A stretch of 62,915 nt of DNA, filler included. It is 3 parts of 3 records of this genome, joined end to end, with 100 filler letters (N's around TTAATTAATTAA, not from the genome) between each part and the next. Parts side by side here need not be neighbours in the genome. Positions count along the whole stretch, not along the records: positions 26,050 to 48,929 come from SRR31156797_1589; 2 more parts are not named here. One strand, 5' to 3'. The translations under genes and the position numbers were made by a program. The notes below the pieces were generated by a model, which saw only the letters and a list, made by a program, of their open reading frames with translations, made no database searches and was not told the origin of the DNA. This document shows, piece by piece, positions 1-62,915 of the stretch (its first letter is position 1; every line of letters begins with the position of its first letter).

Positions 1-221
1 CATTATGTTCAGCAAAAGTTTGAAGGTAATATCTATTTAGCAACCGCTGTGCCAAAAACCTAAGAAGCACCAATTCTAAATATAACCAACTGACAACATT
101 AAACTAAACCACACAACAAAGCAGACCCCATAAGTATCAAATCAGTTCAATATTTTTTACCATACAGGTAAGTAAGCCTGAAATAGGGGATCGGTGGTAA
201 AATATTTTTTACCGCTCAAGC

Positions 222-257
222 AAAAAAAAAGACCTGCCCTTTAAAAAGGACAGGTCT
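222..257 (-). terminator. Rho-independent terminator downstream of tsaC
   Basis: Inverted repeat agacctgccct...aggacaggtct (230-257) next to an A9 tract (a U tract on the minus strand), ~20 bp past the stop codon. Confidence 0.7.
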
Positions 258-279
258 ACAAAAATCTATTTCAAAAAAA

Positions 280-888
280 CTAGTCTACAATCACGAATCC
301 GGCACTGGTTAACTGGTCGCGCGTGACCACGCCGTCACGAAATACTTTAATTCTATTGTCTGCAAGCGGTTCTACTACAGTTGAAGGCGCTCCACCTTTC
401 GGACCGGGATCGGGATTATATACACCCTCCACCATAATGGTCAGCTCTTCATCCAACTCTTCAACAACACCGGTCCCGGGCTTACCACTCATATTCGCAC
501 TGGTGGCAATAAGCGGCGTGCGTGCTTTCAAACACAACTCTGCTGCGCGGGGATGGTCGGTCCAGCGCACGGAAGTATATCCTCGTGAATCCTTAACTGC
601 AGACGGCAGTTCCTCTCGGGCCTTAACCAGAATGGAAAGCGGCCCTGGCCAGAATTGTCTAGTCAGCTTAAGTAACTCGAAGGAGACAGATTCAGTGACA
701 AGATCGAGCTGATCAATACTGCCGATAATCAAAGGTAACGGCTTGGACACCGGACGTCCCTTGATACGGGCGACACGGTTCGCAGCCCTTTCGTCCATGG
801 CATCCGCACCAATGGCAAAAAGGGTCTCCGTGGGATAAACCAATACCCCTCCGGTCCTAATAATATTTACAGCTTCCTGCTCACTCAT
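280..888 (-). CDS. tsaC: L-threonylcarbamoyladenylate synthase (Sua5/YrdC/TsaC family)
   Basis: Motifs YPTETLF, IKGRP..KPL, FWPGPLS, ATSANMSG, PSTVV. Confidence 0.92.
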   Translation of the reverse strand: MSEQEAVNIIRTGGVLVYPTETLFAIGADAMDERAANRVARIKGRPVSKPLPLIIGSIDQLDLVTESVSFELLKLTRQFWPGPLSILVKAREELPSAVKDSRGYTSVRWTDHPRAAELCLKARTPLIATSANMSGKPGTGVVEELDEELTIMVEGVYNPDPGPKGGAPSTVVEPLADNRIKVFRDGVVTRDQLTSAGFVIVD

Positions 889-1090
889 ACCTGTTTTACT
901 CCAAAAAACGCATTAAGGCATACGGAGCGACTATTAATACCAACTTTATGCCTTATGTCCAGTATCTTTTAATGTGTCAGAATTATCATTATTAACAAAG
1001 TACACTAAGGACAGCAGAAGCAGCATGACTTTATCATCCGTTTGACATAAGAAAAGATGCTGTCAGTATATGAACAAATGGAGATGACAA

Positions 1091-2755
1091 ATGGTTGCTG
1101 CCACACACAATTCCGAAGCTGAAAAGGTTGAATCTTTCCTTTCTGCAATCAAAAAATCAGTTCCTCTCTGGGTCATGGGAACTGAAGAATTTTCTCACCA
1201 AAACGGCTTGATCAACGTTTTTCAACACCTTTCATCCGGCAATCCCTTATTTGCGGAAGTAAGCTCTAGGCTATCCCTGCTGGCATGGCAACAGAATCCT
1301 CTTGATCGTTCTGCAGCAGTGAAATGTATGGGCATAAACGATACTTCATGCCCCATTCCGCAGCTCAAATTATTACAAACCCTGATAAACACACCAGTAT
1401 CAGAAATCCCCCTTCAAGACCTCGACAATCTCCTTCAGGCCGGGGATCATGCCCTGATCATCCGTCATCTTTTCCCCCTGCTACGCGGACCGGACGGGAT
1501 GAGCTGGCTGACCCACTCATGGGACACCCTCCTACGCATGGGTAATGCGGAACTCCCGCGGACAGCGCTGGAACTGGTCAATTGGAATGACGATTTAATC
1601 CAACTGAAACAAAGACTTAAAGCGCAGTACAATTTTTTATACAGTTCAACAGAAGAGACTTTGCAGGACCTGAGTGGACTGGACCACGATATCTGGTCCC
1701 TTTGGCTGGATTATATGCGCAGCGAACTGCTGCTTCGAGCAGGACAAACCGAAGAAGGCACGGCAATACTGGCTAACCTATGGAAAAACAATATCTGGAA
1801 CCTGAACTGGGGCCAAAAACTGCACGGCCTGCTCAACCCAGTCAACACATCAAACGCCCTTGCCAAATCAGATGAAGTCGCAATCCTGCTTTACTCATGG
1901 AACAACGGACAGCTGATTGAGAATACTCTCAAAAATGTAGCGGCTTCAAATATCGGCAATGCACGGACATTCGCCTTGAACAACGGCTCTGACGACAACA
2001 CCGGACAGGTGGTCAATGAAGTACAATATCTTTTCCGCAAGGATTGCTACAAGCCGATACATCTGCAAGTTAATGTCGGTGCCCCGGCTGCGCGAAACTG
2101 GCTGCTGGCAGAACCGGAAGTGCGTAAGGCCAAATGGGCCGTATTTCTGGATGATGATGTGGAACTGGAAGCGAACTGGCTGGAAGAATTGCTGGCAACC
2201 GCACAAAGTTACGGCAATCCCGGAGCTGTAGGCTGCAGGATAACCTCTACCGGAATGCCGAGATCATTGCAGTCAGCGGACTACCATCTATTCCCCCCCG
2301 GAAACGGAACTTCACAAATAGAAGGACTGACCGAACGAATCATGGTCTTTGACAGCTGCCGCAACGGTTTTGATTATGGACAGTTTTCCTACACCCGTCC
2401 GGCAATGCACGTTTCGGGCTGCTGTCACATGCTGAACATGGAAGCAATCCACCAGTGCGGAGATTTTGATGTACGTTTCAACCCGACCCAGTTCGATGAT
2501 CTTGAGCGTGACCTGCGCGCAACACTGGGCGGCTTTGAACATGTTTATGCCGGCCAGTTGCGTATCGGCCACATCCAGCACTCAAGTCTTGCCAAGGCAA
2601 GTAACGTGCGATCCATGGCTCAAGTCTTCGGCAACAAGATTAAATTGGAAAGCAAATACAGCGAGCATGACCTGAACGTCCTCTTTGGAAAGGACCTGGC
2701 CATGCTCTGGCGGGATGCTGAACGCAAATGGGAAGAGCTGGCAGAAGCCCTTTAG
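1091..2755 (+). CDS. Family 2 glycosyltransferase with a helical (TPR-like) N-terminal region
   Basis: C-terminal GT-A motifs NNGSDD, NVGAPAARN, FLDDD, GDFDVRF. Confidence 0.8.
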   Translation: MVAATHNSEAEKVESFLSAIKKSVPLWVMGTEEFSHQNGLINVFQHLSSGNPLFAEVSSRLSLLAWQQNPLDRSAAVKCMGINDTSCPIPQLKLLQTLINTPVSEIPLQDLDNLLQAGDHALIIRHLFPLLRGPDGMSWLTHSWDTLLRMGNAELPRTALELVNWNDDLIQLKQRLKAQYNFLYSSTEETLQDLSGLDHDIWSLWLDYMRSELLLRAGQTEEGTAILANLWKNNIWNLNWGQKLHGLLNPVNTSNALAKSDEVAILLYSWNNGQLIENTLKNVAASNIGNARTFALNNGSDDNTGQVVNEVQYLFRKDCYKPIHLQVNVGAPAARNWLLAEPEVRKAKWAVFLDDDVELEANWLEELLATAQSYGNPGAVGCRITSTGMPRSLQSADYHLFPPGNGTSQIEGLTERIMVFDSCRNGFDYGQFSYTRPAMHVSGCCHMLNMEAIHQCGDFDVRFNPTQFDDLERDLRATLGGFEHVYAGQLRIGHIQHSSLAKASNVRSMAQVFGNKIKLESKYSEHDLNVLFGKDLAMLWRDAERKWEELAEAL

Positions 2756-2759
2756 CGAG

Positions 2760-3350
2760 CTACCTTGAAAGCCACTCTGCCGTTAACTTTTCCATCTCTT
2801 CGGGAGAAAAAGACGGATTATCGTACATACCCTTGGCAAATCGCTGGGAAAAACCGTGATAAAGAATCAGCGCAGCGGCAACGGAAACGTTGAAGCTCTG
2901 GATCATACCCTGCATGGGAATGTAAACCTCATCGGGTACCAATTCCGCAAGCTCCGGCGCAGTTCCGCTGTGCTCATTACTCAGGATCACAGCAGAAGGC
3001 TTACTGAAATCAAAGTCCATGAGAGGCTTTGCTGTTTCAGAAAAACCGGTTCTAACTACCTGATATCCCTGTTCGCGCAATCCACCGACCATCTTTACCG
3101 GATCAATATGTTTGGTGCGCTCAACCCATTTCTTACCGGAAGCGGAAGATTTTTTTGCAAGTTCAGGCCATTGTGATACAGTATAATACAAATGTATGCC
3201 GTAAATGCCGAAGGCGTCACAGCTCCTGAGGATGGCCGAAACATTGTGGGGGTCCCAGACATTATCAATAATAAGGGTAAAATCTTTCTGGCGTTTTGCC
3301 AGGACTTCCCTGACCCTTGCTTCTCTTTGAGGTGTTCTCTGTCTTTCCAT
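2760..3350 (-). CDS. trmH: TrmH/SpoU family RNA 2'-O-methyltransferase (probable start MERQR at 3350)
   Basis: SPOUT motifs DPHNVSAILRSCDAFG, NEHSG, IPMQGMIQSFNVSVAA. Confidence 0.85.
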   Translation of the reverse strand: MERQRTPQREARVREVLAKRQKDFTLIIDNVWDPHNVSAILRSCDAFGIYGIHLYYTVSQWPELAKKSSASGKKWVERTKHIDPVKMVGGLREQGYQVVRTGFSETAKPLMDFDFSKPSAVILSNEHSGTAPELAELVPDEVYIPMQGMIQSFNVSVAAALILYHGFSQRFAKGMYDNPSFSPEEMEKLTAEWLSR

Positions 3351-3508
3351 GGCGTACTGGGTACCCAACCTTTTGCAAGTTTGCAAGGGTTGGACCTGAA
3401 ACAGGTTACAGCGCAACAAAAAGCAGAATATTAACAACCACATTTGATTGATTTAAAAAAAATGATGTGTAATGATTTCAGAGGATATATATTTTCACGG
3501 AGGCCTTA

Positions 3509-3904
3509 ATGCGTGCGCTGATTGCAGAGGATGAATTTGTAGGACGAAAACTGCTCTCGACCTTTCTTGCCCCACTTTTCGTGATTGATGTCGCGGTAAA
3601 TGGTAAAGAGGCGGTTGAAGCATACAAACTGGCTTATGAAGAAGGTGATCCATACTGTTTAATACTTATGGACATTATGATGCCTGAGCAGGACGGACTT
3701 TCCGCTCTTGAGGATATAAGGACTTTTGAGAAAGAAAAAGGACTTGCCCAGCACTGCAAAGTCATAATGACCACAGCGCTGGACGACCCTAAAACAGTCA
3801 TCCGTTCATTCCACGATGCAGAAGCATCCGCTTTCATTGTAAAACCCGTGAACAGAGAAAAACTATACGAAGAGCTCGAAAAAATCGGGCTGATGAACAA
3901 ATAG
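3509..3904 (+). CDS. Single-domain response regulator (CheY-like)
   Basis: LIAEDE, LMDIMMP (phospho-Asp), TTA, FIVKP; GGAGG ribosome-binding site. Confidence 0.9.
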   Translation: MRALIAEDEFVGRKLLSTFLAPLFVIDVAVNGKEAVEAYKLAYEEGDPYCLILMDIMMPEQDGLSALEDIRTFEKEKGLAQHCKVIMTTALDDPKTVIRSFHDAEASAFIVKPVNREKLYEELEKIGLMNK

Positions 3905-3931
3905 AAATTTCCGGCTGATGGAGCACCACTA

Positions 3932-4669
3932 ATGAGTGAAGACGATTCTCTTATTGAAGAATTCTTTTCCGAAGTAAATGACAAGTACTACCCGCAGGTA
4001 CTTGAAGGAATCGACCTCCTTGATGAGCAACGCATTGAGGAAGGCATCGAGGTGCTATCACGTCCACTGCACACCATCAAAGGTGTTACAGGATTCATGT
4101 CCGGTTTCGAACCGGCTTCCACCTTTACTCACAAAGTTGAAGATTACCTGAAGAAAATGCAGGCTGGAGAAGTTGAACATGATCTTATGCAGATTGCTCT
4201 CGCCATTGAATCCGTAAATACAATCTTCATGATTATCGAACAGCTGCGTGAATCAGGCAGCTTTGACCAAGCCCTCACCGATGACATTGAATCTCGACTC
4301 TCCGGAGAGGGAGAAACAACCGGGGCTGCAGACGAATCAGGTATCAATCCCCTTGAAATAGAGCCGCTTCCCGATGCACAGATCTTCAACCTCAAAGTCA
4401 ATAGAATATACAGCTCCGAACAATTAAAAATGGTGGAAGAAAGTCTGCAATCAATAAACGGCGAAAACAAGGTCCTTTTCGATTTCGGAATCACTATGTC
4501 CGTAGGCTCAGCCTTTTTTGAGTTGATTGCCGCATATTCCGAGAATTGCGATATAGGCATTACCGGCATGAACAGCCATTGCACTAGTACTTTTTATTCT
4601 TGGGGCTTCCAGCGCTACCTGACGGTATTTGACAGCAGGGAAAGCTTTCTGAACAACACTGGAGTTTGA
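3932..4669 (+). CDS. Hpt (CheA P1-like) domain protein with a STAS-like C-terminal domain
   Basis: RPLHTIKGVTGF..THKVED Hpt signature; C-terminal LFDFG..SVGSAFF...FDSRE resembles STAS. Confidence 0.75.
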   Translation: MSEDDSLIEEFFSEVNDKYYPQVLEGIDLLDEQRIEEGIEVLSRPLHTIKGVTGFMSGFEPASTFTHKVEDYLKKMQAGEVEHDLMQIALAIESVNTIFMIIEQLRESGSFDQALTDDIESRLSGEGETTGAADESGINPLEIEPLPDAQIFNLKVNRIYSSEQLKMVEESLQSINGENKVLFDFGITMSVGSAFFELIAAYSENCDIGITGMNSHCTSTFYSWGFQRYLTVFDSRESFLNNTGV

Positions 4670-4674
4670 GGAAA

Positions 4675-6450
4675 ATGAAGGATAGTATTTCCAGTTGCAT
4701 AAGCCAGCTTCAAGAATCAATCATCAACCTTGAACACGGCTCAGGTGATATCAATGATGTCCTGCAAGCTCTGGGACTTGATAATGCCCAGATGCGGTCG
4801 GCCCAGATAATCGCCCTTATGGACATGTTGAGTGACGGCATAACTCCTATAACCTCGGATCTGATCACATCCCTGCTTGATATTGCTGAAGCCCAGAAAA
4901 AATTTTTCTATTGCATCGGAGGACTGCTTGACCAAGGCGGCGCCCCGGTTGAGTCAAAAAAAGAAGCAGAACCTGCATGCGATTCTAAGTCCCAAGAAGC
5001 ACTTGCAAGCGCACCAGATAAATATGAGCAGGAAATGATGGCTGAGATGCTGGCCATGACTGGAGAGACTCCCGCCGAGGACGAAGGCTGGGAGAAAATT
5101 GGCACCCAGAATGAATCTCCGCCGATTGAAACAGAAGAAAAACAGCAACAGACAGCAGGACAAGGAAAAAAGACTGAATCCGAACCTGTTGCAGCAGCCG
5201 CAAAACAGATTCCAGACAAAGAGCAAAACACCAAGGTCCAACCAGCTCCTGCGAAAAAAAAAGATGCGCAGGCGATATCATCTATCCGAGTTTCCACCCA
5301 GCAATTGGATTCACTGATTGAGCTGGTAGGAAAACTGATGGTTACCTACGCAGTAATCGCCCAGACCAAGACGGACAATATTTCTAAAATATCATCCAGT
5401 CTTTCCGAGCTGGATAAAGTAATCCGCAATCTGCAATCAGAAGTGGATGAAATCAGGCTGGTTCCTCTGAAACAAATTTTCATGCCCATGCACAGGCTGG
5501 TCAAATCCACTTCCCAGAAACTTGATAAACGCATCAAATTCACCATCGCCGGAGAGGAACTGGCTCTGGATAAAACTATTGTGGAATGCCTTAATGAACC
5601 GCTGGTCCACCTGCTGCGTAACGCCCTTGATCATGGCATTGAATCCACCGAAGACCGCCAAATGTGCGGCAAAGACGAAATGGGCAATGTCAGCCTGAGC
5701 GCTTTCCGCAAAGGCGAATTCGCTTACATTGAAATTACCGATGACGGTAAGGGGCTTGACGCCGATGTGTTGCTCAGCAAAGCCCTTGAACGTGGTCTTG
5801 CCGATCCAGACAGGGAATATGCCAAGGAAGAAATTTACGAATTCATCCTCCAATCCGGTTTCTCCACCGCCAGTGCTGTCACTGATATTTCCGGACGCGG
5901 GGTAGGCATGGACGCGGTGGTAAGCGCTATTCAAAACACCTTGGACGGCAAGGTATCCATCACCAGCGAACTTGGCAAAGGTTCCACCTTCACCATCGCC
6001 ATCCCCCTAAGCCGCTCGGTGAATGAAGGAATTGTGGATGCCCTTGTAACAACAGTAGGCCCGGAAACATTCATCTTTCCCAGCCGGGAAGTACTTGAAG
6101 TGTACGAACCTGTAGAAAAAGAATTCACCGACCTTCCTGATGGCCGTGAAACTGTTTCCGTACGAGGCAAAGTTCACCCCCTGATCCGCATGTTCAAGGT
6201 TTTTGACCTCCCGGCCCCATCCGAAGAAGTCATCCCCAAGGTAATCTTGGTCAAAATGGGAGACACTGTGGCCGCAATCATGGTGGATGAGGTCCTGCGC
6301 CAGCAAAAGGCCGTGGTTACTGGATTCACCCTGCCTGTAAATTCCATTTACAAACTGCCCATTCTCGGCTTCGGCATGATGGGCGAACACGATGCCCTTG
6401 TGGTGGATACGGAAACCCTGATTGCTTCACACATGGACAGCCCGGATTAA
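4675..6450 (+). CDS. cheA: CheA-type histidine kinase with a degenerate P1 domain
   Basis: SIRVST..LDSL (dimerisation), HLLRNALDHG, DDGKG, GFSTA..DISGRGVGMD and a C-terminal CheW domain; no HTxKG motif at the N-terminus. Confidence 0.88.
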   Translation: MKDSISSCISQLQESIINLEHGSGDINDVLQALGLDNAQMRSAQIIALMDMLSDGITPITSDLITSLLDIAEAQKKFFYCIGGLLDQGGAPVESKKEAEPACDSKSQEALASAPDKYEQEMMAEMLAMTGETPAEDEGWEKIGTQNESPPIETEEKQQQTAGQGKKTESEPVAAAAKQIPDKEQNTKVQPAPAKKKDAQAISSIRVSTQQLDSLIELVGKLMVTYAVIAQTKTDNISKISSSLSELDKVIRNLQSEVDEIRLVPLKQIFMPMHRLVKSTSQKLDKRIKFTIAGEELALDKTIVECLNEPLVHLLRNALDHGIESTEDRQMCGKDEMGNVSLSAFRKGEFAYIEITDDGKGLDADVLLSKALERGLADPDREYAKEEIYEFILQSGFSTASAVTDISGRGVGMDAVVSAIQNTLDGKVSITSELGKGSTFTIAIPLSRSVNEGIVDALVTTVGPETFIFPSREVLEVYEPVEKEFTDLPDGRETVSVRGKVHPLIRMFKVFDLPAPSEEVIPKVILVKMGDTVAAIMVDEVLRQQKAVVTGFTLPVNSIYKLPILGFGMMGEHDALVVDTETLIASHMDSPD

Positions 6451-6475
6451 CAGCAATCCACTGACTACAATTTTC

Positions 6476-6510
6476 AAAGCCCACAGGAAAAACTTTTCTC
6501 TGTGGGTTTT
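6476..6510 (+). terminator. Probable terminator hairpin after cheA
   Basis: aaagcccacag...ctgtgggtttt inverted repeat ending in Ts. Confidence 0.5.
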
Positions 6511-6567
6511 GTCTGCTATGCATGCGAGTTCACGAGAAAGACCACCAACAGCGCAGGAAATTACCCG

Positions 6568-7365
6568 ATGAAAAAAGCCATCCTTTTTGCAGCACACGGA
6601 TCAAAAAACAGGGCCGCCAGTTCGGCTCTGGGCAATATTTTGAAGATGGCTAAAGAGGCCCACCCGGATATCCCGGTTTACAGCGCTTTTACCTCCGGTC
6701 ATGTGCTCAAAAAACTTCGTGAACGGGGCCAGAAGCTGCCCACAGTAAAACAGAATCTGGAAAATCTTGCAGAAGAAGGATTCACCCATGTGGTGGTCCA
6801 GTCGCTGCACGTTATTCCCGGCACGGAATTCACCAACATCAGCAGGCTGCTGGACAGGGTCAAAGAAGGTGAAATTGAATTTGAAAAAGCAGTACTCGGC
6901 GAGCCACTGCTTACCAATGACCAAGAAATAGATGAAATTTCCGACATCATCCTCAATCTGCTGAAAGAACGTGATCAGCAAAATGAAGCTCTGATCCTCG
7001 TGGCCCACGGTTCCAAATACTCCGACAGCGGCAACTCCTTGTACGACAGATTCAAGGAAGTACTGGAAGCCAAAGATAAAAACGCCTACCTCGGCAAACT
7101 TAATTCCGAAGGGGGCATTGAGGAAATCAGCGAACGCATCAAGGAATCTGGAGTAAAAAAAGCCTACCTGTTACCCCTGCTCTTCGGAGCTGGGAACCAT
7201 GTAAAGAAAGATATGGCCGGAGAGCATGAAGGTTCATGGAAGAATGTGGTAGCCTCACGTGGAATTGAACCGATTCCCGTTGTGCAGGGCGTCGGGGAAT
7301 TTGATATTTTCGCCCAACGCTGGATGGACAAACTGGAAAAGGCCATCGGACAACTGGAAAAATAA
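6568..7365 (+). CDS. cbiK: Sirohydrochlorin cobaltochelatase (CbiK family, cytoplasmic type)
   Basis: AAHGS, AFTS, VQSLHVIPGTEF, VAHG, GNHVKKDMAG; no signal peptide from the ATG at 6568. Confidence 0.82.
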   Translation: MKKAILFAAHGSKNRAASSALGNILKMAKEAHPDIPVYSAFTSGHVLKKLRERGQKLPTVKQNLENLAEEGFTHVVVQSLHVIPGTEFTNISRLLDRVKEGEIEFEKAVLGEPLLTNDQEIDEISDIILNLLKERDQQNEALILVAHGSKYSDSGNSLYDRFKEVLEAKDKNAYLGKLNSEGGIEEISERIKESGVKKAYLLPLLFGAGNHVKKDMAGEHEGSWKNVVASRGIEPIPVVQGVGEFDIFAQRWMDKLEKAIGQLEK

Positions 7366-7455
7366 TTAGCTCATTAAAAAATTTGCTGCTTGATTGTCCC
7401 CCGCACCGCATATACATTATGTTGGTGCGGTTAATTTTTTAAAGACTGAAAAACA

Positions 7456-9027
7456 ATGGATAAAAAACTCACAGTGCGTAGCCATGACGGGAAAATCATG
7501 GAGCTTGCACCCGCAGCAGGGCTGAACATGGCCCAAACCCTTTTCCTGAACGGAGCATTTCAGGGAGTCCCCCTCTGTTCCGGTATGGGACGTTGCGGCC
7601 TGTGCAAAGTGCGTTTTGAATCCGAGCCGCCTGATCCACGCAAGGAAGAGCTACAAAAACTTTCTACCACAGAAATAGAATCAGGCTGGCGTCTTTCCTG
7701 TCTGCACCCGGCAACCGCTGCTGAAATTTTCCTGCCCGAACCTGAACGGGTAGTCCCACGTGTCTCAGACAGATTTGCCCACGAGCTTCCCCCTCTATTC
7801 GCAGAAAGACTTGCGCTAGCCGTAGACCTCGGCACCACCGGGATGCATTGGGCTTTCATCCTTAATGGTGAAACCGTAAAATCCGGGCAAGAGCTGAACC
7901 CTCAGATTGGACTGGGCAGCGAAGTCATGTCCCGACTGGCCTTTGCTGCAAAACCAGAGCAACGCAGAATCCTTTCTGAACTGGTAACAAAACGGCTGAA
8001 GGCAATCATTGCTGAAACAGGCCCGATTAATGAACTGGTGGTTTCCGGCAACCCGTCCATGACCTCCATTCTTGCACAGGACGATATAGAAAGTTTGAGC
8101 CGCGCGCCTTACTACCTGCCGGACAAGGGCGGCAAACTAGTAAAGCTTGACGCAAAGCTCCCCGACGCGTACATCCCGCCACATCTGGCTCCGTTTGTTG
8201 GAGCGGATATAACCTCCGGGATCGTGGCCCTGAATTTTTCCGAAGCAAAAGCGCAGCCGCCATATCTCTTCGCCGATCTCGGTACCAACGGTGAATTCGT
8301 TCTCTGCCTTTCCGAGGATGAATATCTCGTCTGCTCCGTGCCCATGGGGCCTGCCCTTGAGGGAGTAGGGATGAGCAACGGACGCACAGCCGGACCGGGA
8401 GCAGTGTCCGCTTTCACCATGACCCCGTTGGGACTCACGCCAGCGGTCATCAAAGCGGATAAACCGGAACAGGAACAAAAGCCGGGTATCACCGGAACAG
8501 GCTACCTATCACTCTGTTCCCTGCTGCTCAAATCAGGTGTGCTGACCCGCGAAGGACAATTCGGTACGGGCAACACTCCCTTTGCCGCAAAACTGGCCGG
8601 CAAACTGACAGAAATAAACGGGACTCCGGTCCTTGATCTGGGATACGAGGGGTTGACCCTTCCGGCCCCGGATGTGGAAGAAATTTTAAAAGTAAAAGCA
8701 GCCTTCAACCTCGCCATGTCCGCCCTGCTGAACCAAGCCGGACTGGCACCTTCCGATCTTAAAGAACTGATTCTCGGCGGGGCCATGGGCCAGCATGTAA
8801 ATATAAATGATCTGGTGGCAACCGGATTCATCCCTGCGGAAAGCGCTGCAATCACCCGCGCCGCAGGCAACACATCCCTTAAGGGATCGATAATTTTAAC
8901 TCATAATCAAGAAGCAAGGAATTTATCCGCCAGCCTGCCCGCACGTTCCAAAGTACTGGAACTGGCCGGAAGCAGCGATTTCGGGCAAAAATACCTTGAT
9001 AGGATGATTTTCAAATATGTCTATTAA
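7456..9027 (+). CDS. ASKHA-domain reductive activator (RACo/DUF4445 type) with an N-terminal 2Fe-2S domain
   Basis: CSGMGRCGLC...RLSC ferredoxin motif; DLGTT, NPQ..GSEVMSR, FVGADI, DLGTNGE, GPALEG. Confidence 0.85.
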   Translation: MDKKLTVRSHDGKIMELAPAAGLNMAQTLFLNGAFQGVPLCSGMGRCGLCKVRFESEPPDPRKEELQKLSTTEIESGWRLSCLHPATAAEIFLPEPERVVPRVSDRFAHELPPLFAERLALAVDLGTTGMHWAFILNGETVKSGQELNPQIGLGSEVMSRLAFAAKPEQRRILSELVTKRLKAIIAETGPINELVVSGNPSMTSILAQDDIESLSRAPYYLPDKGGKLVKLDAKLPDAYIPPHLAPFVGADITSGIVALNFSEAKAQPPYLFADLGTNGEFVLCLSEDEYLVCSVPMGPALEGVGMSNGRTAGPGAVSAFTMTPLGLTPAVIKADKPEQEQKPGITGTGYLSLCSLLLKSGVLTREGQFGTGNTPFAAKLAGKLTEINGTPVLDLGYEGLTLPAPDVEEILKVKAAFNLAMSALLNQAGLAPSDLKELILGGAMGQHVNINDLVATGFIPAESAAITRAAGNTSLKGSIILTHNQEARNLSASLPARSKVLELAGSSDFGQKYLDRMIFKYVY

Positions 9028-10252
9028 AGTAAGTTCACTTTTTCCCCTGCCGACCAAGGACATATCCAAGGAATTGGATAACTATATTAAAATTCTGCAA
9101 AAAACAGTTCCTCTCAAGAGCAAACACAGCAAGGAACTGAAATATGCTATCCGTGACCTTTCCCGCGACCTGACCGGAGAACGCTCCAACCTGTCCAACG
9201 ACTACATGGGTGATCCGCGTAGCCTGAACGCTTACCTGCGTTACTTCCTGCCTTGGAACCTGTATCGCTTGGCACGTTTGTTTCAGGGACTGGATATCAA
9301 GCTGCCCGATAACGGCGTGGTCGTAGACCTCGGAGCCGGCCCGCTAACCGTAGCTCAGGCCCTGTGGATCGCAAGGCCGGACCTGCGCGAAAAGAAACTG
9401 ACCTTCATCAACGTTGACCGTACTCCCAAACCTATGCGCGAGGGCAGCAGGCTCTTCGAAGCAATGGCCGGGGAAAATTCCCCATGGCGCATGGTCAACG
9501 TCAAGGGCGGTTCCACCTCCAAAATACGCGAAAAAGCACACCTGCTGGTGACTGCTAACATGGTTAACGAAGTTTCCGCAGGCACCCGTATTCCGCTTCC
9601 GGTCTGGGCAGAAAAATTCTGTTTGTCCATGGTCCACAAGCTGGCACCGGAAGGCCGCATACTGATTATCGAACCGGGCATCCGACGTTCCGGACGAGTT
9701 CTTTCCGTGCTCCGTCAGGAATTTGTAGAAGCAGGTTTCCCCATTCTCGGCCCCTGTACCCACACAGAAGAATGTCCCATGAATGGCGAACAGGGCAAGG
9801 CATGGTGTCATTTCAATTATGATTCCGAGCACGCCCCGGCATGGCTGCAAAAACTTTCAGCCCAATGCCGTCTTGAAAAAGACAATGTCAGCCTGAGTTT
9901 CCTCTATGTAGGTCTGCGAAAGGAAGAAGTAGAAACTCCGCGCGAAGGTGAAATGCTTATCCGTGCAATTTCCGAATCCTTCAGACTCGATGAAGGTGGC
10001 TTCGGCCAATACGGTTGTGCAGCACAAGGACAGATTCTGCTTTCTGCGCAAGGCGGAGCAAAAACCTTGTACCCCGGTGGACTTATCGGTATGCCCATTC
10101 CTGAAGAAGATAAACGGGACGAAAAATCAGGCGCACTGATCGTGCCCCTGCCCATGCGTGAGAGCGACAGGCGCAAGCGCGAGGAAAAAGCTAAACAGTC
10201 TAACACGACTCAGCAAAAAAGAGATTCTCGTCCTTATAAAGGCAACAAGTAA
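9017..10252 (+). CDS. Rsm22/METTL17-family SAM-dependent methyltransferase
   Basis: AYLRYF, DLGAGP, IIEPG, PCTH..CP...CHF. Confidence 0.8.
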   Translation: MSIKVSSLFPLPTKDISKELDNYIKILQKTVPLKSKHSKELKYAIRDLSRDLTGERSNLSNDYMGDPRSLNAYLRYFLPWNLYRLARLFQGLDIKLPDNGVVVDLGAGPLTVAQALWIARPDLREKKLTFINVDRTPKPMREGSRLFEAMAGENSPWRMVNVKGGSTSKIREKAHLLVTANMVNEVSAGTRIPLPVWAEKFCLSMVHKLAPEGRILIIEPGIRRSGRVLSVLRQEFVEAGFPILGPCTHTEECPMNGEQGKAWCHFNYDSEHAPAWLQKLSAQCRLEKDNVSLSFLYVGLRKEEVETPREGEMLIRAISESFRLDEGGFGQYGCAAQGQILLSAQGGAKTLYPGGLIGMPIPEEDKRDEKSGALIVPLPMRESDRRKREEKAKQSNTTQQKRDSRPYKGNK

Positions 10253-10255
10253 GTA

Positions 10256-10330
10256 TGCCTCCGGCGGCCAGAGAACCCTTTTGAAAAAGGGTTCTCTGAA
10301 CTCTCCTAAAATTTTTAATAGGGCTTCGCC
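10256..10330. repeat. Intergenic REP-like palindromic element
   Basis: GCCTCCGGCGGC leader, perfect 14-bp inverted repeat cagagaaccctttt/aaaagggttctctg (10269-10298) and a GCTTCGC tail; resembles dispersed repeats recalled from Desulfovibrionaceae (not searched). Confidence 0.55.
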
Positions 10331-10362
10331 GCTGTTAACGCAGAATTCATTAATATAAGAAT

Positions 10363-11007
10363 ATGGAATTTATAGATCTTGGATTAATCCCTCACGGGGA
10401 AGCTGAAAAAATCCAGCTAGATAGACTGAAACAAGTTATGGACGGTACTGCCGGAGATGCTCTTTATCTTTTGGAGCATCCTCCGGTGGTTACTTTGGGA
10501 CGCCAAGGCGGACTTGAAAACCTGCTCATCAGCGAAGAAGCCCTCAAACAGATGGGCGCTGAAGTGGTCCAGACGGCACGGGGCGGCAATATCACCTGCC
10601 ATTACCCCGGACAAATGGTGGTCTACCCGGTCATGCGCATTGAAAAACGGCGCGGCGGCATCAAAAAGTTCTTTCATGACATGGAAGAGACTGCGATACG
10701 CACTGCAGCACGATTCAACGTGGAAGCAGCAAGAAGCGAAGGCAGGCCCGGAGTCTGGGTCGGCCCCGGCAAGCTCTGCTCCATTGGCATCGGGGTCAAG
10801 AAATGGATCACCTACCACGGCTTGTCATTTAATGTTTCCAGTGACATGAAACTTTTCGACGCCATCACCCTCTGCGGGCTGCACGGCGCGCACCCCACTT
10901 CCCTTTCAAGGGAGGCGGGCAAAGAAATTTCTACCGAGGAAGTAAAAAATGTCTTCAGAGAAGAATTCGGAAAAGTATTTACGGATACCGCCGTGGCTGC
11001 GGGTTAA
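10363..11007 (+). CDS. lipB: Lipoyl(octanoyl) transferase
   Basis: LLEHPPVVTLGR, RGGNITCHYPGQ, KLCSIG, HGLSFNV, LCGL. Confidence 0.93.
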   Translation: MEFIDLGLIPHGEAEKIQLDRLKQVMDGTAGDALYLLEHPPVVTLGRQGGLENLLISEEALKQMGAEVVQTARGGNITCHYPGQMVVYPVMRIEKRRGGIKKFFHDMEETAIRTAARFNVEAARSEGRPGVWVGPGKLCSIGIGVKKWITYHGLSFNVSSDMKLFDAITLCGLHGAHPTSLSREAGKEISTEEVKNVFREEFGKVFTDTAVAAG

Positions 11008-11824
11008 ACTGCCCACCGGAAGAACTTTCAACGACACCAGCAAGATGCTGGAAGACCTGAACCTTAACACGGTCTGCCAGTCCGCAAAATGCCCCAACTG
11101 CTGGGAGTGTTTCTCACGCAAGGTGGCGACCTTCCTGATCATGGGCAACAACTGCACCCGCAACTGTGCCTTTTGTAACATCTGTCCCGGACTGATCGAA
11201 CCTCTGGATGCGGATGAACCGCGCCGGGTTTCCGAAGCAGTCAAAAGGCTGGGCCTGAAATATGCGGTTGTAACTTCAGTTACCCGCGACGACCTGCCCG
11301 ACGGTGGTGCGGCCCATTTTGCGGAAACCATCGAACGTATCCGCGCCGAGCATCCTGAATGCAAGGTTGAAGTGCTCATCCCGGATTTCAAGGGCAACCT
11401 TGATGCGCTCAAAGCAGTCATTGCAGCCAAACCGGACGTGATCAACCACAACGTTGAAACCCCGCCCGCCCTCTACCCGGAAATCCGCCCTCAAGCTGAT
11501 TATCAGCAGAGCCTCGAACTCATCGGACGGGTCAAGCAGTTTAGCGACATCCACGCCAAATCAGGCCTCATGGTAGGTCTTGGAGAAACAGACGAGCAGG
11601 TCTATCAGGTCATCGACAATCTCGCGGCAATCAATTGCGACATCATCACCATCGGCCAGTATATGCGCCCCTCCAAAGCACATCCGGCAGTAAAGCGCTA
11701 TGTCGAACCTTCCGTGTTTGATGAATACGCCGAATACGGCAAAAAGCTCGGTGTACCGCACATGTTCTGTGCACCGCTTGTACGCAGCTCATTCAACGCA
11801 GCCGAGGCTTTTGACAAGCTTTAA
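10949..11824 (+). CDS. lipA: Lipoyl synthase (radical SAM)
   Basis: CQSAKCPNCWEC (CX4CX5C), CTRNCAFC, LVRSSF. Confidence 0.96.
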   Translation: MSSEKNSEKYLRIPPWLRVKLPTGRTFNDTSKMLEDLNLNTVCQSAKCPNCWECFSRKVATFLIMGNNCTRNCAFCNICPGLIEPLDADEPRRVSEAVKRLGLKYAVVTSVTRDDLPDGGAAHFAETIERIRAEHPECKVEVLIPDFKGNLDALKAVIAAKPDVINHNVETPPALYPEIRPQADYQQSLELIGRVKQFSDIHAKSGLMVGLGETDEQVYQVIDNLAAINCDIITIGQYMRPSKAHPAVKRYVEPSVFDEYAEYGKKLGVPHMFCAPLVRSSFNAAEAFDKL

Positions 11825-11849
11825 TACATTTTTTCAGACTATTACTCAT

Positions 11850-11886
11850 TACGGAACTTTCATTACGGAAGTTCCGTATTTTTTTT
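11850..11886 (+). terminator. Rho-independent terminator after lipA
   Basis: tacggaactt/aagttccgta 10-bp stem followed by T8. Confidence 0.8.
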
Positions 11887-12147
11887 ACATATTCACCCCA
11901 AAAACAATCCCAAAAATAACACAATCTATTATTCATACTTCTAATTGCAACAAACCACACATCAGCCTGCGTCTAATCTGATTTAAATTTTCCAATCAAA
12001 ACAAAGTCATTCTCCACCATCTCGCCGCATTATAATTGTTTATACGCCCCAACCAAATATTGTTATTTTCTTTACAAAAAAAACAAAAACACGATATCCA
12101 TAAGGCAAAGAACAAATTCACTTAAAAAACACAAAACAAGGTGCAAT

Positions 12148-13365
12148 ATGATCCCGAAAATTCTCTTTATCGATGATGATAAGAATATTCTGGACAGCTT
12201 CAGAGCTACGATGCACGGCCTTCGCAAAGAGTGGAAAAGCCGTTTTGCCTCCACCGGACAAGAAGCACTGAAAATGCTCAACAAGGCTGAATTTGATATT
12301 GTCATTACCGACATGAAAATGGCTGACATGGACGGCAGCAAACTATTAAACAGCGTTGCTGGCATGCAGCCGGACACCATCCGCATAATGCTTTCCGGAC
12401 ACTCCGATATGCAATCATTGCTAAAATCGGCAAAGCACACCCATCAATTCCTGAGTAAACCCTGCAATACAGAAGTCCTGATCGGAACCATCCGCAGAAT
12501 GATAAAACTACGTCCGGTACTCACTGATCATAAGGTCAGGGAAATTGTGACCGGACTTGATACCTTGCCGGCACTGCCGGATTTATACATTGAAATAACC
12601 CGCGAATTAAACAAGCCGGAACCGAACCTGCAAAAACTAAGCGAACTGGTCAAAAAAGATCCGGGCATATCCACAACACTCCTTAAAGTGGTCAACTCGT
12701 CTTTCTTCGGCTTCTATAATTCTGTTTCCTGCCCGGCGCGAGCGACGGTATTGCTAGGAACTGACGTACTTAAGGGCTTAATTCTGGGGGTCAACTTCCT
12801 TCAAGAACTGGATACAGATATCCTCGGACCATATTCCATAGAAAAACTCTGGGATCACTGCCTGCAAACCGGTTATCTTGCTAAAGAAATCTGCTCATTT
12901 ATGGACAAAGACGAACAGACCGTTACTAACTGCTTTGTGGGAGGGTTACTCCACGACATCGGCAAATTCGTTTTTATCACTGAAATGAATAAAAAATATC
13001 AGGAAGTGTTGGAGCACGTCCGTGAATTCGGTGGGCCGGTAATTGAAGTGGAAAAAAAGATTCTTGGCGTCAGCCATGCGGAAGTAGGGGCATATCTACT
13101 TGGATTGTGGGGATTCAACGAAGAAATTGTGGAAATGGTTTACTACCACCACTCTCTTGAAAATTGCGATGAAATGTTCACCCCTACGCACGCAGTCCAT
13201 GCTGCAAATGCACTTCAACATGAACTTCTTCCCCATAGTAAAGGCTATGTTTTTTCAGAATTTAATACAGACAAACTGGCATCAGCAAAACTTTTAAAAT
13301 ATATTAACGACTGGCGCTCTGCATGCAATAACCTACTGGAGACTAACAAGAATGAAGAAGAATAG
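12148..13365 (+). CDS. Response regulator with an HDOD output domain
   Basis: Receiver (DDD, TDMKM, LSG, SKP) plus HDOD (LPALP, DPGI..LLKVVNS, GLLHDIGK, HAEVGAYLLGLW). Confidence 0.88.
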   Translation: MIPKILFIDDDKNILDSFRATMHGLRKEWKSRFASTGQEALKMLNKAEFDIVITDMKMADMDGSKLLNSVAGMQPDTIRIMLSGHSDMQSLLKSAKHTHQFLSKPCNTEVLIGTIRRMIKLRPVLTDHKVREIVTGLDTLPALPDLYIEITRELNKPEPNLQKLSELVKKDPGISTTLLKVVNSSFFGFYNSVSCPARATVLLGTDVLKGLILGVNFLQELDTDILGPYSIEKLWDHCLQTGYLAKEICSFMDKDEQTVTNCFVGGLLHDIGKFVFITEMNKKYQEVLEHVREFGGPVIEVEKKILGVSHAEVGAYLLGLWGFNEEIVEMVYYHHSLENCDEMFTPTHAVHAANALQHELLPHSKGYVFSEFNTDKLASAKLLKYINDWRSACNNLLETNKNEEE

Positions 13366-14479
13366 AGTCCTCTTTGTAGATGATGAACAAAACATACTGG
13401 ATACATATAGAGCCCTACTGCGCAAACGGTTCAAGGTAGACGTTGCATTAGGGCCGGAAGAAGGAATTGAAAAAGTAAAATCCTCCGGACCGTATGCAAT
13501 TGTTGTTTCTGACCTGAAAATGCCCAAAATGGACGGAATCACCTTTCTTACTAAAGTAAAACAGCTTTCCCCGGATACTGTCCGGGTCATGCTTACAGGA
13601 CATGCCGACCTTGAAGCAGCGATTTCTGCAGTTAATGAAGGCTCAGTGTTCCGTTTCCTGACCAAGCCGAGTTCCATTGATGAAATGATCCGTACTCTTG
13701 AAGCGGCCATGAAACAGTACTCTTTGGTCATAGCTGAACGAGAACTCCTGCGCGGCACATTGCGCGGCAGTGTCAAAGTGCTCACCGACATTCTGGCACT
13801 GGTTAACCCTGAAGCATTCGGACGCAGCGAAAGGGTCCGCCGCCTTGCCGGATACGTAGGCCAAAACCTGAACCTGAAACAAACTCTCTACCTGGACCTG
13901 GCTGCAATGCTCGGACAGCTGGGCTGCGTGACCCTGCCGGATACAGTCCTTCAAAAAGTATTTACCGGAGAGGAGCTCACTGCGGATGAACGTGAAGGCT
14001 ACGATATGCACCCCTCGGTAACAGCTGGAATCCTTTCCCAGATTCCACGCATGGAAACTGTCTCTGAAATCATCCAGCATCAGAATGACAGGCTGGACGA
14101 AAATCCCACTATACCGGTGGAATCACGTGTTTTGAAGGCCTGCCTTGATTACGATTCCCTGATCCAACAAAAAATCGACAAGATGGATGCAATAGGCATC
14201 CTGCGCGGCATGGAAGGAATATACGACACCAAAGTTCTGGATGTTCTTGAAAAAGGAACCGCAGGGGAAGACGGATACGTACGTCGTGAAATTGGACTTG
14301 AAGAACTCAAGGCGGGCATGATTCTGGATGAAGGGCTCTGGAGTGAAGACGAAGTTCATCTTGTTGCCGAAGGTACCGAAATGACGGAAACAGCAATCAT
14401 CCGAATCAATAACTTCAGTCGGGCTAAGAAGCTTCCCCCGAGAATTCGGGTCCTTGTCCCGCTAAAATACATTGACTGA
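13352..14479 (+). CDS. Response regulator with a degenerate HD-GYP-like domain (RpfG-like)
   Basis: Receiver (VDDE, SDLKMP, FLTKP); HD-GYP-like region has MLGQLG in place of LHDIGK. Confidence 0.8.
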   Translation: MKKNRVLFVDDEQNILDTYRALLRKRFKVDVALGPEEGIEKVKSSGPYAIVVSDLKMPKMDGITFLTKVKQLSPDTVRVMLTGHADLEAAISAVNEGSVFRFLTKPSSIDEMIRTLEAAMKQYSLVIAERELLRGTLRGSVKVLTDILALVNPEAFGRSERVRRLAGYVGQNLNLKQTLYLDLAAMLGQLGCVTLPDTVLQKVFTGEELTADEREGYDMHPSVTAGILSQIPRMETVSEIIQHQNDRLDENPTIPVESRVLKACLDYDSLIQQKIDKMDAIGILRGMEGIYDTKVLDVLEKGTAGEDGYVRREIGLEELKAGMILDEGLWSEDEVHLVAEGTEMTETAIIRINNFSRAKKLPPRIRVLVPLKYID

Positions 14480-14523
14480 TCGGCCTCCCTCCCCAACCTA
14501 ACCACGTAATAAGCGGAGGAAAA

Positions 14524-15411
14524 ATGAGCTTTAAAAAATCTACTTCTCTTTTCAGTGCAGCCATATTCCTGCTTACTATAGTTATGTTTGCCGGATCAGT
14601 CTTCGCTTCCGATCTTGAACAGATAAAAAAAAGAGGAGTCCTGCGCCATCTGGGAATCCCTTACGCGAATTTTGTAACTGGACATGGAAACGGACTGGAC
14701 GTGGAAGTTATTAAGCTTTTTGCAGCACATCTGGGAGTCAGATATGAATTTGTCGAGTCCAAGTGGTCCACCATTTTCGGAGACCTGACCGGAGCAATGG
14801 TCAAACCTAAAGAAGATGGTATAGAATTTCTGGAAAAAACCTCCATCAAGGGAGATGTTATCTCCAACGGATTGACCAAACTTAAATGGCGCGAAAAAGT
14901 CATAAACTATTCAGAACCGACCTTTCCCACGCAAGTCTGGTGTGTTGCCAAGGGCGATTCCCCACTGCACCCCATCAAACCTAGCGGAGACGTGAATCAG
15001 GATATCCTGGAAGTCAAAAGAATGATCAATGGCAAAAGAGTCATGGGCAAAGCGGGAACCTGTCTTGCGCCAGGTCTTTACGGCATAGATTCCAATGTTG
15101 CCACTATCATTAATTTTCCGGGTAGCCTCAACGATATTGCCCCGGCAATTATTAAAGGGGAGGCTGATGTAGCCCTGCTTGATGTTCCTGATTCGCTGGT
15201 GGCCCTAAACAAATGGCCCGGAATGATCAAGGTTATCGGCCCAGTCTCACCAATGCAGACCATGGGAGCCGGATTTCGCAAGGACTCACCTGAGCTACTC
15301 AGAGCTTTTAATCGTTTTTACGCGAAGCTCAAAAAAAGCGGGGAATACAACAAATTGATAATGAAATACTACCCGGCTGTTTTCAGTTACTATAAGGATT
15401 TTTTTAAATAA
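14524..15411 (+). CDS. Periplasmic substrate-binding protein (family 3/PBPb-like)
   Basis: Signal peptide, DLEQIKKRGVLR, GLDVEV..FAAHLGV, GFRKDSPEL. Confidence 0.8.
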   Translation: MSFKKSTSLFSAAIFLLTIVMFAGSVFASDLEQIKKRGVLRHLGIPYANFVTGHGNGLDVEVIKLFAAHLGVRYEFVESKWSTIFGDLTGAMVKPKEDGIEFLEKTSIKGDVISNGLTKLKWREKVINYSEPTFPTQVWCVAKGDSPLHPIKPSGDVNQDILEVKRMINGKRVMGKAGTCLAPGLYGIDSNVATIINFPGSLNDIAPAIIKGEADVALLDVPDSLVALNKWPGMIKVIGPVSPMQTMGAGFRKDSPELLRAFNRFYAKLKKSGEYNKLIMKYYPAVFSYYKDFFK

Positions 15412-15439
15412 GAATTCTATTCCGCCAAAAGGAGATATT

Positions 15440-18172
15440 TTGTTCAAAAGCAACAAAGCAATGCTTGGGGCACTCTCATTAATAGCTGTCTTCGTAATCT
15501 CCATTATTTGGACAAACTATAGTTCTCAGGTGGATTTGCGTAAGGCATCTTTGCAACAATTCAAAGAATATTCAGGAAGGGAAGCTGATGGTTTCAGTCA
15601 TTTCTTTTCTGAAAGACGTAATGACCTTATTGATCTTTCAACCAGCAGAGAACTCTTAAGCTATTTTGATAACAAGGCTCTGGGGATGTCCCCGGAGTAC
15701 GGTCTGTATGCCAGTCTTGTGCAAATATCCGAACTACTGAGCCGAACAATCAAGATAAAAAAAATCAATAAAAAACCGATCTATACCCGTCTTGCCTTTA
15801 TCGACAAAGACGGAAAAATACTTGCTGACAATGAATATGCCCAAACAATCAAAAAACAATGCAAAGCCCCAATTCCCATGGATCTAACTCCCCAAAAGGT
15901 CCGTATTGTTTTTAATAAAAGTAAGGATCAAACTTGTTTTATACTCATGCTCCCCTACATGTTCAGGGGTGAAAAAGTAGGGACCCTTCTGGCATGGCTC
16001 AATGCCAAAGAGATACTGCCCTTCCGCTCCGGTTCTTCTCCGGATTCAGAGCCGTGCAGCATGAACTATCTGGTCTACAACAAAAACATTTACTCCCCGC
16101 TTAATAATATTCCCCGGCAATTGATTGCAAAAATCACCAGTGGCTGGAAACTGCCAGCAGGCTGGGTAAATGAATTCCCCCTAGAACTTGAACAGCAAGG
16201 CCAATTACAGGAAACCCTGATTGTCCGCTCTTTAGTGGATGGAACCCCGTTTTCACTGTTGAGTATTATCCCTGAGAAAGAACTGATCGGCTCAATCTCC
16301 CCACAGACTCTCCTCATTTACACGCTCCTTGTAGCAGTATTTCTTTTAAGCGGCTGTATTTTCATCATCAGAATTAATGCTCATAACCTTACCCTCAACA
16401 TCCGGGTGGAAGAAGCAGCAAAACAAGCCAAAAAAATCGAGCAGAAAAACAAGCAACTGATCAATGAGATTGAAGCGCGCAGCCGTGCAGAAAACGCCCT
16501 CCGAGAAATTAATGATGAACTCGAAAATCGCGTACAAAAACGGACAGCAGCCCTGAAAGAACGCACTGAAGCCCTTACCCGTGAAGTTTTGGAACGGCAT
16601 GAAGCAGAAGAAGCCATGCGGCTGATATTCAACAACACCCATGATTCAATTTTTATTCATGATGTTGAGGGACAGATTCTGGACGTCAATGACACCATGC
16701 TTGAAACTTATCAGGTAGACATGGGTACAGCCCTCCAAATGTCTATTAAGAACGATTTTTCCGCCCCAGAAATGGATATGGATATTCTGGATGAAAATTG
16801 GCAGAAGGCCGTGGACGGGGAGGAAGTTGTTTTTGATTGGACATCCAGATGTCCCGGCGACGGCAAACTATTTGAAGTGGAAGTTGCATTAAACCGCATC
16901 GAATTAGAAGGAAAACTGGTTATTCTGGCTAATGTTCATGACATATCAGAACAGAAAAAAGCACTGATTCAGCAGGCAGAACATCAAGAATTTCTGGGGA
17001 CCATTTTCGAAGGCATCGGTGCGGCAGTATTCGTATTTGACCCCACTAAAGGCATGATGGTCGATTGTAACAGTGTGGGAGAAAAATTGCTCAACATGAG
17101 CCGAAGCGCAATTCTTAATGCAACATGCCAGACAAAATTTACCTTCACCTCAGATACCCAAAAAGATCTTCTCTGCCCCAACTGGCATGAACAAGGGACA
17201 TATGAAGAGGGAATTCTGTCTCTGCAAGACTCTACACCTTTGCCTGTTTCCCGCCATCTTTTTGAAATCCACATAGGTGGTATGACCCATCTTGTTCAGG
17301 TTGTTTTTGACATCACCGACCGCAAGCACCTTGAGAGAAAGCTGAACATTGCCCAAAAACTGGAATCCATAGGCTTACTGGCCTCAGGGATTGCACACGA
17401 AATCAATACCCCCATCCAATATGTGGGTGACAGCATTGGCTTTGTAAAAGAAGCATATGCCGATACAAATGAACTAATTGATCTTTACGAAAAATTCCTG
17501 ACAGCTGAATCAGCTGATGTGCGCGAAAGTATTCTTGAAGAGGTTGAAAAACTTAAAGATGACATTGATCTGGAATTTATCAGCAGCGAATCCATAAAAG
17601 CCTGTAACCGGGCACTGGAAGGAGTCGAACGGGTAGCCACAATTGTTTTAGCCATGAAAAACTTTTCCCACTCCGCTGACGAAAAAATCAAAGCTGTGGA
17701 TATCAACAAAGCCATCCAGAATACCATCATGGTTTCCCGCAACGAATGGAAATATGTTGCAGACCTTAAGACTGACCTTGAGCCGGACCTGCCACAGGTC
17801 CAATGCCTACCCGGTGCAATCAATCAGGTATTGCTAAACGTGATTGTAAATGCAGCCCACGCCATCGCCGAAAACAAAAAAGATGACCAGAAAGGGACAA
17901 TCTCTGTTGCAACAAAATTTGAGCCTCCTTATGCAAAAATCAGTATCAAAGATACGGGCTGTGGAATTTCAAAAGAAAACATGCATAAAATATTCGACCC
18001 GTTCTTCACCACCAAAGAAGTAGGTAAAGGAACAGGTCAGGGGCTGGCCATTGTCCACGACATCATAATTGAAAAGCATGGCGGAGCCATAGATATCGAA
18101 TCTGAGCAAGGCGAAGGTACAACCTTCATAATCAAACTGCCAATTGAAGGTTGCACGGACACAGAAGCCTAA
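15440..18172 (+). CDS. Membrane sensor histidine kinase with two PAS domains (NtrB-like)
   Basis: Two TM segments around a periplasmic domain, PAS repeats, GIAHEINTP, NAAHA, DTGCG, FFTTK..GTGQGL. Confidence 0.9.
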   Translation: MFKSNKAMLGALSLIAVFVISIIWTNYSSQVDLRKASLQQFKEYSGREADGFSHFFSERRNDLIDLSTSRELLSYFDNKALGMSPEYGLYASLVQISELLSRTIKIKKINKKPIYTRLAFIDKDGKILADNEYAQTIKKQCKAPIPMDLTPQKVRIVFNKSKDQTCFILMLPYMFRGEKVGTLLAWLNAKEILPFRSGSSPDSEPCSMNYLVYNKNIYSPLNNIPRQLIAKITSGWKLPAGWVNEFPLELEQQGQLQETLIVRSLVDGTPFSLLSIIPEKELIGSISPQTLLIYTLLVAVFLLSGCIFIIRINAHNLTLNIRVEEAAKQAKKIEQKNKQLINEIEARSRAENALREINDELENRVQKRTAALKERTEALTREVLERHEAEEAMRLIFNNTHDSIFIHDVEGQILDVNDTMLETYQVDMGTALQMSIKNDFSAPEMDMDILDENWQKAVDGEEVVFDWTSRCPGDGKLFEVEVALNRIELEGKLVILANVHDISEQKKALIQQAEHQEFLGTIFEGIGAAVFVFDPTKGMMVDCNSVGEKLLNMSRSAILNATCQTKFTFTSDTQKDLLCPNWHEQGTYEEGILSLQDSTPLPVSRHLFEIHIGGMTHLVQVVFDITDRKHLERKLNIAQKLESIGLLASGIAHEINTPIQYVGDSIGFVKEAYADTNELIDLYEKFLTAESADVRESILEEVEKLKDDIDLEFISSESIKACNRALEGVERVATIVLAMKNFSHSADEKIKAVDINKAIQNTIMVSRNEWKYVADLKTDLEPDLPQVQCLPGAINQVLLNVIVNAAHAIAENKKDDQKGTISVATKFEPPYAKISIKDTGCGISKENMHKIFDPFFTTKEVGKGTGQGLAIVHDIIIEKHGGAIDIESEQGEGTTFIIKLPIEGCTDTEA

Positions 18173-18178
18173 ACCAAA

Positions 18179-18205
18179 CTTCCCCCGGGCCAAGCCCGGG
18201 GGAAG
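18179..18205. terminator. GC-rich hairpin between convergent genes
   Basis: cttcccccgggc-caa-gcccgggggaag, perfect 12-bp stem. Confidence 0.7.
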
Positions 18206-18239
18206 AAATCAATCAAGCTACGTCAGATAAACAGACCCG

Positions 18240-18959
18240 CTACTTAGTAGTTCTGAAGCTCAAAGAAAATGCGTACCATACACGACGTGTGTCATCGAGA
18301 CGCTTTTCGTACTTACCGATAATAACCTGACGCCCTGCCGATCCGATTTTAACATTGATGGGCTTGGAACTATTAAGGTTTACCAGCTCGGGATGCTCAA
18401 TATTACGGTCGGATGTGGTAGAAATACGTGCTCCAGCAGCAGGCATGGGTTTACCTTCATAATACATCATGACCGGAAGTACATCCCCTTCTTTCAACTT
18501 GGTGGGGTCCTTAAGGGGCACAATTTCAGCACGCTGTCCAATGGGCTTCTCCATACTGTCCATCCAGTTGAGGATTGTCTTGGAGAGCTTGTAAGAACGA
18601 CCTTCATCAATAATCTTGCCGCAAACCTGTCTGGGAAGATCAAAATTCTGCCAGCCGCCTTCTTCAGTATGGTACCAATACTTGTTATCGAACTCTACTG
18701 TAAGCATGGTGTATACGTCATCAAGCCATGCGTAAGCTTCACCCTTGTTATACACAGGTTCAAGAGGAGTCTTCCAGTTACTCTCGTTGATCCCGGTCAG
18801 GGCAGTGATACGACTGATAGGGTACGGGTCGGTTGATCCGGGATGACCGTACATAAGGTGAGCCTTTCGTCCTTTTTTCTCCAGCCACATATCATGAGCG
18901 GAGCAAATAGAGGCAAAAGCCATAACAAAAGCCATTGCCAAAACAATTTTCTTCATCAT
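18240..18959 (-). CDS. DUF4198-family periplasmic protein (metal-uptake associated)
   Basis: Signal peptide ending ..SA-HDMW, YGH, AEIVPL.DP, YEGKP; AAGGAG ribosome-binding site just upstream of 18959. Confidence 0.72.
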   Translation of the reverse strand: MMKKIVLAMAFVMAFASICSAHDMWLEKKGRKAHLMYGHPGSTDPYPISRITALTGINESNWKTPLEPVYNKGEAYAWLDDVYTMLTVEFDNKYWYHTEEGGWQNFDLPRQVCGKIIDEGRSYKLSKTILNWMDSMEKPIGQRAEIVPLKDPTKLKEGDVLPVMMYYEGKPMPAAGARISTTSDRNIEHPELVNLNSSKPINVKIGSAGRQVIIGKYEKRLDDTRRVWYAFSLSFRTTK

Positions 18960-18976
18960 ATTTCTCCTTGTTTGAT

Positions 18977-18995
18977 TATGAAAATGAATTTCATT
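18977..18995. promoter_or_regulatory. Probable Fur box upstream of the DUF4198 gene
   Basis: taTGAAAATGAATTTCAtt is a near match to the deltaproteobacterial Fur consensus WWTGAAAATNATTTTCAWW and lies next to the RBS. Confidence 0.6.
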
Positions 18996-19197
18996 TCCAC
19001 TGGAAAGTAGCAATACAAATACAGAAATCAAAAGTCAACAACAATCACACTTCAAACTGGTTCCTTGACCTTTACGGTTAATTGTTGCAATCCATTGATG
19101 CGGTCGGGGTGATAACTTGGGAGCCTTGCTATTCGGCAATAATTATCAATCCGGATCCGTCTCCGCACGTGATTCTGCGCCCAACAAGAGGATTACA

Positions 19198-19710
19198 ATG
19201 CGCCATATTTTTCCAACAATTCTGCTGCTGACATCTGTTTTATTCAGCACTGCCTGCTCAGCAATAGCTGAAGTAAAACATACCGACCATATCATTGCGG
19301 GCTACATCGAAAACGTATCCATCAAAATCTGGGATCGCGAAGCACCGATTATCATGGAAGCCAAACTGGATACCGGTGCGGACAGTTCTTCGCTGCATGC
19401 CACCGACATCGTGATAAACAAGGATAAGAAACAGGTCTCATTCACTATCACCGACCAGCATGGTACCACCCAACGTATAACATGCCCCTATGCCCGGATC
19501 GTACGTATTAAAAAACGCCCTTCCGGCTACCAGCGCAGGCCAGTCATTCCGGTACAACTCAAGATCGGCCCCAAAACATTTGAAGCTTTCGTCAACCTGA
19601 CTGACCGCAGCAACTTTTCATACAAAATGCTCATCGGAAGAAAAGAACTGCGGCACGGCCTCCTCATTGATTCCTCACGCCACCATCGGCTCAGTAAGTC
19701 CGCTAAGTAA
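19198..19710 (+). CDS. RimK-associated retropepsin-like (RimB / 'ATP-dependent Zn protease' family) peptidase, exported
   Basis: AKLDTGADSSSLHA, VRIK, RRPV, NLTDRSNF.YKMLIGR; N-terminal signal peptide. Confidence 0.8.
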   Translation: MRHIFPTILLLTSVLFSTACSAIAEVKHTDHIIAGYIENVSIKIWDREAPIIMEAKLDTGADSSSLHATDIVINKDKKQVSFTITDQHGTTQRITCPYARIVRIKKRPSGYQRRPVIPVQLKIGPKTFEAFVNLTDRSNFSYKMLIGRKELRHGLLIDSSRHHRLSKSAK

Positions 19711-19752
19711 GAAATCGCATTCAAACCGTGAACTATTACGGGAAGAACTACT

Positions 19753-21318
19753 ATGAATTCCATTCAGCTTAAAATACTTGTTGCCCTACTCCTAACTGTG
19801 GGACTGGGCATGTTCAGCTACAAAGCCTTTGTCCTCGGCTTTCCCCTGACTCCCGAAGAGCAGACCGAAATTTGGAACGTAGAAGCCCATGTTTCATTCG
19901 AAGCCGAAGGAAAACCGGTCAAAGCCACATTGCAAACCTTGAACAGGTTGCCCAGTTACACTGTTACGGACGAATATTATATCGGGGATGACTACGGCCT
20001 GCTGCACGCTCTGCAATCCGCAGACGGGGCTCCGCAACAGAATCGAAACCCTGATAACATTGTCGCAATTTGGTCCAGACGCTCAGCAAAAGGCAAGCAG
20101 GATCTATTTTACTCTGCCCGGTTAAGGCCTAAGCACAGCAATATTGAAGAAAGCTGGGTCCATCCCACTGAAATCCCCAAACTGAGCGATCCTCATTTCA
20201 CAGAAGCGGAACAGGTAGCCGCAAACTCCCTGATCACCGAAGTGGGCAGCGAATCTGCTGATATAGAGACCTTCGTGCCTCAACTCATGAAACGACTCAT
20301 GGAACCATCCAACAACCCGGATGCAGCCTATCTACTCCGCGACACAGATAATACACTTGGCGCGGTGAATATGGCTGTAAATTTGCTGCATTTTTCGGGT
20401 ATTCCAGCCCAGTCCGTACACGGAATAACCCTATCCACCTCCAATGACTCGAACCTGAAACATTGGTTGGAACTCTACCACAACGAAAAATGGCACATGT
20501 TTGACGTGTCCCGAGGATCCTTCGGGACTCCGGTCAATTTTGTAACCTGGTGGCGCGGCAATGCCCCGCTGGCAACGGTCAGTGGAGGAAACAACTTAAG
20601 CGTTACCCTTTCCGTGGTTCCGGCCACAGTCAGCACCCTTGGCAATGTTGTTGACCGGCTTGCAATCACTGCCCCGACCATACTTGAATTCTCCCTGTTC
20701 AATCTTCCGGTACAAGCACAGGCTACCTACCGGGTAATCCTGCTCATCCCCATTGGTGTGCTCCTGCTGGTTTTTTTACGTAACGTAATCGGCATCACTA
20801 CCTTCGGGACTTTCATGCCCGTACTGATAGCCCTATCTTTCCGCGAAACACAGCTACTCTGGGGGCTTTGCCTGTTTTCCATAGTCATCATCCTCGGACT
20901 GGCTGTACGCTTATATCTGGAACACTTGAAATTACTTCTAGTACCCCGTCTGGCCTGCGTACTCATCGTGGTTGTCCTGCTAATGGCCGGAATAAGTATC
21001 ATCAGCTTCAAGCTAGGTTTTCCGCGCGGAGTTTCTGTCAGCCTGTTCCCCATGGTTATCCTGAGCATGACCATTGAGCGTATATCAGTCATGTGGGATG
21101 AACTAGGCGCCGGGAAGGCCATCCAGCAGATAATAGGTTCCATGGCTGTGGCAGTTCTGGCCTACATCGCCATGAGCAACCTATTCATTGAGCACCTTAT
21201 TTTTGTATTCCCGGAACTCTTCCTCGTGTTGCTGGCACTGACCCTTATGATCGGACGCTATACCGGATTCAGGCTGCTTGATCTGATCCGCTTCCGCGCA
21301 TTCCTCAAGGAAGGTTAA
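19753..21318 (+). CDS. Inactive transglutaminase fused to a 7-TM domain
   Basis: LGFPL.P, HWLELY, RNVIGITTFGTFMPVLIA, FPMVIL..TIER, GRYTGFRL. Confidence 0.85.
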   Translation: MNSIQLKILVALLLTVGLGMFSYKAFVLGFPLTPEEQTEIWNVEAHVSFEAEGKPVKATLQTLNRLPSYTVTDEYYIGDDYGLLHALQSADGAPQQNRNPDNIVAIWSRRSAKGKQDLFYSARLRPKHSNIEESWVHPTEIPKLSDPHFTEAEQVAANSLITEVGSESADIETFVPQLMKRLMEPSNNPDAAYLLRDTDNTLGAVNMAVNLLHFSGIPAQSVHGITLSTSNDSNLKHWLELYHNEKWHMFDVSRGSFGTPVNFVTWWRGNAPLATVSGGNNLSVTLSVVPATVSTLGNVVDRLAITAPTILEFSLFNLPVQAQATYRVILLIPIGVLLLVFLRNVIGITTFGTFMPVLIALSFRETQLLWGLCLFSIVIILGLAVRLYLEHLKLLLVPRLACVLIVVVLLMAGISIISFKLGFPRGVSVSLFPMVILSMTIERISVMWDELGAGKAIQQIIGSMAVAVLAYIAMSNLFIEHLIFVFPELFLVLLALTLMIGRYTGFRLLDLIRFRAFLKEG

Positions 21319-21319
21319 T

Positions 21320-22258
21320 ATGGGTTGGTTCGGCAAACTAAAAAAAATCGGGGTCATGGGCCTAAACGGGCGCAACGGGGCTTATGTGCTGCCCAATAAT
21401 CCACGCAAGCTTTATCCGCTGGTGGATGACAAGATTACCACTAAGGAACTGACCCAAGCAGCAGGGCTCAACGTCCCGGAACTTTACGGAGTATTCCAAG
21501 CCCAGCATGAACTGAATAAATTACCTGACTTGCTGCAAAAACATGATTCATTTGTGGTTAAACCTGCCCGGGGAGCCGGAGGAAATGGCATTCTGGTCAT
21601 TACCGGAAAGCTCGGCCCACGTTTCCGCAAGCCTGATGATTCACTGGTTGCTGAGGATGCCATATCCTTCCACATTTCAAATATTCTCAGCGGTATGTAC
21701 AGCCTTGGCGGAATGCCGGACAAGGCTATGGTTGAATACTGTGTGCAATTCGCCCCGATATTCAAAGACATCGCCTATCAGGGCGTCCCGGATATCAGAA
21801 TTATCGTGTACAAAGGCATTCCGGTTATGGCCATGCTCCGTTTGCCTACAAGGGAATCAGACGGAAAAGCCAATCTTCATCAGGGGGCCATGGGCTGTGG
21901 GGTAGATATGTGCAGCGGTACGACCACTAGCGCAGTATGGAAAAATAACAGCTGTACCCATCACCCAGACACCTTGCATCCCATTGCCGGGGTAGCTATC
22001 CCGGACTGGCCGGAGCTGCTCAAACAGGCCGCGTTAGGCTACAGCGTAACTGGACTAGGCTACCTCGGCGTAGACATTGTGCTGGATAAAAACATGGGAC
22101 CGTTAATCCTTGAACTCAATGCCCGACCCGGGTTGGCAATTCAAGTTGCTAATAAATGCGGACTGCAACACAGGCTGGACCAAGTAGACAAAGTCCATCA
22201 GGACCTGCACACAGAAAAAGAACGGATTCAATATGCTATGGACAATTTCGGATCATAA
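21320..22258 (+). CDS. Alpha-L-glutamate ligase-like (RimK-related) ATP-grasp protein
   Basis: LVDDK, FVVKPARGAGG.GI, GVPDIRI, ANLHQG, ELNARPGLAIQ. Confidence 0.88.
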   Translation: MGWFGKLKKIGVMGLNGRNGAYVLPNNPRKLYPLVDDKITTKELTQAAGLNVPELYGVFQAQHELNKLPDLLQKHDSFVVKPARGAGGNGILVITGKLGPRFRKPDDSLVAEDAISFHISNILSGMYSLGGMPDKAMVEYCVQFAPIFKDIAYQGVPDIRIIVYKGIPVMAMLRLPTRESDGKANLHQGAMGCGVDMCSGTTTSAVWKNNSCTHHPDTLHPIAGVAIPDWPELLKQAALGYSVTGLGYLGVDIVLDKNMGPLILELNARPGLAIQVANKCGLQHRLDQVDKVHQDLHTEKERIQYAMDNFGS

Positions 22259-23066
22259 AACACAGAAAAAATTTGCTTGCCTTATCTTAGGCTTAAGCTT
22301 CCTTCTGCTTGCAGGTTGTAAACAGCAGCCCAAAATAATCGTGCCTCCAGCGCCTCCTCTGCCGATTGAAATTGCCAAGGAAAAAGCACCTCTGGGCAAA
22401 AGGGAAACACGATTGAACGTAAGCCTGACCCGCCAACCGGACAAACACAAACTGCGCAAGGTCCGTTCCCAGAGCATGCCCACTGGAACCCGTATTTCTT
22501 ACCCTGCCGGAGCGGACATTCTCCGTTTCCTGCAATATGATGAGGAGATCATCACCCTGCCCAAAATGCAGGCGACCCGTGATTTCGAAATAATACTGCT
22601 GACAAGGGACCAGAATCCCCCCTTGACCGTAAACGGTTATTCCAACGTAACCTATGAACTCATGGAATCTACCTTGCCCGGAGGAGCAATCCTGCTGGAT
22701 TCTTTTTTGGGCACGCTGAGAAAAGACGGAACTCTTTCCCCGACCATGTTCATCCCCACGGACAGAAAAAATGTTTTCAGGAAAGTACAGGCGGAAATAA
22801 ATCCACGTAGACTTAAATTCAAGAAAGTGGTCAGAACCAACGTTCTACCGGATTCAGAACATCACTACGTAATCAGATTTCTAGGCAAAAAAGGGATGAC
22901 CATTCTTTTTGAGATCCGCCATCTTGAAGGCGGCAGCCGCCCCAAAGTCATCAACCGGCAGACCATGGAAATTCCGCTGGGCACCCCGGTGATCGAGATC
23001 AACGGACACAGGTTCAAGGTCCATACGGCTACTACTGAATTTATTGATATTGAGCGGTTGAGTTGA
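22233..23066 (+). CDS. Hypothetical lipoprotein
   Basis: Lipobox LLAGC; overlaps the upstream ligase gene. Confidence 0.6.
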   Translation: MLWTISDHKTQKKFACLILGLSFLLLAGCKQQPKIIVPPAPPLPIEIAKEKAPLGKRETRLNVSLTRQPDKHKLRKVRSQSMPTGTRISYPAGADILRFLQYDEEIITLPKMQATRDFEIILLTRDQNPPLTVNGYSNVTYELMESTLPGGAILLDSFLGTLRKDGTLSPTMFIPTDRKNVFRKVQAEINPRRLKFKKVVRTNVLPDSEHHYVIRFLGKKGMTILFEIRHLEGGSRPKVINRQTMEIPLGTPVIEINGHRFKVHTATTEFIDIERLS

Positions 23067-23200
23067 TCATTGGCTGATAGCAGCTATATCCAACCATAGA
23101 ATATCCAAAACCAAATATCTATTGCATTTGTTTTGCGCTAGAGATATAGATTAAACGAACTTAGAGTCTCAACAACACTTAAATAACAGAATATCAAATT

Positions 23201-24112
23201 ATGGACTTCTATCAATATATATACAAATCCCCCCTACGAAAAAAAATTGATGCTAAACTTTACGAAGTAATTACGCAAAATACATCCAACGCGAAACTGC
23301 GCGAAAACACCCTATACCACCTGAATTGTTCTCCACAAAACGTTGCAAATTTCTCGCACAGCAAACGCTTCCGGACATTCCTCTGCATTATTTTCGGACA
23401 AGAAGCAGGCCATACAATTGATGAAATACTCCCGCTATCAATATGTATTGAACTAATCCATAATTCAACACTGATCATTGATGACATACAAGACGATGAC
23501 GAAATCAGATGTGACAAACCTTCTTTATGGAAGAAGGTAGGAATCGCCGAAGCTGTTAATGCTGCATACCATCTTAACTTAATCGCACTTTCATATTTCA
23601 GTATGCAAAAAGTTAAACATAATTACTATGACTATTCAGAATTGTTTCTGAATGAGTTTGACAAACTATGCTCATCACAACAGTCAGACATAGATAAATC
23701 CGGATTTACCTCTGAAAAAAAATACAAAAGAATGGTCTCAGGCAAAACTGGCGCTCTTATCTATTTGTCGGCATTAATGGGATCTTGTCCCTACGCTATA
23801 GATTCAGACAGAAAAGAACACATTAGAAACTTCGCTCATTCCTTAGGCTACATACACCAAATACAAGATGACCTCGAAGACATAAATAGCAATGTAAATA
23901 TAGATAGAACTCTTATTGCCCAACTAAACAGTAATGAAACACCTAAGGACACAGTCTCAACCTATATAAAAAGCAAACTGGAAGCAGCAGAACAGAATTA
24001 CACAGAAAACGTAGCAAAACTATATCAGGCAGGAATCGTAAAAAGCGACATTTTGAAGCAAATGTGCACTCCAATTATATCTCGCAACAATTTAACTCTA
24101 CAAGAGAATTAA
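23201..24112 (+). CDS. Divergent trans-polyprenyl diphosphate synthase-family protein
   Basis: KRFR, ELIH..LIIDDIQDDD (FARM), GKTGAL, QIQDDLED (SARM); AT-rich. Confidence 0.8.
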   Translation: MDFYQYIYKSPLRKKIDAKLYEVITQNTSNAKLRENTLYHLNCSPQNVANFSHSKRFRTFLCIIFGQEAGHTIDEILPLSICIELIHNSTLIIDDIQDDDEIRCDKPSLWKKVGIAEAVNAAYHLNLIALSYFSMQKVKHNYYDYSELFLNEFDKLCSSQQSDIDKSGFTSEKKYKRMVSGKTGALIYLSALMGSCPYAIDSDRKEHIRNFAHSLGYIHQIQDDLEDINSNVNIDRTLIAQLNSNETPKDTVSTYIKSKLEAAEQNYTENVAKLYQAGIVKSDILKQMCTPIISRNNLTLQEN

Positions 24113-24697
24113 ATGGATATCAGACACAAACAAAAAGCATCATTAGACTTCTACTTATTCGGATCATTATTCGGCATATGCATTCCACTGACATTAGTAA
24201 CATGTTATCATCTGTATACATACTGTACCATACTATATTGCTACAAATTCTACTTATTAAGTTCTTTAGCTTTCCTCCTTGCCAACGCCCCGCTAATGAC
24301 ACAACTATTGTATTCTTTAGCGCAGGAGAAAGGTTCCATATATGAAAAGATTGCTGACATATCGCTATATGTCGCAGGATTTCTTTGCATAAGTATACTT
24401 GGAATGACTATCTATTTATCTGGAGGAGCTATGAAGAGCCCTCTTACAACCCTATTGCTTTACATACCTTCAGCTGTAGCGATTTCATTTCCCAATAGAT
24501 ACAAAGGTCTTTTGATCGTAACTGTCTCTGGTCTAGCCACAGCATATTACACAACATTTCATTTCGACCCAACTATCCACATTAAGGGGTACTACTCATC
24601 CCTACACGATGAAAACATATTCCTCAGTACAATGGCCATAAATGTTACTGCAATCTGTATTCTCGAATTCGTAAAATACAAAAGGAGTTCCAACTGA
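24113..24697 (+). CDS. Hypothetical multi-pass membrane protein
   Basis: About 5-6 hydrophobic segments; start abuts the upstream stop (TAAATG). Confidence 0.7.
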   Translation: MDIRHKQKASLDFYLFGSLFGICIPLTLVTCYHLYTYCTILYCYKFYLLSSLAFLLANAPLMTQLLYSLAQEKGSIYEKIADISLYVAGFLCISILGMTIYLSGGAMKSPLTTLLLYIPSAVAISFPNRYKGLLIVTVSGLATAYYTTFHFDPTIHIKGYYSSLHDENIFLSTMAINVTAICILEFVKYKRSSN

Positions 24698-25923
24698 TGA
24701 CTAGCTACCTGAAACGTAAACTAAGTTGGATTTCGTATGACTTTGCCAACTCTTCTTACCACCTGATGATTCCGACGATATTATTCCCCCTGCTATTCAA
24801 GAATTACTTTTTTGCAGGAGAAAACAGCGACTTCTGGTGGAGTTTGACCGTTGCAGCTCCAATTTTGATTTCAGGCCTGGCATCGCCTTTTATAGGAGCC
24901 CACATTGACTCGACGGGTAAGAAAAAACTTTTCTTCTGCATATTTGCGCTGCTGGCAATATTCTTCTGCATTATTATGGGACTGGTCCCTAAGACTTTTC
25001 CTCTGTTGATTGTAGCGGTTTTCATTTGTTCATTGCTATTCTTTAATCTTTCACAATTTGTATACAATTCTTTTCTTCCCAACATTGTTTCAGAAGAGAA
25101 AGTATCGATCACATCCGGACTTGGCTGGGGATTAGGTTATTTAGGTGGTATTTTATGTCTCTTCTTAATACAGCCACTGATTAAAGATGCTTCCCCTGCT
25201 ACATCATATATAAATTACCAGCTGTCATTTGCAATAACTGGTATATTTTTCTTAATTTTCGCTATACCGGCTCTCCTGTGGGTCAATGAAAGCAGCTTTT
25301 CTAAAATCAAGATTAATACGAACCCATTTCAAATAGTAAAAGATTCGTTAAAGAACTGGGATGAGAACAAAAACATATTCATTTTCCTTTTTTCTTTATA
25401 CTTAATCAATGATGCCATATCGACCCTTGTCTTCTTTACTTCAATATACGCATCAACAACACTTAAGCTGGCGACCTCTGAAATAATGAAAGCATTCCTG
25501 ATCGTTCAAAGCGTAGCAATACCTGCAACGATCTTCATTTCCTGGCTGGCCTCCAAAATATCAATCAGAATTGTTTTCATCTCAACCATAATAGCATGGT
25601 TAATTAACTCTATTGGTTTCTATATAGTACGAGATGTGCAGGACTTTTACCATTTATCTATCTCAGTCGGATTGGTGATCGGGACAACACCGGCTCTGGG
25701 TCGGGCTATCCTGGCATTGATTATGGATAAATCCAAGGCCGCGGAATTTTATGGATTTCACACCCTATCGACTCGCATATCTTCTGTGGCAGGTCCGCTT
25801 CTATTCGGTTTAATCTCATACTTAACCAACAATCAACGCTTAGCTATCAGCAGTATCGGTGTCTTCTTTTTGATTGGTCTATATTTATTCGCCAAGGTCA
25901 CCCTGCCGCTCAAACAGAAATAA
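24697..25923 (+). CDS. MFS transporter (UMF1/ATG22-like)
   Basis: SW..YDFANS, YNSFLP, SGLGWGLGYLGG, AEFYGF; TGATG overlap with the upstream gene. Confidence 0.85.
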   Translation: MTSYLKRKLSWISYDFANSSYHLMIPTILFPLLFKNYFFAGENSDFWWSLTVAAPILISGLASPFIGAHIDSTGKKKLFFCIFALLAIFFCIIMGLVPKTFPLLIVAVFICSLLFFNLSQFVYNSFLPNIVSEEKVSITSGLGWGLGYLGGILCLFLIQPLIKDASPATSYINYQLSFAITGIFFLIFAIPALLWVNESSFSKIKINTNPFQIVKDSLKNWDENKNIFIFLFSLYLINDAISTLVFFTSIYASTTLKLATSEIMKAFLIVQSVAIPATIFISWLASKISIRIVFISTIIAWLINSIGFYIVRDVQDFYHLSISVGLVIGTTPALGRAILALIMDKSKAAEFYGFHTLSTRISSVAGPLLFGLISYLTNNQRLAISSIGVFFLIGLYLFAKVTLPLKQK

Positions 25924-25949
25924 TAAAAAAGGCCGTTCTCGCGAGAACG

Positions 25950-26049
25950 NNNNNNNNNNNNNNNNNNNNNNNNNNNNNNNNNNNNNNNNNNNNTTAATTA
26001 ATTAANNNNNNNNNNNNNNNNNNNNNNNNNNNNNNNNNNNNNNNNNNNN
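25950..26049. other. Artificial contig spacer (44 N + TTAATTAATTAA + 44 N)
   Basis: Six-frame stop linker at 25994-26005; sequence character changes from bacterial to archaeal across it. Confidence 0.98.
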
Positions 26050-26252
26050 AGGCATACATCACGATCATTCTTCAGGTACGCTGACAATGACATCTTCGTC
26101 GAAAATCAGGGATAAATCTCTTTCCTTGGCAGTATTTAGAAATGCGAAAAAGGCGAGTAAGCTTTAGTTTCGTGTAATAAAACAAGAATCTGAAGCTTAA
26201 TCTCACTTGATATGCATCAAAAATGTAAGTAGAGGGTATAACACCCCCAATT

Positions 26253-29168
26253 CTATACCAATGTCTCGTTGTAATACTCTGATATTGTCTGTGTGCGTAT
26301 GTTATTCGCTTCAATGTAATTGAGTATTTCATTAAACTCCGCTACAGATGTATCATATATGTTCTCTGCTCCTGGTTCTTCCAGTACCTGATGGAAAAGG
26401 AGAATCAGAGTATAATTTCCAGCCATGGCCTTATCGATCTCTGCAATGGTGTAACCACTATATGTTGTATATGCAGGGAGTTCATAGGGAGTTGAAAGTG
26501 ACCCTGTTGAATCTGAATATTCACCCCATGTTACAACACGGCCTGAATCATAGTACGCTGAAATATTGGATATAACATTCCAATTGTATGATCCATATGG
26601 ATATGCAACATGTCTGGGTTCTGGTATATTATGAGCTGCAAATGCCTCTCTAGTTTCATTCATTTCCTGTTGGATCTCCTGCTCTGAAAGTGTTGTAAGA
26701 TCAGAATGTGTATAGGTATGAGACTGTATATCAAAACCAGCATCATGCATTTCTTTAATCATATCCCATGTTGTGCGTGAATACTGGCCTACAAGATTTC
26801 CTATTATATAGTGAGTGGATTTCATTCCTCTGCTTTGCAACATTGGATATACGTTCGTATAGTCCGTTTCTCTTCCATCATCGAATGTCAGAATCACAGT
26901 AGCAGAGCTTTCATTGGGTACTTCCCCTGAAGTTCCATTAATCGTCAGAATCGTACTAACTTCCTCAGACCATTCTCCATCGTCATCCCTCACTTTGAAA
27001 GCAATGTCATGTGTTCCTGTATCGATATTTGATGTAGTGAAACTTGCTTCAGTGCTCAGCGCATCATCGTCCAGTGTCCACAGATAAGATGTTATTGTCC
27101 CATCTTCATCTGTTCCGCTTCCTGTAAATGTTACTTCATTGCCTTTGGTTGCAGGGTTCGGACTTATTGAATCAATGCTTGCACTCGGTGCTTCATTCGG
27201 AATTTCAGTGGAATTTCCAAATGTTTCGTCGTAGTATTCTGATATTGTCTGAGTGCCTACATTATTCTCTTCAATATAATCGAGTATTTCAGTGAACTCG
27301 GATATTGATACGTCATAAGGTCCGGGTTCTTCCCGCACCCTATGGAAAAGAAGAATCAATGTATAGTTACCTGCAATCGCCTTGTCAATTTCAGCCAGAG
27401 TATTTCTGTTTTCTGTAGCATACGCAGGTAATTCATAGGACCCTGGAAGTGATTCTATGGAGTCAGAATAGTCTCCCCATGTTACAACACGGCCAGAGTC
27501 ATAGTACGCTGAAATATTGGATATTACATTATAGTTGTATTCGCCATATGGGTACGCGATGTGGTTTGGTTCTGGCACACTGTTGGCTGCAAATACCTCG
27601 CTAACTTTTATCATTTCCTGGTGGATTTCCAGTTCTGAAAGTGTTGTGAGGTCCGGGTGCGTGTATGAATGGGATTGTATGTCAAAACCATTATCGTTCA
27701 GTTCTTTTATCATGTCCCATGTCATGTATAAACCATAGCCTGCATGACTTCCTATAATGTAGTGAGTGGATTTCATTCCTCTGCTTTGAAGCATTGGATA
27801 GACTTCTGTGTAGTCAGTTTTCCATCCATCGTCAAATGTCAAAATAACAGTTGCAGAGTTTTCATCCGGGGTTTGTCCTGAAGTTCCATTAATCGTCAGA
27901 ATTGCACTTACTTCTTCTGACCATTCATTGTCATCATCCTGCACCTTGAAAGCAATATTGTGTATTCCCGCGCTGATGTTTGAATTAGTAAAACTTGCTT
28001 TAGTACTTAGTATGTTCCCATCAATTGTCCATAGATAAGCTGCTATTGATCCGTCTTTATCCGTTCCATTTCCTAAAAATGCTATCTGGCTACCTTCTAT
28101 TGTAGGATTTGGGCTAATAAGGTCGATGCTTGCTACTGGCTTCACATTTGGATTTTCAGTAATTGTCAGATTCATGTTCACTTCTTCTGACCATTCATTG
28201 TCATTGTCCATTGCACTGAATGTTACTGTATGTTCTCCTATCTCAATACTTGAGTCAGTGAACTTTTTTTGTGTGCTTACCTTATTTCCATCTATTGTCC
28301 ACTTGTATGCTTCAATTGTTCCGTCTGTATCTGTTGCATTTCCTACAAATGTTACTTCCGCACCTTCATTTGCAGGATTAGGGCTTATTGAAACAATACT
28401 TGTTACTGGTGCTATATTTTGAACTTCAGTAACTTCAAGCGTTGTTGTTATTTCTTCTGACCACAAGTTGTCATTGTCCATTGCACTAAATGCTATGATG
28501 TAAGTTCCTGCGGTTATGTCTGCTTTAGTGAACGTTGCTTGATTACTTACTTGATTTCCATCAACTTTCCAGCTGTATGCCTGTATCTTTCCATCCTTGT
28601 CTGTTGCATTTCCTACAAATGTTATTTCTGTCCCTTCTATTGCAGGATTCGGTCTTACTTTTTCAATGGTTGCTACTGGTTTCACATTTGGATTTTCTGT
28701 TACTGTCAGTTTCTTGCTGACTCTCTTTGACCACCTGTAGTCATCATCCTGTACCCAGAATGAAACGTAGTGAGTTCCTTCGCTAATCTCTGAGCTGGTG
28801 AAACTTGCTTCTGTACTTATTTGATAGCCATCTATTGCCCACAGATAAGTCCGTATCTTTCCATCGCTATCAGTTCCGCTGCCTGTAAATGTCACTTCGC
28901 TACCTTTTGTTGCAGGGTTTGGACTAATTGAGTCAATACTTGCACTTGGTGCTCTGTTAAACCACCACCACCACCATCCATAATAACTGGTTGAGACCGA
29001 TTCGGAGGAAGTTCTTGAAGAGTAACTATACGTACTTATATCACTATCATCGGTTGTTTGGAGGATAGTCTCCACTGTTTTATCCTCAGTAGCTACAACA
29101 CAACTTGAAAATAAAATTAAAACTATAGTCAAAACTAACGTTGCTTGAATTATACCTGATTTTTTCAT
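26253..29168 (-). CDS. Secreted protein with five PKD/Ig-like repeats and two CE4 (NodB-type) polysaccharide deacetylase domains
   Basis: Signal peptide; five P.A.I..I.PNP...F.G..D.DG.I..Y.W repeats; two sets of LTFDDG, H(S/T)YTH, YPYG, LLFH. Confidence 0.88.
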   Translation of the reverse strand: MKKSGIIQATLVLTIVLILFSSCVVATEDKTVETILQTTDDSDISTYSYSSRTSSESVSTSYYGWWWWWFNRAPSASIDSISPNPATKGSEVTFTGSGTDSDGKIRTYLWAIDGYQISTEASFTSSEISEGTHYVSFWVQDDDYRWSKRVSKKLTVTENPNVKPVATIEKVRPNPAIEGTEITFVGNATDKDGKIQAYSWKVDGNQVSNQATFTKADITAGTYIIAFSAMDNDNLWSEEITTTLEVTEVQNIAPVTSIVSISPNPANEGAEVTFVGNATDTDGTIEAYKWTIDGNKVSTQKKFTDSSIEIGEHTVTFSAMDNDNEWSEEVNMNLTITENPNVKPVASIDLISPNPTIEGSQIAFLGNGTDKDGSIAAYLWTIDGNILSTKASFTNSNISAGIHNIAFKVQDDDNEWSEEVSAILTINGTSGQTPDENSATVILTFDDGWKTDYTEVYPMLQSRGMKSTHYIIGSHAGYGLYMTWDMIKELNDNGFDIQSHSYTHPDLTTLSELEIHQEMIKVSEVFAANSVPEPNHIAYPYGEYNYNVISNISAYYDSGRVVTWGDYSDSIESLPGSYELPAYATENRNTLAEIDKAIAGNYTLILLFHRVREEPGPYDVSISEFTEILDYIEENNVGTQTISEYYDETFGNSTEIPNEAPSASIDSISPNPATKGNEVTFTGSGTDEDGTITSYLWTLDDDALSTEASFTTSNIDTGTHDIAFKVRDDDGEWSEEVSTILTINGTSGEVPNESSATVILTFDDGRETDYTNVYPMLQSRGMKSTHYIIGNLVGQYSRTTWDMIKEMHDAGFDIQSHTYTHSDLTTLSEQEIQQEMNETREAFAAHNIPEPRHVAYPYGSYNWNVISNISAYYDSGRVVTWGEYSDSTGSLSTPYELPAYTTYSGYTIAEIDKAMAGNYTLILLFHQVLEEPGAENIYDTSVAEFNEILNYIEANNIRTQTISEYYNETLV

Positions 29169-29411
29169 TGTACCACCAATATCTCGAACCTATCCACACT
29201 ATCAGCCTATGTGATATTATACCACTATGGTTCATTTAAATATGATTTTGTCCAGAGTATGTTCTCTTTAAAAATTATTGTTATTTATGTCTTTTTAATA
29301 TCTTCTCCTAAATTTATGTATTTAAACCACCTCATTTCTGAAGAAAGATGTTCATTTCCTGTTTCATGCTTGAAGGAAGCTTAAATATATCTTTACCTCA
29401 TCTACAGGCTC

Positions 29412-30878
29412 ATGTCACAATTTGATATAACTCATAAGGATGCGGCAGGACGTATCGGTAAATTAACAACCCCTCACGGAGTGGTTGAGACACCTACTGT
29501 GATGCCTGTCATCAATCCTAACATCCAGACCGTCAAGCCTTCAGAGATGAAGGATTTCGGTGCTGAGATACTTATCACTAATTCATACATCATCTATCGC
29601 AAGGATGAGTTAAGGGAAAAAGCACTCAAGGACGGTTTGCATGCATTGCTTGATTTTGATGGTCCTATCATGACTGATTCAGGTTCCTTCCAGCTTTCCG
29701 TCTACGGTGAAGTTGAGGTCACAAATGAACAGATCATTGACTTCCAGCAAAAGATAGGAACAGATATCGGTGTACCCCTTGATATTCCCACACACCCGGA
29801 TGTCTCCTATGAGAAAGCAAAGGAAGACATGGACATAACCATAGACCGTCTCAAGGAAGCAAGAGGGCTTGTGAAAGATGGGATGCTCCTTGCAGGTCCC
29901 GTACAGGGTGCTACTTACAAGGATCTTCGCGAAGAATGTGCCCGTGAGCTTTCAGATGTTGGCTTTGATGTCTATCCATTCGGAGCTGTTGTCCCATTGA
30001 TGGAATCCTACCGTTATGCGGATCTTGTGGATGTCATTGCTTCAGCCAAGAAGGGTCTTGACCCCACAGCACCGGTCCACCTCTTCGGAGCCGGACATCC
30101 AATGATGTTCGCACTTGCCGTTGCACTGGGATGCGACCTGTTCGACTCGGCAGCTTATGCACTTTATGCAAAGGACAGACGCTACATCACTTCAAGAGGC
30201 ACGTATCATGTGGACCAGCTCAAATATCTGCCATGTTCATGCCCGGTATGCATGGAATACACGGCAGAAGAATTGAAAAAGGCGCACAACTGCACCGAGC
30301 TTATTGCAAGGCACAATCTCTACGTCACATTCGAAGAGGTGCGTGAGGTCAAACAGGCCATCTGGGAAGGCAACCTGCTGGAGCTTGTTGAACAGCGCTG
30401 CCGCTCACACCCAAGGATGCTGGAAGCACTGAAACAGATGTATACTTATTCTCCGTGGCTGGAAGAGTGTGATCCTTCATCCAAGTCCACTTTCTTCTAC
30501 TGCGGACCGGAATCTGCAAAAAGGCCTGAGGTACTGCGATTCAATAAACAACTGGAGAGACTTAGCATCGAAGGTTCTGTGCTCATCAGGGCTTATCCGA
30601 CAAAGATCGACAAAGAGTATGACAATGTCATGATGTTCAAACCGCCATTCGGTTCATATCCTCTGGAACTTGCAGAGGTCTATCCTTTCAATGCGGAAGT
30701 TGTAAGGACACCTGACCACGAGTCACTTGAAACTGCCTATCAGAATACAATCAAGCTGGTGGAACTGAACCCTGATGCAAGCTATACTTTCCTTATGAAT
30801 GACAGGTTCAAACATCCTCTGGTAGAAAAACTTGCAGAAATGGACAACTTTACAGTTGTTCCTCCGAAGAGCGATTGA
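29412..30878 (+). CDS. tgtA: Archaeosine tRNA-guanine(15) transglycosylase, short form without the C-terminal PUA region
   Basis: ETPTVMPV, ITNSYII, MTDSGSFQL, HLFGAGHP, FDSAAY, Zn motif CSCPVC..HN. Confidence 0.93.
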   Translation: MSQFDITHKDAAGRIGKLTTPHGVVETPTVMPVINPNIQTVKPSEMKDFGAEILITNSYIIYRKDELREKALKDGLHALLDFDGPIMTDSGSFQLSVYGEVEVTNEQIIDFQQKIGTDIGVPLDIPTHPDVSYEKAKEDMDITIDRLKEARGLVKDGMLLAGPVQGATYKDLREECARELSDVGFDVYPFGAVVPLMESYRYADLVDVIASAKKGLDPTAPVHLFGAGHPMMFALAVALGCDLFDSAAYALYAKDRRYITSRGTYHVDQLKYLPCSCPVCMEYTAEELKKAHNCTELIARHNLYVTFEEVREVKQAIWEGNLLELVEQRCRSHPRMLEALKQMYTYSPWLEECDPSSKSTFFYCGPESAKRPEVLRFNKQLERLSIEGSVLIRAYPTKIDKEYDNVMMFKPPFGSYPLELAEVYPFNAEVVRTPDHESLETAYQNTIKLVELNPDASYTFLMNDRFKHPLVEKLAEMDNFTVVPPKSD

Positions 30879-31031
30879 ATATCGTTCTCTCTTCTTTTTT
30901 AAAGATATGCAATAGTCCGTCTCTAGTTTATATTACATCTTATTATTGCTTTATAAACACTGTTAACAATTTGATAAAATCAAAGCTATTAATGTCCTAA
31001 ATTACATATAAGAGTAAACAAATGTAGTTGC

Positions 31032-32291
31032 ATGGGAGTTATTTCTACTAGCGATCTATTGGACAATATGGATAGTTACAAGCTGATCGACATAAGATCC
31101 GTAGATGCTTACAATGGCTGGAAGGAGAATGGAGAACCAAAAGGTGGCCACATAAAAGGTGCAAAATCGCTGCCTTACAAGTGGTTACACTACATTGACT
31201 GGATAGAGATAGTCAGAAGCAAGGAAATCCTGCCTGAGGATTCCCTGGTAATTTATGGATATGATAAGGAGAGAACAGAAGAGGTTGCCAGGCAATTTGA
31301 AAGAGCCGGTTATCCTGAAGTAAGCGTTTTTAACTCTTTTTACGAGTGGTCGGAAAAGGATCTGCCAATGGAACATCTCGAAAGATACAGGCAGCTCGTT
31401 TCAGCAGACTGGCTGAATCAGTTGATCAGCACAGGCAATGCTCCTGAATATGACAACGATAATTTCGTGGTGTGTCATGGTCACTACAGGAATCCTTCTG
31501 ACTATGGCGAGGGACACATCCCGGGTGCAATATCTATTGATACAAATTCGCTTGAATCCACAGAGACATGGAACCGCCGTTCACCTGCAGAGATAAAAGA
31601 GACCCTGGAAAATGCAGGAATAACATCTGATACCACAGTGATACTTTATGGAAGATTCTCATTCCCAAACAACGATGATTCCTTCCCCGGAAGCAGCGCA
31701 GGCCATCTTGGTTCAATAAGGGCTGCATTCATAATGCTTTATGCCGGCGTGAAGGATGTTCGCATACTGAACGGTGGACTTCAGTCATGGCTTGACTCCG
31801 GCTATGATATAACAAAAGTGCCGGCCAGCAAAGACAGAGTATCTTTTGGCGTTGATATCCCTCAGAAACCTGAGATAGCTGTCGACCTCGAAGAGGCAAA
31901 AGATATTCTTGCTTCACCTGGCAAGAACCTTGTGTGCATCAGGAGCTGGACAGAATACATCGGCGAAGTGAGTGGTTACAACTATATCGAGAAAAAGGGC
32001 AGGATCCCTGGAGCAGTATTCGGTGACTGTGGCTCGGATGCCTATCACATGGAGAACTACAGGAATCTTGACCATACCATGCGTGAATATCATGAGGTTG
32101 CAGAAAGCTGGGAAAAGATAGGTATCACTCCAAATAAACGCAATGCTTTCTACTGTGGTACCGGTTGGAGAGGCAGTGAGGCCTTCTTCAATGCATGGCT
32201 CATGGGATGGGATAAGGCAGCAGTCTATGATGGCGGATGGTTCGAATGGAGCAACAATGATCTTCCATTTGAGACCGGGGTGCCTGAGTAA
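31032..32291 (+). CDS. eanB: Three-domain rhodanese sulfurtransferase, EanB-like (anaerobic ergothioneine synthase)
   Basis: GHIKGA and GHIPGA rhodanese motifs, SGYNY..KGRIPGA, active-site loop FYCGTGWR, YDGGWFEWS; coupled to an EgtD-type gene. Confidence 0.8.
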   Translation: MGVISTSDLLDNMDSYKLIDIRSVDAYNGWKENGEPKGGHIKGAKSLPYKWLHYIDWIEIVRSKEILPEDSLVIYGYDKERTEEVARQFERAGYPEVSVFNSFYEWSEKDLPMEHLERYRQLVSADWLNQLISTGNAPEYDNDNFVVCHGHYRNPSDYGEGHIPGAISIDTNSLESTETWNRRSPAEIKETLENAGITSDTTVILYGRFSFPNNDDSFPGSSAGHLGSIRAAFIMLYAGVKDVRILNGGLQSWLDSGYDITKVPASKDRVSFGVDIPQKPEIAVDLEEAKDILASPGKNLVCIRSWTEYIGEVSGYNYIEKKGRIPGAVFGDCGSDAYHMENYRNLDHTMREYHEVAESWEKIGITPNKRNAFYCGTGWRGSEAFFNAWLMGWDKAAVYDGGWFEWSNNDLPFETGVPE

Positions 32292-33253
32292 TGATTATTG
32301 AAGATTTCATGCCCCAAACAGGGGAAAGTTCAGTAAGGTTCAGACTGTTGGCTGGTCTGAGGTCAAGCCCTAAAACAATTCCTTCCATGTTTTTCTACGA
32401 CCATCATGGTTCGGAACTGTTTGAGCAGATAACAGGTCTGGAGGAATACTATCCTCCTAAAATCGAGATACCACTTCTTTCTTCAACTGCCAGAAAGTTG
32501 ATACATGAGCTCAAGAACTGCGATATTGTAGAGCTTGGAAGTGGGGACTGCTCGAAGATATCCATCTTTCTGGATGAAGTGCCGAAAGATATCCGTGCAA
32601 CTATGGCCTACTACCCGGTTGACGTTTGCAAAGAGGCCATTGAGAAATCTTCATGCAATCTTCATGCAAAATATCCAGAGATGGATATACATGGCATCAC
32701 TGCTGATTTCCTTGAACATATGGAGAAGATCCCGGGCAGCAGAAAAAGGTTCTTCTGTTTCTTTGGGAGCACAATAGGGAATCTCAGCGAGGCAAAGGCG
32801 ATGGAGTTCATGGATAATCTTGGAGAGGTCATGAACATCAACGACAGGTTGATCTTGGGTATGGATATGGTAAAGGATATTGATATTGTCGAGCGTGCCT
32901 ATAACGATGACAAGGGGATCACTGCGGAATTCAACAGAAACATACTGAATGTGACAAACGATCATCTCGGGACCAACTTCGATCCGAATGATTTTGAACA
33001 CGTGGCATTTTTCAACAGAGAATATTCACGGATCGAGATGCACCTGAGAGCAAAGAGGGACCTGAAAATAACGATTCCGGGTCAGAATGAAATGATCGTC
33101 ATTGGAAAAGGTGAGATGATCCATACTGAGAACTCTCATAAGTATACTGTTGGTGACATCAAAAGGCTGGCTGATTCAGGAGGACTTGATGTAGAGGAGA
33201 TCTTTACAGATGACAGGAAATGGTTCTCACTTGTTGAGATGGTGAAAAGATGA
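32291..33253 (+). CDS. egtD: L-histidine N-alpha-trimethyltransferase (EgtD/EanA)
   Basis: FYD..GSELFEQIT.LEEYY, ELGSG, GSTIGN, AYND..ITAEFN, RIEMHL, HTENSHKY. Confidence 0.92.
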   Translation: MIIEDFMPQTGESSVRFRLLAGLRSSPKTIPSMFFYDHHGSELFEQITGLEEYYPPKIEIPLLSSTARKLIHELKNCDIVELGSGDCSKISIFLDEVPKDIRATMAYYPVDVCKEAIEKSSCNLHAKYPEMDIHGITADFLEHMEKIPGSRKRFFCFFGSTIGNLSEAKAMEFMDNLGEVMNINDRLILGMDMVKDIDIVERAYNDDKGITAEFNRNILNVTNDHLGTNFDPNDFEHVAFFNREYSRIEMHLRAKRDLKITIPGQNEMIVIGKGEMIHTENSHKYTVGDIKRLADSGGLDVEEIFTDDRKWFSLVEMVKR

Positions 33254-34431
33254 TAGATGCAGCAAAAGATTTCCCCATACTTGAAAAAGAGGTATATGGA
33301 AAGAGACTTGTCTATCTTGATAACGCAGCAACGACCCAGAAGCCGGAGTGTGTGATCGACACGATCTCTGATCTCTACAGGTTGGACTACAGTAATATCC
33401 ATCGGGGAGTTCACTACCTGAGCGAGGTCTCAAGTGAGAAGTATGAGAAGGCAAGGGAGAAGGTCAGTGAGTTCATTGGTGCCAGACACTCTGCTGAAGT
33501 GACATTTACTGCCGGTACGACAGATTCCATTAATCAGGTTGCACGTTCCCTTGAACCATTTTTGAGGGGAAACGAGGTTATTGTTACGGGTGTGGAACAT
33601 CATTCTAATATCGTGCCATGGCAGATGGCAGGAGCAAAATTAAGGGCTATTCCCATAGATGATGATTGTAACTTGCTGCTGGATTCCATTGAGATAACTG
33701 GCAGGACGAAGTTGTTAGCTGTCAGCCATGCTTCCAATGTTCTTGGTTCTGTCAATAATATCAAAGAGATCACAAGTATCGCAAAGGATCATGATGTTCC
33801 GGTCCTGGTGGATGTTGCCCAGTCAGTGCAACATGTGCCTCTTGATGTAAAGGACATAGGCTGTGATTTTCTTGCCTTCTCCGGCCACAAGATGTATGCA
33901 TCCACTGGAGTGGGTGTGCTTTACACCAGCGAACGTTTCAGCGATATGATGCCAGCAAAGGGAGGAGGCGGTATGGTGGATAAGGTGACCCTTGAGAACA
34001 CTACCTATCTGGAACCTCCCCTGAGGTATGAGGCTGGAACACCGGATATCGCAGGAGCAATAAGTATCGGTGCAGCGATAGATTATATGCAGGGCATTGG
34101 TATGAAATATATAAAAAAGCATGAGCATGATGTCTATTCATATGCGAAGGAAAGGCTGCTCGAAATTGATGATATAACAGTTTACGGGAACACCGACGAG
34201 ATGTGCGGTGCCATCTCTTTCAATCTGAAAGGTGTCCATCACTATGATGCAGGCCTGATTATGGATAAGATGGGAGTCGCTGTCAGGACTGGACACCACT
34301 GTGCTCAGCCATTGATGAGGACCCTTGGGGTCGAAGGCACGGTAAGGGCAAGTTTTGCACTATATAATACTAAGGAAGATGTTGATATGCTGATCGAAGG
34401 CATAGAAAAAGTAAGGATGATGCACTCATGA
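33250..34431 (+). CDS. sufS: Class II cysteine desulfurase (SufS-like)
   Basis: YLDNAATTQKP, EHHSNIVPWQ, FSGHKMY, EAGTP, RTGHHCAQP. Confidence 0.93.
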   Translation: MIDAAKDFPILEKEVYGKRLVYLDNAATTQKPECVIDTISDLYRLDYSNIHRGVHYLSEVSSEKYEKAREKVSEFIGARHSAEVTFTAGTTDSINQVARSLEPFLRGNEVIVTGVEHHSNIVPWQMAGAKLRAIPIDDDCNLLLDSIEITGRTKLLAVSHASNVLGSVNNIKEITSIAKDHDVPVLVDVAQSVQHVPLDVKDIGCDFLAFSGHKMYASTGVGVLYTSERFSDMMPAKGGGGMVDKVTLENTTYLEPPLRYEAGTPDIAGAISIGAAIDYMQGIGMKYIKKHEHDVYSYAKERLLEIDDITVYGNTDEMCGAISFNLKGVHHYDAGLIMDKMGVAVRTGHHCAQPLMRTLGVEGTVRASFALYNTKEDVDMLIEGIEKVRMMHS

Positions 34432-34835
34432 GCGATGCCATTCAGGATGAGATTATAAAGGAGTTCGATGGTATGGAGTGGTTCGATAAGTATGAACTCC
34501 TGATATCCTCGGCAAAACAGGCTGAGACCATGGCCGAAGAGTTCAGGACAGAGGAGAACTCCATAAGTGGATGCCAGTCAAAGGTCTGGATAAGGAGTTA
34601 TATCAATGGTGATAGGCTGCACTTTGAGTATGACAGTGATGCCATGATCACAAAAGGCATCGTTGCCCTTGTACTCCGGGTGCTAAACGACCGCTATCCT
34701 CAGGAGATTCTTGACTCTGATCTGTATTTCATTGATGAGATAGGTTTGAAGTCGAATCTTTCTCCATCAAGGGCTGATGGTCTTATGTCGATTATCAGGA
34801 GGATTCGGGAGATTGCAGAAGAAAATCTCATGTAG
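34428..34835 (+). CDS. sufE: SufE-family sulfur acceptor protein
   Basis: GCQSKVW, DSDA.ITKG, LSPSRADGL. Confidence 0.9.
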   Translation: MSDAIQDEIIKEFDGMEWFDKYELLISSAKQAETMAEEFRTEENSISGCQSKVWIRSYINGDRLHFEYDSDAMITKGIVALVLRVLNDRYPQEILDSDLYFIDEIGLKSNLSPSRADGLMSIIRRIREIAEENLM

Positions 34836-35013
34836 GAAACTAGGGACTTGGCAGTATTAATTAAGAATGATGTTTATTTCTATTCTGTAGTAATTTATAT
34901 GCTCGATACGGAAATATTGTGGATATTACCAAACTACTCATTTATTCTTTTGTGTTAATATTTTGCAATAGGCACATATCATATTTATTTATGATAATGA
35001 CAAGTTAAATCTC

Positions 35014-36399
35014 ATGAAAGAAATGGAAATTGATGAAGATATTTTACTTGATTTGCTAAATATCATAAAAAAAACTGTTAACATTGAAAGAGAAAAAGGA
35101 AACATTCAGTTAGAAACGAATATAGTGCAAAAGTTTGAGGTTAGTAACTTTGGATATACTGACCGAGGATGCACTTCTCTAAGTGGTAGTTATGTTGATA
35201 TGTTGGATGAATCTTGGTCCGAATCCATAGATAAAGTTTATAATATAGTGTGCCTTACGAAAGAATATGCATTAGTATCAGATCATCTATATTCATTGTT
35301 CAATCAAAGAGAACCTTTCAATGGACTTTCTTCTTTTATTAAACGTTTAATTATTGAAAATATTTCCGATAATGGGAATTTAAATATAATTAATAATAGG
35401 TTACTTCACGATTATGTGAATGAACTAAAAGGTGGCCCCATTAAACAGACTGCAAAGGTGTATTTGCAAGGTATTATAATGGGGATTGACCAGATTCAGA
35501 TAAATTCACAATTGCTATTGAGAAGGCCAAAAAAAGAAGATTTTGAAAGCATGGTTTTAGCAGGCCACCCTCAAAGTACTTTTATTGATTTGTCTTGTAT
35601 TTCTGCTTTCCTGATAGTTCATGTTTTCGATAGAAATTTCCGTGTGCTTCAAAATGAAATAGAGAAAGCACTAATTCTTTTGCGGTTATTTAGGGTAGGA
35701 GGGGTAAGAGAAATTAGTTACAAAATAGAAACTGAATCATTTTTACCAAGAATGGATGGGGTGTTTACTTCCTCAACTAACAAAGAAAAAGCTTTTCACA
35801 ATTATAAATTGACTGAAGAGGATAATGAATTATTGTTTGATTTTTGCAAGGTTATGCATCCTCTAGTCTCTTCTCACTTTTCAAAAAATCAAAAAGAAGA
35901 TGCAATTCATATTTCTATATCATATCAACATTTCAGCGATTCACTCATTCCCCAAAGTAGCATTGAACATAGGATTGCAAGTGCAATCATGGGCCTTGAA
36001 GCATTATTTTTGAAGACAGATGAAAGAAGCGAGCTTAATTATCGTTTAGCATTTAGAATTGCTAAATTTATGTCTAAAATCCAAAAAGATCCAATTTTTG
36101 TCAAAGACTCTGTAAAAGATTCGTATTATATAAGAAGTGTATTCCTTCATGGAGATAAACTTTCAAAGACAAAAAAATACGAAGATAGGTATGGGGGTAC
36201 GAAAAATTTATTGCTAACAATACTTGGCTACCTAAGACTATCACTACTATTATTCTTATCAATTGATGCTAAAAAGCCAAACTTAATTGATTTAATTGAT
36301 AATTCATTAATAAGTGCTGATGCTGATCACCAATTAGCTAAAATCATCGAACAGTGTACTATTCTCAATATGCAGAAATTTTATCATCAATACTTTTAA
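35014..36399 (+). CDS. ApeA-like HEPN-domain protein (putative RNase / defence)
   Basis: C-terminal GLEALF...ELNYRL..RIA...YYIRSVFLHG (R-X4-H); AT-rich relative to its neighbours. Confidence 0.7.
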   Translation: MKEMEIDEDILLDLLNIIKKTVNIEREKGNIQLETNIVQKFEVSNFGYTDRGCTSLSGSYVDMLDESWSESIDKVYNIVCLTKEYALVSDHLYSLFNQREPFNGLSSFIKRLIIENISDNGNLNIINNRLLHDYVNELKGGPIKQTAKVYLQGIIMGIDQIQINSQLLLRRPKKEDFESMVLAGHPQSTFIDLSCISAFLIVHVFDRNFRVLQNEIEKALILLRLFRVGGVREISYKIETESFLPRMDGVFTSSTNKEKAFHNYKLTEEDNELLFDFCKVMHPLVSSHFSKNQKEDAIHISISYQHFSDSLIPQSSIEHRIASAIMGLEALFLKTDERSELNYRLAFRIAKFMSKIQKDPIFVKDSVKDSYYIRSVFLHGDKLSKTKKYEDRYGGTKNLLLTILGYLRLSLLLFLSIDAKKPNLIDLIDNSLISADADHQLAKIIEQCTILNMQKFYHQYF

Positions 36400-36487
36400 A
36401 AAGTAATACCTATCTCTCATATCCACACAACCCGAATACTAATATACAATACTGGTGATTAGAACCTATAATCTACAGGTGATATAC

Positions 36488-37453
36488 TTGGTTTCCACTT
36501 CAGGCTCTAAAACACGAAATCCCTATCTGGAAATGTTAAGGCCGGAGATAGCGGATATGGACTTTGCCCTTCCCGCAGCAAGTGCTTTGCTGGCTGCCTA
36601 TCTTGCTACAGGGTCTTTTCCTGCACTGATACCTTTCATTATAGCTGTTATCGGAGGTTATGCGGCCATCACAAGTTCCTATGTATATAATGACTACTGT
36701 GATGTCGATATCGATGAGATCAACCTCCCCAACCGTCCACTGGTATCCAACCGGCTCAGACGTTCTCAGGCTCTGAAGTACGCTCTTTTCCTTTTCATTG
36801 TTGCCAGTGTTGCTGCATTGGTCCTGAACATTGAGTCCTTTGTGGTGCTTCTCATAGCTGTGGGAACCATAAGTATTTACTCAGCAGTGGCAAAAAGGGC
36901 TACATTCCTGAGCTTTGTGCCGGTAGGTATAGCTTATGGCCTTGTTCCAATAGGTCTCTGGCTGGCATTTGATTCTGCCGGGCTCATTGAATATCCGGGG
37001 CTTTTTGGCGCTGTCCCTTCCTATGGGGATATACTTCCTGTCCCTGCGATCTTCCTTGGTCTGATGATGTGTTTTACTGACTGGGGATTCACACTTTCAG
37101 GTGTGGCAAGGGATGTTGAAGGCGACAGGGCAAGGGGTGCACCCACATTCCCTGTGACATTCGGTATTCCGGCAACTGCAAAGTTTGTGACCTTCATGTG
37201 GGTTGTAGGTGTAATTGCCTCCATTGCCATTGGCCTGACAGCAAAAATCGGCCCGATCTACTTTGCAGGAGCATTGCTTGCAGGTGGCTGGATGCTTACA
37301 CAATCATTCGATTTTATCAAGAACCCAACAGAGCAGCGTGGAGGAAGACTCTTCCTTCAGGGCTCCAGATACAGGGGCATAATGTTTGGTTCTCTCATAT
37401 TTGACGTAGTGCTTTGCATACTAGTGCCGGCATATTCCGGTATCTTATGGTAA
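36488..37453 (+). CDS. UbiA-family membrane prenyltransferase (probable TTG start after AGGTGA)
   Basis: NDYCDVDIDEINLPNRPL and RDVEGD aspartate motifs; multiple TM helices. Confidence 0.88.
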   Translation: MVSTSGSKTRNPYLEMLRPEIADMDFALPAASALLAAYLATGSFPALIPFIIAVIGGYAAITSSYVYNDYCDVDIDEINLPNRPLVSNRLRRSQALKYALFLFIVASVAALVLNIESFVVLLIAVGTISIYSAVAKRATFLSFVPVGIAYGLVPIGLWLAFDSAGLIEYPGLFGAVPSYGDILPVPAIFLGLMMCFTDWGFTLSGVARDVEGDRARGAPTFPVTFGIPATAKFVTFMWVVGVIASIAIGLTAKIGPIYFAGALLAGGWMLTQSFDFIKNPTEQRGGRLFLQGSRYRGIMFGSLIFDVVLCILVPAYSGILW

Positions 37454-37467
37454 TTTTGAGGTTCAAC

Positions 37468-38625
37468 ATGGATGCAGATATCATTGTAATAGGGGCTTCA
37501 CCTGCAGGGGTGATGGCAGCCCGGAACGCATCGAGAAAAGGATGCAAGGTCATATTGCTGGATAGAAAGGAAGCAGCAGGCGTACCGACTCACCCTGCAA
37601 ATACTTTTTTCAAAGGAATGTTTGACCGCACTGGTGAGGAAGTGGACCAGAGCTACGTTATCAAAAATCTCAAAGGTGCACACATCGTAGCGCCATCCGG
37701 CAAGAGTGTACTTTTTGAAGGCGATGCTTACTTCCTTGACCGAAAGAAGTTCGACGAATTCTACATCAAACAGGCAATCGATGCCGGAGTAGATGTTCGT
37801 TTTAGTATAGAGGTTCTTAATGTCCTCAGGACTGCTGATGGTTTTGTCGTTAGCACTTCAAAAGGTAAGGTTAAGTGTAAACTTGTAATTGTTTCAGATG
37901 GCATAAACTCAAGGATAAGCGGACTTCTGGGTCTGAAACCCATCAAGTATCCGGATGATATTGCCTGGTCACTGGAAGCGGAGATTGAGGCTGAAGGCAT
38001 TGGAGAACCCGATTACTTTGAATATTACGTGGGTAACCATGCCCCTGGCTGGAAATCCACATATTCTCCATGCGGTGGAAACAGGGCGACGCTTGGTATG
38101 TATGTTCGCAGACATGGTATGGATGTATCTGATTTCTTTGACACCTGGCTTGAAAGGTTCAAGAAAATAAAGGGACTGGATGATGTAAAGATCATCAGTA
38201 AATCCACGGGAGGAGATCCTATTGCTGCCATTCCTGGCAAGATTGTGGATGACGGTGTCATGGTAGTAGGTGGCTCTGCTGCACAGTCCGGTATAGGGTA
38301 CGGGATGCACGCAGGACAGATGTGTGGCAATGTAGCAGCCGATGCCATCAAGAAAGGCGACACTTCAAAGAGATTCCTGTCCGAATACAGAAAGCTCTGG
38401 AATGATGCTTACAGGACAGAGTACTATCTTGGAAGGTTTGCCCTTGAGACACTAAGGAAAATGAGTGACTGGGAAGTCAATGGGATGATGAAGGTCTTTG
38501 AAGGTGAGGATCTCACGGTACTTGGAGGTAGTCCCTTTAACCAGACACTACAGATATCAAAGATGATACTGAAGAACAATCCCTCTTCCATACTTTCATA
38601 CAGGGCTATCTTCAGGATGAAGTGA
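37468..38625 (+). CDS. Atypical geranylgeranyl-reductase-like FAD oxidoreductase
   Basis: DIIVIGASPAG..AA, LDRKKFD, VSDG.NS; the canonical GGR Cys and PxxYxWxFP motifs are altered. Confidence 0.78.
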   Translation: MDADIIVIGASPAGVMAARNASRKGCKVILLDRKEAAGVPTHPANTFFKGMFDRTGEEVDQSYVIKNLKGAHIVAPSGKSVLFEGDAYFLDRKKFDEFYIKQAIDAGVDVRFSIEVLNVLRTADGFVVSTSKGKVKCKLVIVSDGINSRISGLLGLKPIKYPDDIAWSLEAEIEAEGIGEPDYFEYYVGNHAPGWKSTYSPCGGNRATLGMYVRRHGMDVSDFFDTWLERFKKIKGLDDVKIISKSTGGDPIAAIPGKIVDDGVMVVGGSAAQSGIGYGMHAGQMCGNVAADAIKKGDTSKRFLSEYRKLWNDAYRTEYYLGRFALETLRKMSDWEVNGMMKVFEGEDLTVLGGSPFNQTLQISKMILKNNPSSILSYRAIFRMK

Positions 38626-38628
38626 GCA

Positions 38629-39774
38629 ATGAATAAAAAGTATTATTTTTACAAAAATCCCTTTTTCAAGGTATATGCCCAGATCGAAAATGACCGGGTA
38701 AAGATGAAGACCTCAGGTATTGCATCTTCAGTCATGGGTTCATTCGTATCCGACATGATGGAAATATTCGAGGATACAAAACCATCAAAGATCGGGGAAA
38801 ATCAGTTGATTTATTCGACCTGGATGCCTCCCATCCCCAGTAAGGCATTTGACAGGCTTGTCTCAAGCCAGATGAGCGCCATGAGGGGCAAATTCGTTCC
38901 AGAACAGATCACTATCTCTATCACAGAAGAATGTCCTAACAGATGTCTTCACTGCGCTCTCCCGGATACTAAAAACAAAGCAAAGCTCGATCCTGATACT
39001 GTGAAAAGTGTCATCGACCAGACTCAGGATATTGGGACATCCCTTATCATTTTTGATGGTGGTGAACCCCTGTTGTATGATGGTCTTGAGGACCTTATTA
39101 GTTATGTTGATCAGTCAAAGGCAATTCCCGGACTTTTCACATCCGGTGTAGGTATGACTCCTGAGCGTGCCAGAAGCCTTAAAGCTGCAGGCCTTTCCAT
39201 GCTCAGTATTAGTCTGGACAGTGCCTGTGAGGAAGGTCACGACTATATGCGCGGCAGGCAGGGTGTATTTAATGAGGCTGTAAATGCCATCAAATACGGG
39301 ATTGAAGCAGGTCTTTTAGTTGGAATTTACGTTGTCCTGTCACCCGGAAATGTGGATGAACTGGATGATTTCTATAAACTGTCAAAGGAGCTTGGGGTCC
39401 ATGAGCTTTCCTTCTATGAAATAGTACCTACCGGAAGGTGGGAAGGTCATGAGAAGGAAGTTGTTTCTCCGGATGATTTGAAAAAATTCGATGATTTTGT
39501 AGAACGTGCTTCTTGTGATGATGGTCCTCGTGTATTCCCTATTCCTCAGATTATACGGAAAATGGGTTGTTTTGCAGGCAGAAAGTGGCTTCATGTAACT
39601 CCAGAAGGTGATGTGCTTCCTTGTGCATGCATGCCTAAACCCTATGGCAATATCCATGATGAATCTCTGGCCTCAATCTGGAGACAGATATACAAAGATC
39701 CTGTTTTCAACTCAGGTCCATGTCTTATGCGAGATTCTGAGTTCAGAAAGATCCATCTTGGATTTGAACGATAA
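38629..39774 (+). CDS. Radical SAM protein with a SPASM/twitch-like C-terminus
   Basis: CPNRCLHC, GGEPLL, SLD....HD..RG, CFAG......PEGDVLPCAC. Confidence 0.9.
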   Translation: MNKKYYFYKNPFFKVYAQIENDRVKMKTSGIASSVMGSFVSDMMEIFEDTKPSKIGENQLIYSTWMPPIPSKAFDRLVSSQMSAMRGKFVPEQITISITEECPNRCLHCALPDTKNKAKLDPDTVKSVIDQTQDIGTSLIIFDGGEPLLYDGLEDLISYVDQSKAIPGLFTSGVGMTPERARSLKAAGLSMLSISLDSACEEGHDYMRGRQGVFNEAVNAIKYGIEAGLLVGIYVVLSPGNVDELDDFYKLSKELGVHELSFYEIVPTGRWEGHEKEVVSPDDLKKFDDFVERASCDDGPRVFPIPQIIRKMGCFAGRKWLHVTPEGDVLPCACMPKPYGNIHDESLASIWRQIYKDPVFNSGPCLMRDSEFRKIHLGFER

Positions 39775-39826
39775 CTGAGTTAGGTCGAAGTATTCGTTCA
39801 AATTATTTCTAAAAAAAGAGTTGAAT

Positions 39827-39844
39827 GAGGGTGATCTCACCCTC
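39827..39844. terminator. Short hairpin between convergent genes
   Basis: gagggtga-tc-tcaccctc with a nearby A tract (T tract on the minus strand). Confidence 0.4.
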
Positions 39845-39854
39845 GGAATTTTGA

Positions 39855-40715
39855 TTATTTCAGGAACCCTGATCTCTGGATCGCCATTAGGTTCTCCATA
39901 GTGAGCTTTTCTCCGGACTTGAACTTGTCCATGATGTCTTCCGCATCCTTGCGGGCATCTGCTCTTGCAGCTTCCTTCTTTCCATCGGCATCTCCCTTTT
40001 TCATCTTGCGGAGTTCTTTGTCGATATCGCGGATTTCTTTCTGCGCTGCAATGAAAAGCTTGTGCTGTTCATCAGCTTTTTCCTGGAATTGAACGAATTC
40101 TTTGTGAGCAGCATCGGATTCTGCACGTACCTTGTCAGCCTCTTTGAAGGTGGTGATCATCTTGTCATGATATTCCTGTGCCTTCTGTGCATAATCTGAA
40201 AGTACAGTGTGGTACTGTGAAGCTTCATCCCTGATCTCCTGAGCTTCTGCAAGCAGGTTCTTGAGTTCGTCATTGCCTTCAAGCTGCTGCTTCTTTACAA
40301 CATACTGCTTCTGGAGTTCAGTAATTTTGTTGACCAGCTCTCTTTCCTTGTTGGTTGTGAGTACTTCGGTCTGCTGTGTGAATTCCAGCCTGTCAATCTC
40401 TTTGCGTATGTCTTTGATCGAAGGACCACCAAGGTTATTTTCATTGCGTATTTGGTCGATCTTAGCAAATACTTCGTTTGCCTTGTTATTGACCTCATCA
40501 CGGAGTGCTTTGTTTTCCTTCACCTTCTCGTTGTTCTCGTCACGGAGTACTTTGTATTCCTGTGCCTCGTTGATAAGGTCCTTGGTATTCTTATTTAGCT
40601 CATTACGCTTTGATGCAAGTGTGCTGGCTTCTGCATTAAGCTCGTTACGTTTCTTCTTATACTCTTCAGACTGGTTCTTAAGTTCAGTCTTCTTGTCGTT
40701 CAGTTCTTTCATCAT
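39855..40715 (-). CDS. Archaeal coiled-coil protein (COG1340-like, commonly found next to serB)
   Basis: Heptad-rich sequence, LEFTQQTEVL...ERELV, FKSGEKLT. Confidence 0.8.
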   Translation of the reverse strand: MMKELNDKKTELKNQSEEYKKKRNELNAEASTLASKRNELNKNTKDLINEAQEYKVLRDENNEKVKENKALRDEVNNKANEVFAKIDQIRNENNLGGPSIKDIRKEIDRLEFTQQTEVLTTNKERELVNKITELQKQYVVKKQQLEGNDELKNLLAEAQEIRDEASQYHTVLSDYAQKAQEYHDKMITTFKEADKVRAESDAAHKEFVQFQEKADEQHKLFIAAQKEIRDIDKELRKMKKGDADGKKEAARADARKDAEDIMDKFKSGEKLTMENLMAIQRSGFLK

Positions 40716-40755
40716 TTCCTTATTATCCTCCCGGTCCAGCAAAAAAGCTGGCATT

Positions 40756-41571
40756 TCATGCATTTCTAATGCACGATACTTGGCCTTCTTCCGATTCCAA
40801 CAACTGGATAACCGGAATAACTGCTTCAAGGTTTTTCTCCGTTATGACAATGTCTGCATGTTCGTGAAGAATCGGCTTGGAATTGAATGCAATTGCATAC
40901 TTTGCCCTTTTGAATATGCATATATCATTGGCACCATCGCCAACTACTATACATTCGTCAGGCTTAATTCCATACTCTTCTGAGATGTCCTCAAGAACAT
41001 ATTCCTTGGATCCTTGTCCCATAAGAGGGCCGCTTACTTCTCCTGTCAGTTGTTCATTGTCAATCTGAAGTTTGTTTGCAACCACGTAGTCGATTCCAAG
41101 AGTTTTACCAACACGCTCGGCGGCCATGGTAAATCCTCCTGATATCATTGCGGTCTTATAACCGCGGGATCTCAGGTAATCGATCAGTACTCTTGCACCT
41201 GGCATTAGGGGCATTCTGTCAAGGGCATCATGTGCCTTGTCAAGCGGAAGTCCCTTTAGTAGCTTTACTCTTTCAAGAAGTGCTTCAGAAAAATCTAATT
41301 CTCCGTGCATAGCCTTCTCCGTAATGGCAGCCACTTCGTCTCCCACTCCTGCGGCAATTGCCAGTTCATCAATGGTTTCAGCATCTATTAGAGTGCTGTC
41401 CATATCAAAAACCACTAATCTTATTCTGTCAGAATTATTGCTGATACAACTCACTTCATCAAACCTGGAATTTGAATCCCGCATTGAAACAGTATTTATA
41501 TGCCGAGATTGATCTGAGATACGTTGCATTGCTTTTAAGGTTTTCGGATCGTAACCATCACATTCTTTCAT
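40756..41571 (-). CDS. serB: Phosphoserine phosphatase (HAD family); true start probably nearer 41454
   Basis: FDMDSTL..AETIDE, ITEKAM.GELDF, ISGGF, VGDGAND. Confidence 0.92.
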   Translation of the reverse strand: MKECDGYDPKTLKAMQRISDQSRHINTVSMRDSNSRFDEVSCISNNSDRIRLVVFDMDSTLIDAETIDELAIAAGVGDEVAAITEKAMHGELDFSEALLERVKLLKGLPLDKAHDALDRMPLMPGARVLIDYLRSRGYKTAMISGGFTMAAERVGKTLGIDYVVANKLQIDNEQLTGEVSGPLMGQGSKEYVLEDISEEYGIKPDECIVVGDGANDICIFKRAKYAIAFNSKPILHEHADIVITEKNLEAVIPVIQLLESEEGQVSCIRNA

Positions 41572-41652
41572 TTTTTACGGTTGCTTTATTCATGCGGTTC
41601 CATTCCAAAAGTAATATATGCTACACTGCACATTGCACTACTGTGATTTTAC

Positions 41653-42474
41653 ATGGCAAAAATTGGATTCATAAAGCTAGGTAACTTAGGCATGAGCCAG
41701 GTGGTCGACCTCGTACAGGATGAGATCGCAGCAAGAGAAGGAATTACTATCCGTTCATTCGGAACAGGTCCTAAAATGGGTAAAGACGAAGCAGCAGCAA
41801 CAGAAGAACTCAAGAACTTCGATGCTGACTTCTATGTAATGATCAGCCCAAACTCAAGTGCACCAGGTCCAACCGCAGCTCGTGAGATATACAAGGACGT
41901 TCCATGTATCGTTATCTCAGACGGTCCAACCAAGAAGGACGACCGTGCAGCACTCGAAGAAGCAGGATTCGGTTACATCATCATGACCGTTGACCCACTC
42001 ATCGGAGCAAAGACAGAATTCCTCGACCCTGTAGAGATGGCATCATTCAACTCAGACGCAATGAAGGTCCTTTCAACCTGCGGTGTTGTAAGACTTATCC
42101 AGGAAGAGCTTGACAAGGTTGCTGCAATGGCAGACGAAGGTAAGGAACTTGAGCTTCCACACATCCTCGCAAAGCCAGAGAAGTGTGTCGCAAGGGCAGG
42201 CTTCAACAACCCATACTCAAAGGCAAAGGCTCTTGCATCCCTTCACATGGCTGACATGGTGGCAAAGATCAACTTCCCAGCGTGCTTCATGATGAAGGAC
42301 CTCGAGCAGGTAGCACTCACAACAGCAGCTGGTCACGAAATGATGCGCGCAGCAGCACAGCTGGCAGTTGAAGCAAGAGAGATCGAGAAAGCAAACGACA
42401 GTGTCTTCAGGCAGCCACACGCAAAGAAAGGCCATCTGATGACCAAGACAGCTCTCTACGACAAGCCACAGTAA
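41653..42474 (+). CDS. mtd: F420-dependent methylenetetrahydromethanopterin dehydrogenase
   Basis: KLGNLG, DE.AARE, SPN..PGP..ARE, DPLIGAK.EFLDP.EMA.FN.D, AAGHEMMR.AA. Confidence 0.95.
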   Translation: MAKIGFIKLGNLGMSQVVDLVQDEIAAREGITIRSFGTGPKMGKDEAAATEELKNFDADFYVMISPNSSAPGPTAAREIYKDVPCIVISDGPTKKDDRAALEEAGFGYIIMTVDPLIGAKTEFLDPVEMASFNSDAMKVLSTCGVVRLIQEELDKVAAMADEGKELELPHILAKPEKCVARAGFNNPYSKAKALASLHMADMVAKINFPACFMMKDLEQVALTTAAGHEMMRAAAQLAVEAREIEKANDSVFRQPHAKKGHLMTKTALYDKPQ

Positions 42475-42500
42475 GTACCTCTCAGGTACTTTTCTTTTTT
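42473..42500 (+). terminator. Hairpin plus T tract after mtd
   Basis: aagtacct-ctc-aggtactt followed by long T runs. Confidence 0.6.
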
Positions 42501-42511
42501 CTTTTATTTTT

Positions 42512-42697
42512 ATGGAATTACTAACTGTTCTTTTAATTGCAGTAGCAGCTTTTGTTATCTTCGTTCTTCTGACAGCCTATCTCATGAAGTCCACTCTTTA
42601 CATGAATAAGGAGTTAGAGAAGGCTAAATTAAAAAATGCAAAGAATGAGCCCGAAGACAAAGAGGATGATACTACAAAAAATGATAATGGGAACTAG
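42512..42697 (+). CDS. Small single-TM hypothetical protein
   Basis: Hydrophobic N-terminus and charged tail, 61 aa. Confidence 0.5.
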   Translation: MELLTVLLIAVAAFVIFVLLTAYLMKSTLYMNKELEKAKLKNAKNEPEDKEDDTTKNDNGN

Positions 42698-42725
42698 TTC
42701 CCACAGTATTTAGAAATAGTAATGA

Positions 42726-43319
42726 TTATTTTGGCTCTTCCTTAGCCCTTGGCATTGCTATGATTTCCCTGACCTGCTGGCCGAAAAAATCAAAGGAATG
42801 TGCAGGTCTGAGAACGACTGAGACATCAGCTCCCTGACGGGTTCCGCCAATTGCAATTATCTCCGTATCCTTTGAAACAGGTATGTGACCTGAGTCTGCT
42901 GCCATCATTGCGCACTCGATAGCTACCTTGAAACCCTTTCCGAATACTGCACGGAGTGTGTCAGATATCACATCTGCCCTGCTGGCACCACCTATGCGCT
43001 TCTGTATGGCACGCTCGACACCTGAGAACATGTGGGACTGGGTTGTCATTACAACTCCAAGCTCGTTGAGCTTTGCAAGTTTGTCCTCATCAACTTCCCA
43101 CTCTCCGGGCTCTTTGAGTCCGTACTGGTGGGTTATAGCTATGATCTTCACGTCCTGGTCCTTGAATGCCTCTGCAGCTATGAGCGCTGTCTCTCCGCTT
43201 GTGCTTGCAAGCACCACGTGTTTGATACCAAGCTCTGCAGCTCTCTTTGCAGATGCTTTCATTACTTCTTCTGTGTTTGCCTTTCCGACGTCGTCAAAAT
43301 AGGTTATTGTCTTTTCCAT
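42726..43319 (-). CDS. Pyruvate kinase C-terminal-like (COG1751) protein
   Basis: YF...G..NT, VLASTSGETA, SH.FSGVER, G.KVAIEC.MMAADSG, IAIGGT..GAD. Confidence 0.8.
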   Translation of the reverse strand: MEKTITYFDDVGKANTEEVMKASAKRAAELGIKHVVLASTSGETALIAAEAFKDQDVKIIAITHQYGLKEPGEWEVDEDKLAKLNELGVVMTTQSHMFSGVERAIQKRIGGASRADVISDTLRAVFGKGFKVAIECAMMAADSGHIPVSKDTEIIAIGGTRQGADVSVVLRPAHSFDFFGQQVREIIAMPRAKEEPK

Positions 43320-43495
43320 GTTATCGCCTTTGATGTGGATTTTATGCTCTCGAATAAAGCTGTGCTCCACTTATTAGGTATTTTGGAGCAAGTAACAAAT
43401 TCGAATTGTTGTGAAGTTGCCTATTTCTTAATTTTATATCATAAGAATGTTTGTGGCTGGATTGTTTCACTGATCAGATATGGTCTATGTATAAT

Positions 43496-43730
43496 CAAGA
43501 AACATTTTCCATTCTCGTGGCTACCGTTTTTGCTTCTTCTGCAACCGTAATGTCTGCTGTTCCTGCAGAAATGATAGCTATTTTACCAACGCTTCTCGGT
43601 GCAGGGGTTCCGTCGTTGACCACGGCTGTTGTCTTATGCATGCTCCATTTGATATCTTCTGGTTTGAATACATCTTCCAGGACTTTCGAGCTTTTTTGTC
43701 CAGCCTGGTTATCAATGTTTTTTCCATGGC
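43496..43730 (-). pseudogene. larB: Frameshifted internal fragment of larB (nickel-pincer cofactor / PurE-related)
   Basis: Manual translation gives KTLITRLD, then a frameshift to ...GKIAIISAGTADITVAEEAKTVA followed by an early stop. Confidence 0.65.
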
Positions 43731-43941
43731 ACAGTTAAGTAAAAGAAATTTGGTATTTCCTGAAAAAATGCTATAAAATCTTGCTCTGTTCATTATACAT
43801 GTATCGTCAAATGCAGGATTGGAAGAGCACCAGCTCAATAATTCCAGTAAAAAAGTAAAGTTAGAGTGAAAAATTAGGCAAAAAAGATAACAGTCTTTTT
43901 GTAATGATTAAAGACTGTCACACTTTTATTTGATCGAAAAC

Positions 43942-44862
43942 TCACTCCAATATTAGTTCATTCTCTTTTGACCAGGCAGGTTGGTCGATTACAAAGACCA
44001 CAAGGTCGGTATCGCCGGTGTTCTCTGTATACTGCTTTGAGTTTGCAGGAATGTGGACAAGTTTTCCTTTGTTCAGTTCAAATGGCACATCTTCTATGTA
44101 AAGCACGCCTTCACCTTCAAGAACATAGTAGACTTCTGAGTTCTTCATAATATGTGGTTCAATAGACTGTCCTGCATCGATTATTACATGTGTAAAGCTG
44201 TAATCTACATCCAGATACCGATCGAGTTTTGTTGGGTGAATTAGATATCCAACGGATATGTTTCCATAGCGGGTGTAATTTACGTCTTCAAGAGTCTCTG
44301 TGTAAATGTATATATATTCATCAACATAGAACCCTGATCCTACAACATAGGTCTGGTTATCAAAGGATGCCACTTTGATGAACGTGTGCTTCATTGAAGC
44401 TTCTGCATCACCCGGTTTTGGCCAGTGATAATCAATCCACCCCTCTCCTTCTTCACTCAGGGCCATGTCTATGAACATCTGACCTATCGGTTTACCATTG
44501 AAGTCTTCAAGATTGCCCACATCCTGTCCTTCTCCGCTGACATCTGGCGGATACACCACACGTATTCCATCGGTCCTCCAGACGAAGATGTAGAATTCAT
44601 CATGGAACCATTGACTATCAGCCTCCCTGAACTGCGGGAAGGCCTGTTCTCCTTCCTGCTCTATTAGTTCGACGGCTAAATTCACCTGTGAAGCAGTGGA
44701 CTCTATTTGAGAAGCCAGTGCATTCTGCTCCTCAACTACAGGTTGTTCGTCTTCAGCAATATCTGTTCCTTCACCAGTATCAGCTGGTTGCACGCATCCT
44801 GCAACCAAAAAGAACATTGAAATAACTAATAAAATAGAAATTGCTTTCTTTAAATTAATCAT
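43942..44862 (-). CDS. Lipoprotein with a Cache domain fused to a C-terminal cupin
   Basis: Lipobox VAGC; YIFVW..DG, D.NGK, GWIDYHWPKPG...K (sCache_2-like); EVYYVLEGEG..IPAN cupin. Confidence 0.8.
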   Translation of the reverse strand: MINLKKAISILLVISMFFLVAGCVQPADTGEGTDIAEDEQPVVEEQNALASQIESTASQVNLAVELIEQEGEQAFPQFREADSQWFHDEFYIFVWRTDGIRVVYPPDVSGEGQDVGNLEDFNGKPIGQMFIDMALSEEGEGWIDYHWPKPGDAEASMKHTFIKVASFDNQTYVVGSGFYVDEYIYIYTETLEDVNYTRYGNISVGYLIHPTKLDRYLDVDYSFTHVIIDAGQSIEPHIMKNSEVYYVLEGEGVLYIEDVPFELNKGKLVHIPANSKQYTENTGDTDLVVFVIDQPAWSKENELILE

Positions 44863-45340
44863 ATCACAACACTCCCATATTATCTATTGTTTAGAACAAA
44901 TATGACTTATTTGTTCAATATATAGTGACTATTTTCCCAAACAAAAGTTTGTGGATTTTTGCGGACTTTCAATCAATGCATTGCGATCCAATGCAACTGT
45001 TTGTTCGTCTCAATTTGCCATGTTCTCTATTTTCTCCTGTGATCTCCCCACAAGACACATATTAGGAATTAAAGAACTAGTTCGGTTGACCTTCTGAAAC
45101 TTATTTTTATGCTAGAAGCAAAGACCGAACAACGACAGTTTTAGATATGCTTTAAAGTTATTTAATTTTGATTCTGCATATTCGCCGAAGTCAAAGTAAA
45201 TTTATTGCAAATATCCTTTAATCCATATTTCTCTCTTTTGTAAAGGATCGATATTCCTAAAATATATCAGATATTAAAATCAATACTACAATGCGCAAAA
45301 AAATTGTCACTACTTATGGCTCTTTTAGTGGGGAGTACAA

Positions 45341-45967
45341 ATGACAAAAGTAATGGGAAATAGCACTGCATTCATCATAGTGGATACACAGAACGCTGTA
45401 CTTCATGAAAATGGGATTGATGCAGATTGGGATGTTTGGAAATTTGCCAGGGAAAAAGGGATGGTAAAGAGTACGGTCAAGGCCATAGATAAATTTCGAA
45501 CAGCGAGTATACCCATAATTTTTGTTATAACATACTCACGACCTCATATCTCACAGACTCTGAATGATAACTTACCGGATGTAGAGTTCTGGAAACCAAT
45601 CAATGAACTAGATTTTATGAAAATGACTCCAGAAGATATGGAGTTTCAAGGAAAAGTCATCGATGAATTCACACCACAGCCGGAAGACATCATAGTCATC
45701 AAACTCCATACATTGAGTGGTTTTCACAACACAGACCTTGACCGGATACTCAGGGCCTTGAACTGCGATACTTTACTGTTTGCAGGTGCTGTGACAAATC
45801 TCTGTGTTGAAAGCACGGTGAGAAGTGCTTTTGATAGAGGATATAACTGTGTTGTCCTGAGTGACTGTGTTGCTTCGATGAGTGAAAAGGCTCAGAGTTT
45901 TGCCTTAGATGTGATCTTTCCTGTACTGGGTCAGGTTTGCAGTTCTGAGGAAGTTGAAATTTTATGA
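45341..45967 (+). CDS. Isochorismatase-family cysteine hydrolase
   Basis: IVDTQN, K...SGF..TDLD..LR, G..TNLCVESTVRSAFDRGY. Confidence 0.88.
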   Translation: MTKVMGNSTAFIIVDTQNAVLHENGIDADWDVWKFAREKGMVKSTVKAIDKFRTASIPIIFVITYSRPHISQTLNDNLPDVEFWKPINELDFMKMTPEDMEFQGKVIDEFTPQPEDIIVIKLHTLSGFHNTDLDRILRALNCDTLLFAGAVTNLCVESTVRSAFDRGYNCVVLSDCVASMSEKAQSFALDVIFPVLGQVCSSEEVEIL

Positions 45968-45990
45968 ATACGGGAACAGTGATATAAATT

Positions 45991-47301
45991 ATGAGCAGCA
46001 AGCTGAAAAATTTTTTTGAATTGGAGAAACATGGAACTGATTTAAAAACAGAGATTTTAGCCGGTGTTGCAACTTTTATGACAGTAGCCTACATAATTGT
46101 AGTAAATCCTGCAATTCTGGAAGCTGCCGGAATACCTTTTGGAGCTTCAATGGTTGCGACAATATTATCTGCAATCTTTGGAACTCTCATAATGGGATTA
46201 CACGCAAAAAAACCACTGGCTGTAGCACCATATATGGGTGAGAATGCTTTTGTAGCCTACACTGTTGTAGTTGTATTGGGATACTCATGGCAGACTGCAC
46301 TGGGTGCTGTATTCATAAGTGGTGTTTTGTTTACAGTTCTTACATTATCCGGGTTCAGGACAAAGATGGTCGAAGCAGTGCCGGACAATCTTAAATACAG
46401 TTTTGCCGCGGGACTTGGTCTTTTTATCACATTTATAGGACTTGTGAATGCAGGTATCGTTACACTTGGTGTTGCAACAGCTCCTCTTCATGTAGGTGCT
46501 CTTAACTCCGCACCGGTGTTTATTGCACTAATTGGTTTTTTGTTAATTAGTATTTTAATGATCAGAAAGGTAAAAGGCTCTATTTTAATAGGTATTGTGT
46601 TCACATCTGTTCTTGCATTCATTTCAGGCGTTGCCCAGGCACCGGAACAGATCGTAAGTATGCCACCAAGCATTGCTCCGGTTTTCCTTCAACTGGACAT
46701 TGCCGGTGCTTTAACATGGGGATTCTTTGCAGTCATTCTGACAATGTTCACCATGGATCTTATGGACACAATGGGAACCCTTGTGGGCGTTTCTCAGAAA
46801 GCTGGTTTTACTGATGAGCACGGTAATCTGGAGAATATGGACAAACCTTTCCTTGCAGATGCTTTGGCAACCGTTTTTGGAGCACTTGCAGGTACTACAA
46901 CCACAGGAACATATATCGAATCTGCAGTAGGTATTGAGGAAGGTGGCAGGACCGGACTCACCGCAGTGGTAATTGCAATATTATTTACCTTCGGTCTTTT
47001 CCTCTACCCTTTATTCTCTGCAATACCAGCGGCAGCCACGTCTCCCGCCCTGATAATTATAGGTCTGCTTATGATGAAGTCCATAAAGAAAATAGACATG
47101 GAAGATTATACGGAAATGATACCTGCAATGGCAGTGATTATTCTTATGAGTTTTACATATAATTTAGGAGTTGGACTGTGCGCAGGTTTTGTACTTTTCC
47201 CTCTTCTAAAAACTCTGAGTGGCAAAGCTAATGAGGTGAAACCACTGGCATGGGGATTGTTTGCACTTTGTTCTTTGTTCTTTATATTTTATCCATACTG
47301 A
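45991..47301 (+). CDS. NCS2/AzgA-family purine permease
   Basis: TEILAG.ATFMT.AYII.VNP, APYMGENAF, DT.GTL, YIESA.GI.EGGRTGL. Confidence 0.92.
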   Translation: MSSKLKNFFELEKHGTDLKTEILAGVATFMTVAYIIVVNPAILEAAGIPFGASMVATILSAIFGTLIMGLHAKKPLAVAPYMGENAFVAYTVVVVLGYSWQTALGAVFISGVLFTVLTLSGFRTKMVEAVPDNLKYSFAAGLGLFITFIGLVNAGIVTLGVATAPLHVGALNSAPVFIALIGFLLISILMIRKVKGSILIGIVFTSVLAFISGVAQAPEQIVSMPPSIAPVFLQLDIAGALTWGFFAVILTMFTMDLMDTMGTLVGVSQKAGFTDEHGNLENMDKPFLADALATVFGALAGTTTTGTYIESAVGIEEGGRTGLTAVVIAILFTFGLFLYPLFSAIPAAATSPALIIIGLLMMKSIKKIDMEDYTEMIPAMAVIILMSFTYNLGVGLCAGFVLFPLLKTLSGKANEVKPLAWGLFALCSLFFIFYPY

Positions 47302-47419
47302 GCCGTATCCAGGAAAGCATGCAAACCTCTGTATGTATCATATCTTCGAAAAATGTATGGAGACAAAAGATGGATGCATCAAGGAAATGAATATGAAATA
47401 GATGCATCCGCTCCTATAA

Positions 47420-48376
47420 TTAGCTCAAATATACTCCTGCACCGAGCCACCAGGTATCATCCACTTTCTGGACGTAGCTCATCTTAGGCTCAATGGTCAG
47501 ATCGTGAGCCGGATTGTAGTAATGATAGAAGATGAATCCACCACCTTGTTGTGCCAGAAATATCTCGACCTGAGTATAATTTACACCATAAGGATCCTGA
47601 AGCCCGGAAAGATCGGTTCCAATCCACTGTGGCTGATAAGGTAGGGACAGTGTTGTGCCATTATAATCAAAGGCGTAAATGTAGAGATTGTCACGTATAA
47701 ACGTTCCATTCTGGTCATTGAATTCTTCAATCGCAGCCTCCTTTCCATTCGTATGAGCGTACTCGATTGCTTCCTCTACAAAGGATTCAAGCTTCTCTCT
47801 TATCTGAGGATCAGTTCCCATTCTTACGACGGGCGAATCCTCCTGCGGATCATATATGCCGGCTCCGATGAACCACTCATTGTCTACCATCATCACGTAG
47901 CTGAGTTTCTGTTTGACAGTGAAGTTGTCTGAAGGGTCTACATAGAGATAACGTGCGAAGCCTTCGTTACCCTCAGCAGCAGATGTCATATCCTGAATAA
48001 ACGCGGTGCCGTTTACATCCGTGATGTTCCATCGGTTCGTTCCGATGATCTCAGGTTGGAAAGGAAGAGCCAGTGTGTTGCCTTCGATATCGTAAGAAAA
48101 GATATAGAGTTCACCGTCAACGAATTGGCCTGTCTGGTTATTAAACTCTATGAGAGCGTTTTCTTTTCCATGGATGTGTGCATATTCATAAGCTATCTCG
48201 ACAAATGCTATGAGTTCTCCTGGAGATACGGTGGAGCTGGAAGCTGGCAACTGTGTGTCAGATGCTGTGCCCTCCGATTCATTCAGGGCAATAGTTGGAT
48301 CGGTATCTATACAGCAGGCACCAAGGACGGCCATCAGCATGACTGTAATAACAAAAAGGGTTGTATTAGTTCTCAT
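47420..48376 (-). CDS. Secreted or lipid-anchored protein made of two tandem Cache domains
   Basis: Signal ending LGACC; two repeats of V..A.EY...G.E.A..EFN...G.F..LYI..D..G...K.SYV..VD..W..GAG.Y. Confidence 0.82.
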   Translation of the reverse strand: MRTNTTLFVITVMLMAVLGACCIDTDPTIALNESEGTASDTQLPASSSTVSPGELIAFVEIAYEYAHIHGKENALIEFNNQTGQFVDGELYIFSYDIEGNTLALPFQPEIIGTNRWNITDVNGTAFIQDMTSAAEGNEGFARYLYVDPSDNFTVKQKLSYVMMVDNEWFIGAGIYDPQEDSPVVRMGTDPQIREKLESFVEEAIEYAHTNGKEAAIEEFNDQNGTFIRDNLYIYAFDYNGTTLSLPYQPQWIGTDLSGLQDPYGVNYTQVEIFLAQQGGGFIFYHYYNPAHDLTIEPKMSYVQKVDDTWWLGAGVYLS

Positions 48377-48632
48377 AAATAATAATTAGAGTTTGTACAA
48401 ATAAAGGTTGGGTAAAATAATCAAGTAGATCATTTTTATTTTTATCTAATTGATAAATAAATTTTGTAGGCCTCGGTTTCGAAACGTTTTTTACAGAATG
48501 GGAATAACTTTTACTTATGGGAGCCTGGAATGGAGAAAAACAGGTATTTAAGGGTCAATTTCAGAGTAAATCGAACAGTATTTAGCTTTTAATTTTGTGC
48601 AGACAATCGTAATGAAAGGGTAGGGGAGTCAA

Positions 48633-48929
48633 ATGAATCTGGAAGATAAGATATTTGCTGGGATTGGAGTGATCAAAGCAGACAGCATTCTTGAGAACTG
48701 CAGGATTGTTAATGTCAACACAAAGGAAATACTGACTGGTGATGTTGCAATAAAATTCGGTTTTATTGTGGGTATGGGTGATGTTTCGGAACTCAAAGGC
48801 GCAGAAACACAGATTGTTGATATTAATAATCGCTACCTTTCACCCGGTCTTATTGATGGTCATGTTCATTTTGAATCAAGCATGGTTACCCTGTCCCAGT
48901 TTGCTAAAACTGCATTGATACATGGTACG
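48633..48929 (+). CDS. ade: Adenine deaminase, 5' part truncated by the contig end
   Basis: AD......IVNV, PGLIDGHVHFESSM, HGT. Confidence 0.85.
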
Positions 48930-49029
48930 NNNNNNNNNNNNNNNNNNNNNNNNNNNNNNNNNNNNNNNNNNNNTTAATTAATTAANNNNNNNNNNNNNNN
49001 NNNNNNNNNNNNNNNNNNNNNNNNNNNNN
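48930..49029. other. Artificial contig spacer (44 N + TTAATTAATTAA + 44 N)
   Basis: Same linker as at 25950, located at 48974-48985. Confidence 0.98.
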
Positions 49030-49057
49030 GCACGGCCACAACATGTTGTGGCCGTGC
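49030..49057. repeat. Perfect 28-bp palindrome at the contig start
   Basis: gcacggccacaaca|tgttgtggccgtgc. Confidence 0.85.
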
Positions 49058-49094
49058 CCATATTTCAAATTTAATCATCTTTGTCAAACCTTCG

Positions 49095-49247
49095 TCATAC
49101 TTTGCTTGACAAAAAGCGGCTTCCTATCCTACTAGGATCATACAAATCCATGAGGTGTCCATAATCTCTCAATAGTTGGTGCAGCACAGGTCCTGGACCG
49201 CAACCAAAATCCAGACCCTTTTGGCCTGAATCAAGCCGTTCCGACAT
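49095..49247 (-). pseudogene. Fragment of a class I SAM-dependent methyltransferase
   Basis: Manual translation MSERLDSGQKGLDFGCGPGPVLHQLLRDYGHLMDLYDP..., 50 aa; motif I only. Confidence 0.6.
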
Positions 49248-49295
49248 AATTTAGATTCATCCCTATTTACATACCAGGCCTATAAAAAATGTGGT

Positions 49296-50738
49296 TCAAA
49301 GCACGCCATACGTTGTCAAAACAGTGCCTGTCCGGGTCTGCAGCTGCACCCATGCCTGACGCAGGGCCACCAGGGCCAAGGCCAGAGATCCCCGGGCTGC
49401 GGTTAAATCTTTCTGGGCCTCGTTAAGGCGCACCAGGGAACCTTGTCCTGCATTGTACTCCTTTTCCACCAGATCGCGTGTCCGCTGCACCAGATCAACG
49501 TTTTGCCGTTGGAGGGCCACCTGGGTCTGGGCCGTGGCCACCAGGCCTGCCGAAGCTCTGATATCGGCAGATACGGAAAGAATCATCTCCTCCAATTGTT
49601 TTTCAAGTTCCTTTTTCCGGTGGTCTGCCTCGCGTACCTTGGCTTTGGTGGCCCCCCCTGAAAAAAGATTGTAGGAAAGGCCCACCTGGATACTTTTTCC
49701 GAAATCGTTGCCGCCAAAGTGCATGTCATCGGTTCGTTCGCCCTCCACACTGCCGCTCACCACCACCGAAGGGTAGTAGTCTGCCTGGGCGATCCTGATC
49801 CGGGCTGTGGTCTGCTTGATCTGCCAGCGCGTCTTCCGGATGTCGGGCCGTAAGTCAAAGGCCCGGGCAATTAATTGCTCCACACAAGGGGTGGAAAGCT
49901 CCGTTTCCGTTTCAGGAGCCAGCCTTGCCAGATTGAGATGGCCGGGAAACAAGGCCTGGGGAAGCCCTAAAAGGGCTGCCAGGCCGGACAAGGCTGTATC
50001 ATATTCATACTCCTGGTTGATACGGGCGGTTTTAGCCTGGTTTTCCCTGACCTGGAAGTTAAGTACATCACTCAAGGAACCGGTTCCCATGCGGTAACGG
50101 GCCCGGGCCTCCTGTAATTGACGCTGATTAAAAGCCTCGTCCGCCTTTTCAATGGCGATGTTCTCCAGGGCCAGCTGGGCGGAAAAAAAAGATTGGGCCA
50201 CAGCAGAAACCAGCAGGCGCTGGGCATCCTTCACGCCCTGGCTCTCCACACTTTTCCCGTAAAGGGCCTCAAGATTTGAAAATTTACGTTCAAATCCGTC
50301 AAAAAGGGTCCAGGTGGCTGTCAGGCTTGATTTATAATACGTTTCAGGATCATCAATGACGGCATTTGGGTTAAAAAAACGGGCTGTGGTTAAATTTTCG
50401 TCATATGTGTTGCCGGACAGCTTTGCCCATCTTCCGGAGACGCCGGCGTCCAGGCGCGGCCAATAGGTGGACCGGGCCTGGTCCATCCTTGCCTTGGCCT
50501 GATGGACCCGCTCTCTTGCCGCCCGGATTCCCGGATTGCTGCAAAGGGCCTTGGCCACGGCAGTCTGCATGTCCAGGGTATTGATTTCAGCCAGATTAAC
50601 GGCCTTGCCCTTTTCTGTGGATGGCCGGGGCGGCTCAGCATGTGTTTCTGCATTGACGTTGCCTGCCGCAGAACAGCTGCCATTCACCGAACCAAAACAA
50701 ATGATGACCAACGAGATGAACAGGATAATTTTTTTCAT
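49296..50738 (-). CDS. TolC-family outer membrane efflux protein
   Basis: Signal peptide, AL..NP.I.AA, WTLFDG, YNLFSGG repeats. Confidence 0.9.
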   Translation of the reverse strand: MKKIILFISLVIICFGSVNGSCSAAGNVNAETHAEPPRPSTEKGKAVNLAEINTLDMQTAVAKALCSNPGIRAARERVHQAKARMDQARSTYWPRLDAGVSGRWAKLSGNTYDENLTTARFFNPNAVIDDPETYYKSSLTATWTLFDGFERKFSNLEALYGKSVESQGVKDAQRLLVSAVAQSFFSAQLALENIAIEKADEAFNQRQLQEARARYRMGTGSLSDVLNFQVRENQAKTARINQEYEYDTALSGLAALLGLPQALFPGHLNLARLAPETETELSTPCVEQLIARAFDLRPDIRKTRWQIKQTTARIRIAQADYYPSVVVSGSVEGERTDDMHFGGNDFGKSIQVGLSYNLFSGGATKAKVREADHRKKELEKQLEEMILSVSADIRASAGLVATAQTQVALQRQNVDLVQRTRDLVEKEYNAGQGSLVRLNEAQKDLTAARGSLALALVALRQAWVQLQTRTGTVLTTYGVL

Positions 50739-50739
50739 T

Positions 50740-53700
50740 TTATCTCAATTCTCCTGAATGGATTGCGCGGGCCGATGATTTATTGCTCTCTTGATTACAT
50801 GGCTGCTGGCGACGGCCGGTGGCCGGTTCCACATCCACCCGCTTGGGCCAGGTGCCGTAACGAAGCCGGTGCACTGCCAGCCGCAGGTCATTGAGGATGG
50901 CCAGAAGACTTGGAATCAATACCAGGGTAAGAATTGTGGCAAACGCCACACCTGCGGCAATGGAAAGTGCCATGGGAATTAAAAATTTTGCCTGGAAGTC
51001 GGTTTCCATGATCAAAGGAGTCAACCCCCCCACGGTGCTCAATGTGGTCAGAAAAATGGCCCTGAAGCGCCGCATGCCCCCTTGAAGGATGGCCTCAAAA
51101 AAGGGCATTTTCTCTGCCAGATTTTCATTGATGCGTTCAATGAGCACGATGGCGTCGTTCACCACGACCCCTGTCAGGGCCACCATGCCGAACATGCTCA
51201 TCATGGACAGATCATACCCTAGAACCAGGTGGCCGATGACCGCCCCGATGATACCAAAGGGCACAGTAAACAATATCACAAAGGGCTGGGCATAGGAGCG
51301 GAACATGGTGGCAATGATGATAAAAATGCCTAAAACCGCCAGAGGAAAGCCGATTTGAAGAGTGCCGAATGATTCGCGCATCTTTTTTTTCTCACCCTGC
51401 AAGGCCACGTACAAGCCGGGATAGCGGTGTTTCATTTCAGGAAAATAGTTTGCCGACAATTCGGCAAATATCTCATTGGCATTGGCTTTTTTTGTGTCCA
51501 CACCGGCGCTCACCGCCACCCGCCGCATGCCGTCGGTGCGGGTAATGGTTGAAAATCCCGGGGCAAAGCTCACGTCGGCCACGGACAAAAGCGGCACTTC
51601 AAAGCCGCCGGCAGTACGGATGCGCACCTGTTCCAGGTCCGAAAGACGGCTGCGCTCATCAGCCGTGTACCGCACCTTTACACGTACATCGTCACGGCCG
51701 CGCTGCAGACGCAGGGCTTCATGGCCGTAATACCCGGCATAGACCTGGCGGGCAAGATCTTCCACAGTCAACCCCAAGGTTCTCGCTTCAGGTTTCAGGG
51801 ACAGGCGCATCTCGTTTTTTCCCGGTGAAAAGTCGCTGCGGACCTGATAGACACCGTCGAACTTTCGCAACCGCGCCATAAGGTCATCGGCAGCAGCCAG
51901 AATAACCGCCATGTCATGCCCCTGCAGCCAGACTTCTATGGGATCGCCCGGCGGGCCAGTCTCCATGCCTGAAATGGTCAAAGACTCTATGCCGGGCAAA
52001 ATACCGATCTCCTTTTCCCAGGCAACCATCAGGTCTTCGGAATGTATGCCCCGGCTCTCGGAATCCACCAGAATCGCCTGTACGGAACCATAGTTGGGGC
52101 CGGTACTGGGGACATCACCCAGGGTCTGCCCCACCAGTGTCAGGCGATCCTTGACCAGGGGAGCGCCGCTGCGCGTAACATACTTTTTCTCCAGCCGCAT
52201 CAAAGCGTCTTCAATCCGGGCAATGGCCTGCCGGGTAACATCCGGCGGCGTACCATTGGGAAACTGTGTTGTGGCGGTCATAATAAAACCGTCCATCTTT
52301 GGAAAAACCTCAAATTTGAGAATACCGCCTTTGAGCAGCCCAATGGTCAGCAGCATCACGGCCATGGCAATTGCCAAGGAGATATAGCGCCAGTGCAAGG
52401 CCTTGCTTAAAAACGGAAGATAGATGCGATCCACAAATTGTTCCATCCGGCGGGAGATGGTTCCCTGGACTTTGGAGAGCCGCATGATCAGCCGGTTTTT
52501 TTTAGTTGAGGGAGAATTGGGATCGGGCAGATGACTCAGATGGGCCGGAAGCAGAAACAGGCACTCCACCAAAGAGACCACCAGGCAGGCGATCACCACC
52601 ACGGGCATGATGGCAATGAATTTGCCCATGATGCCGCCTATGTAAAAAAGCGGTGTGAAGGCTACGATGGTGGTCAGTACAGCCGCCAACACCGGCATCC
52701 CCACTTCGCTGACCCCGTCTATGGCGGCCTGAAGGGCGGGTTTTCCCTGCTTGCGGTGCACATAAATGGCCTCTCCGACCACAATGGCGTCATCCACAAC
52801 AATGCCAAGCACCATGATCAGCCCGAAAAGTGAAATCATGTTGATGGTGCCGCCCAGGCCCCAGAGGATCACCAGGGCGCCAGCAATGGAGATGGGAATG
52901 CCCATGCCGGCCCAGAAGGAGAGCCGGGTGTTCAAAAAACACCACAGCAGAAAAAAGACAATGCAAAGGCCGATGATACCGTTTTTGAGAAGCAGATCAA
53001 TGCGCGCGCGCAGCATCTGGGTATTGTCGTAAAGCATCTTAATATTCATGCCTTCGGGCACCTGCAGCTGTTTGCCGGCGATATACTTTTTAACGGTCCC
53101 CAAAATTTTCAGGGCATCCTCTTCAGGGGTTTTATAAACGATCACAAGCACCGCCGTTTCACCGTTTATGGTGGCGGCGATGGGGTCTTCGGTAAACCCG
53201 TCATTTATTTCGGCCAGACGACCCAGGGTGATCACATCGCCCTGGGGGCGGGCCAGGACCACGATGGAGGCAAACTGTTCACCGGTATATTTGCGGCCCA
53301 TGGTACGCACGCGAATCTCCTCCTCGCTTGTGCGGATGGTTCCGCCGGCAAGATTGAGGCTGCTTTGACTCACAGCCCGGGAAACATCACCAAGGGACAA
53401 TCCGTACTCCCGCAGCTTTTCCTCTGACACCTCTATGCCGATTTCATACTCACGTGCGCCAAAGGTAGCAACCTGGGAAATGCCGGGCAACTGCTGAATT
53501 TCATCTTTTATACGTTCGGACCACTCCTTGATACGCCTTTCGGACATATCCCCGGACAAATAGAGCAGGGATACCACGTCCTTGAGCAAAAGCTCACTGA
53601 TCACAGGTTTTTCAGCATCCACCGGAAAGGTTGAAATGGCATCGACCTTGGTACGCACTTTGTCAAGCACATCGTCCACGGCATAGTTTTCGAGCACCTC

Positions 53701-53982
53701 AATATTGGCGGTCCCAACCCCCTCGGATGACTGGGTCGTGTATTGCTTAATGCCTTCAACACCCTCAATGGCCTCTTCGATCTTGCGGCTGATCCCCTCC
53801 TCCACCTCTTCCGGATCGGCTCCGGGATAAGGCACCAAGATGGTGATCATATCCAGGGAAAACTCCGGAAAGGTTTCACGGATCATGTTGGCTGTGGCTA
53901 TGAATCCTGCGACAAAAATCAGCACAAGCACAATATTGGCAAATACCGTATTGCGGGCAAAGGCTGCAAGGGTCTGTTTCAT
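50740..53982 (-). CDS. RND efflux transporter permease (AcrB/D/F family)
   Basis: YPGADPEEVE, GIVVDDAIVVGE, GVVVNDAIVL, RFRAIFLT. Confidence 0.93.
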   Translation of the reverse strand: MKQTLAAFARNTVFANIVLVLIFVAGFIATANMIRETFPEFSLDMITILVPYPGADPEEVEEGISRKIEEAIEGVEGIKQYTTQSSEGVGTANIEVLENYAVDDVLDKVRTKVDAISTFPVDAEKPVISELLLKDVVSLLYLSGDMSERRIKEWSERIKDEIQQLPGISQVATFGAREYEIGIEVSEEKLREYGLSLGDVSRAVSQSSLNLAGGTIRTSEEEIRVRTMGRKYTGEQFASIVVLARPQGDVITLGRLAEINDGFTEDPIAATINGETAVLVIVYKTPEEDALKILGTVKKYIAGKQLQVPEGMNIKMLYDNTQMLRARIDLLLKNGIIGLCIVFFLLWCFLNTRLSFWAGMGIPISIAGALVILWGLGGTINMISLFGLIMVLGIVVDDAIVVGEAIYVHRKQGKPALQAAIDGVSEVGMPVLAAVLTTIVAFTPLFYIGGIMGKFIAIMPVVVIACLVVSLVECLFLLPAHLSHLPDPNSPSTKKNRLIMRLSKVQGTISRRMEQFVDRIYLPFLSKALHWRYISLAIAMAVMLLTIGLLKGGILKFEVFPKMDGFIMTATTQFPNGTPPDVTRQAIARIEDALMRLEKKYVTRSGAPLVKDRLTLVGQTLGDVPSTGPNYGSVQAILVDSESRGIHSEDLMVAWEKEIGILPGIESLTISGMETGPPGDPIEVWLQGHDMAVILAAADDLMARLRKFDGVYQVRSDFSPGKNEMRLSLKPEARTLGLTVEDLARQVYAGYYGHEALRLQRGRDDVRVKVRYTADERSRLSDLEQVRIRTAGGFEVPLLSVADVSFAPGFSTITRTDGMRRVAVSAGVDTKKANANEIFAELSANYFPEMKHRYPGLYVALQGEKKKMRESFGTLQIGFPLAVLGIFIIIATMFRSYAQPFVILFTVPFGIIGAVIGHLVLGYDLSMMSMFGMVALTGVVVNDAIVLIERINENLAEKMPFFEAILQGGMRRFRAIFLTTLSTVGGLTPLIMETDFQAKFLIPMALSIAAGVAFATILTLVLIPSLLAILNDLRLAVHRLRYGTWPKRVDVEPATGRRQQPCNQESNKSSARAIHSGELR

Positions 53983-55328
53983 GGGGCAGGCTCCTTTTCC
54001 GGTTTGCCGGCAAGCGTGAGCAGACTGTTTTCCAGCGGGTCGATCAGCCGGGTAACAATCACCCGGTCACCAGGTTTGATGCCCCGGCTTATATATGCAT
54101 ATTTATCCTGGCTGCGCACCACATCCACCAAGACGGTTTTAAGTCTGTTATCCGCATCTGCCAAAAAAACTTTATTGTCAAATGTCACTGCCTGGCGGGG
54201 CAGACGGATTACATTTTTCATGATCCGGCCGGGAATTTCCACGGCACAGAACATGCCGTCCACCAGGGGCAGTCCTTTGGTGCCGTTTCCTGCATCCGCG
54301 GCGCTGATACGCACGGCCACAGTCAAGGTGCGGGTCTGGTTGTCGAACTTAACCACGCGGTTCAGTTTGCCGCGCCATACGGCTCCGATTTTATCCTCGG
54401 TCCAGCGAATGGTGCATGCCACCGGTTTCAGCCTGCCGAACCAGGCCGTGGTTTGCAAATTAGCTGCAGATTCCTCGAACTGCAGCCAGTTGCGGGCATC
54501 ACGGCTGTCCAGGGGAACCTGGATCTCCAGTATGGTATCATCGGCAAGCATCAGCACCTGGGTTCCTGGTGCGACATATTGACCGGTTTCAATATTGACC
54601 GATTTGAGGCGTGCGGCAAAAGGCGCTTCTACCCGGCACCGGTCAAGATTGGTTTGCGCCATGGTAAGCCGGGCCTGGGCGGAATGCAGTGAGCTTTGGG
54701 CTTCCCGGATTTGCAGCGGATAAAGGCTTATGGACCGGGCCATGGCATCGGCCTGATCCCAGGCGGCGTTGAAGGCACGTTCCGCCTGGTCGACACCGCT
54801 TCGGGTGCCTACCTGATCGGTAACAAAAAGGTCCCGGACACGCTGAAATTCGGATTTGGCCAGTTCGGCGCTGCGCCGGATTGTTTTCAGCCGCTTTCTG
54901 TCAATGGACAGTTGCTTTTCAAGGCGGGCCACCGTGTTCTGCCACTGGGCCACGCCGGCCCGGGCCTCACGCAGTCCGGCCGTATAATCGGACACGTCAA
55001 TTTGAAACAAAGGCTCGCCCTTTGGAATGACCTGCCCCACCTTCAGCCGGGGGTGGGTTTCAACCACCCTGCCCGACACCTCGGAAGAGATGGAGACCTG
55101 TGTCAGGCAGCGGGCCTGTCCGTACCCGGTAATAGTTACCGGATAGTCCTGAAGGCCTGCTGTGGCAACCCGGACGGAAATGGCCCGTTCTTTTGCCTGC
55201 GCTTCCACCGGCGGTTTTTTCAGGCCGGCCAGTGCCATCATGCCCACCACGCCAAAAAGGACGATTAGCGCACATCCGGCCGCGTAGGCTATAGTTTTTT
55301 TGCGTTTGGGGTTTTGTTTTTCATCCAT
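53979..55328 (-). CDS. RND periplasmic adaptor (membrane fusion protein)
   Basis: N-terminal TM, SEVSGRV, APF....V..GQ.V; ATGA overlap with the permease gene. Confidence 0.9.
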   Translation of the reverse strand: MDEKQNPKRKKTIAYAAGCALIVLFGVVGMMALAGLKKPPVEAQAKERAISVRVATAGLQDYPVTITGYGQARCLTQVSISSEVSGRVVETHPRLKVGQVIPKGEPLFQIDVSDYTAGLREARAGVAQWQNTVARLEKQLSIDRKRLKTIRRSAELAKSEFQRVRDLFVTDQVGTRSGVDQAERAFNAAWDQADAMARSISLYPLQIREAQSSLHSAQARLTMAQTNLDRCRVEAPFAARLKSVNIETGQYVAPGTQVLMLADDTILEIQVPLDSRDARNWLQFEESAANLQTTAWFGRLKPVACTIRWTEDKIGAVWRGKLNRVVKFDNQTRTLTVAVRISAADAGNGTKGLPLVDGMFCAVEIPGRIMKNVIRLPRQAVTFDNKVFLADADNRLKTVLVDVVRSQDKYAYISRGIKPGDRVIVTRLIDPLENSLLTLAGKPEKEPAP

Positions 55329-55336
55329 TTGCCACC

Positions 55337-55828
55337 TCACTCAAACAAATTTTTGGAAGGCCAAAGACCTGCTTCTATAAGTTTTTCGATTTGTTGCAAA
55401 ACCGAGCACCATTGGCTGGTAATTTCCGGGCCAAGCAACTGGGTTAACTCTACGAATGATTTCAATACTTTTTGCTCTACCAAAGCGATTTCGTCAACCG
55501 CTGCAGGCGCCACACGGATCTCAACTTTGCGCCGGTCTGTTTCAGAATGGGTACGGATCAACAGTCCCCGCTCTACCAAACGGTCGACCATGGCGGAGAC
55601 CGATGGCGGAGAAACGTTTAATATCCCGGCCAGCTCGGTGACGGAGACAAATTCACGGACACGGATCATCATAATCATATTCTTCTGTTGATAACTCAAC
55701 TCTCCGAATTGAGACGCCTTACCCTTTTCCATGGCCACAGCAGTTATAATACGGGTGATATTATCGTGAACTTTTCTGCCGGTATTAAAGATGTAGCGTG
55801 CATTGCCCAGTGTTTCGTTATTCTCCAT
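55337..55828 (-). CDS. MarR-family transcriptional regulator
   Basis: ELA..L.VS.PSVS.MVDRLVERGL..R.....DRR. Confidence 0.9.
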   Translation of the reverse strand: MENNETLGNARYIFNTGRKVHDNITRIITAVAMEKGKASQFGELSYQQKNMIMMIRVREFVSVTELAGILNVSPPSVSAMVDRLVERGLLIRTHSETDRRKVEIRVAPAAVDEIALVEQKVLKSFVELTQLLGPEITSQWCSVLQQIEKLIEAGLWPSKNLFE

Positions 55829-55900
55829 CAAGCCTCCTTAATTCGTGTTCATGTCCGGACACTGTGTAATTTACTCATATCATCATCTGATTGTTTGTCA

Positions 55901-55948
55901 AATTAATATTTAGTTAGACTAAATATTAATTATCCTAATTTTTAGGAT
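55901..55948. promoter_or_regulatory. Tandem inverted repeats in a divergent promoter region (candidate MarR operators)
   Basis: Perfect 14-3-14 repeat aattaatatttagt/actaaatattaatt (55901-55931), then a 7-3-7 repeat atcctaa/ttaggat (55932-55948). Confidence 0.55.
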
Positions 55949-56140
55949 TACGAATCTCATTTTTACCAGGCAAGGTACACCAAATAATGAACGGCACCCA
56001 ACATTTCCCCAATTTTTATAAAAACTTGATTGAAGGTTTAAACAGAACACGATACAATAGGAGGCCTTTGTGGAAAAAGCGGCAATTTGAATTACGAACA
56101 GCCTGAATTCGTTTTTAAATTCTAACTGCCTGGACCATAA

Positions 56141-59100
56141 ATGATTTCATTTAAAATATACAGGGCCGGACTGGATATCGGCTCCACCACAGCCAAAATA
56201 GTTGTTCTGGATGATGCCGGCGATCTTATCTTTTCTAATTATCAGCGGCACCATGCACAGGTGTATAAAACTGTTCCCTCATTTTTCCGGCAGATTGAAA
56301 CCCGGTTTCCCGAAGCACGCCTTGATCTTAAACTGACCGGATCCGTCGCGCTGGGAGCTGCAGATAAAACCGGACTTCCTTTTGTCCAGGAAGTCATTGC
56401 CGCGCACACCCTTGTTCAAGCACGGTATCCCCAGGTTCAGACCGCCATTGATATTGGCGGGGAAGATTCAAAAATCATTTTCTTTGAGCCGGACCGCCCC
56501 CCGGATATCCGGATGAACGAAAGCTGTGCCGGCGGAACCGGTTCATTTATCGATCAGATGGCTACACTGATGAATATCTCCCCCTCCCGGCTTAATGATC
56601 TGGCTGCAGGGTTCGGCCATATTTATCCTGTGGCCTCAAGGTGCGGCGTATTTGCCAAGACCGATGTTCAAAACATGTTCAGCCGCAATATCCCGCATAC
56701 GGATATTGCCGCTTCCATTTTTCATGCTGTGGCCATCCAGTGCATCAATGCCCTGGCCCGGGGACGAACGATTCGTCCTGAAATACTGCTTTGCGGCGGG
56801 GTATTTACCTATCTTCCCGAACTGGTCAATACATTTTTACGGGTCTTAAATTTCTCCCGGGACCAGATGGTGATGCCGGCCCATGCCCAGCTTATACCGG
56901 CGCTGGGCGCAGCCCTGTTCGACAGACATCCGGTAAACCCAAGGCCGGTCAAAGATCTGATTGCCCTTTTGGAAAGCCGGCAGGGCAGGACTAAAGCACA
57001 CAAGCACCGTATGCCCCCCCTGTTTGACAGCCAGGCAGCGTTCAGACAATGGGAAAAAACCGTGGGCATTGCCAAAGTCCCCGCATGCCCACTCGCCCGG
57101 TACCAGGGTGATATTTGTTTTCTGGGGGTGGACTCAGGCTCCACCACCACCAAGATTGTGGTAATCGGCGAGGATAACCAGCTGCTGTTCTCCTGGTATG
57201 AAAACAACAGCGGAAATCCGGTAGAAACCGTGATTAAAGGGCTTTCACTATTCAGGAATGCTGTGGCGGCCCTTGTCCCGGACACAAAACCGGACTTAAA
57301 AATTGCACGCACCGCTGTCACAGGATATGGCGAGGATTTGATCCGGGCGGCCCTGAACATGGACCAGGGAATTGTAGAAACCCTGGCTCATTACACCGCA
57401 GCCCGGTCCGTGGATGCGGATGTATCCTTTATCCTTGATATCGGGGGCCAGGATATGAAAGCCATTTTTGTAAAAAATGGGGCCATCAGCCGTATTGAAG
57501 TAAATGAAGCCTGTTCTTCGGGGTGTGGATCTTTCCTGGAAACCCTGGCCAAATCTCTTGATTGCAGCATTGAAAAATTTGCCGATATGGCCTGCCGGGC
57601 ATCTGCGCCCTGCGATTTGGGCACCCGGTGCACGGTGTTCATGAATTCAAAGATCAAGCAGTCTTTGCGGGAAAATGCCCGGGTGGCTGACATCAGTGCC
57701 GGACTTTCCTATTCGGTAATCAAAAATTGCCTGTTCAAGGTACTTAAACTTAAAAGCATGTCCGAGATCGGCGACCATATTGTACTCCAGGGCGGCACAT
57801 TTAAAAATTTGTCCATTGTCCGGGCCATGGAACAGATGACGGGCAAAACAGTTGCCACCACACAGATTCCGGAACTAATGGGGGCATTTGGGGCGGCCTT
57901 AAGCGCACGCCGGGCCTATGTCGATCTAAAAATGCCGGACACGGATTTCCCGGGCCTTGCCGGACTGGCACAGGCCGGCCGGTACACCACCGGGCAGATG
58001 AATTGCAAAGGTTGTGAAAACACCTGCCGGATCACCCGGTTTGATTTTTCCAACGGGAAAACATTTTTTGCCGGGAATAAATGTGAAAAACATTTTTCCG
58101 CCCAAGGGGAAAAAAAGCGTAAAGGCTTTGATTTTGCCGCCTATAAAACTCACACATTTTTCAACAGGCCCCTTGCTCCCCATAAATCACCTCAGCTGAC
58201 CCTGGGAATTCCCCGGGTGCTGAATATGTACGACAACTTTGTTTTCTGGCATGCGCTTTTCACGGCGTGCGACATCAATATCCGCCTGTCCGGTTCCTCC
58301 ACCATGAAAATGAGTGAAAAGGGACTGGGCACCGTCATGTCGGATAATATCTGCTTTCCGGCCAAACTGGTACACGGCCATATCCAGGACCTGGCTGATC
58401 AGCAAGTGGACCGAATCTTCTTTCCCATGGTGGTCTATGAAAAAAAACAGTTCAAAGGAGAAATAAACACCTATAACTGCCCCGTGGTCGCAAGCTACCC
58501 GGATGTCATCGAAAGCGCCGTCTCTCCGTTGGAACGGTTCGGCATTCCTCTTGACCGGCCCGTGGTGGCCTTCCATGATGAGCGCCTGCTTGAAAAAGCC
58601 TGTGCCCGGTACCTGCTGGATCTGGGTATTCCTAAAAAACGCATCAGGCCGGCATTTAAAAACGCCTGCCGGGCCCAGGATACCTTCCATGCACAGATAC
58701 GGGAAAAAGCAAAGGCAGTGATCGAAACCGCCCAAAGGGAGAAATCTCTGCTCATTGTCCTGGCCGGACGTCCCTATCATCTGGACAGCTTGATCAACCA
58801 CAAGCTTCCGGAAATTTTAACCCGGCTGGGGGCGGATATCATCACAGAGGATGTGGTGCCGGAAAACCCCGAAGCCCTGGCCGGTGTCCAGGTGGTGACC
58901 CAATGGTCCTATCCCAACCGGATTTACAATGCAGCCCGGTGGGTGGCGGATCAGCCCCGTCACATTCAGATGGTTCAGATCAACTCCTTTGGGTGCGGCC
59001 CGGATGCGGTTGTGGTGGATGAAGTCCGGGAGATCTTAAAAACCGGTGGTAAAAACCACACCCTGATCAAGGTGGATGAAATTTCCAATCCCGGCTCTAT

Positions 59101-60436
59101 CCGGCTCAGGTTACGTTCCATGGTGGAGTCCCTGGAAAAAGCCCCCGCCATAAAACTTCAGGAACAATATCCATTGGAACAAACAGAAGGATTAAAACGG
59201 CCCCCTTTTGTCCGGTTCGGCTATTCAGACAGAGACCGGACCATTTTGGCCCCGTTTTTTTCAGAAGATTACGCCCCTTATCTACCCGGTATTTTTAAGG
59301 GCATGGGATATAATCTTAAGCTATTGCCGCCACCGGATCGCGAATCCGTGGAACTGGGCTTAAAATACGCCAACAACGATATCTGCTATCCTGGAACCAT
59401 TGTGATTGGAGATGTGATTAAAGCACTGCAGAAAAACAATTACCGGGCCGACCGGATTGCCGTCGGGATCACCCAGACCGGCGGCCAGTGCCGGGCCTCC
59501 AATTACCTAAGCCTGATTCGAAAAGCCATGATCTCATCAGGTTTTGAAGATATTCCTATTATCTCTGTGGTGATGGCCGGAGAAAGCCAGGTGAATCAGC
59601 CCGGGTTTAAAATCAACTGGCTGGGCCGGTTTCTGCCGCTTTGCATCGGCATCATGGTGGCCGACTGCCTTGCCCGCATGTATTATGCCATGGCTTCCCG
59701 TGAAAAAGAATCCGGGCAAAGCCTGAAATCCAGGTACTATTATGAAAAAAAACTGGGCCGTATCATTGCATCCCCTGACAGTGGCAAAATGATGAAGCTT
59801 TTAGAAAAAGCTGTCAGCGATTTCAACCGGATTCCGGTTGCCTGCAAGGATATCCCAAGGATAGGCATTGTGGGAGAAATTTATGCTAAATATAATCATT
59901 TTGGCAACCAGAGACTTGCCAACTGGCTGATCCGGCAGGGCATTGAGCCGGTCCTGCCGCCGCTTATAAATTATTTTATCCAGGATCTTGTCAACTACAA
60001 AGAAAACATACGGCTCGGAATTCGTAACCGGAAAGTTTCTGATTTGCTGGGACTTCCCATTGAACAGTTGATTATGGCCGGCCACCGGAAAATCCAACGG
60101 ATTTTTTCACAATTTAAATTTTCAATGCCTTTTGACGACATCCGGGACATTGCCCGTCATGCCTCTCAAATTTTGAGCATGTCCAACCAATTTGGAGAAG
60201 GTTGGCTGATCCCCGGCGAAATTGCCGGACTGGCCCGTCAAAATGTAAATCATGTAATCTCTGTGCAGCCCTTTGGCTGCATTGCCAACCATATTATTTC
60301 AAAAGGGGTGGAAACGCGCATTAAAAAACAGTATCCGGACATGAATCTGTTCCATCTGGACTTTGATCCGGGCATGAGTGAAGCCAATGTCAGAAACCGG
60401 CTTCATTTCATGATCGAACATCTTTCATGTTTATAA
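56141..60436 (+). CDS. Fused 2-hydroxyacyl-CoA dehydratase activase-related protein (two BcrAD/BadFG ATPase domains plus DUF2229/dehydratase-like regions)
   Basis: GLDIGSTT and GVDSGSTT, DIGGEDSK and DIGGQDMK, CAGGTG and CSSGCG, CFPAK, SFGCGPD, QPFGCIANH. Confidence 0.87.
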   Translation: MISFKIYRAGLDIGSTTAKIVVLDDAGDLIFSNYQRHHAQVYKTVPSFFRQIETRFPEARLDLKLTGSVALGAADKTGLPFVQEVIAAHTLVQARYPQVQTAIDIGGEDSKIIFFEPDRPPDIRMNESCAGGTGSFIDQMATLMNISPSRLNDLAAGFGHIYPVASRCGVFAKTDVQNMFSRNIPHTDIAASIFHAVAIQCINALARGRTIRPEILLCGGVFTYLPELVNTFLRVLNFSRDQMVMPAHAQLIPALGAALFDRHPVNPRPVKDLIALLESRQGRTKAHKHRMPPLFDSQAAFRQWEKTVGIAKVPACPLARYQGDICFLGVDSGSTTTKIVVIGEDNQLLFSWYENNSGNPVETVIKGLSLFRNAVAALVPDTKPDLKIARTAVTGYGEDLIRAALNMDQGIVETLAHYTAARSVDADVSFILDIGGQDMKAIFVKNGAISRIEVNEACSSGCGSFLETLAKSLDCSIEKFADMACRASAPCDLGTRCTVFMNSKIKQSLRENARVADISAGLSYSVIKNCLFKVLKLKSMSEIGDHIVLQGGTFKNLSIVRAMEQMTGKTVATTQIPELMGAFGAALSARRAYVDLKMPDTDFPGLAGLAQAGRYTTGQMNCKGCENTCRITRFDFSNGKTFFAGNKCEKHFSAQGEKKRKGFDFAAYKTHTFFNRPLAPHKSPQLTLGIPRVLNMYDNFVFWHALFTACDINIRLSGSSTMKMSEKGLGTVMSDNICFPAKLVHGHIQDLADQQVDRIFFPMVVYEKKQFKGEINTYNCPVVASYPDVIESAVSPLERFGIPLDRPVVAFHDERLLEKACARYLLDLGIPKKRIRPAFKNACRAQDTFHAQIREKAKAVIETAQREKSLLIVLAGRPYHLDSLINHKLPEILTRLGADIITEDVVPENPEALAGVQVVTQWSYPNRIYNAARWVADQPRHIQMVQINSFGCGPDAVVVDEVREILKTGGKNHTLIKVDEISNPGSIRLRLRSMVESLEKAPAIKLQEQYPLEQTEGLKRPPFVRFGYSDRDRTILAPFFSEDYAPYLPGIFKGMGYNLKLLPPPDRESVELGLKYANNDICYPGTIVIGDVIKALQKNNYRADRIAVGITQTGGQCRASNYLSLIRKAMISSGFEDIPIISVVMAGESQVNQPGFKINWLGRFLPLCIGIMVADCLARMYYAMASREKESGQSLKSRYYYEKKLGRIIASPDSGKMMKLLEKAVSDFNRIPVACKDIPRIGIVGEIYAKYNHFGNQRLANWLIRQGIEPVLPPLINYFIQDLVNYKENIRLGIRNRKVSDLLGLPIEQLIMAGHRKIQRIFSQFKFSMPFDDIRDIARHASQILSMSNQFGEGWLIPGEIAGLARQNVNHVISVQPFGCIANHIISKGVETRIKKQYPDMNLFHLDFDPGMSEANVRNRLHFMIEHLSCL

Positions 60437-60547
60437 TATCCGGTCGGGCACTAGTTATAGCCGTCCAAACATCTATATTTTATGAAGCGTCAACGGTTCA
60501 CGCCCTTCTGTCTCCAGTTCCGTGTTGAAATTCATGGAGACTTTTAA

Positions 60548-60800
60548 TTAATGATTAGTCAGGACATCAATTTTTTGGATCAAATAATCATTAAAAAAAG
60601 CATGAGACCATAGGCTCAGTTCATCCTTTTGGCCTGAAGTTTTTAAGAATGGTTCAACATCTCTTTTGGCCAGGGCAAAATTAATCTCCTTACTCTTTTT
60701 CGATATCAATTCTACAAGTTTTTCTTTGTTCAACACCTCTGACAAAACAATATGGCCTGTTTGTACCATCTTATTCTTTAGATAATACAAGTTCAACGGC
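60548..60800 (-). pseudogene. C-terminal fragment of an AbiEii-like nucleotidyltransferase toxin
   Basis: PLNL.YL..KM.QTGH...INF..AKRDVEPFL....LSLWS..FF resembles AbiEii C-termini; no N-terminal catalytic domain. Confidence 0.55.
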
Positions 60801-60817
60801 CCGCCCGCGTGTGTCCA

Positions 60818-60868
60818 GGTGAACTTTGAACATCTGCGGTTTATCCGTCAGCATGTTCGTTGTTAAAA
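60818..60868 (-). mobile_element. attC-like integron recombination site downstream of hipA
   Basis: Minus strand TTTTAAC-AACGA-ACATGCTGACGG-ATAAA-CCGCAGATGT-TCAAA-GTTCACC: AAC/GTT core ends and a stem with two unpaired bases on one arm. Confidence 0.6.
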
Positions 60869-60910
60869 AACACTTTAAGCATGGTCAAACGTAGACTTGC
60901 CCCGGTGCAA

Positions 60911-62170
60911 TTATAGTTCAACCGAATAAGGGTTTAAAAACTGCCGTTTCCAAAGAAGCTTTTTGTCCACCTCATTTAACCCGGCTTCTTTACAGGCTGT
61001 TTCCCAATGCTGTTCGATCGCGGTAATCTGGTGATGGAATATGCTACGGGCCTCTTCTTTAGTTAGAAGGAAATTGTGCGCAGTCTCTAAGCATGACTTG
61101 AGCCTGCTCAGATTGTTCTCACCATACACTCGCATGGCTTGTGAAGCCTCATTGCCTGTGCGGCCTTGTGGACAAATATCATAAGCAGGTGTCAGTGTCA
61201 GCTCGGCGCCGTCCCAGAAGGCTGCATGGTTTCGTGCGTGATCGTCGGTGTTTCCGCATAGAATATTGAAAACAAGCCGGGAGAACATCTCTTTAAGTGT
61301 CGACCTTGGCTTGGTAAAACGGTGGCGGATAATTTCAGATAAGGTTTCATAGCTGGCGTAACGCGCCATCATGTCATCTAAAGCAAACAGCGTCAGGGCC
61401 GAAACCATCGCCTTGCGAGTCCACTTGCCAGCTTTTGGTTCGCGATCGAAGCGCTCGATCAGAAGAACCTCCCTGTTTGCAGCTTTTTTCAATGCTACGG
61501 GTGCGACATCCAACCCTGCCAATTCAGCTAACCGCATGGCAATGTACTCGGCTTTCACGACGCTGTACAGATCTGTGCTGGATGAAAATTTGGCCACGTA
61601 TTTTATACCGCCTTCTTCAACCAGGGCTTTCGGACGAGCCCCACCTATGGAGCTGCCATGAAAAAGCGCCTGATCCAACTCCGGAGTGAGTGGAATTCCC
61701 TGCTCAACTCTTTCTGCAGATGCAATCAACTCTTCCATGCTGACATTATTTACATTACGCGGCACATACTCTGTAGGAGACTGTTGAAAATCCAGCGCAC
61801 CAATTCGATCTGATCCAGACTCAAGCAGGTACGTCAATTCATCTAAATCAGCGGTATCCGTGTTAGCGCCTTTCAGTCCTAATTTTTTGTTGATAATCAC
61901 ACGTCTTCCCCAGGCATCAGGTGCCGCATCCCTGATACAGCCTGGCATCGTCAAACCCTGGAGCAAAGGCAACAATCCAGCTCTTAGCGGCAATTCGGGT
62001 TCGTAAATTGCAATTGCGGGCTTGCGGGCATTGATACGCTCCAAGTAGCTTTTACCATAGTTGAACATGATATTACTGTTGTCAGCTTCAAGACGCCCAG
62101 CCACAACCGGTTCGGTTTCACTGGGGAGCCAGATCCAAACAAAGACTTCTTTTCCTGCCCTAGAAGTCAT
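60911..62170 (-). CDS. hipA: HipA-family kinase toxin
   Basis: GSSIGGARPK, LLIERFDR, NTDDHARNH, LTPAYD. Confidence 0.92.
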   Translation of the reverse strand: MTSRAGKEVFVWIWLPSETEPVVAGRLEADNSNIMFNYGKSYLERINARKPAIAIYEPELPLRAGLLPLLQGLTMPGCIRDAAPDAWGRRVIINKKLGLKGANTDTADLDELTYLLESGSDRIGALDFQQSPTEYVPRNVNNVSMEELIASAERVEQGIPLTPELDQALFHGSSIGGARPKALVEEGGIKYVAKFSSSTDLYSVVKAEYIAMRLAELAGLDVAPVALKKAANREVLLIERFDREPKAGKWTRKAMVSALTLFALDDMMARYASYETLSEIIRHRFTKPRSTLKEMFSRLVFNILCGNTDDHARNHAAFWDGAELTLTPAYDICPQGRTGNEASQAMRVYGENNLSRLKSCLETAHNFLLTKEEARSIFHHQITAIEQHWETACKEAGLNEVDKKLLWKRQFLNPYSVEL

Positions 62171-62498
62171 CGTTCACCTTTTTCGACTTTTTGCGAACAG
62201 ACTTTGGCATGAGCGCCAGCTTTTCCTTTGTGTGACGAAGTTGTTGGGTCAAAGCGCTTCCATCAGCCTCAAACAGCTTGATGCCGAGAATGGTTGCCAC
62301 TTCGAAAACGGCTCCAATTTCACATTTGAGGTTTCCTTTTTCAATGCGTTGCAGCAGGCCTCTGGAAATACCAGCACGATCCGCCAATTCTTGAGCAGTA
62401 AGTTTACGCTCATTACGTGCTTCTCGGATAAACACGCCGAGCAAGGCTGCTGCATCTTTGCTATACTGTGAGTAGGTGCGTGTAATAGACTTTGGCAT
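62160..62498 (-). CDS. hipB: HipB-like XRE/HTH antitoxin
   Basis: IREAR..RKLT.QELADRAGISR..L.RIEKG; overlaps the hipA start. Confidence 0.8.
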   Translation of the reverse strand: MPKSITRTYSQYSKDAAALLGVFIREARNERKLTAQELADRAGISRGLLQRIEKGNLKCEIGAVFEVATILGIKLFEADGSALTQQLRHTKEKLALMPKSVRKKSKKVNDDF

Positions 62499-62509
62499 CT
62501 CTTCCTTTT

Positions 62510-62643
62510 GGTTTATATATAGATCATAATATGGTTATACGTTCTTTTTATAGACCAAGACTATTATGTTTAAATCAGCTTGTCAAATGGCATTTTGATC
62601 TATATATAAACCTTGTGCTAACGTTGTGGTCTATATATAAGAC
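62510..62643. promoter_or_regulatory. Four palindromic operator-like sites (consensus GGTCTATATATAGACC) upstream of hipB
   Basis: Sites at 62510-62525, 62541-62556, 62597-62612 and 62628-62643; sites 1 and 3 are exact reverse complements. Confidence 0.7.
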
Positions 62644-62679
62644 ATCATTTATCGTTGACTTGTAAAAAAATTAAGACGA

Positions 62680-62730
62680 GTTTAATATTGAGCTCATCGG
62701 CCATAGGCCGCGTGCAGCGGTTTGTTCGTC
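62680..62730 (-). mobile_element. Decayed attC-like site upstream of hipBA
   Basis: Minus strand GACGAAC-AAACC-GCTGCAC-GCGGCC-TAT-GGCCG-ATGAGC-TCAAT-ATTAAAC; R' has GTT changed to ATT. Confidence 0.6.
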
Positions 62731-62876
62731 ATCTGCATGCCATCGTATCTGATGGGTGTTTTCAGGATAACGGTGATTTTTATATGGCACCTGGATTGTT
62801 TTTGGAAAACCTGGAAGAAATTTTTCAGTATGAAGTGCTCAAGGTGCTAAAGTTTCTTATCCAACAGCCGCTCTGA
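62731..62876 (+). pseudogene. IS91-family (Y2/HUH) transposase fragment
   Basis: HLHAIVSDGCF...LEEIFQYEVLK resembles the HUH region of IS91-type transposases; no N-terminus. Confidence 0.6.
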
Positions 62877-62899
62877 CACCGAGGCCCCAGCTGGCCACG

Positions 62900-62915
62900 C
62901 CCCAACATGTTGGGG
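62900..62915. repeat. Palindrome truncated by the window end
   Basis: ccccaacatgttgggg preceded by ggccacg; shares the CAACATGTTG core with 49030-49057. Confidence 0.7.

What the first reader, a model, noticed from the sequence alone, without database searches (positions are those of the whole stretch)
36488..39774. UbiA prenyltransferase + atypical GGR-like reductase + radical SAM operon in a Methanosarcinaceae-like archaeon: candidate prenyl-cofactor (methanophenazine?) pathway
Seen: three co-oriented genes with 14-bp and 3-bp gaps, encoding an intact UbiA-type enzyme (NDxxDxxxD, DxxGD), a GGR-like flavoprotein and a SPASM-type radical SAM. Established: Methanosarcinales use methanophenazine, a 2-hydroxyphenazine ether-linked to a C25 isoprenoid whose proximal unit is saturated. 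To my knowledge the prenylation and reduction genes are unassigned. Inference: O-prenylation by a UbiA enzyme plus reduction of one double bond by a specialised reductase is the chemistry required, and the radical SAM could tailor the head group or chain. A specialised membrane-lipid modification pathway is the main alternative.
Basis: partly seen in the sequence, partly recalled or inferred. Interest (0 to 1): 0.75.

Follow-up and report, generated by a model that had tools for sequence, protein, structure and literature searches.

The report
Candidate methanophenazine prenylation operon
Three tightly packed genes of a Methanolobus-like methanogen (a membrane prenyltransferase, an unusual prenyl-reductase-like flavoprotein and a radical SAM enzyme) are the best available, still untested, candidates for missing steps in making methanophenazine, the membrane electron carrier of these methane producers.

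Summary
Three co-oriented genes sit at 36488-39774 with 14-bp and 3-bp gaps: UbiA-family, GGR-fold flavoprotein, radical SAM/SPASM.

The methanophenazine (MP) reading is supported by comparative genomics but remains unproven.
- The trio or its parts occur in 93-97 of 151 sampled Methanosarcinales genomes. None of the 51 genomes with futalosine (menaquinone) genes has them.
- The radical SAM has two full-length paralogues per genome. One lies beside geranylfarnesyl-PP synthase, the only enzyme tied to MP, in Methanolobus, Methanosarcina, Methanotrichaceae and 'Methanocellales' MAGs.
- The UbiA forms its own clade, apart from a true DGGGP synthase in a related genome.

Points against:
- The flavoprotein lacks three sequence signatures seen in solved GGRs.
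- 22 trio-bearing genomes have no GFPP synthase.
- A related clustered gene set occurs in about 1-Mb archaea without McrA or HdrD.
- No biochemistry exists.

The scan found this before on other DNA (e1-2457909, e1-2783714). I reached the same reading independently and added the menaquinone complementarity with paralogue controls. Confidence in an MP or MP-like carrier role is about 0.55.

The parts
36488..37453 (+). UbiA-superfamily membrane prenyltransferase (321 aa from the TTG at 36488; alternative GTG start at 36455). Proposed to transfer the polyprenyl chain to the carrier's head group.
   Evidence: PF01040 scores 141.2 bits and both Asp-rich motifs are read. It is below every NCBIfam equivalog cut-off; the best is PRK12884 at 109.5 against 269. 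The nearest solved relatives are DGGGP synthase 6m31 (53.8 bits) and chlorophyll synthase. Its own orthologue clade is separate from the DGGGPS of G001. Found in 93 of 151 order genomes and 0 of 51 Mqn+ genomes.
37468..38625 (+). Atypical GGR-fold flavoprotein (385 aa). Proposed prenyl reductase acting on the prenylated product; this role is inferred.
   Evidence: TIGR02032 scores 120.5 against 158.8. The AF2 model has pLDDT 92. The best fold match is T. acidophilum DGGGPL reductase 3oz2 at TMq 0.88. The GxGxxG motif is present. The Cys of the RCGE/PCGD segment, the YxWxFP motif and the GD motif of solved GGRs are replaced by family-invariant P43-A44, K196-x-T198-x-S-P201 and GG. Found in 93 of 151 order genomes, all within the rSAM+ set.
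38629..39774 (+). Radical SAM enzyme with a SPASM/twitch-like C-terminal part and a roughly 90-aa N-terminal extension (381 aa). This is subfamily 'A' of a three-paralogue family; its substrate is unknown.
   Evidence: Radical_SAM scores 79.7 and SPASM 35.6 bits. AhbD and NirJ2 models score about 124 against 500. Near-invariant residues are C102/C106/C109 plus only C314, C332 and C365. The AF2 model has pLDDT 95.3. Fold matches are SkfB, SuiB, CteB, BlsE, PqqE and MoaA. Paralogue B lies beside GFPP synthase. Found in 97 of 151 order genomes.

Best explanation
The three genes are an operon. Together with two paralogous radical SAM genes and (in most lineages) geranylfarnesyl-PP synthase encoded elsewhere in the genome, they build methanophenazine or a closely related prenylated membrane redox carrier.

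Proposed steps, all inferred:
1. The UbiA enzyme transfers the polyprenyl chain (C25 from GFPP where GFPP synthase is present) to the hydroxyl of 2-hydroxyphenazine or a precursor. This forms an ether, as its nearest solved relative DGGGP synthase does on glycerol.
2. The GGR-fold flavoprotein then saturates the isoprene unit next to the ether oxygen. This must follow transfer, because prenyl transfer needs an allylic diphosphate.
3. The radical SAM enzymes (A here, B beside GFPP synthase, C elsewhere) make or tailor the head group under anoxic conditions.

What is shown: gene order, conservation, family and fold assignments, linkage of paralogue B to GFPP synthase, and the phyletic pattern.

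What is not shown: any substrate, product or activity.
For: 1. Conserved operon. 58 of the 67 related loci hold all three genes in the same order and 2 more hold UbiA and the GGR-like gene before the locus ends. Of the other 7, 6 lack the two neighbours within the DNA held and 1 ends inside the UbiA gene. The order is also kept in 6 of 6 further regions, one of them confirmed as Methanosarcina lacustris.

2. Link to the only MP-associated enzyme. The radical SAM has two full-length paralogues (about 41% and 39% identity) in each genome. Paralogue B lies directly beside GFPP synthase. NF040627 scores 337 bits, below its 600 cut-off but far above the next model at 156. This holds in Methanolobus G001, M. 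lacustris and 20 further genomes by coordinates. It also holds in Methanotrichaceae G154, in G249 and twice in MAG G153. PMC3017947 (passages read) calls MM_0789 GFPP synthase MP-specific and restricted to Methanosarcinales. bioRxiv 10.1101/2022.01.26.477811 (passages read) places M. acetivorans ccmE MA4149 in a putative operon with GFPP synthase.

3. Complementarity with menaquinone genes in 151 Methanosarcinales genomes. The rSAM family is in 97, UbiA in 93 and the GGR-like gene in 93. PF02621 (MqnA/D) is in 51. The overlap is 0 and only 3 genomes have neither. G142, labelled Methanoperedenaceae, has the trio and no Mqn.

4. Controls. Three other UbiA paralogues of G001 do not show this pattern. 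The L089 type is in 65 of 151 genomes, 22 of them Mqn+. The L087 type is in 16 of 151, 11 of them Mqn+. The L090 type is in 1 of 151.

5. The UbiA is not the lipid enzyme. Its nearest solved relatives, DGGGP synthase and chlorophyll synthase, both make C-O bonds (recalled).

6. The set also occurs in other methanogen lineages that are cytochrome-bearing by recall: Methanotrichaceae and Methanonatronarchaeum (one family member). It is also in MAGs G152 and G153, which carry an hdrED-like operon.

7. In G223-type genomes, UbiA-family, GGR-like and three SPASM radical SAM genes lie in one cluster. This argues that they work together.
Against: 1. There are no experimental data, and no RNA run was listed.

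2. The phyletic complementarity may rest on few evolutionary events. The tool gave no taxonomy, so the 51 Mqn+ genomes may be one clade, and the Fisher test ignores relatedness.

3. In the phylum sample, 1 genome (G281) has both a family member and an Mqn hit.

4. 22 of 93 UbiA+ genomes have no GFPP synthase. Only a GGPP-synthase-type hit (E about 1e-32 to 1e-35) appears in 16 of them and nothing in 6. A C25 chain is therefore not universal.

5. A related gene set is clustered in about 1-Mb genomes. None of the 5 searched has McrA, an Mqn gene or a close UbiA orthologue. Of the 20 small genomes searched, 9 have no HdrD match (E <= 1e-20), among them 4 of those 5 and a sixth that was fetched; 3 have an HdrD orthologue. 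The product is therefore not tied to methanogenesis.

6. The flavoprotein lacks the Cys, YxWxFP and GD signatures of solved GGRs, so reductase activity is uncertain.

7. The SPASM-type radical SAM has a beta-beta-beta-alpha N-terminal domain, and its fold matches include the peptide maturases SuiB, CteB and SkfB. This leaves a peptide substrate possible.

8. The window itself holds only the trio, without GFPP synthase or paralogues B and C.
Confidence: 0.55

Rival explanations
1. A specialised isoprenoid membrane-lipid or hydrocarbon tailoring pathway. The UbiA makes an unusual ether lipid, the GGR-like enzyme sets its saturation, and the radical SAM enzymes form C-C bonds or otherwise modify chains, as GDGT-MAS/Tes does.
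For: The nearest profiles and solved relatives are lipid enzymes: DGGGP synthase 6m31 and DGGGPL reductase 3oz2. GDGT-MAS 7tom appears among the fold matches at rank 48. The related cluster occurs in non-methanogenic small genomes without HdrD. 22 UbiA+ genomes lack GFPP synthase.
Against: A lipid role does not explain the zero overlap with futalosine genes. It also does not explain the conserved pairing of paralogue B with GFPP synthase, which PMC3017947 (passages read) assigns to MP rather than to lipids. The genome already has a true DGGGPS and other GGR paralogues. The aromatic YxWxFP lipid-tunnel motif is replaced by polar residues.
Confidence: 0.2
2. A peptide-derived (RiPP-like) prenylated product or cofactor. 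The SPASM radical SAM enzymes cross-link or modify a small precursor peptide through their N-terminal domain, and the UbiA and flavoprotein then add and adjust a prenyl anchor. This could also be the route to the MP head group, in which case it merges with the best explanation.
For: The best fold and sequence matches are the peptide-modifying enzymes SkfB, SuiB, CteB and PqqE. The N-terminal three-strand-plus-helix domain aligns over more than 400 columns with SuiB and CteB. By recall, both of those carry N-terminal peptide-recognition domains.
Against: No precursor-peptide gene was looked for or seen. Pfam finds no PqqD/RRE domain at E <= 0.01. Only three conserved Cys follow the core, which is closer to small-molecule twitch enzymes such as MoaA and BlsE, also among the matches.
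Confidence: 0.08
3. Modification of heme or another tetrapyrrole: a heme O-like prenylation with side-chain chemistry by AhbD-like radical SAM enzymes.
For: The best named radical SAM models are AhbD and NirJ2. The heme O synthase model gives 78 bits. One source names an ANME-2c orthologue 'protoheme IX farnesyltransferase'. Paralogue B and GFPP synthase sit in an operon with ccmE, next to ahbD, ahbAB and hemA.
Against: All scores are far below cut-offs: 124 against 500 and 78 against 210. G001 has its own true AhbD (604 > 500). To my recollection no prenylated heme is known in these organisms. PMC3017947 (passages read) interprets the neighbourhood as co-regulation of electron-transport components.
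Confidence: 0.05

Closest known systems
Digeranylgeranylglyceryl phosphate synthase (UbiA superfamily; solved structure 6m31)
   Same: Same superfamily and Asp-rich motifs. It is the best solved sequence relative (53.8 bits) and lies among the best NCBIfam profiles. It forms an ether bond with a polyprenyl diphosphate, which is the chemistry MP needs.
   Different: Scores are about a quarter to a third of the equivalog cut-offs. A separate true DGGGPS exists in a related genome. The clade is separate on a long stem. The phyletic pattern is restricted and excludes Mqn+ genomes. The acceptor is unknown.
Quinone prenylation plus side-chain saturation (MenA/UbiA/MqnP with MenJ-type or archaeal quinone prenyl reductases)
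   Same: The logic is the same: a UbiA-type transferase anchors a redox head group and a GGR-family flavoprotein partly saturates the chain. The set is complementary in distribution to the futalosine menaquinone pathway.
   Different: No membership. MqnP, UbiA and MenJ models score 34-51 bits against cut-offs of 275-700. The MP link would be an O-ether, not a C-C bond. The head-group pathway is unknown.
Archaeal geranylgeranyl reductases (T. acidophilum 3oz2; S. acidocaldarius 3atq/4opc)
   Same: Same fold (TMq 0.88 and 0.77-0.84), the same N-terminal GxGxxG motif, and 108 bits to 3oz2.
   Different: Below the TIGR02032 cut-off (120.5 against 158.8). The Cys of the RCGE/PCGD segment, YxWxFP and GD are replaced by residues invariant within this family.
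SPASM/twitch radical SAM enzymes (PqqE, SkfB, SuiB, BlsE, AhbD/NirJ, MoaA)
   Same: CX3CX2C core, a SPASM Pfam hit and a confident fold match.
   Different: No equivalog reached. Only three conserved C-terminal Cys. A family-specific N-terminal domain with a conserved PP motif. Only about 20 clusters among 1.84 billion representatives align over the full length. There are three conserved subfamilies.
Futalosine (Mqn) menaquinone pathway
   Same: An anaerobic route to a membrane carrier that uses several radical SAM enzymes plus a UbiA-type transferase. It is mutually exclusive with this set in the order sample.
   Different: The radical SAM families are not homologous. No MqnA/D was found in 0 of 97 set-bearing order genomes.

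Membership tests
UbiA prenyltransferase superfamily (PF01040) | Profile match above the gathering score | tested here: met
   141.2 bits against 34.2, covering positions 4-244 of 250.
UbiA prenyltransferase superfamily (PF01040) | Two Asp-rich motifs (NDxxDxxxD and DxxxD) | tested here: met
   NDYCDVDID and DVEGD read in the translation. The motif definitions are recalled.
DGGGP synthase | Reaches an NCBIfam equivalog cut-off and groups with the genome's lipid enzyme | tested here: not met
   82.9 against 296 and 83.6 against 353. G001 paralogue L086 scores 369 > 296. The clade is separate, with 96/95 support.
Heme O synthase, 4-HB polyprenyltransferase, MqnP | Reaches the equivalog cut-off | tested here: not met
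   78.2 against 210.3, 48.9 against 275.45 and 50.7 against 430.
Geranylgeranyl reductase family | GGR fold with an N-terminal FAD-binding GxGxxG | tested here: met
   TMq 0.88 to 3oz2. The segment VIGASPAG is read.
Geranylgeranyl reductase family | TIGR02032 subfamily cut-off | tested here: not met
   120.5 against 158.8. The Pfam GGR_cat domain is not hit at E <= 0.01.
Geranylgeranyl reductase family | Conserved Cys near the flavin, the YxWxFP motif and the GD motif. Their roles are recalled; their presence in solved GGRs is seen. | tested here: not met
   RCGE/PCGD aligns to H-P-A-N, YxWxFP aligns to KxTxSP and GDAA aligns to GGSA. The substitutes are invariant in 20 of 20 family members.
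Radical SAM superfamily | CX3CX2C motif and profile match | tested here: met
   C102, C106 and C109 are near-invariant. PF04055 scores 79.7 against 29.5.
SPASM subgroup | Seven-Cys motif for two auxiliary clusters (recalled definition) | tested here: inconclusive
   PF13186 scores 35.6 against 21.5, but only C314, C332 and C365 are near-invariant. This fits one auxiliary cluster (twitch-like).
AhbD/NirJ heme radical SAM enzymes | Equivalog cut-off | tested here: not met
   123.9 and 123.5 against 500. G001 has a true AhbD at 604.
Methanophenazine biosynthesis (no defined family yet) | Present in MP producers and linked to GFPP synthase | tested here: met
   Orthologues are named from M. mazei, M. 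acetivorans and others. Paralogue B is adjacent to GFPP synthase.
Methanophenazine biosynthesis (no defined family yet) | Enzyme activity on 2-hydroxyphenazine or MP intermediates | not testable with these tools
   Needs genetics, LC-MS and enzyme assays.
Bacterial Phz phenazine pathway | phzA-G homologues in the genome | not tested
   No search was run. Their absence from Methanosarcina is only recalled.

The most novel reading that the evidence does not exclude
UbiA, the atypical GGR-fold flavoprotein and the three-subfamily SPASM radical SAM family, with GFPP synthase where present, may constitute a complete Phz-independent anaerobic pathway to methanophenazine. That would be a third major archaeal route to a membrane electron carrier, beside the Men and Mqn menaquinone pathways. 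In this reading the radical SAM enzymes assemble the phenazine ring by new chemistry. The clustered version in about 1-Mb non-methanogenic archaea would mean that MP-like carriers exist outside methanogens.
Probability: 0.3. Interest if true: 0.9.

Novelty: new variant of a known kind. Interest (0 to 1): 0.72.

Why it matters
Methanophenazine is the membrane electron carrier that lets Methanosarcinales and their methanotrophic relatives conserve energy with cytochromes. It underlies acetoclastic and methylotrophic methane formation.

Apart from GFPP synthase, no biosynthetic gene for it turned up in the literature I could search (searches; PMC6315138 from 2018 states that the pathway is unidentified).

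This locus gives a short, concrete list of candidate genes with orthologues in the genetically tractable M. acetivorans. A long-standing open question therefore becomes directly testable.

If confirmed, the genes would serve as genomic markers that separate MP-using lineages from menaquinone-using ones. They would also be a handle for tuning electron transport in methanogens. The radical SAM enzymes might reveal new chemistry for building a heterocyclic redox head group without oxygen.

Tried and rejected
- Whole-genome look-up for the window: none is held. I worked through related genomes reached from loci, for which the tool shows no taxonomy.
- RNA evidence: no RNA holder was listed, so co-transcription is untested.
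- Ogawa et al. 2014 (FEBS J), on a novel M. acetivorans GGR, is not held. From citing papers (PMC10821996, PMC6309074; passages read) I could not tell which gene it concerns. The three M. acetivorans GGRs tested in PMC6309074 (Q8TQQ6, Q8TLY0, Q8TSV3) do not have accessions next to the trio's radical SAM (Q8THT9), which is only a weak hint that they are different genes.
Paper supplements, which may list the up- or down-regulated 'UbiA' loci of PMC6315138 and bioRxiv 2022.07.20.500911, are closed.
- Protein atlas look-up of the radical SAM gave only generic radical SAM/SPASM clusters.
- The upstream ORF 35014-36399 was considered as a fourth operon gene and rejected. It has no family and no homologue in any of the 67 related loci.
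- The DGGGP synthase reading was rejected.
- I did not test the N-terminal domain of the radical SAM on its own, did not search for precursor peptides, and did not search for Phz homologues.
- I did not run a complex prediction.
- The first tblastn script got no answer and was rerun.


Full report
OBSERVATION

The window holds three co-oriented ORFs:
- 36488-37453: 321 aa from a TTG. A GTG at 36455 is an alternative start.
- 37468-38625: 385 aa, starting at an ATG.
- 38629-39774: 381 aa, starting at an ATG.

The gaps are 14 bp and 3 bp, read directly.

Pfam assigns the first ORF to UbiA (141.2 bits). The third matches Radical_SAM plus SPASM. The second hits only generic FAD families. In NCBIfam all three stay below every curated cut-off:
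- UbiA: best PRK12884, 109.5 against 269.
- Flavoprotein: TIGR02032, 120.5 against 158.8.
- Radical SAM: AhbD and NirJ2, about 124 against 500.

The Asp-rich motifs and the CX3CX2C motif are in the translation.

The host is a Methanolobus-like Methanosarcinaceae. The best homologues are at 80-87% identity. TgtA lies upstream, and DUF7121, SerB and F420-dependent Mtd lie downstream.

CONSERVATION OF THE TRIO

A scan of species-representative genomes returned 67 loci. By tblastn, 58 hold all three genes in the same order and 2 more hold UbiA and the GGR-like gene before the locus ends. Genera covered are Methanolobus, Methanomethylovorans, Methanococcoides, Methanohalophilus, Methanohalobium, 'Ca. 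Methanovorans' (ANME-3) and a Methanoperedenaceae-labelled MAG.

Of the other 7 loci, 6 (two Methanotrichaceae, two 'Methanocellales' MAGs and two others) lack the two neighbours within the DNA held. One ends inside the UbiA gene.

Six further genome regions, five from genomes of 3.3-4.2 Mb, keep the trio and the downstream synteny. One of these is Methanosarcina lacustris. The clusters hold orthologues named from M. acetivorans, M. mazei, M. horonobensis, M. siciliae, M. soligelidi and M. hadiensis. The trio is therefore present in methanophenazine producers.

THE RADICAL SAM FAMILY AND ITS LINK TO GFPP SYNTHASE

Each set-bearing genome has about three full-length matches to the radical SAM, N-terminal extension included.

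In Methanolobus sp. ZRKC2 (handle G001), paralogue B overlaps the end of a gene whose best model by far is geranylfarnesyl-PP synthase. NF040627 scores 337 bits, below the 600 cut-off, while the next model scores 156. The operon is ccmE-like, GFPP synthase, radical SAM B, and it lies next to ahbD, ahbA, ahbB, a precorrin-2 dehydrogenase-like gene and hemA.

The same order is kept in M. lacustris. By coordinates, GFPP synthase and paralogue B are adjacent in 22 genomes. They are not adjacent in 17 fragmentary genomes of another lineage. The pair is also adjacent in Methanotrichaceae G154, in G249 and twice in MAG G153.

Two papers fit this (passages read). PMC3017947 describes MM_0789 GFPP synthase as specific for methanophenazine, restricted to Methanosarcinales and located near heme and ATP synthase genes. 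bioRxiv 10.1101/2022.01.26.477811 places ccmE MA4149 in a putative operon with GFPP synthase. In the passages I read, neither mentions the radical SAM.

A family tree shows:
- subfamily C, with 100/95 support;
- subfamilies A and B as sisters (93/95);
- an independent duplication in a lineage with small genomes.

Across 1.84 billion representatives, only about 20 clusters align over the full length. The family is narrow.

PHYLETIC PATTERN

I searched a fixed sample of 151 genomes of the order of G001. The results (set arithmetic checked):

| Gene | Threshold | Genomes of 151 |
|---|---|---|
| UbiA orthologue | E <= 1e-20 | 93 |
| Radical SAM family | E <= 1e-40 | 97 |
| GGR-like | E <= 1e-60 | 93 |
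| GFPP synthase | E <= 1e-50 | 72 |
| PF02621 (MqnA/MqnD, futalosine menaquinone pathway) | E <= 1e-10 | 51 |

- All 93 UbiA+ genomes are radical SAM+.
- No Mqn+ genome has UbiA, the GGR-like gene or the radical SAM family.
- Only three genomes have neither set.
- G142, the genome of the Methanoperedenaceae-labelled locus, has the trio and no Mqn.

Three other UbiA paralogues of G001 served as controls and do not behave this way:
- The PRK13591 type is in 65 of 151 genomes, 22 of them Mqn+.
- A second type is in 16 of 151, 11 of them Mqn+.
- A third type is in 1 of 151.

In a 301-genome sample of the phylum, the radical SAM family is in 73 genomes and PF02621 in 80. One genome, G281, has both.

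Caveats:
- The tool gave no taxonomy for these genomes, so the Mqn+ genomes may form one clade. The pattern may then reflect few events.
- MAG incompleteness also affects the absences.

WHAT THE PROTEINS ARE

UbiA:
- G001 has six UbiA paralogues. One is a true DGGGP synthase (369 > 296).
- The trio's UbiA forms its own clade (15 rows, 96/95 support, long stem), apart from all the paralogues.
- Its nearest solved relatives are DGGGP synthase 6m31 and chlorophyll synthase. Both form C-O bonds (recalled).

Flavoprotein:
- It folds confidently (pLDDT 92).
- It is closest to T. acidophilum DGGGPL reductase 3oz2 (TMq 0.88) and S. acidocaldarius GGR.
- In residue alignments, three signatures of the solved GGRs are replaced. 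The Cys of RCGE/PCGD, the YxWxFP motif and the GD motif correspond to H-P-A-N, KxTxSP and GG.
- The substitutes are invariant in 20 of 20 family members, including the small-genome lineage.
- It is therefore a distinct GGR-fold subfamily, and its reductase activity is inferred, not shown.

Radical SAM:
- It folds with pLDDT 95.3.
- An N-terminal three-strand-plus-helix domain and a conserved PP loop precede the core.
- Only three conserved Cys follow the core, which suggests one auxiliary cluster.
- Fold matches are SkfB, SuiB, CteB, BlsE, PqqE, MoaA and viperin, with GDGT-MAS at rank 48.
- This does not settle whether the substrate is a small molecule or a peptide.

RESULTS THAT CUT AGAINST A SIMPLE MP STORY

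1. 22 UbiA+ genomes have no GFPP synthase. Only a GGPP-synthase-type hit, at the level of G001's own paralogue, appears in 16 of them and nothing in 6. The UbiA and GGR-like genes remain adjacent there.

2. About 20 small genomes (0.7-2.1 Mb) carry three family members at 34-38% identity.
   - In G223, G162 and G208 these lie in one cluster with a PTO1314-like radical SAM, a GGR-like gene (40% identity) and a 308-aa protein that NCBI names 'UbiA family'. My Pfam and NCBIfam scans did not hit that protein.
   - The 5 of these genomes that I searched have no McrA, no Mqn and no close UbiA orthologue.
   - 9 of the 20 have no HdrD match at E <= 1e-20, while 3 have an HdrD orthologue.

3. No expression data could be found.

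MOST LIKELY MECHANISM

The following is inferred.
- The UbiA attaches the polyprenyl chain to the head-group hydroxyl. The chain is C25 where GFPP synthase exists, and perhaps C20 elsewhere.
- The flavoprotein saturates the isoprene unit next to the oxygen after transfer.
- The three radical SAM subfamilies make or tailor the head group anaerobically.

Polar residues replace the aromatic tunnel motif of lipid GGRs. This fits a substrate whose reactive double bond lies beside a polar heteroaromatic group, but that is speculation.

I put 0.55 on an MP or MP-like carrier role for the trio, and less on each specific step.

Rival readings:
- lipid or hydrocarbon tailoring: 0.2;
- a peptide-derived product: 0.08, and this may merge with the main reading;
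- heme modification: 0.05.

COMPARISON AND NOVELTY

The locus works like quinone prenylation plus side-chain saturation (MenA/UbiA with MenJ-type reductases). It is complementary in distribution to the futalosine pathway. It is not a member of any curated equivalog family tested.

Literature:
- I found no gene assignment for MP prenylation or reduction in the library.
- PMC6315138 and bioRxiv 2022.07.20.500911 (passages read) only speculate that an unspecified 'UbiA' is involved.
- Ogawa 2014 could not be read, and supplements are closed.

Earlier notes of this scan already described the same trio in another Methanolobus genome (e1-2457909) and the seven-gene cluster (e1-2783714). I read them after my own analysis, and they agree with it.
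- the menaquinone complementarity with paralogue controls;
- the GFPP-synthase-less lineage;
- the subfamily tree;
- the residue-level departure from solved GGRs.

VERDICT

This is a real, conserved operon. It is a well-supported but unproven candidate for missing methanophenazine steps. I rate it a new variant of a known kind, with interest 0.72.

Noticed in passing
window 31032-34835: A rhodanese-like gene (weak hits only), an EgtD-type histidine methyltransferase (TIGR03438, 343.9 > 290.9), SufS and SufE form a co-oriented block between TgtA and the trio. It looks like an anaerobic (EanA/EanB-type, recalled) ergothioneine cluster. EgtD hits are present in only 5 of the 67 related loci, plus L073.
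   Followed up: partly
window 35014-36399: A 461-aa ORF directly upstream of the trio has no Pfam or NCBIfam family and no homologue in any of the 67 related loci. The surrounding 34001-36000 has low GC (0.369). It may be a recent insertion.
   Followed up: partly
window 39855-42474: DUF7121 (-), phosphoserine phosphatase SerB (-) and F420-dependent Mtd (+) follow the trio. This synteny is kept from Methanolobus to Methanosarcina.
   Followed up: partly
L083:3045-13254 (G223); also L084, L085: Genomes of about 1 Mb, labelled 'Methanosarcinales archaeon' by NCBI, lack McrA, HdrD and Mqn. They carry a compact cluster of three SPASM radical SAM genes, a PTO1314-like radical SAM, a GGR-like gene, a very divergent 'UbiA family' gene and an SsuA/NMT1-like binding-fold protein. 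KaiC-like genes lie upstream.
   Followed up: partly
G043 contig C116 and G071 contig C58 (order sample): A different UbiA paralogue (the L087 type of G001) lies on the same contig as MqnA/D in Mqn+ genomes. It occurs in 11 Mqn+ genomes out of 16 hits. It is a candidate menaquinone prenyltransferase of those lineages.
   Followed up: no
L091 and L092 (G153): One 'Methanocellales'-labelled MAG has two copies of the GFPP synthase and radical SAM B pair, plus an hdrED-like operon (L079).
   Followed up: no
G281 (phylum sample): This is the only genome with both a radical SAM A-like gene (57% identity) and a PF02621 hit. It also has a 41%-identity GFPP-synthase-like gene and no HdrD orthologue. 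It could be a mixed MAG or a real exception.
   Followed up: no
L075:7631-9698 (G001); L083:3045-4952; L081:6169-6741: KaiC-like ATPase genes lie next to radical SAM paralogue C in Methanolobus. They also lie next to the cluster in G223 and, with a weak hit, next to the GGR-like gene in G153.
   Followed up: no
window 8001-12000 and 50001-60000: These stretches have clearly higher GC (0.50-0.54) than the rest of the window (0.37-0.48). I did not examine them.
   Followed up: no
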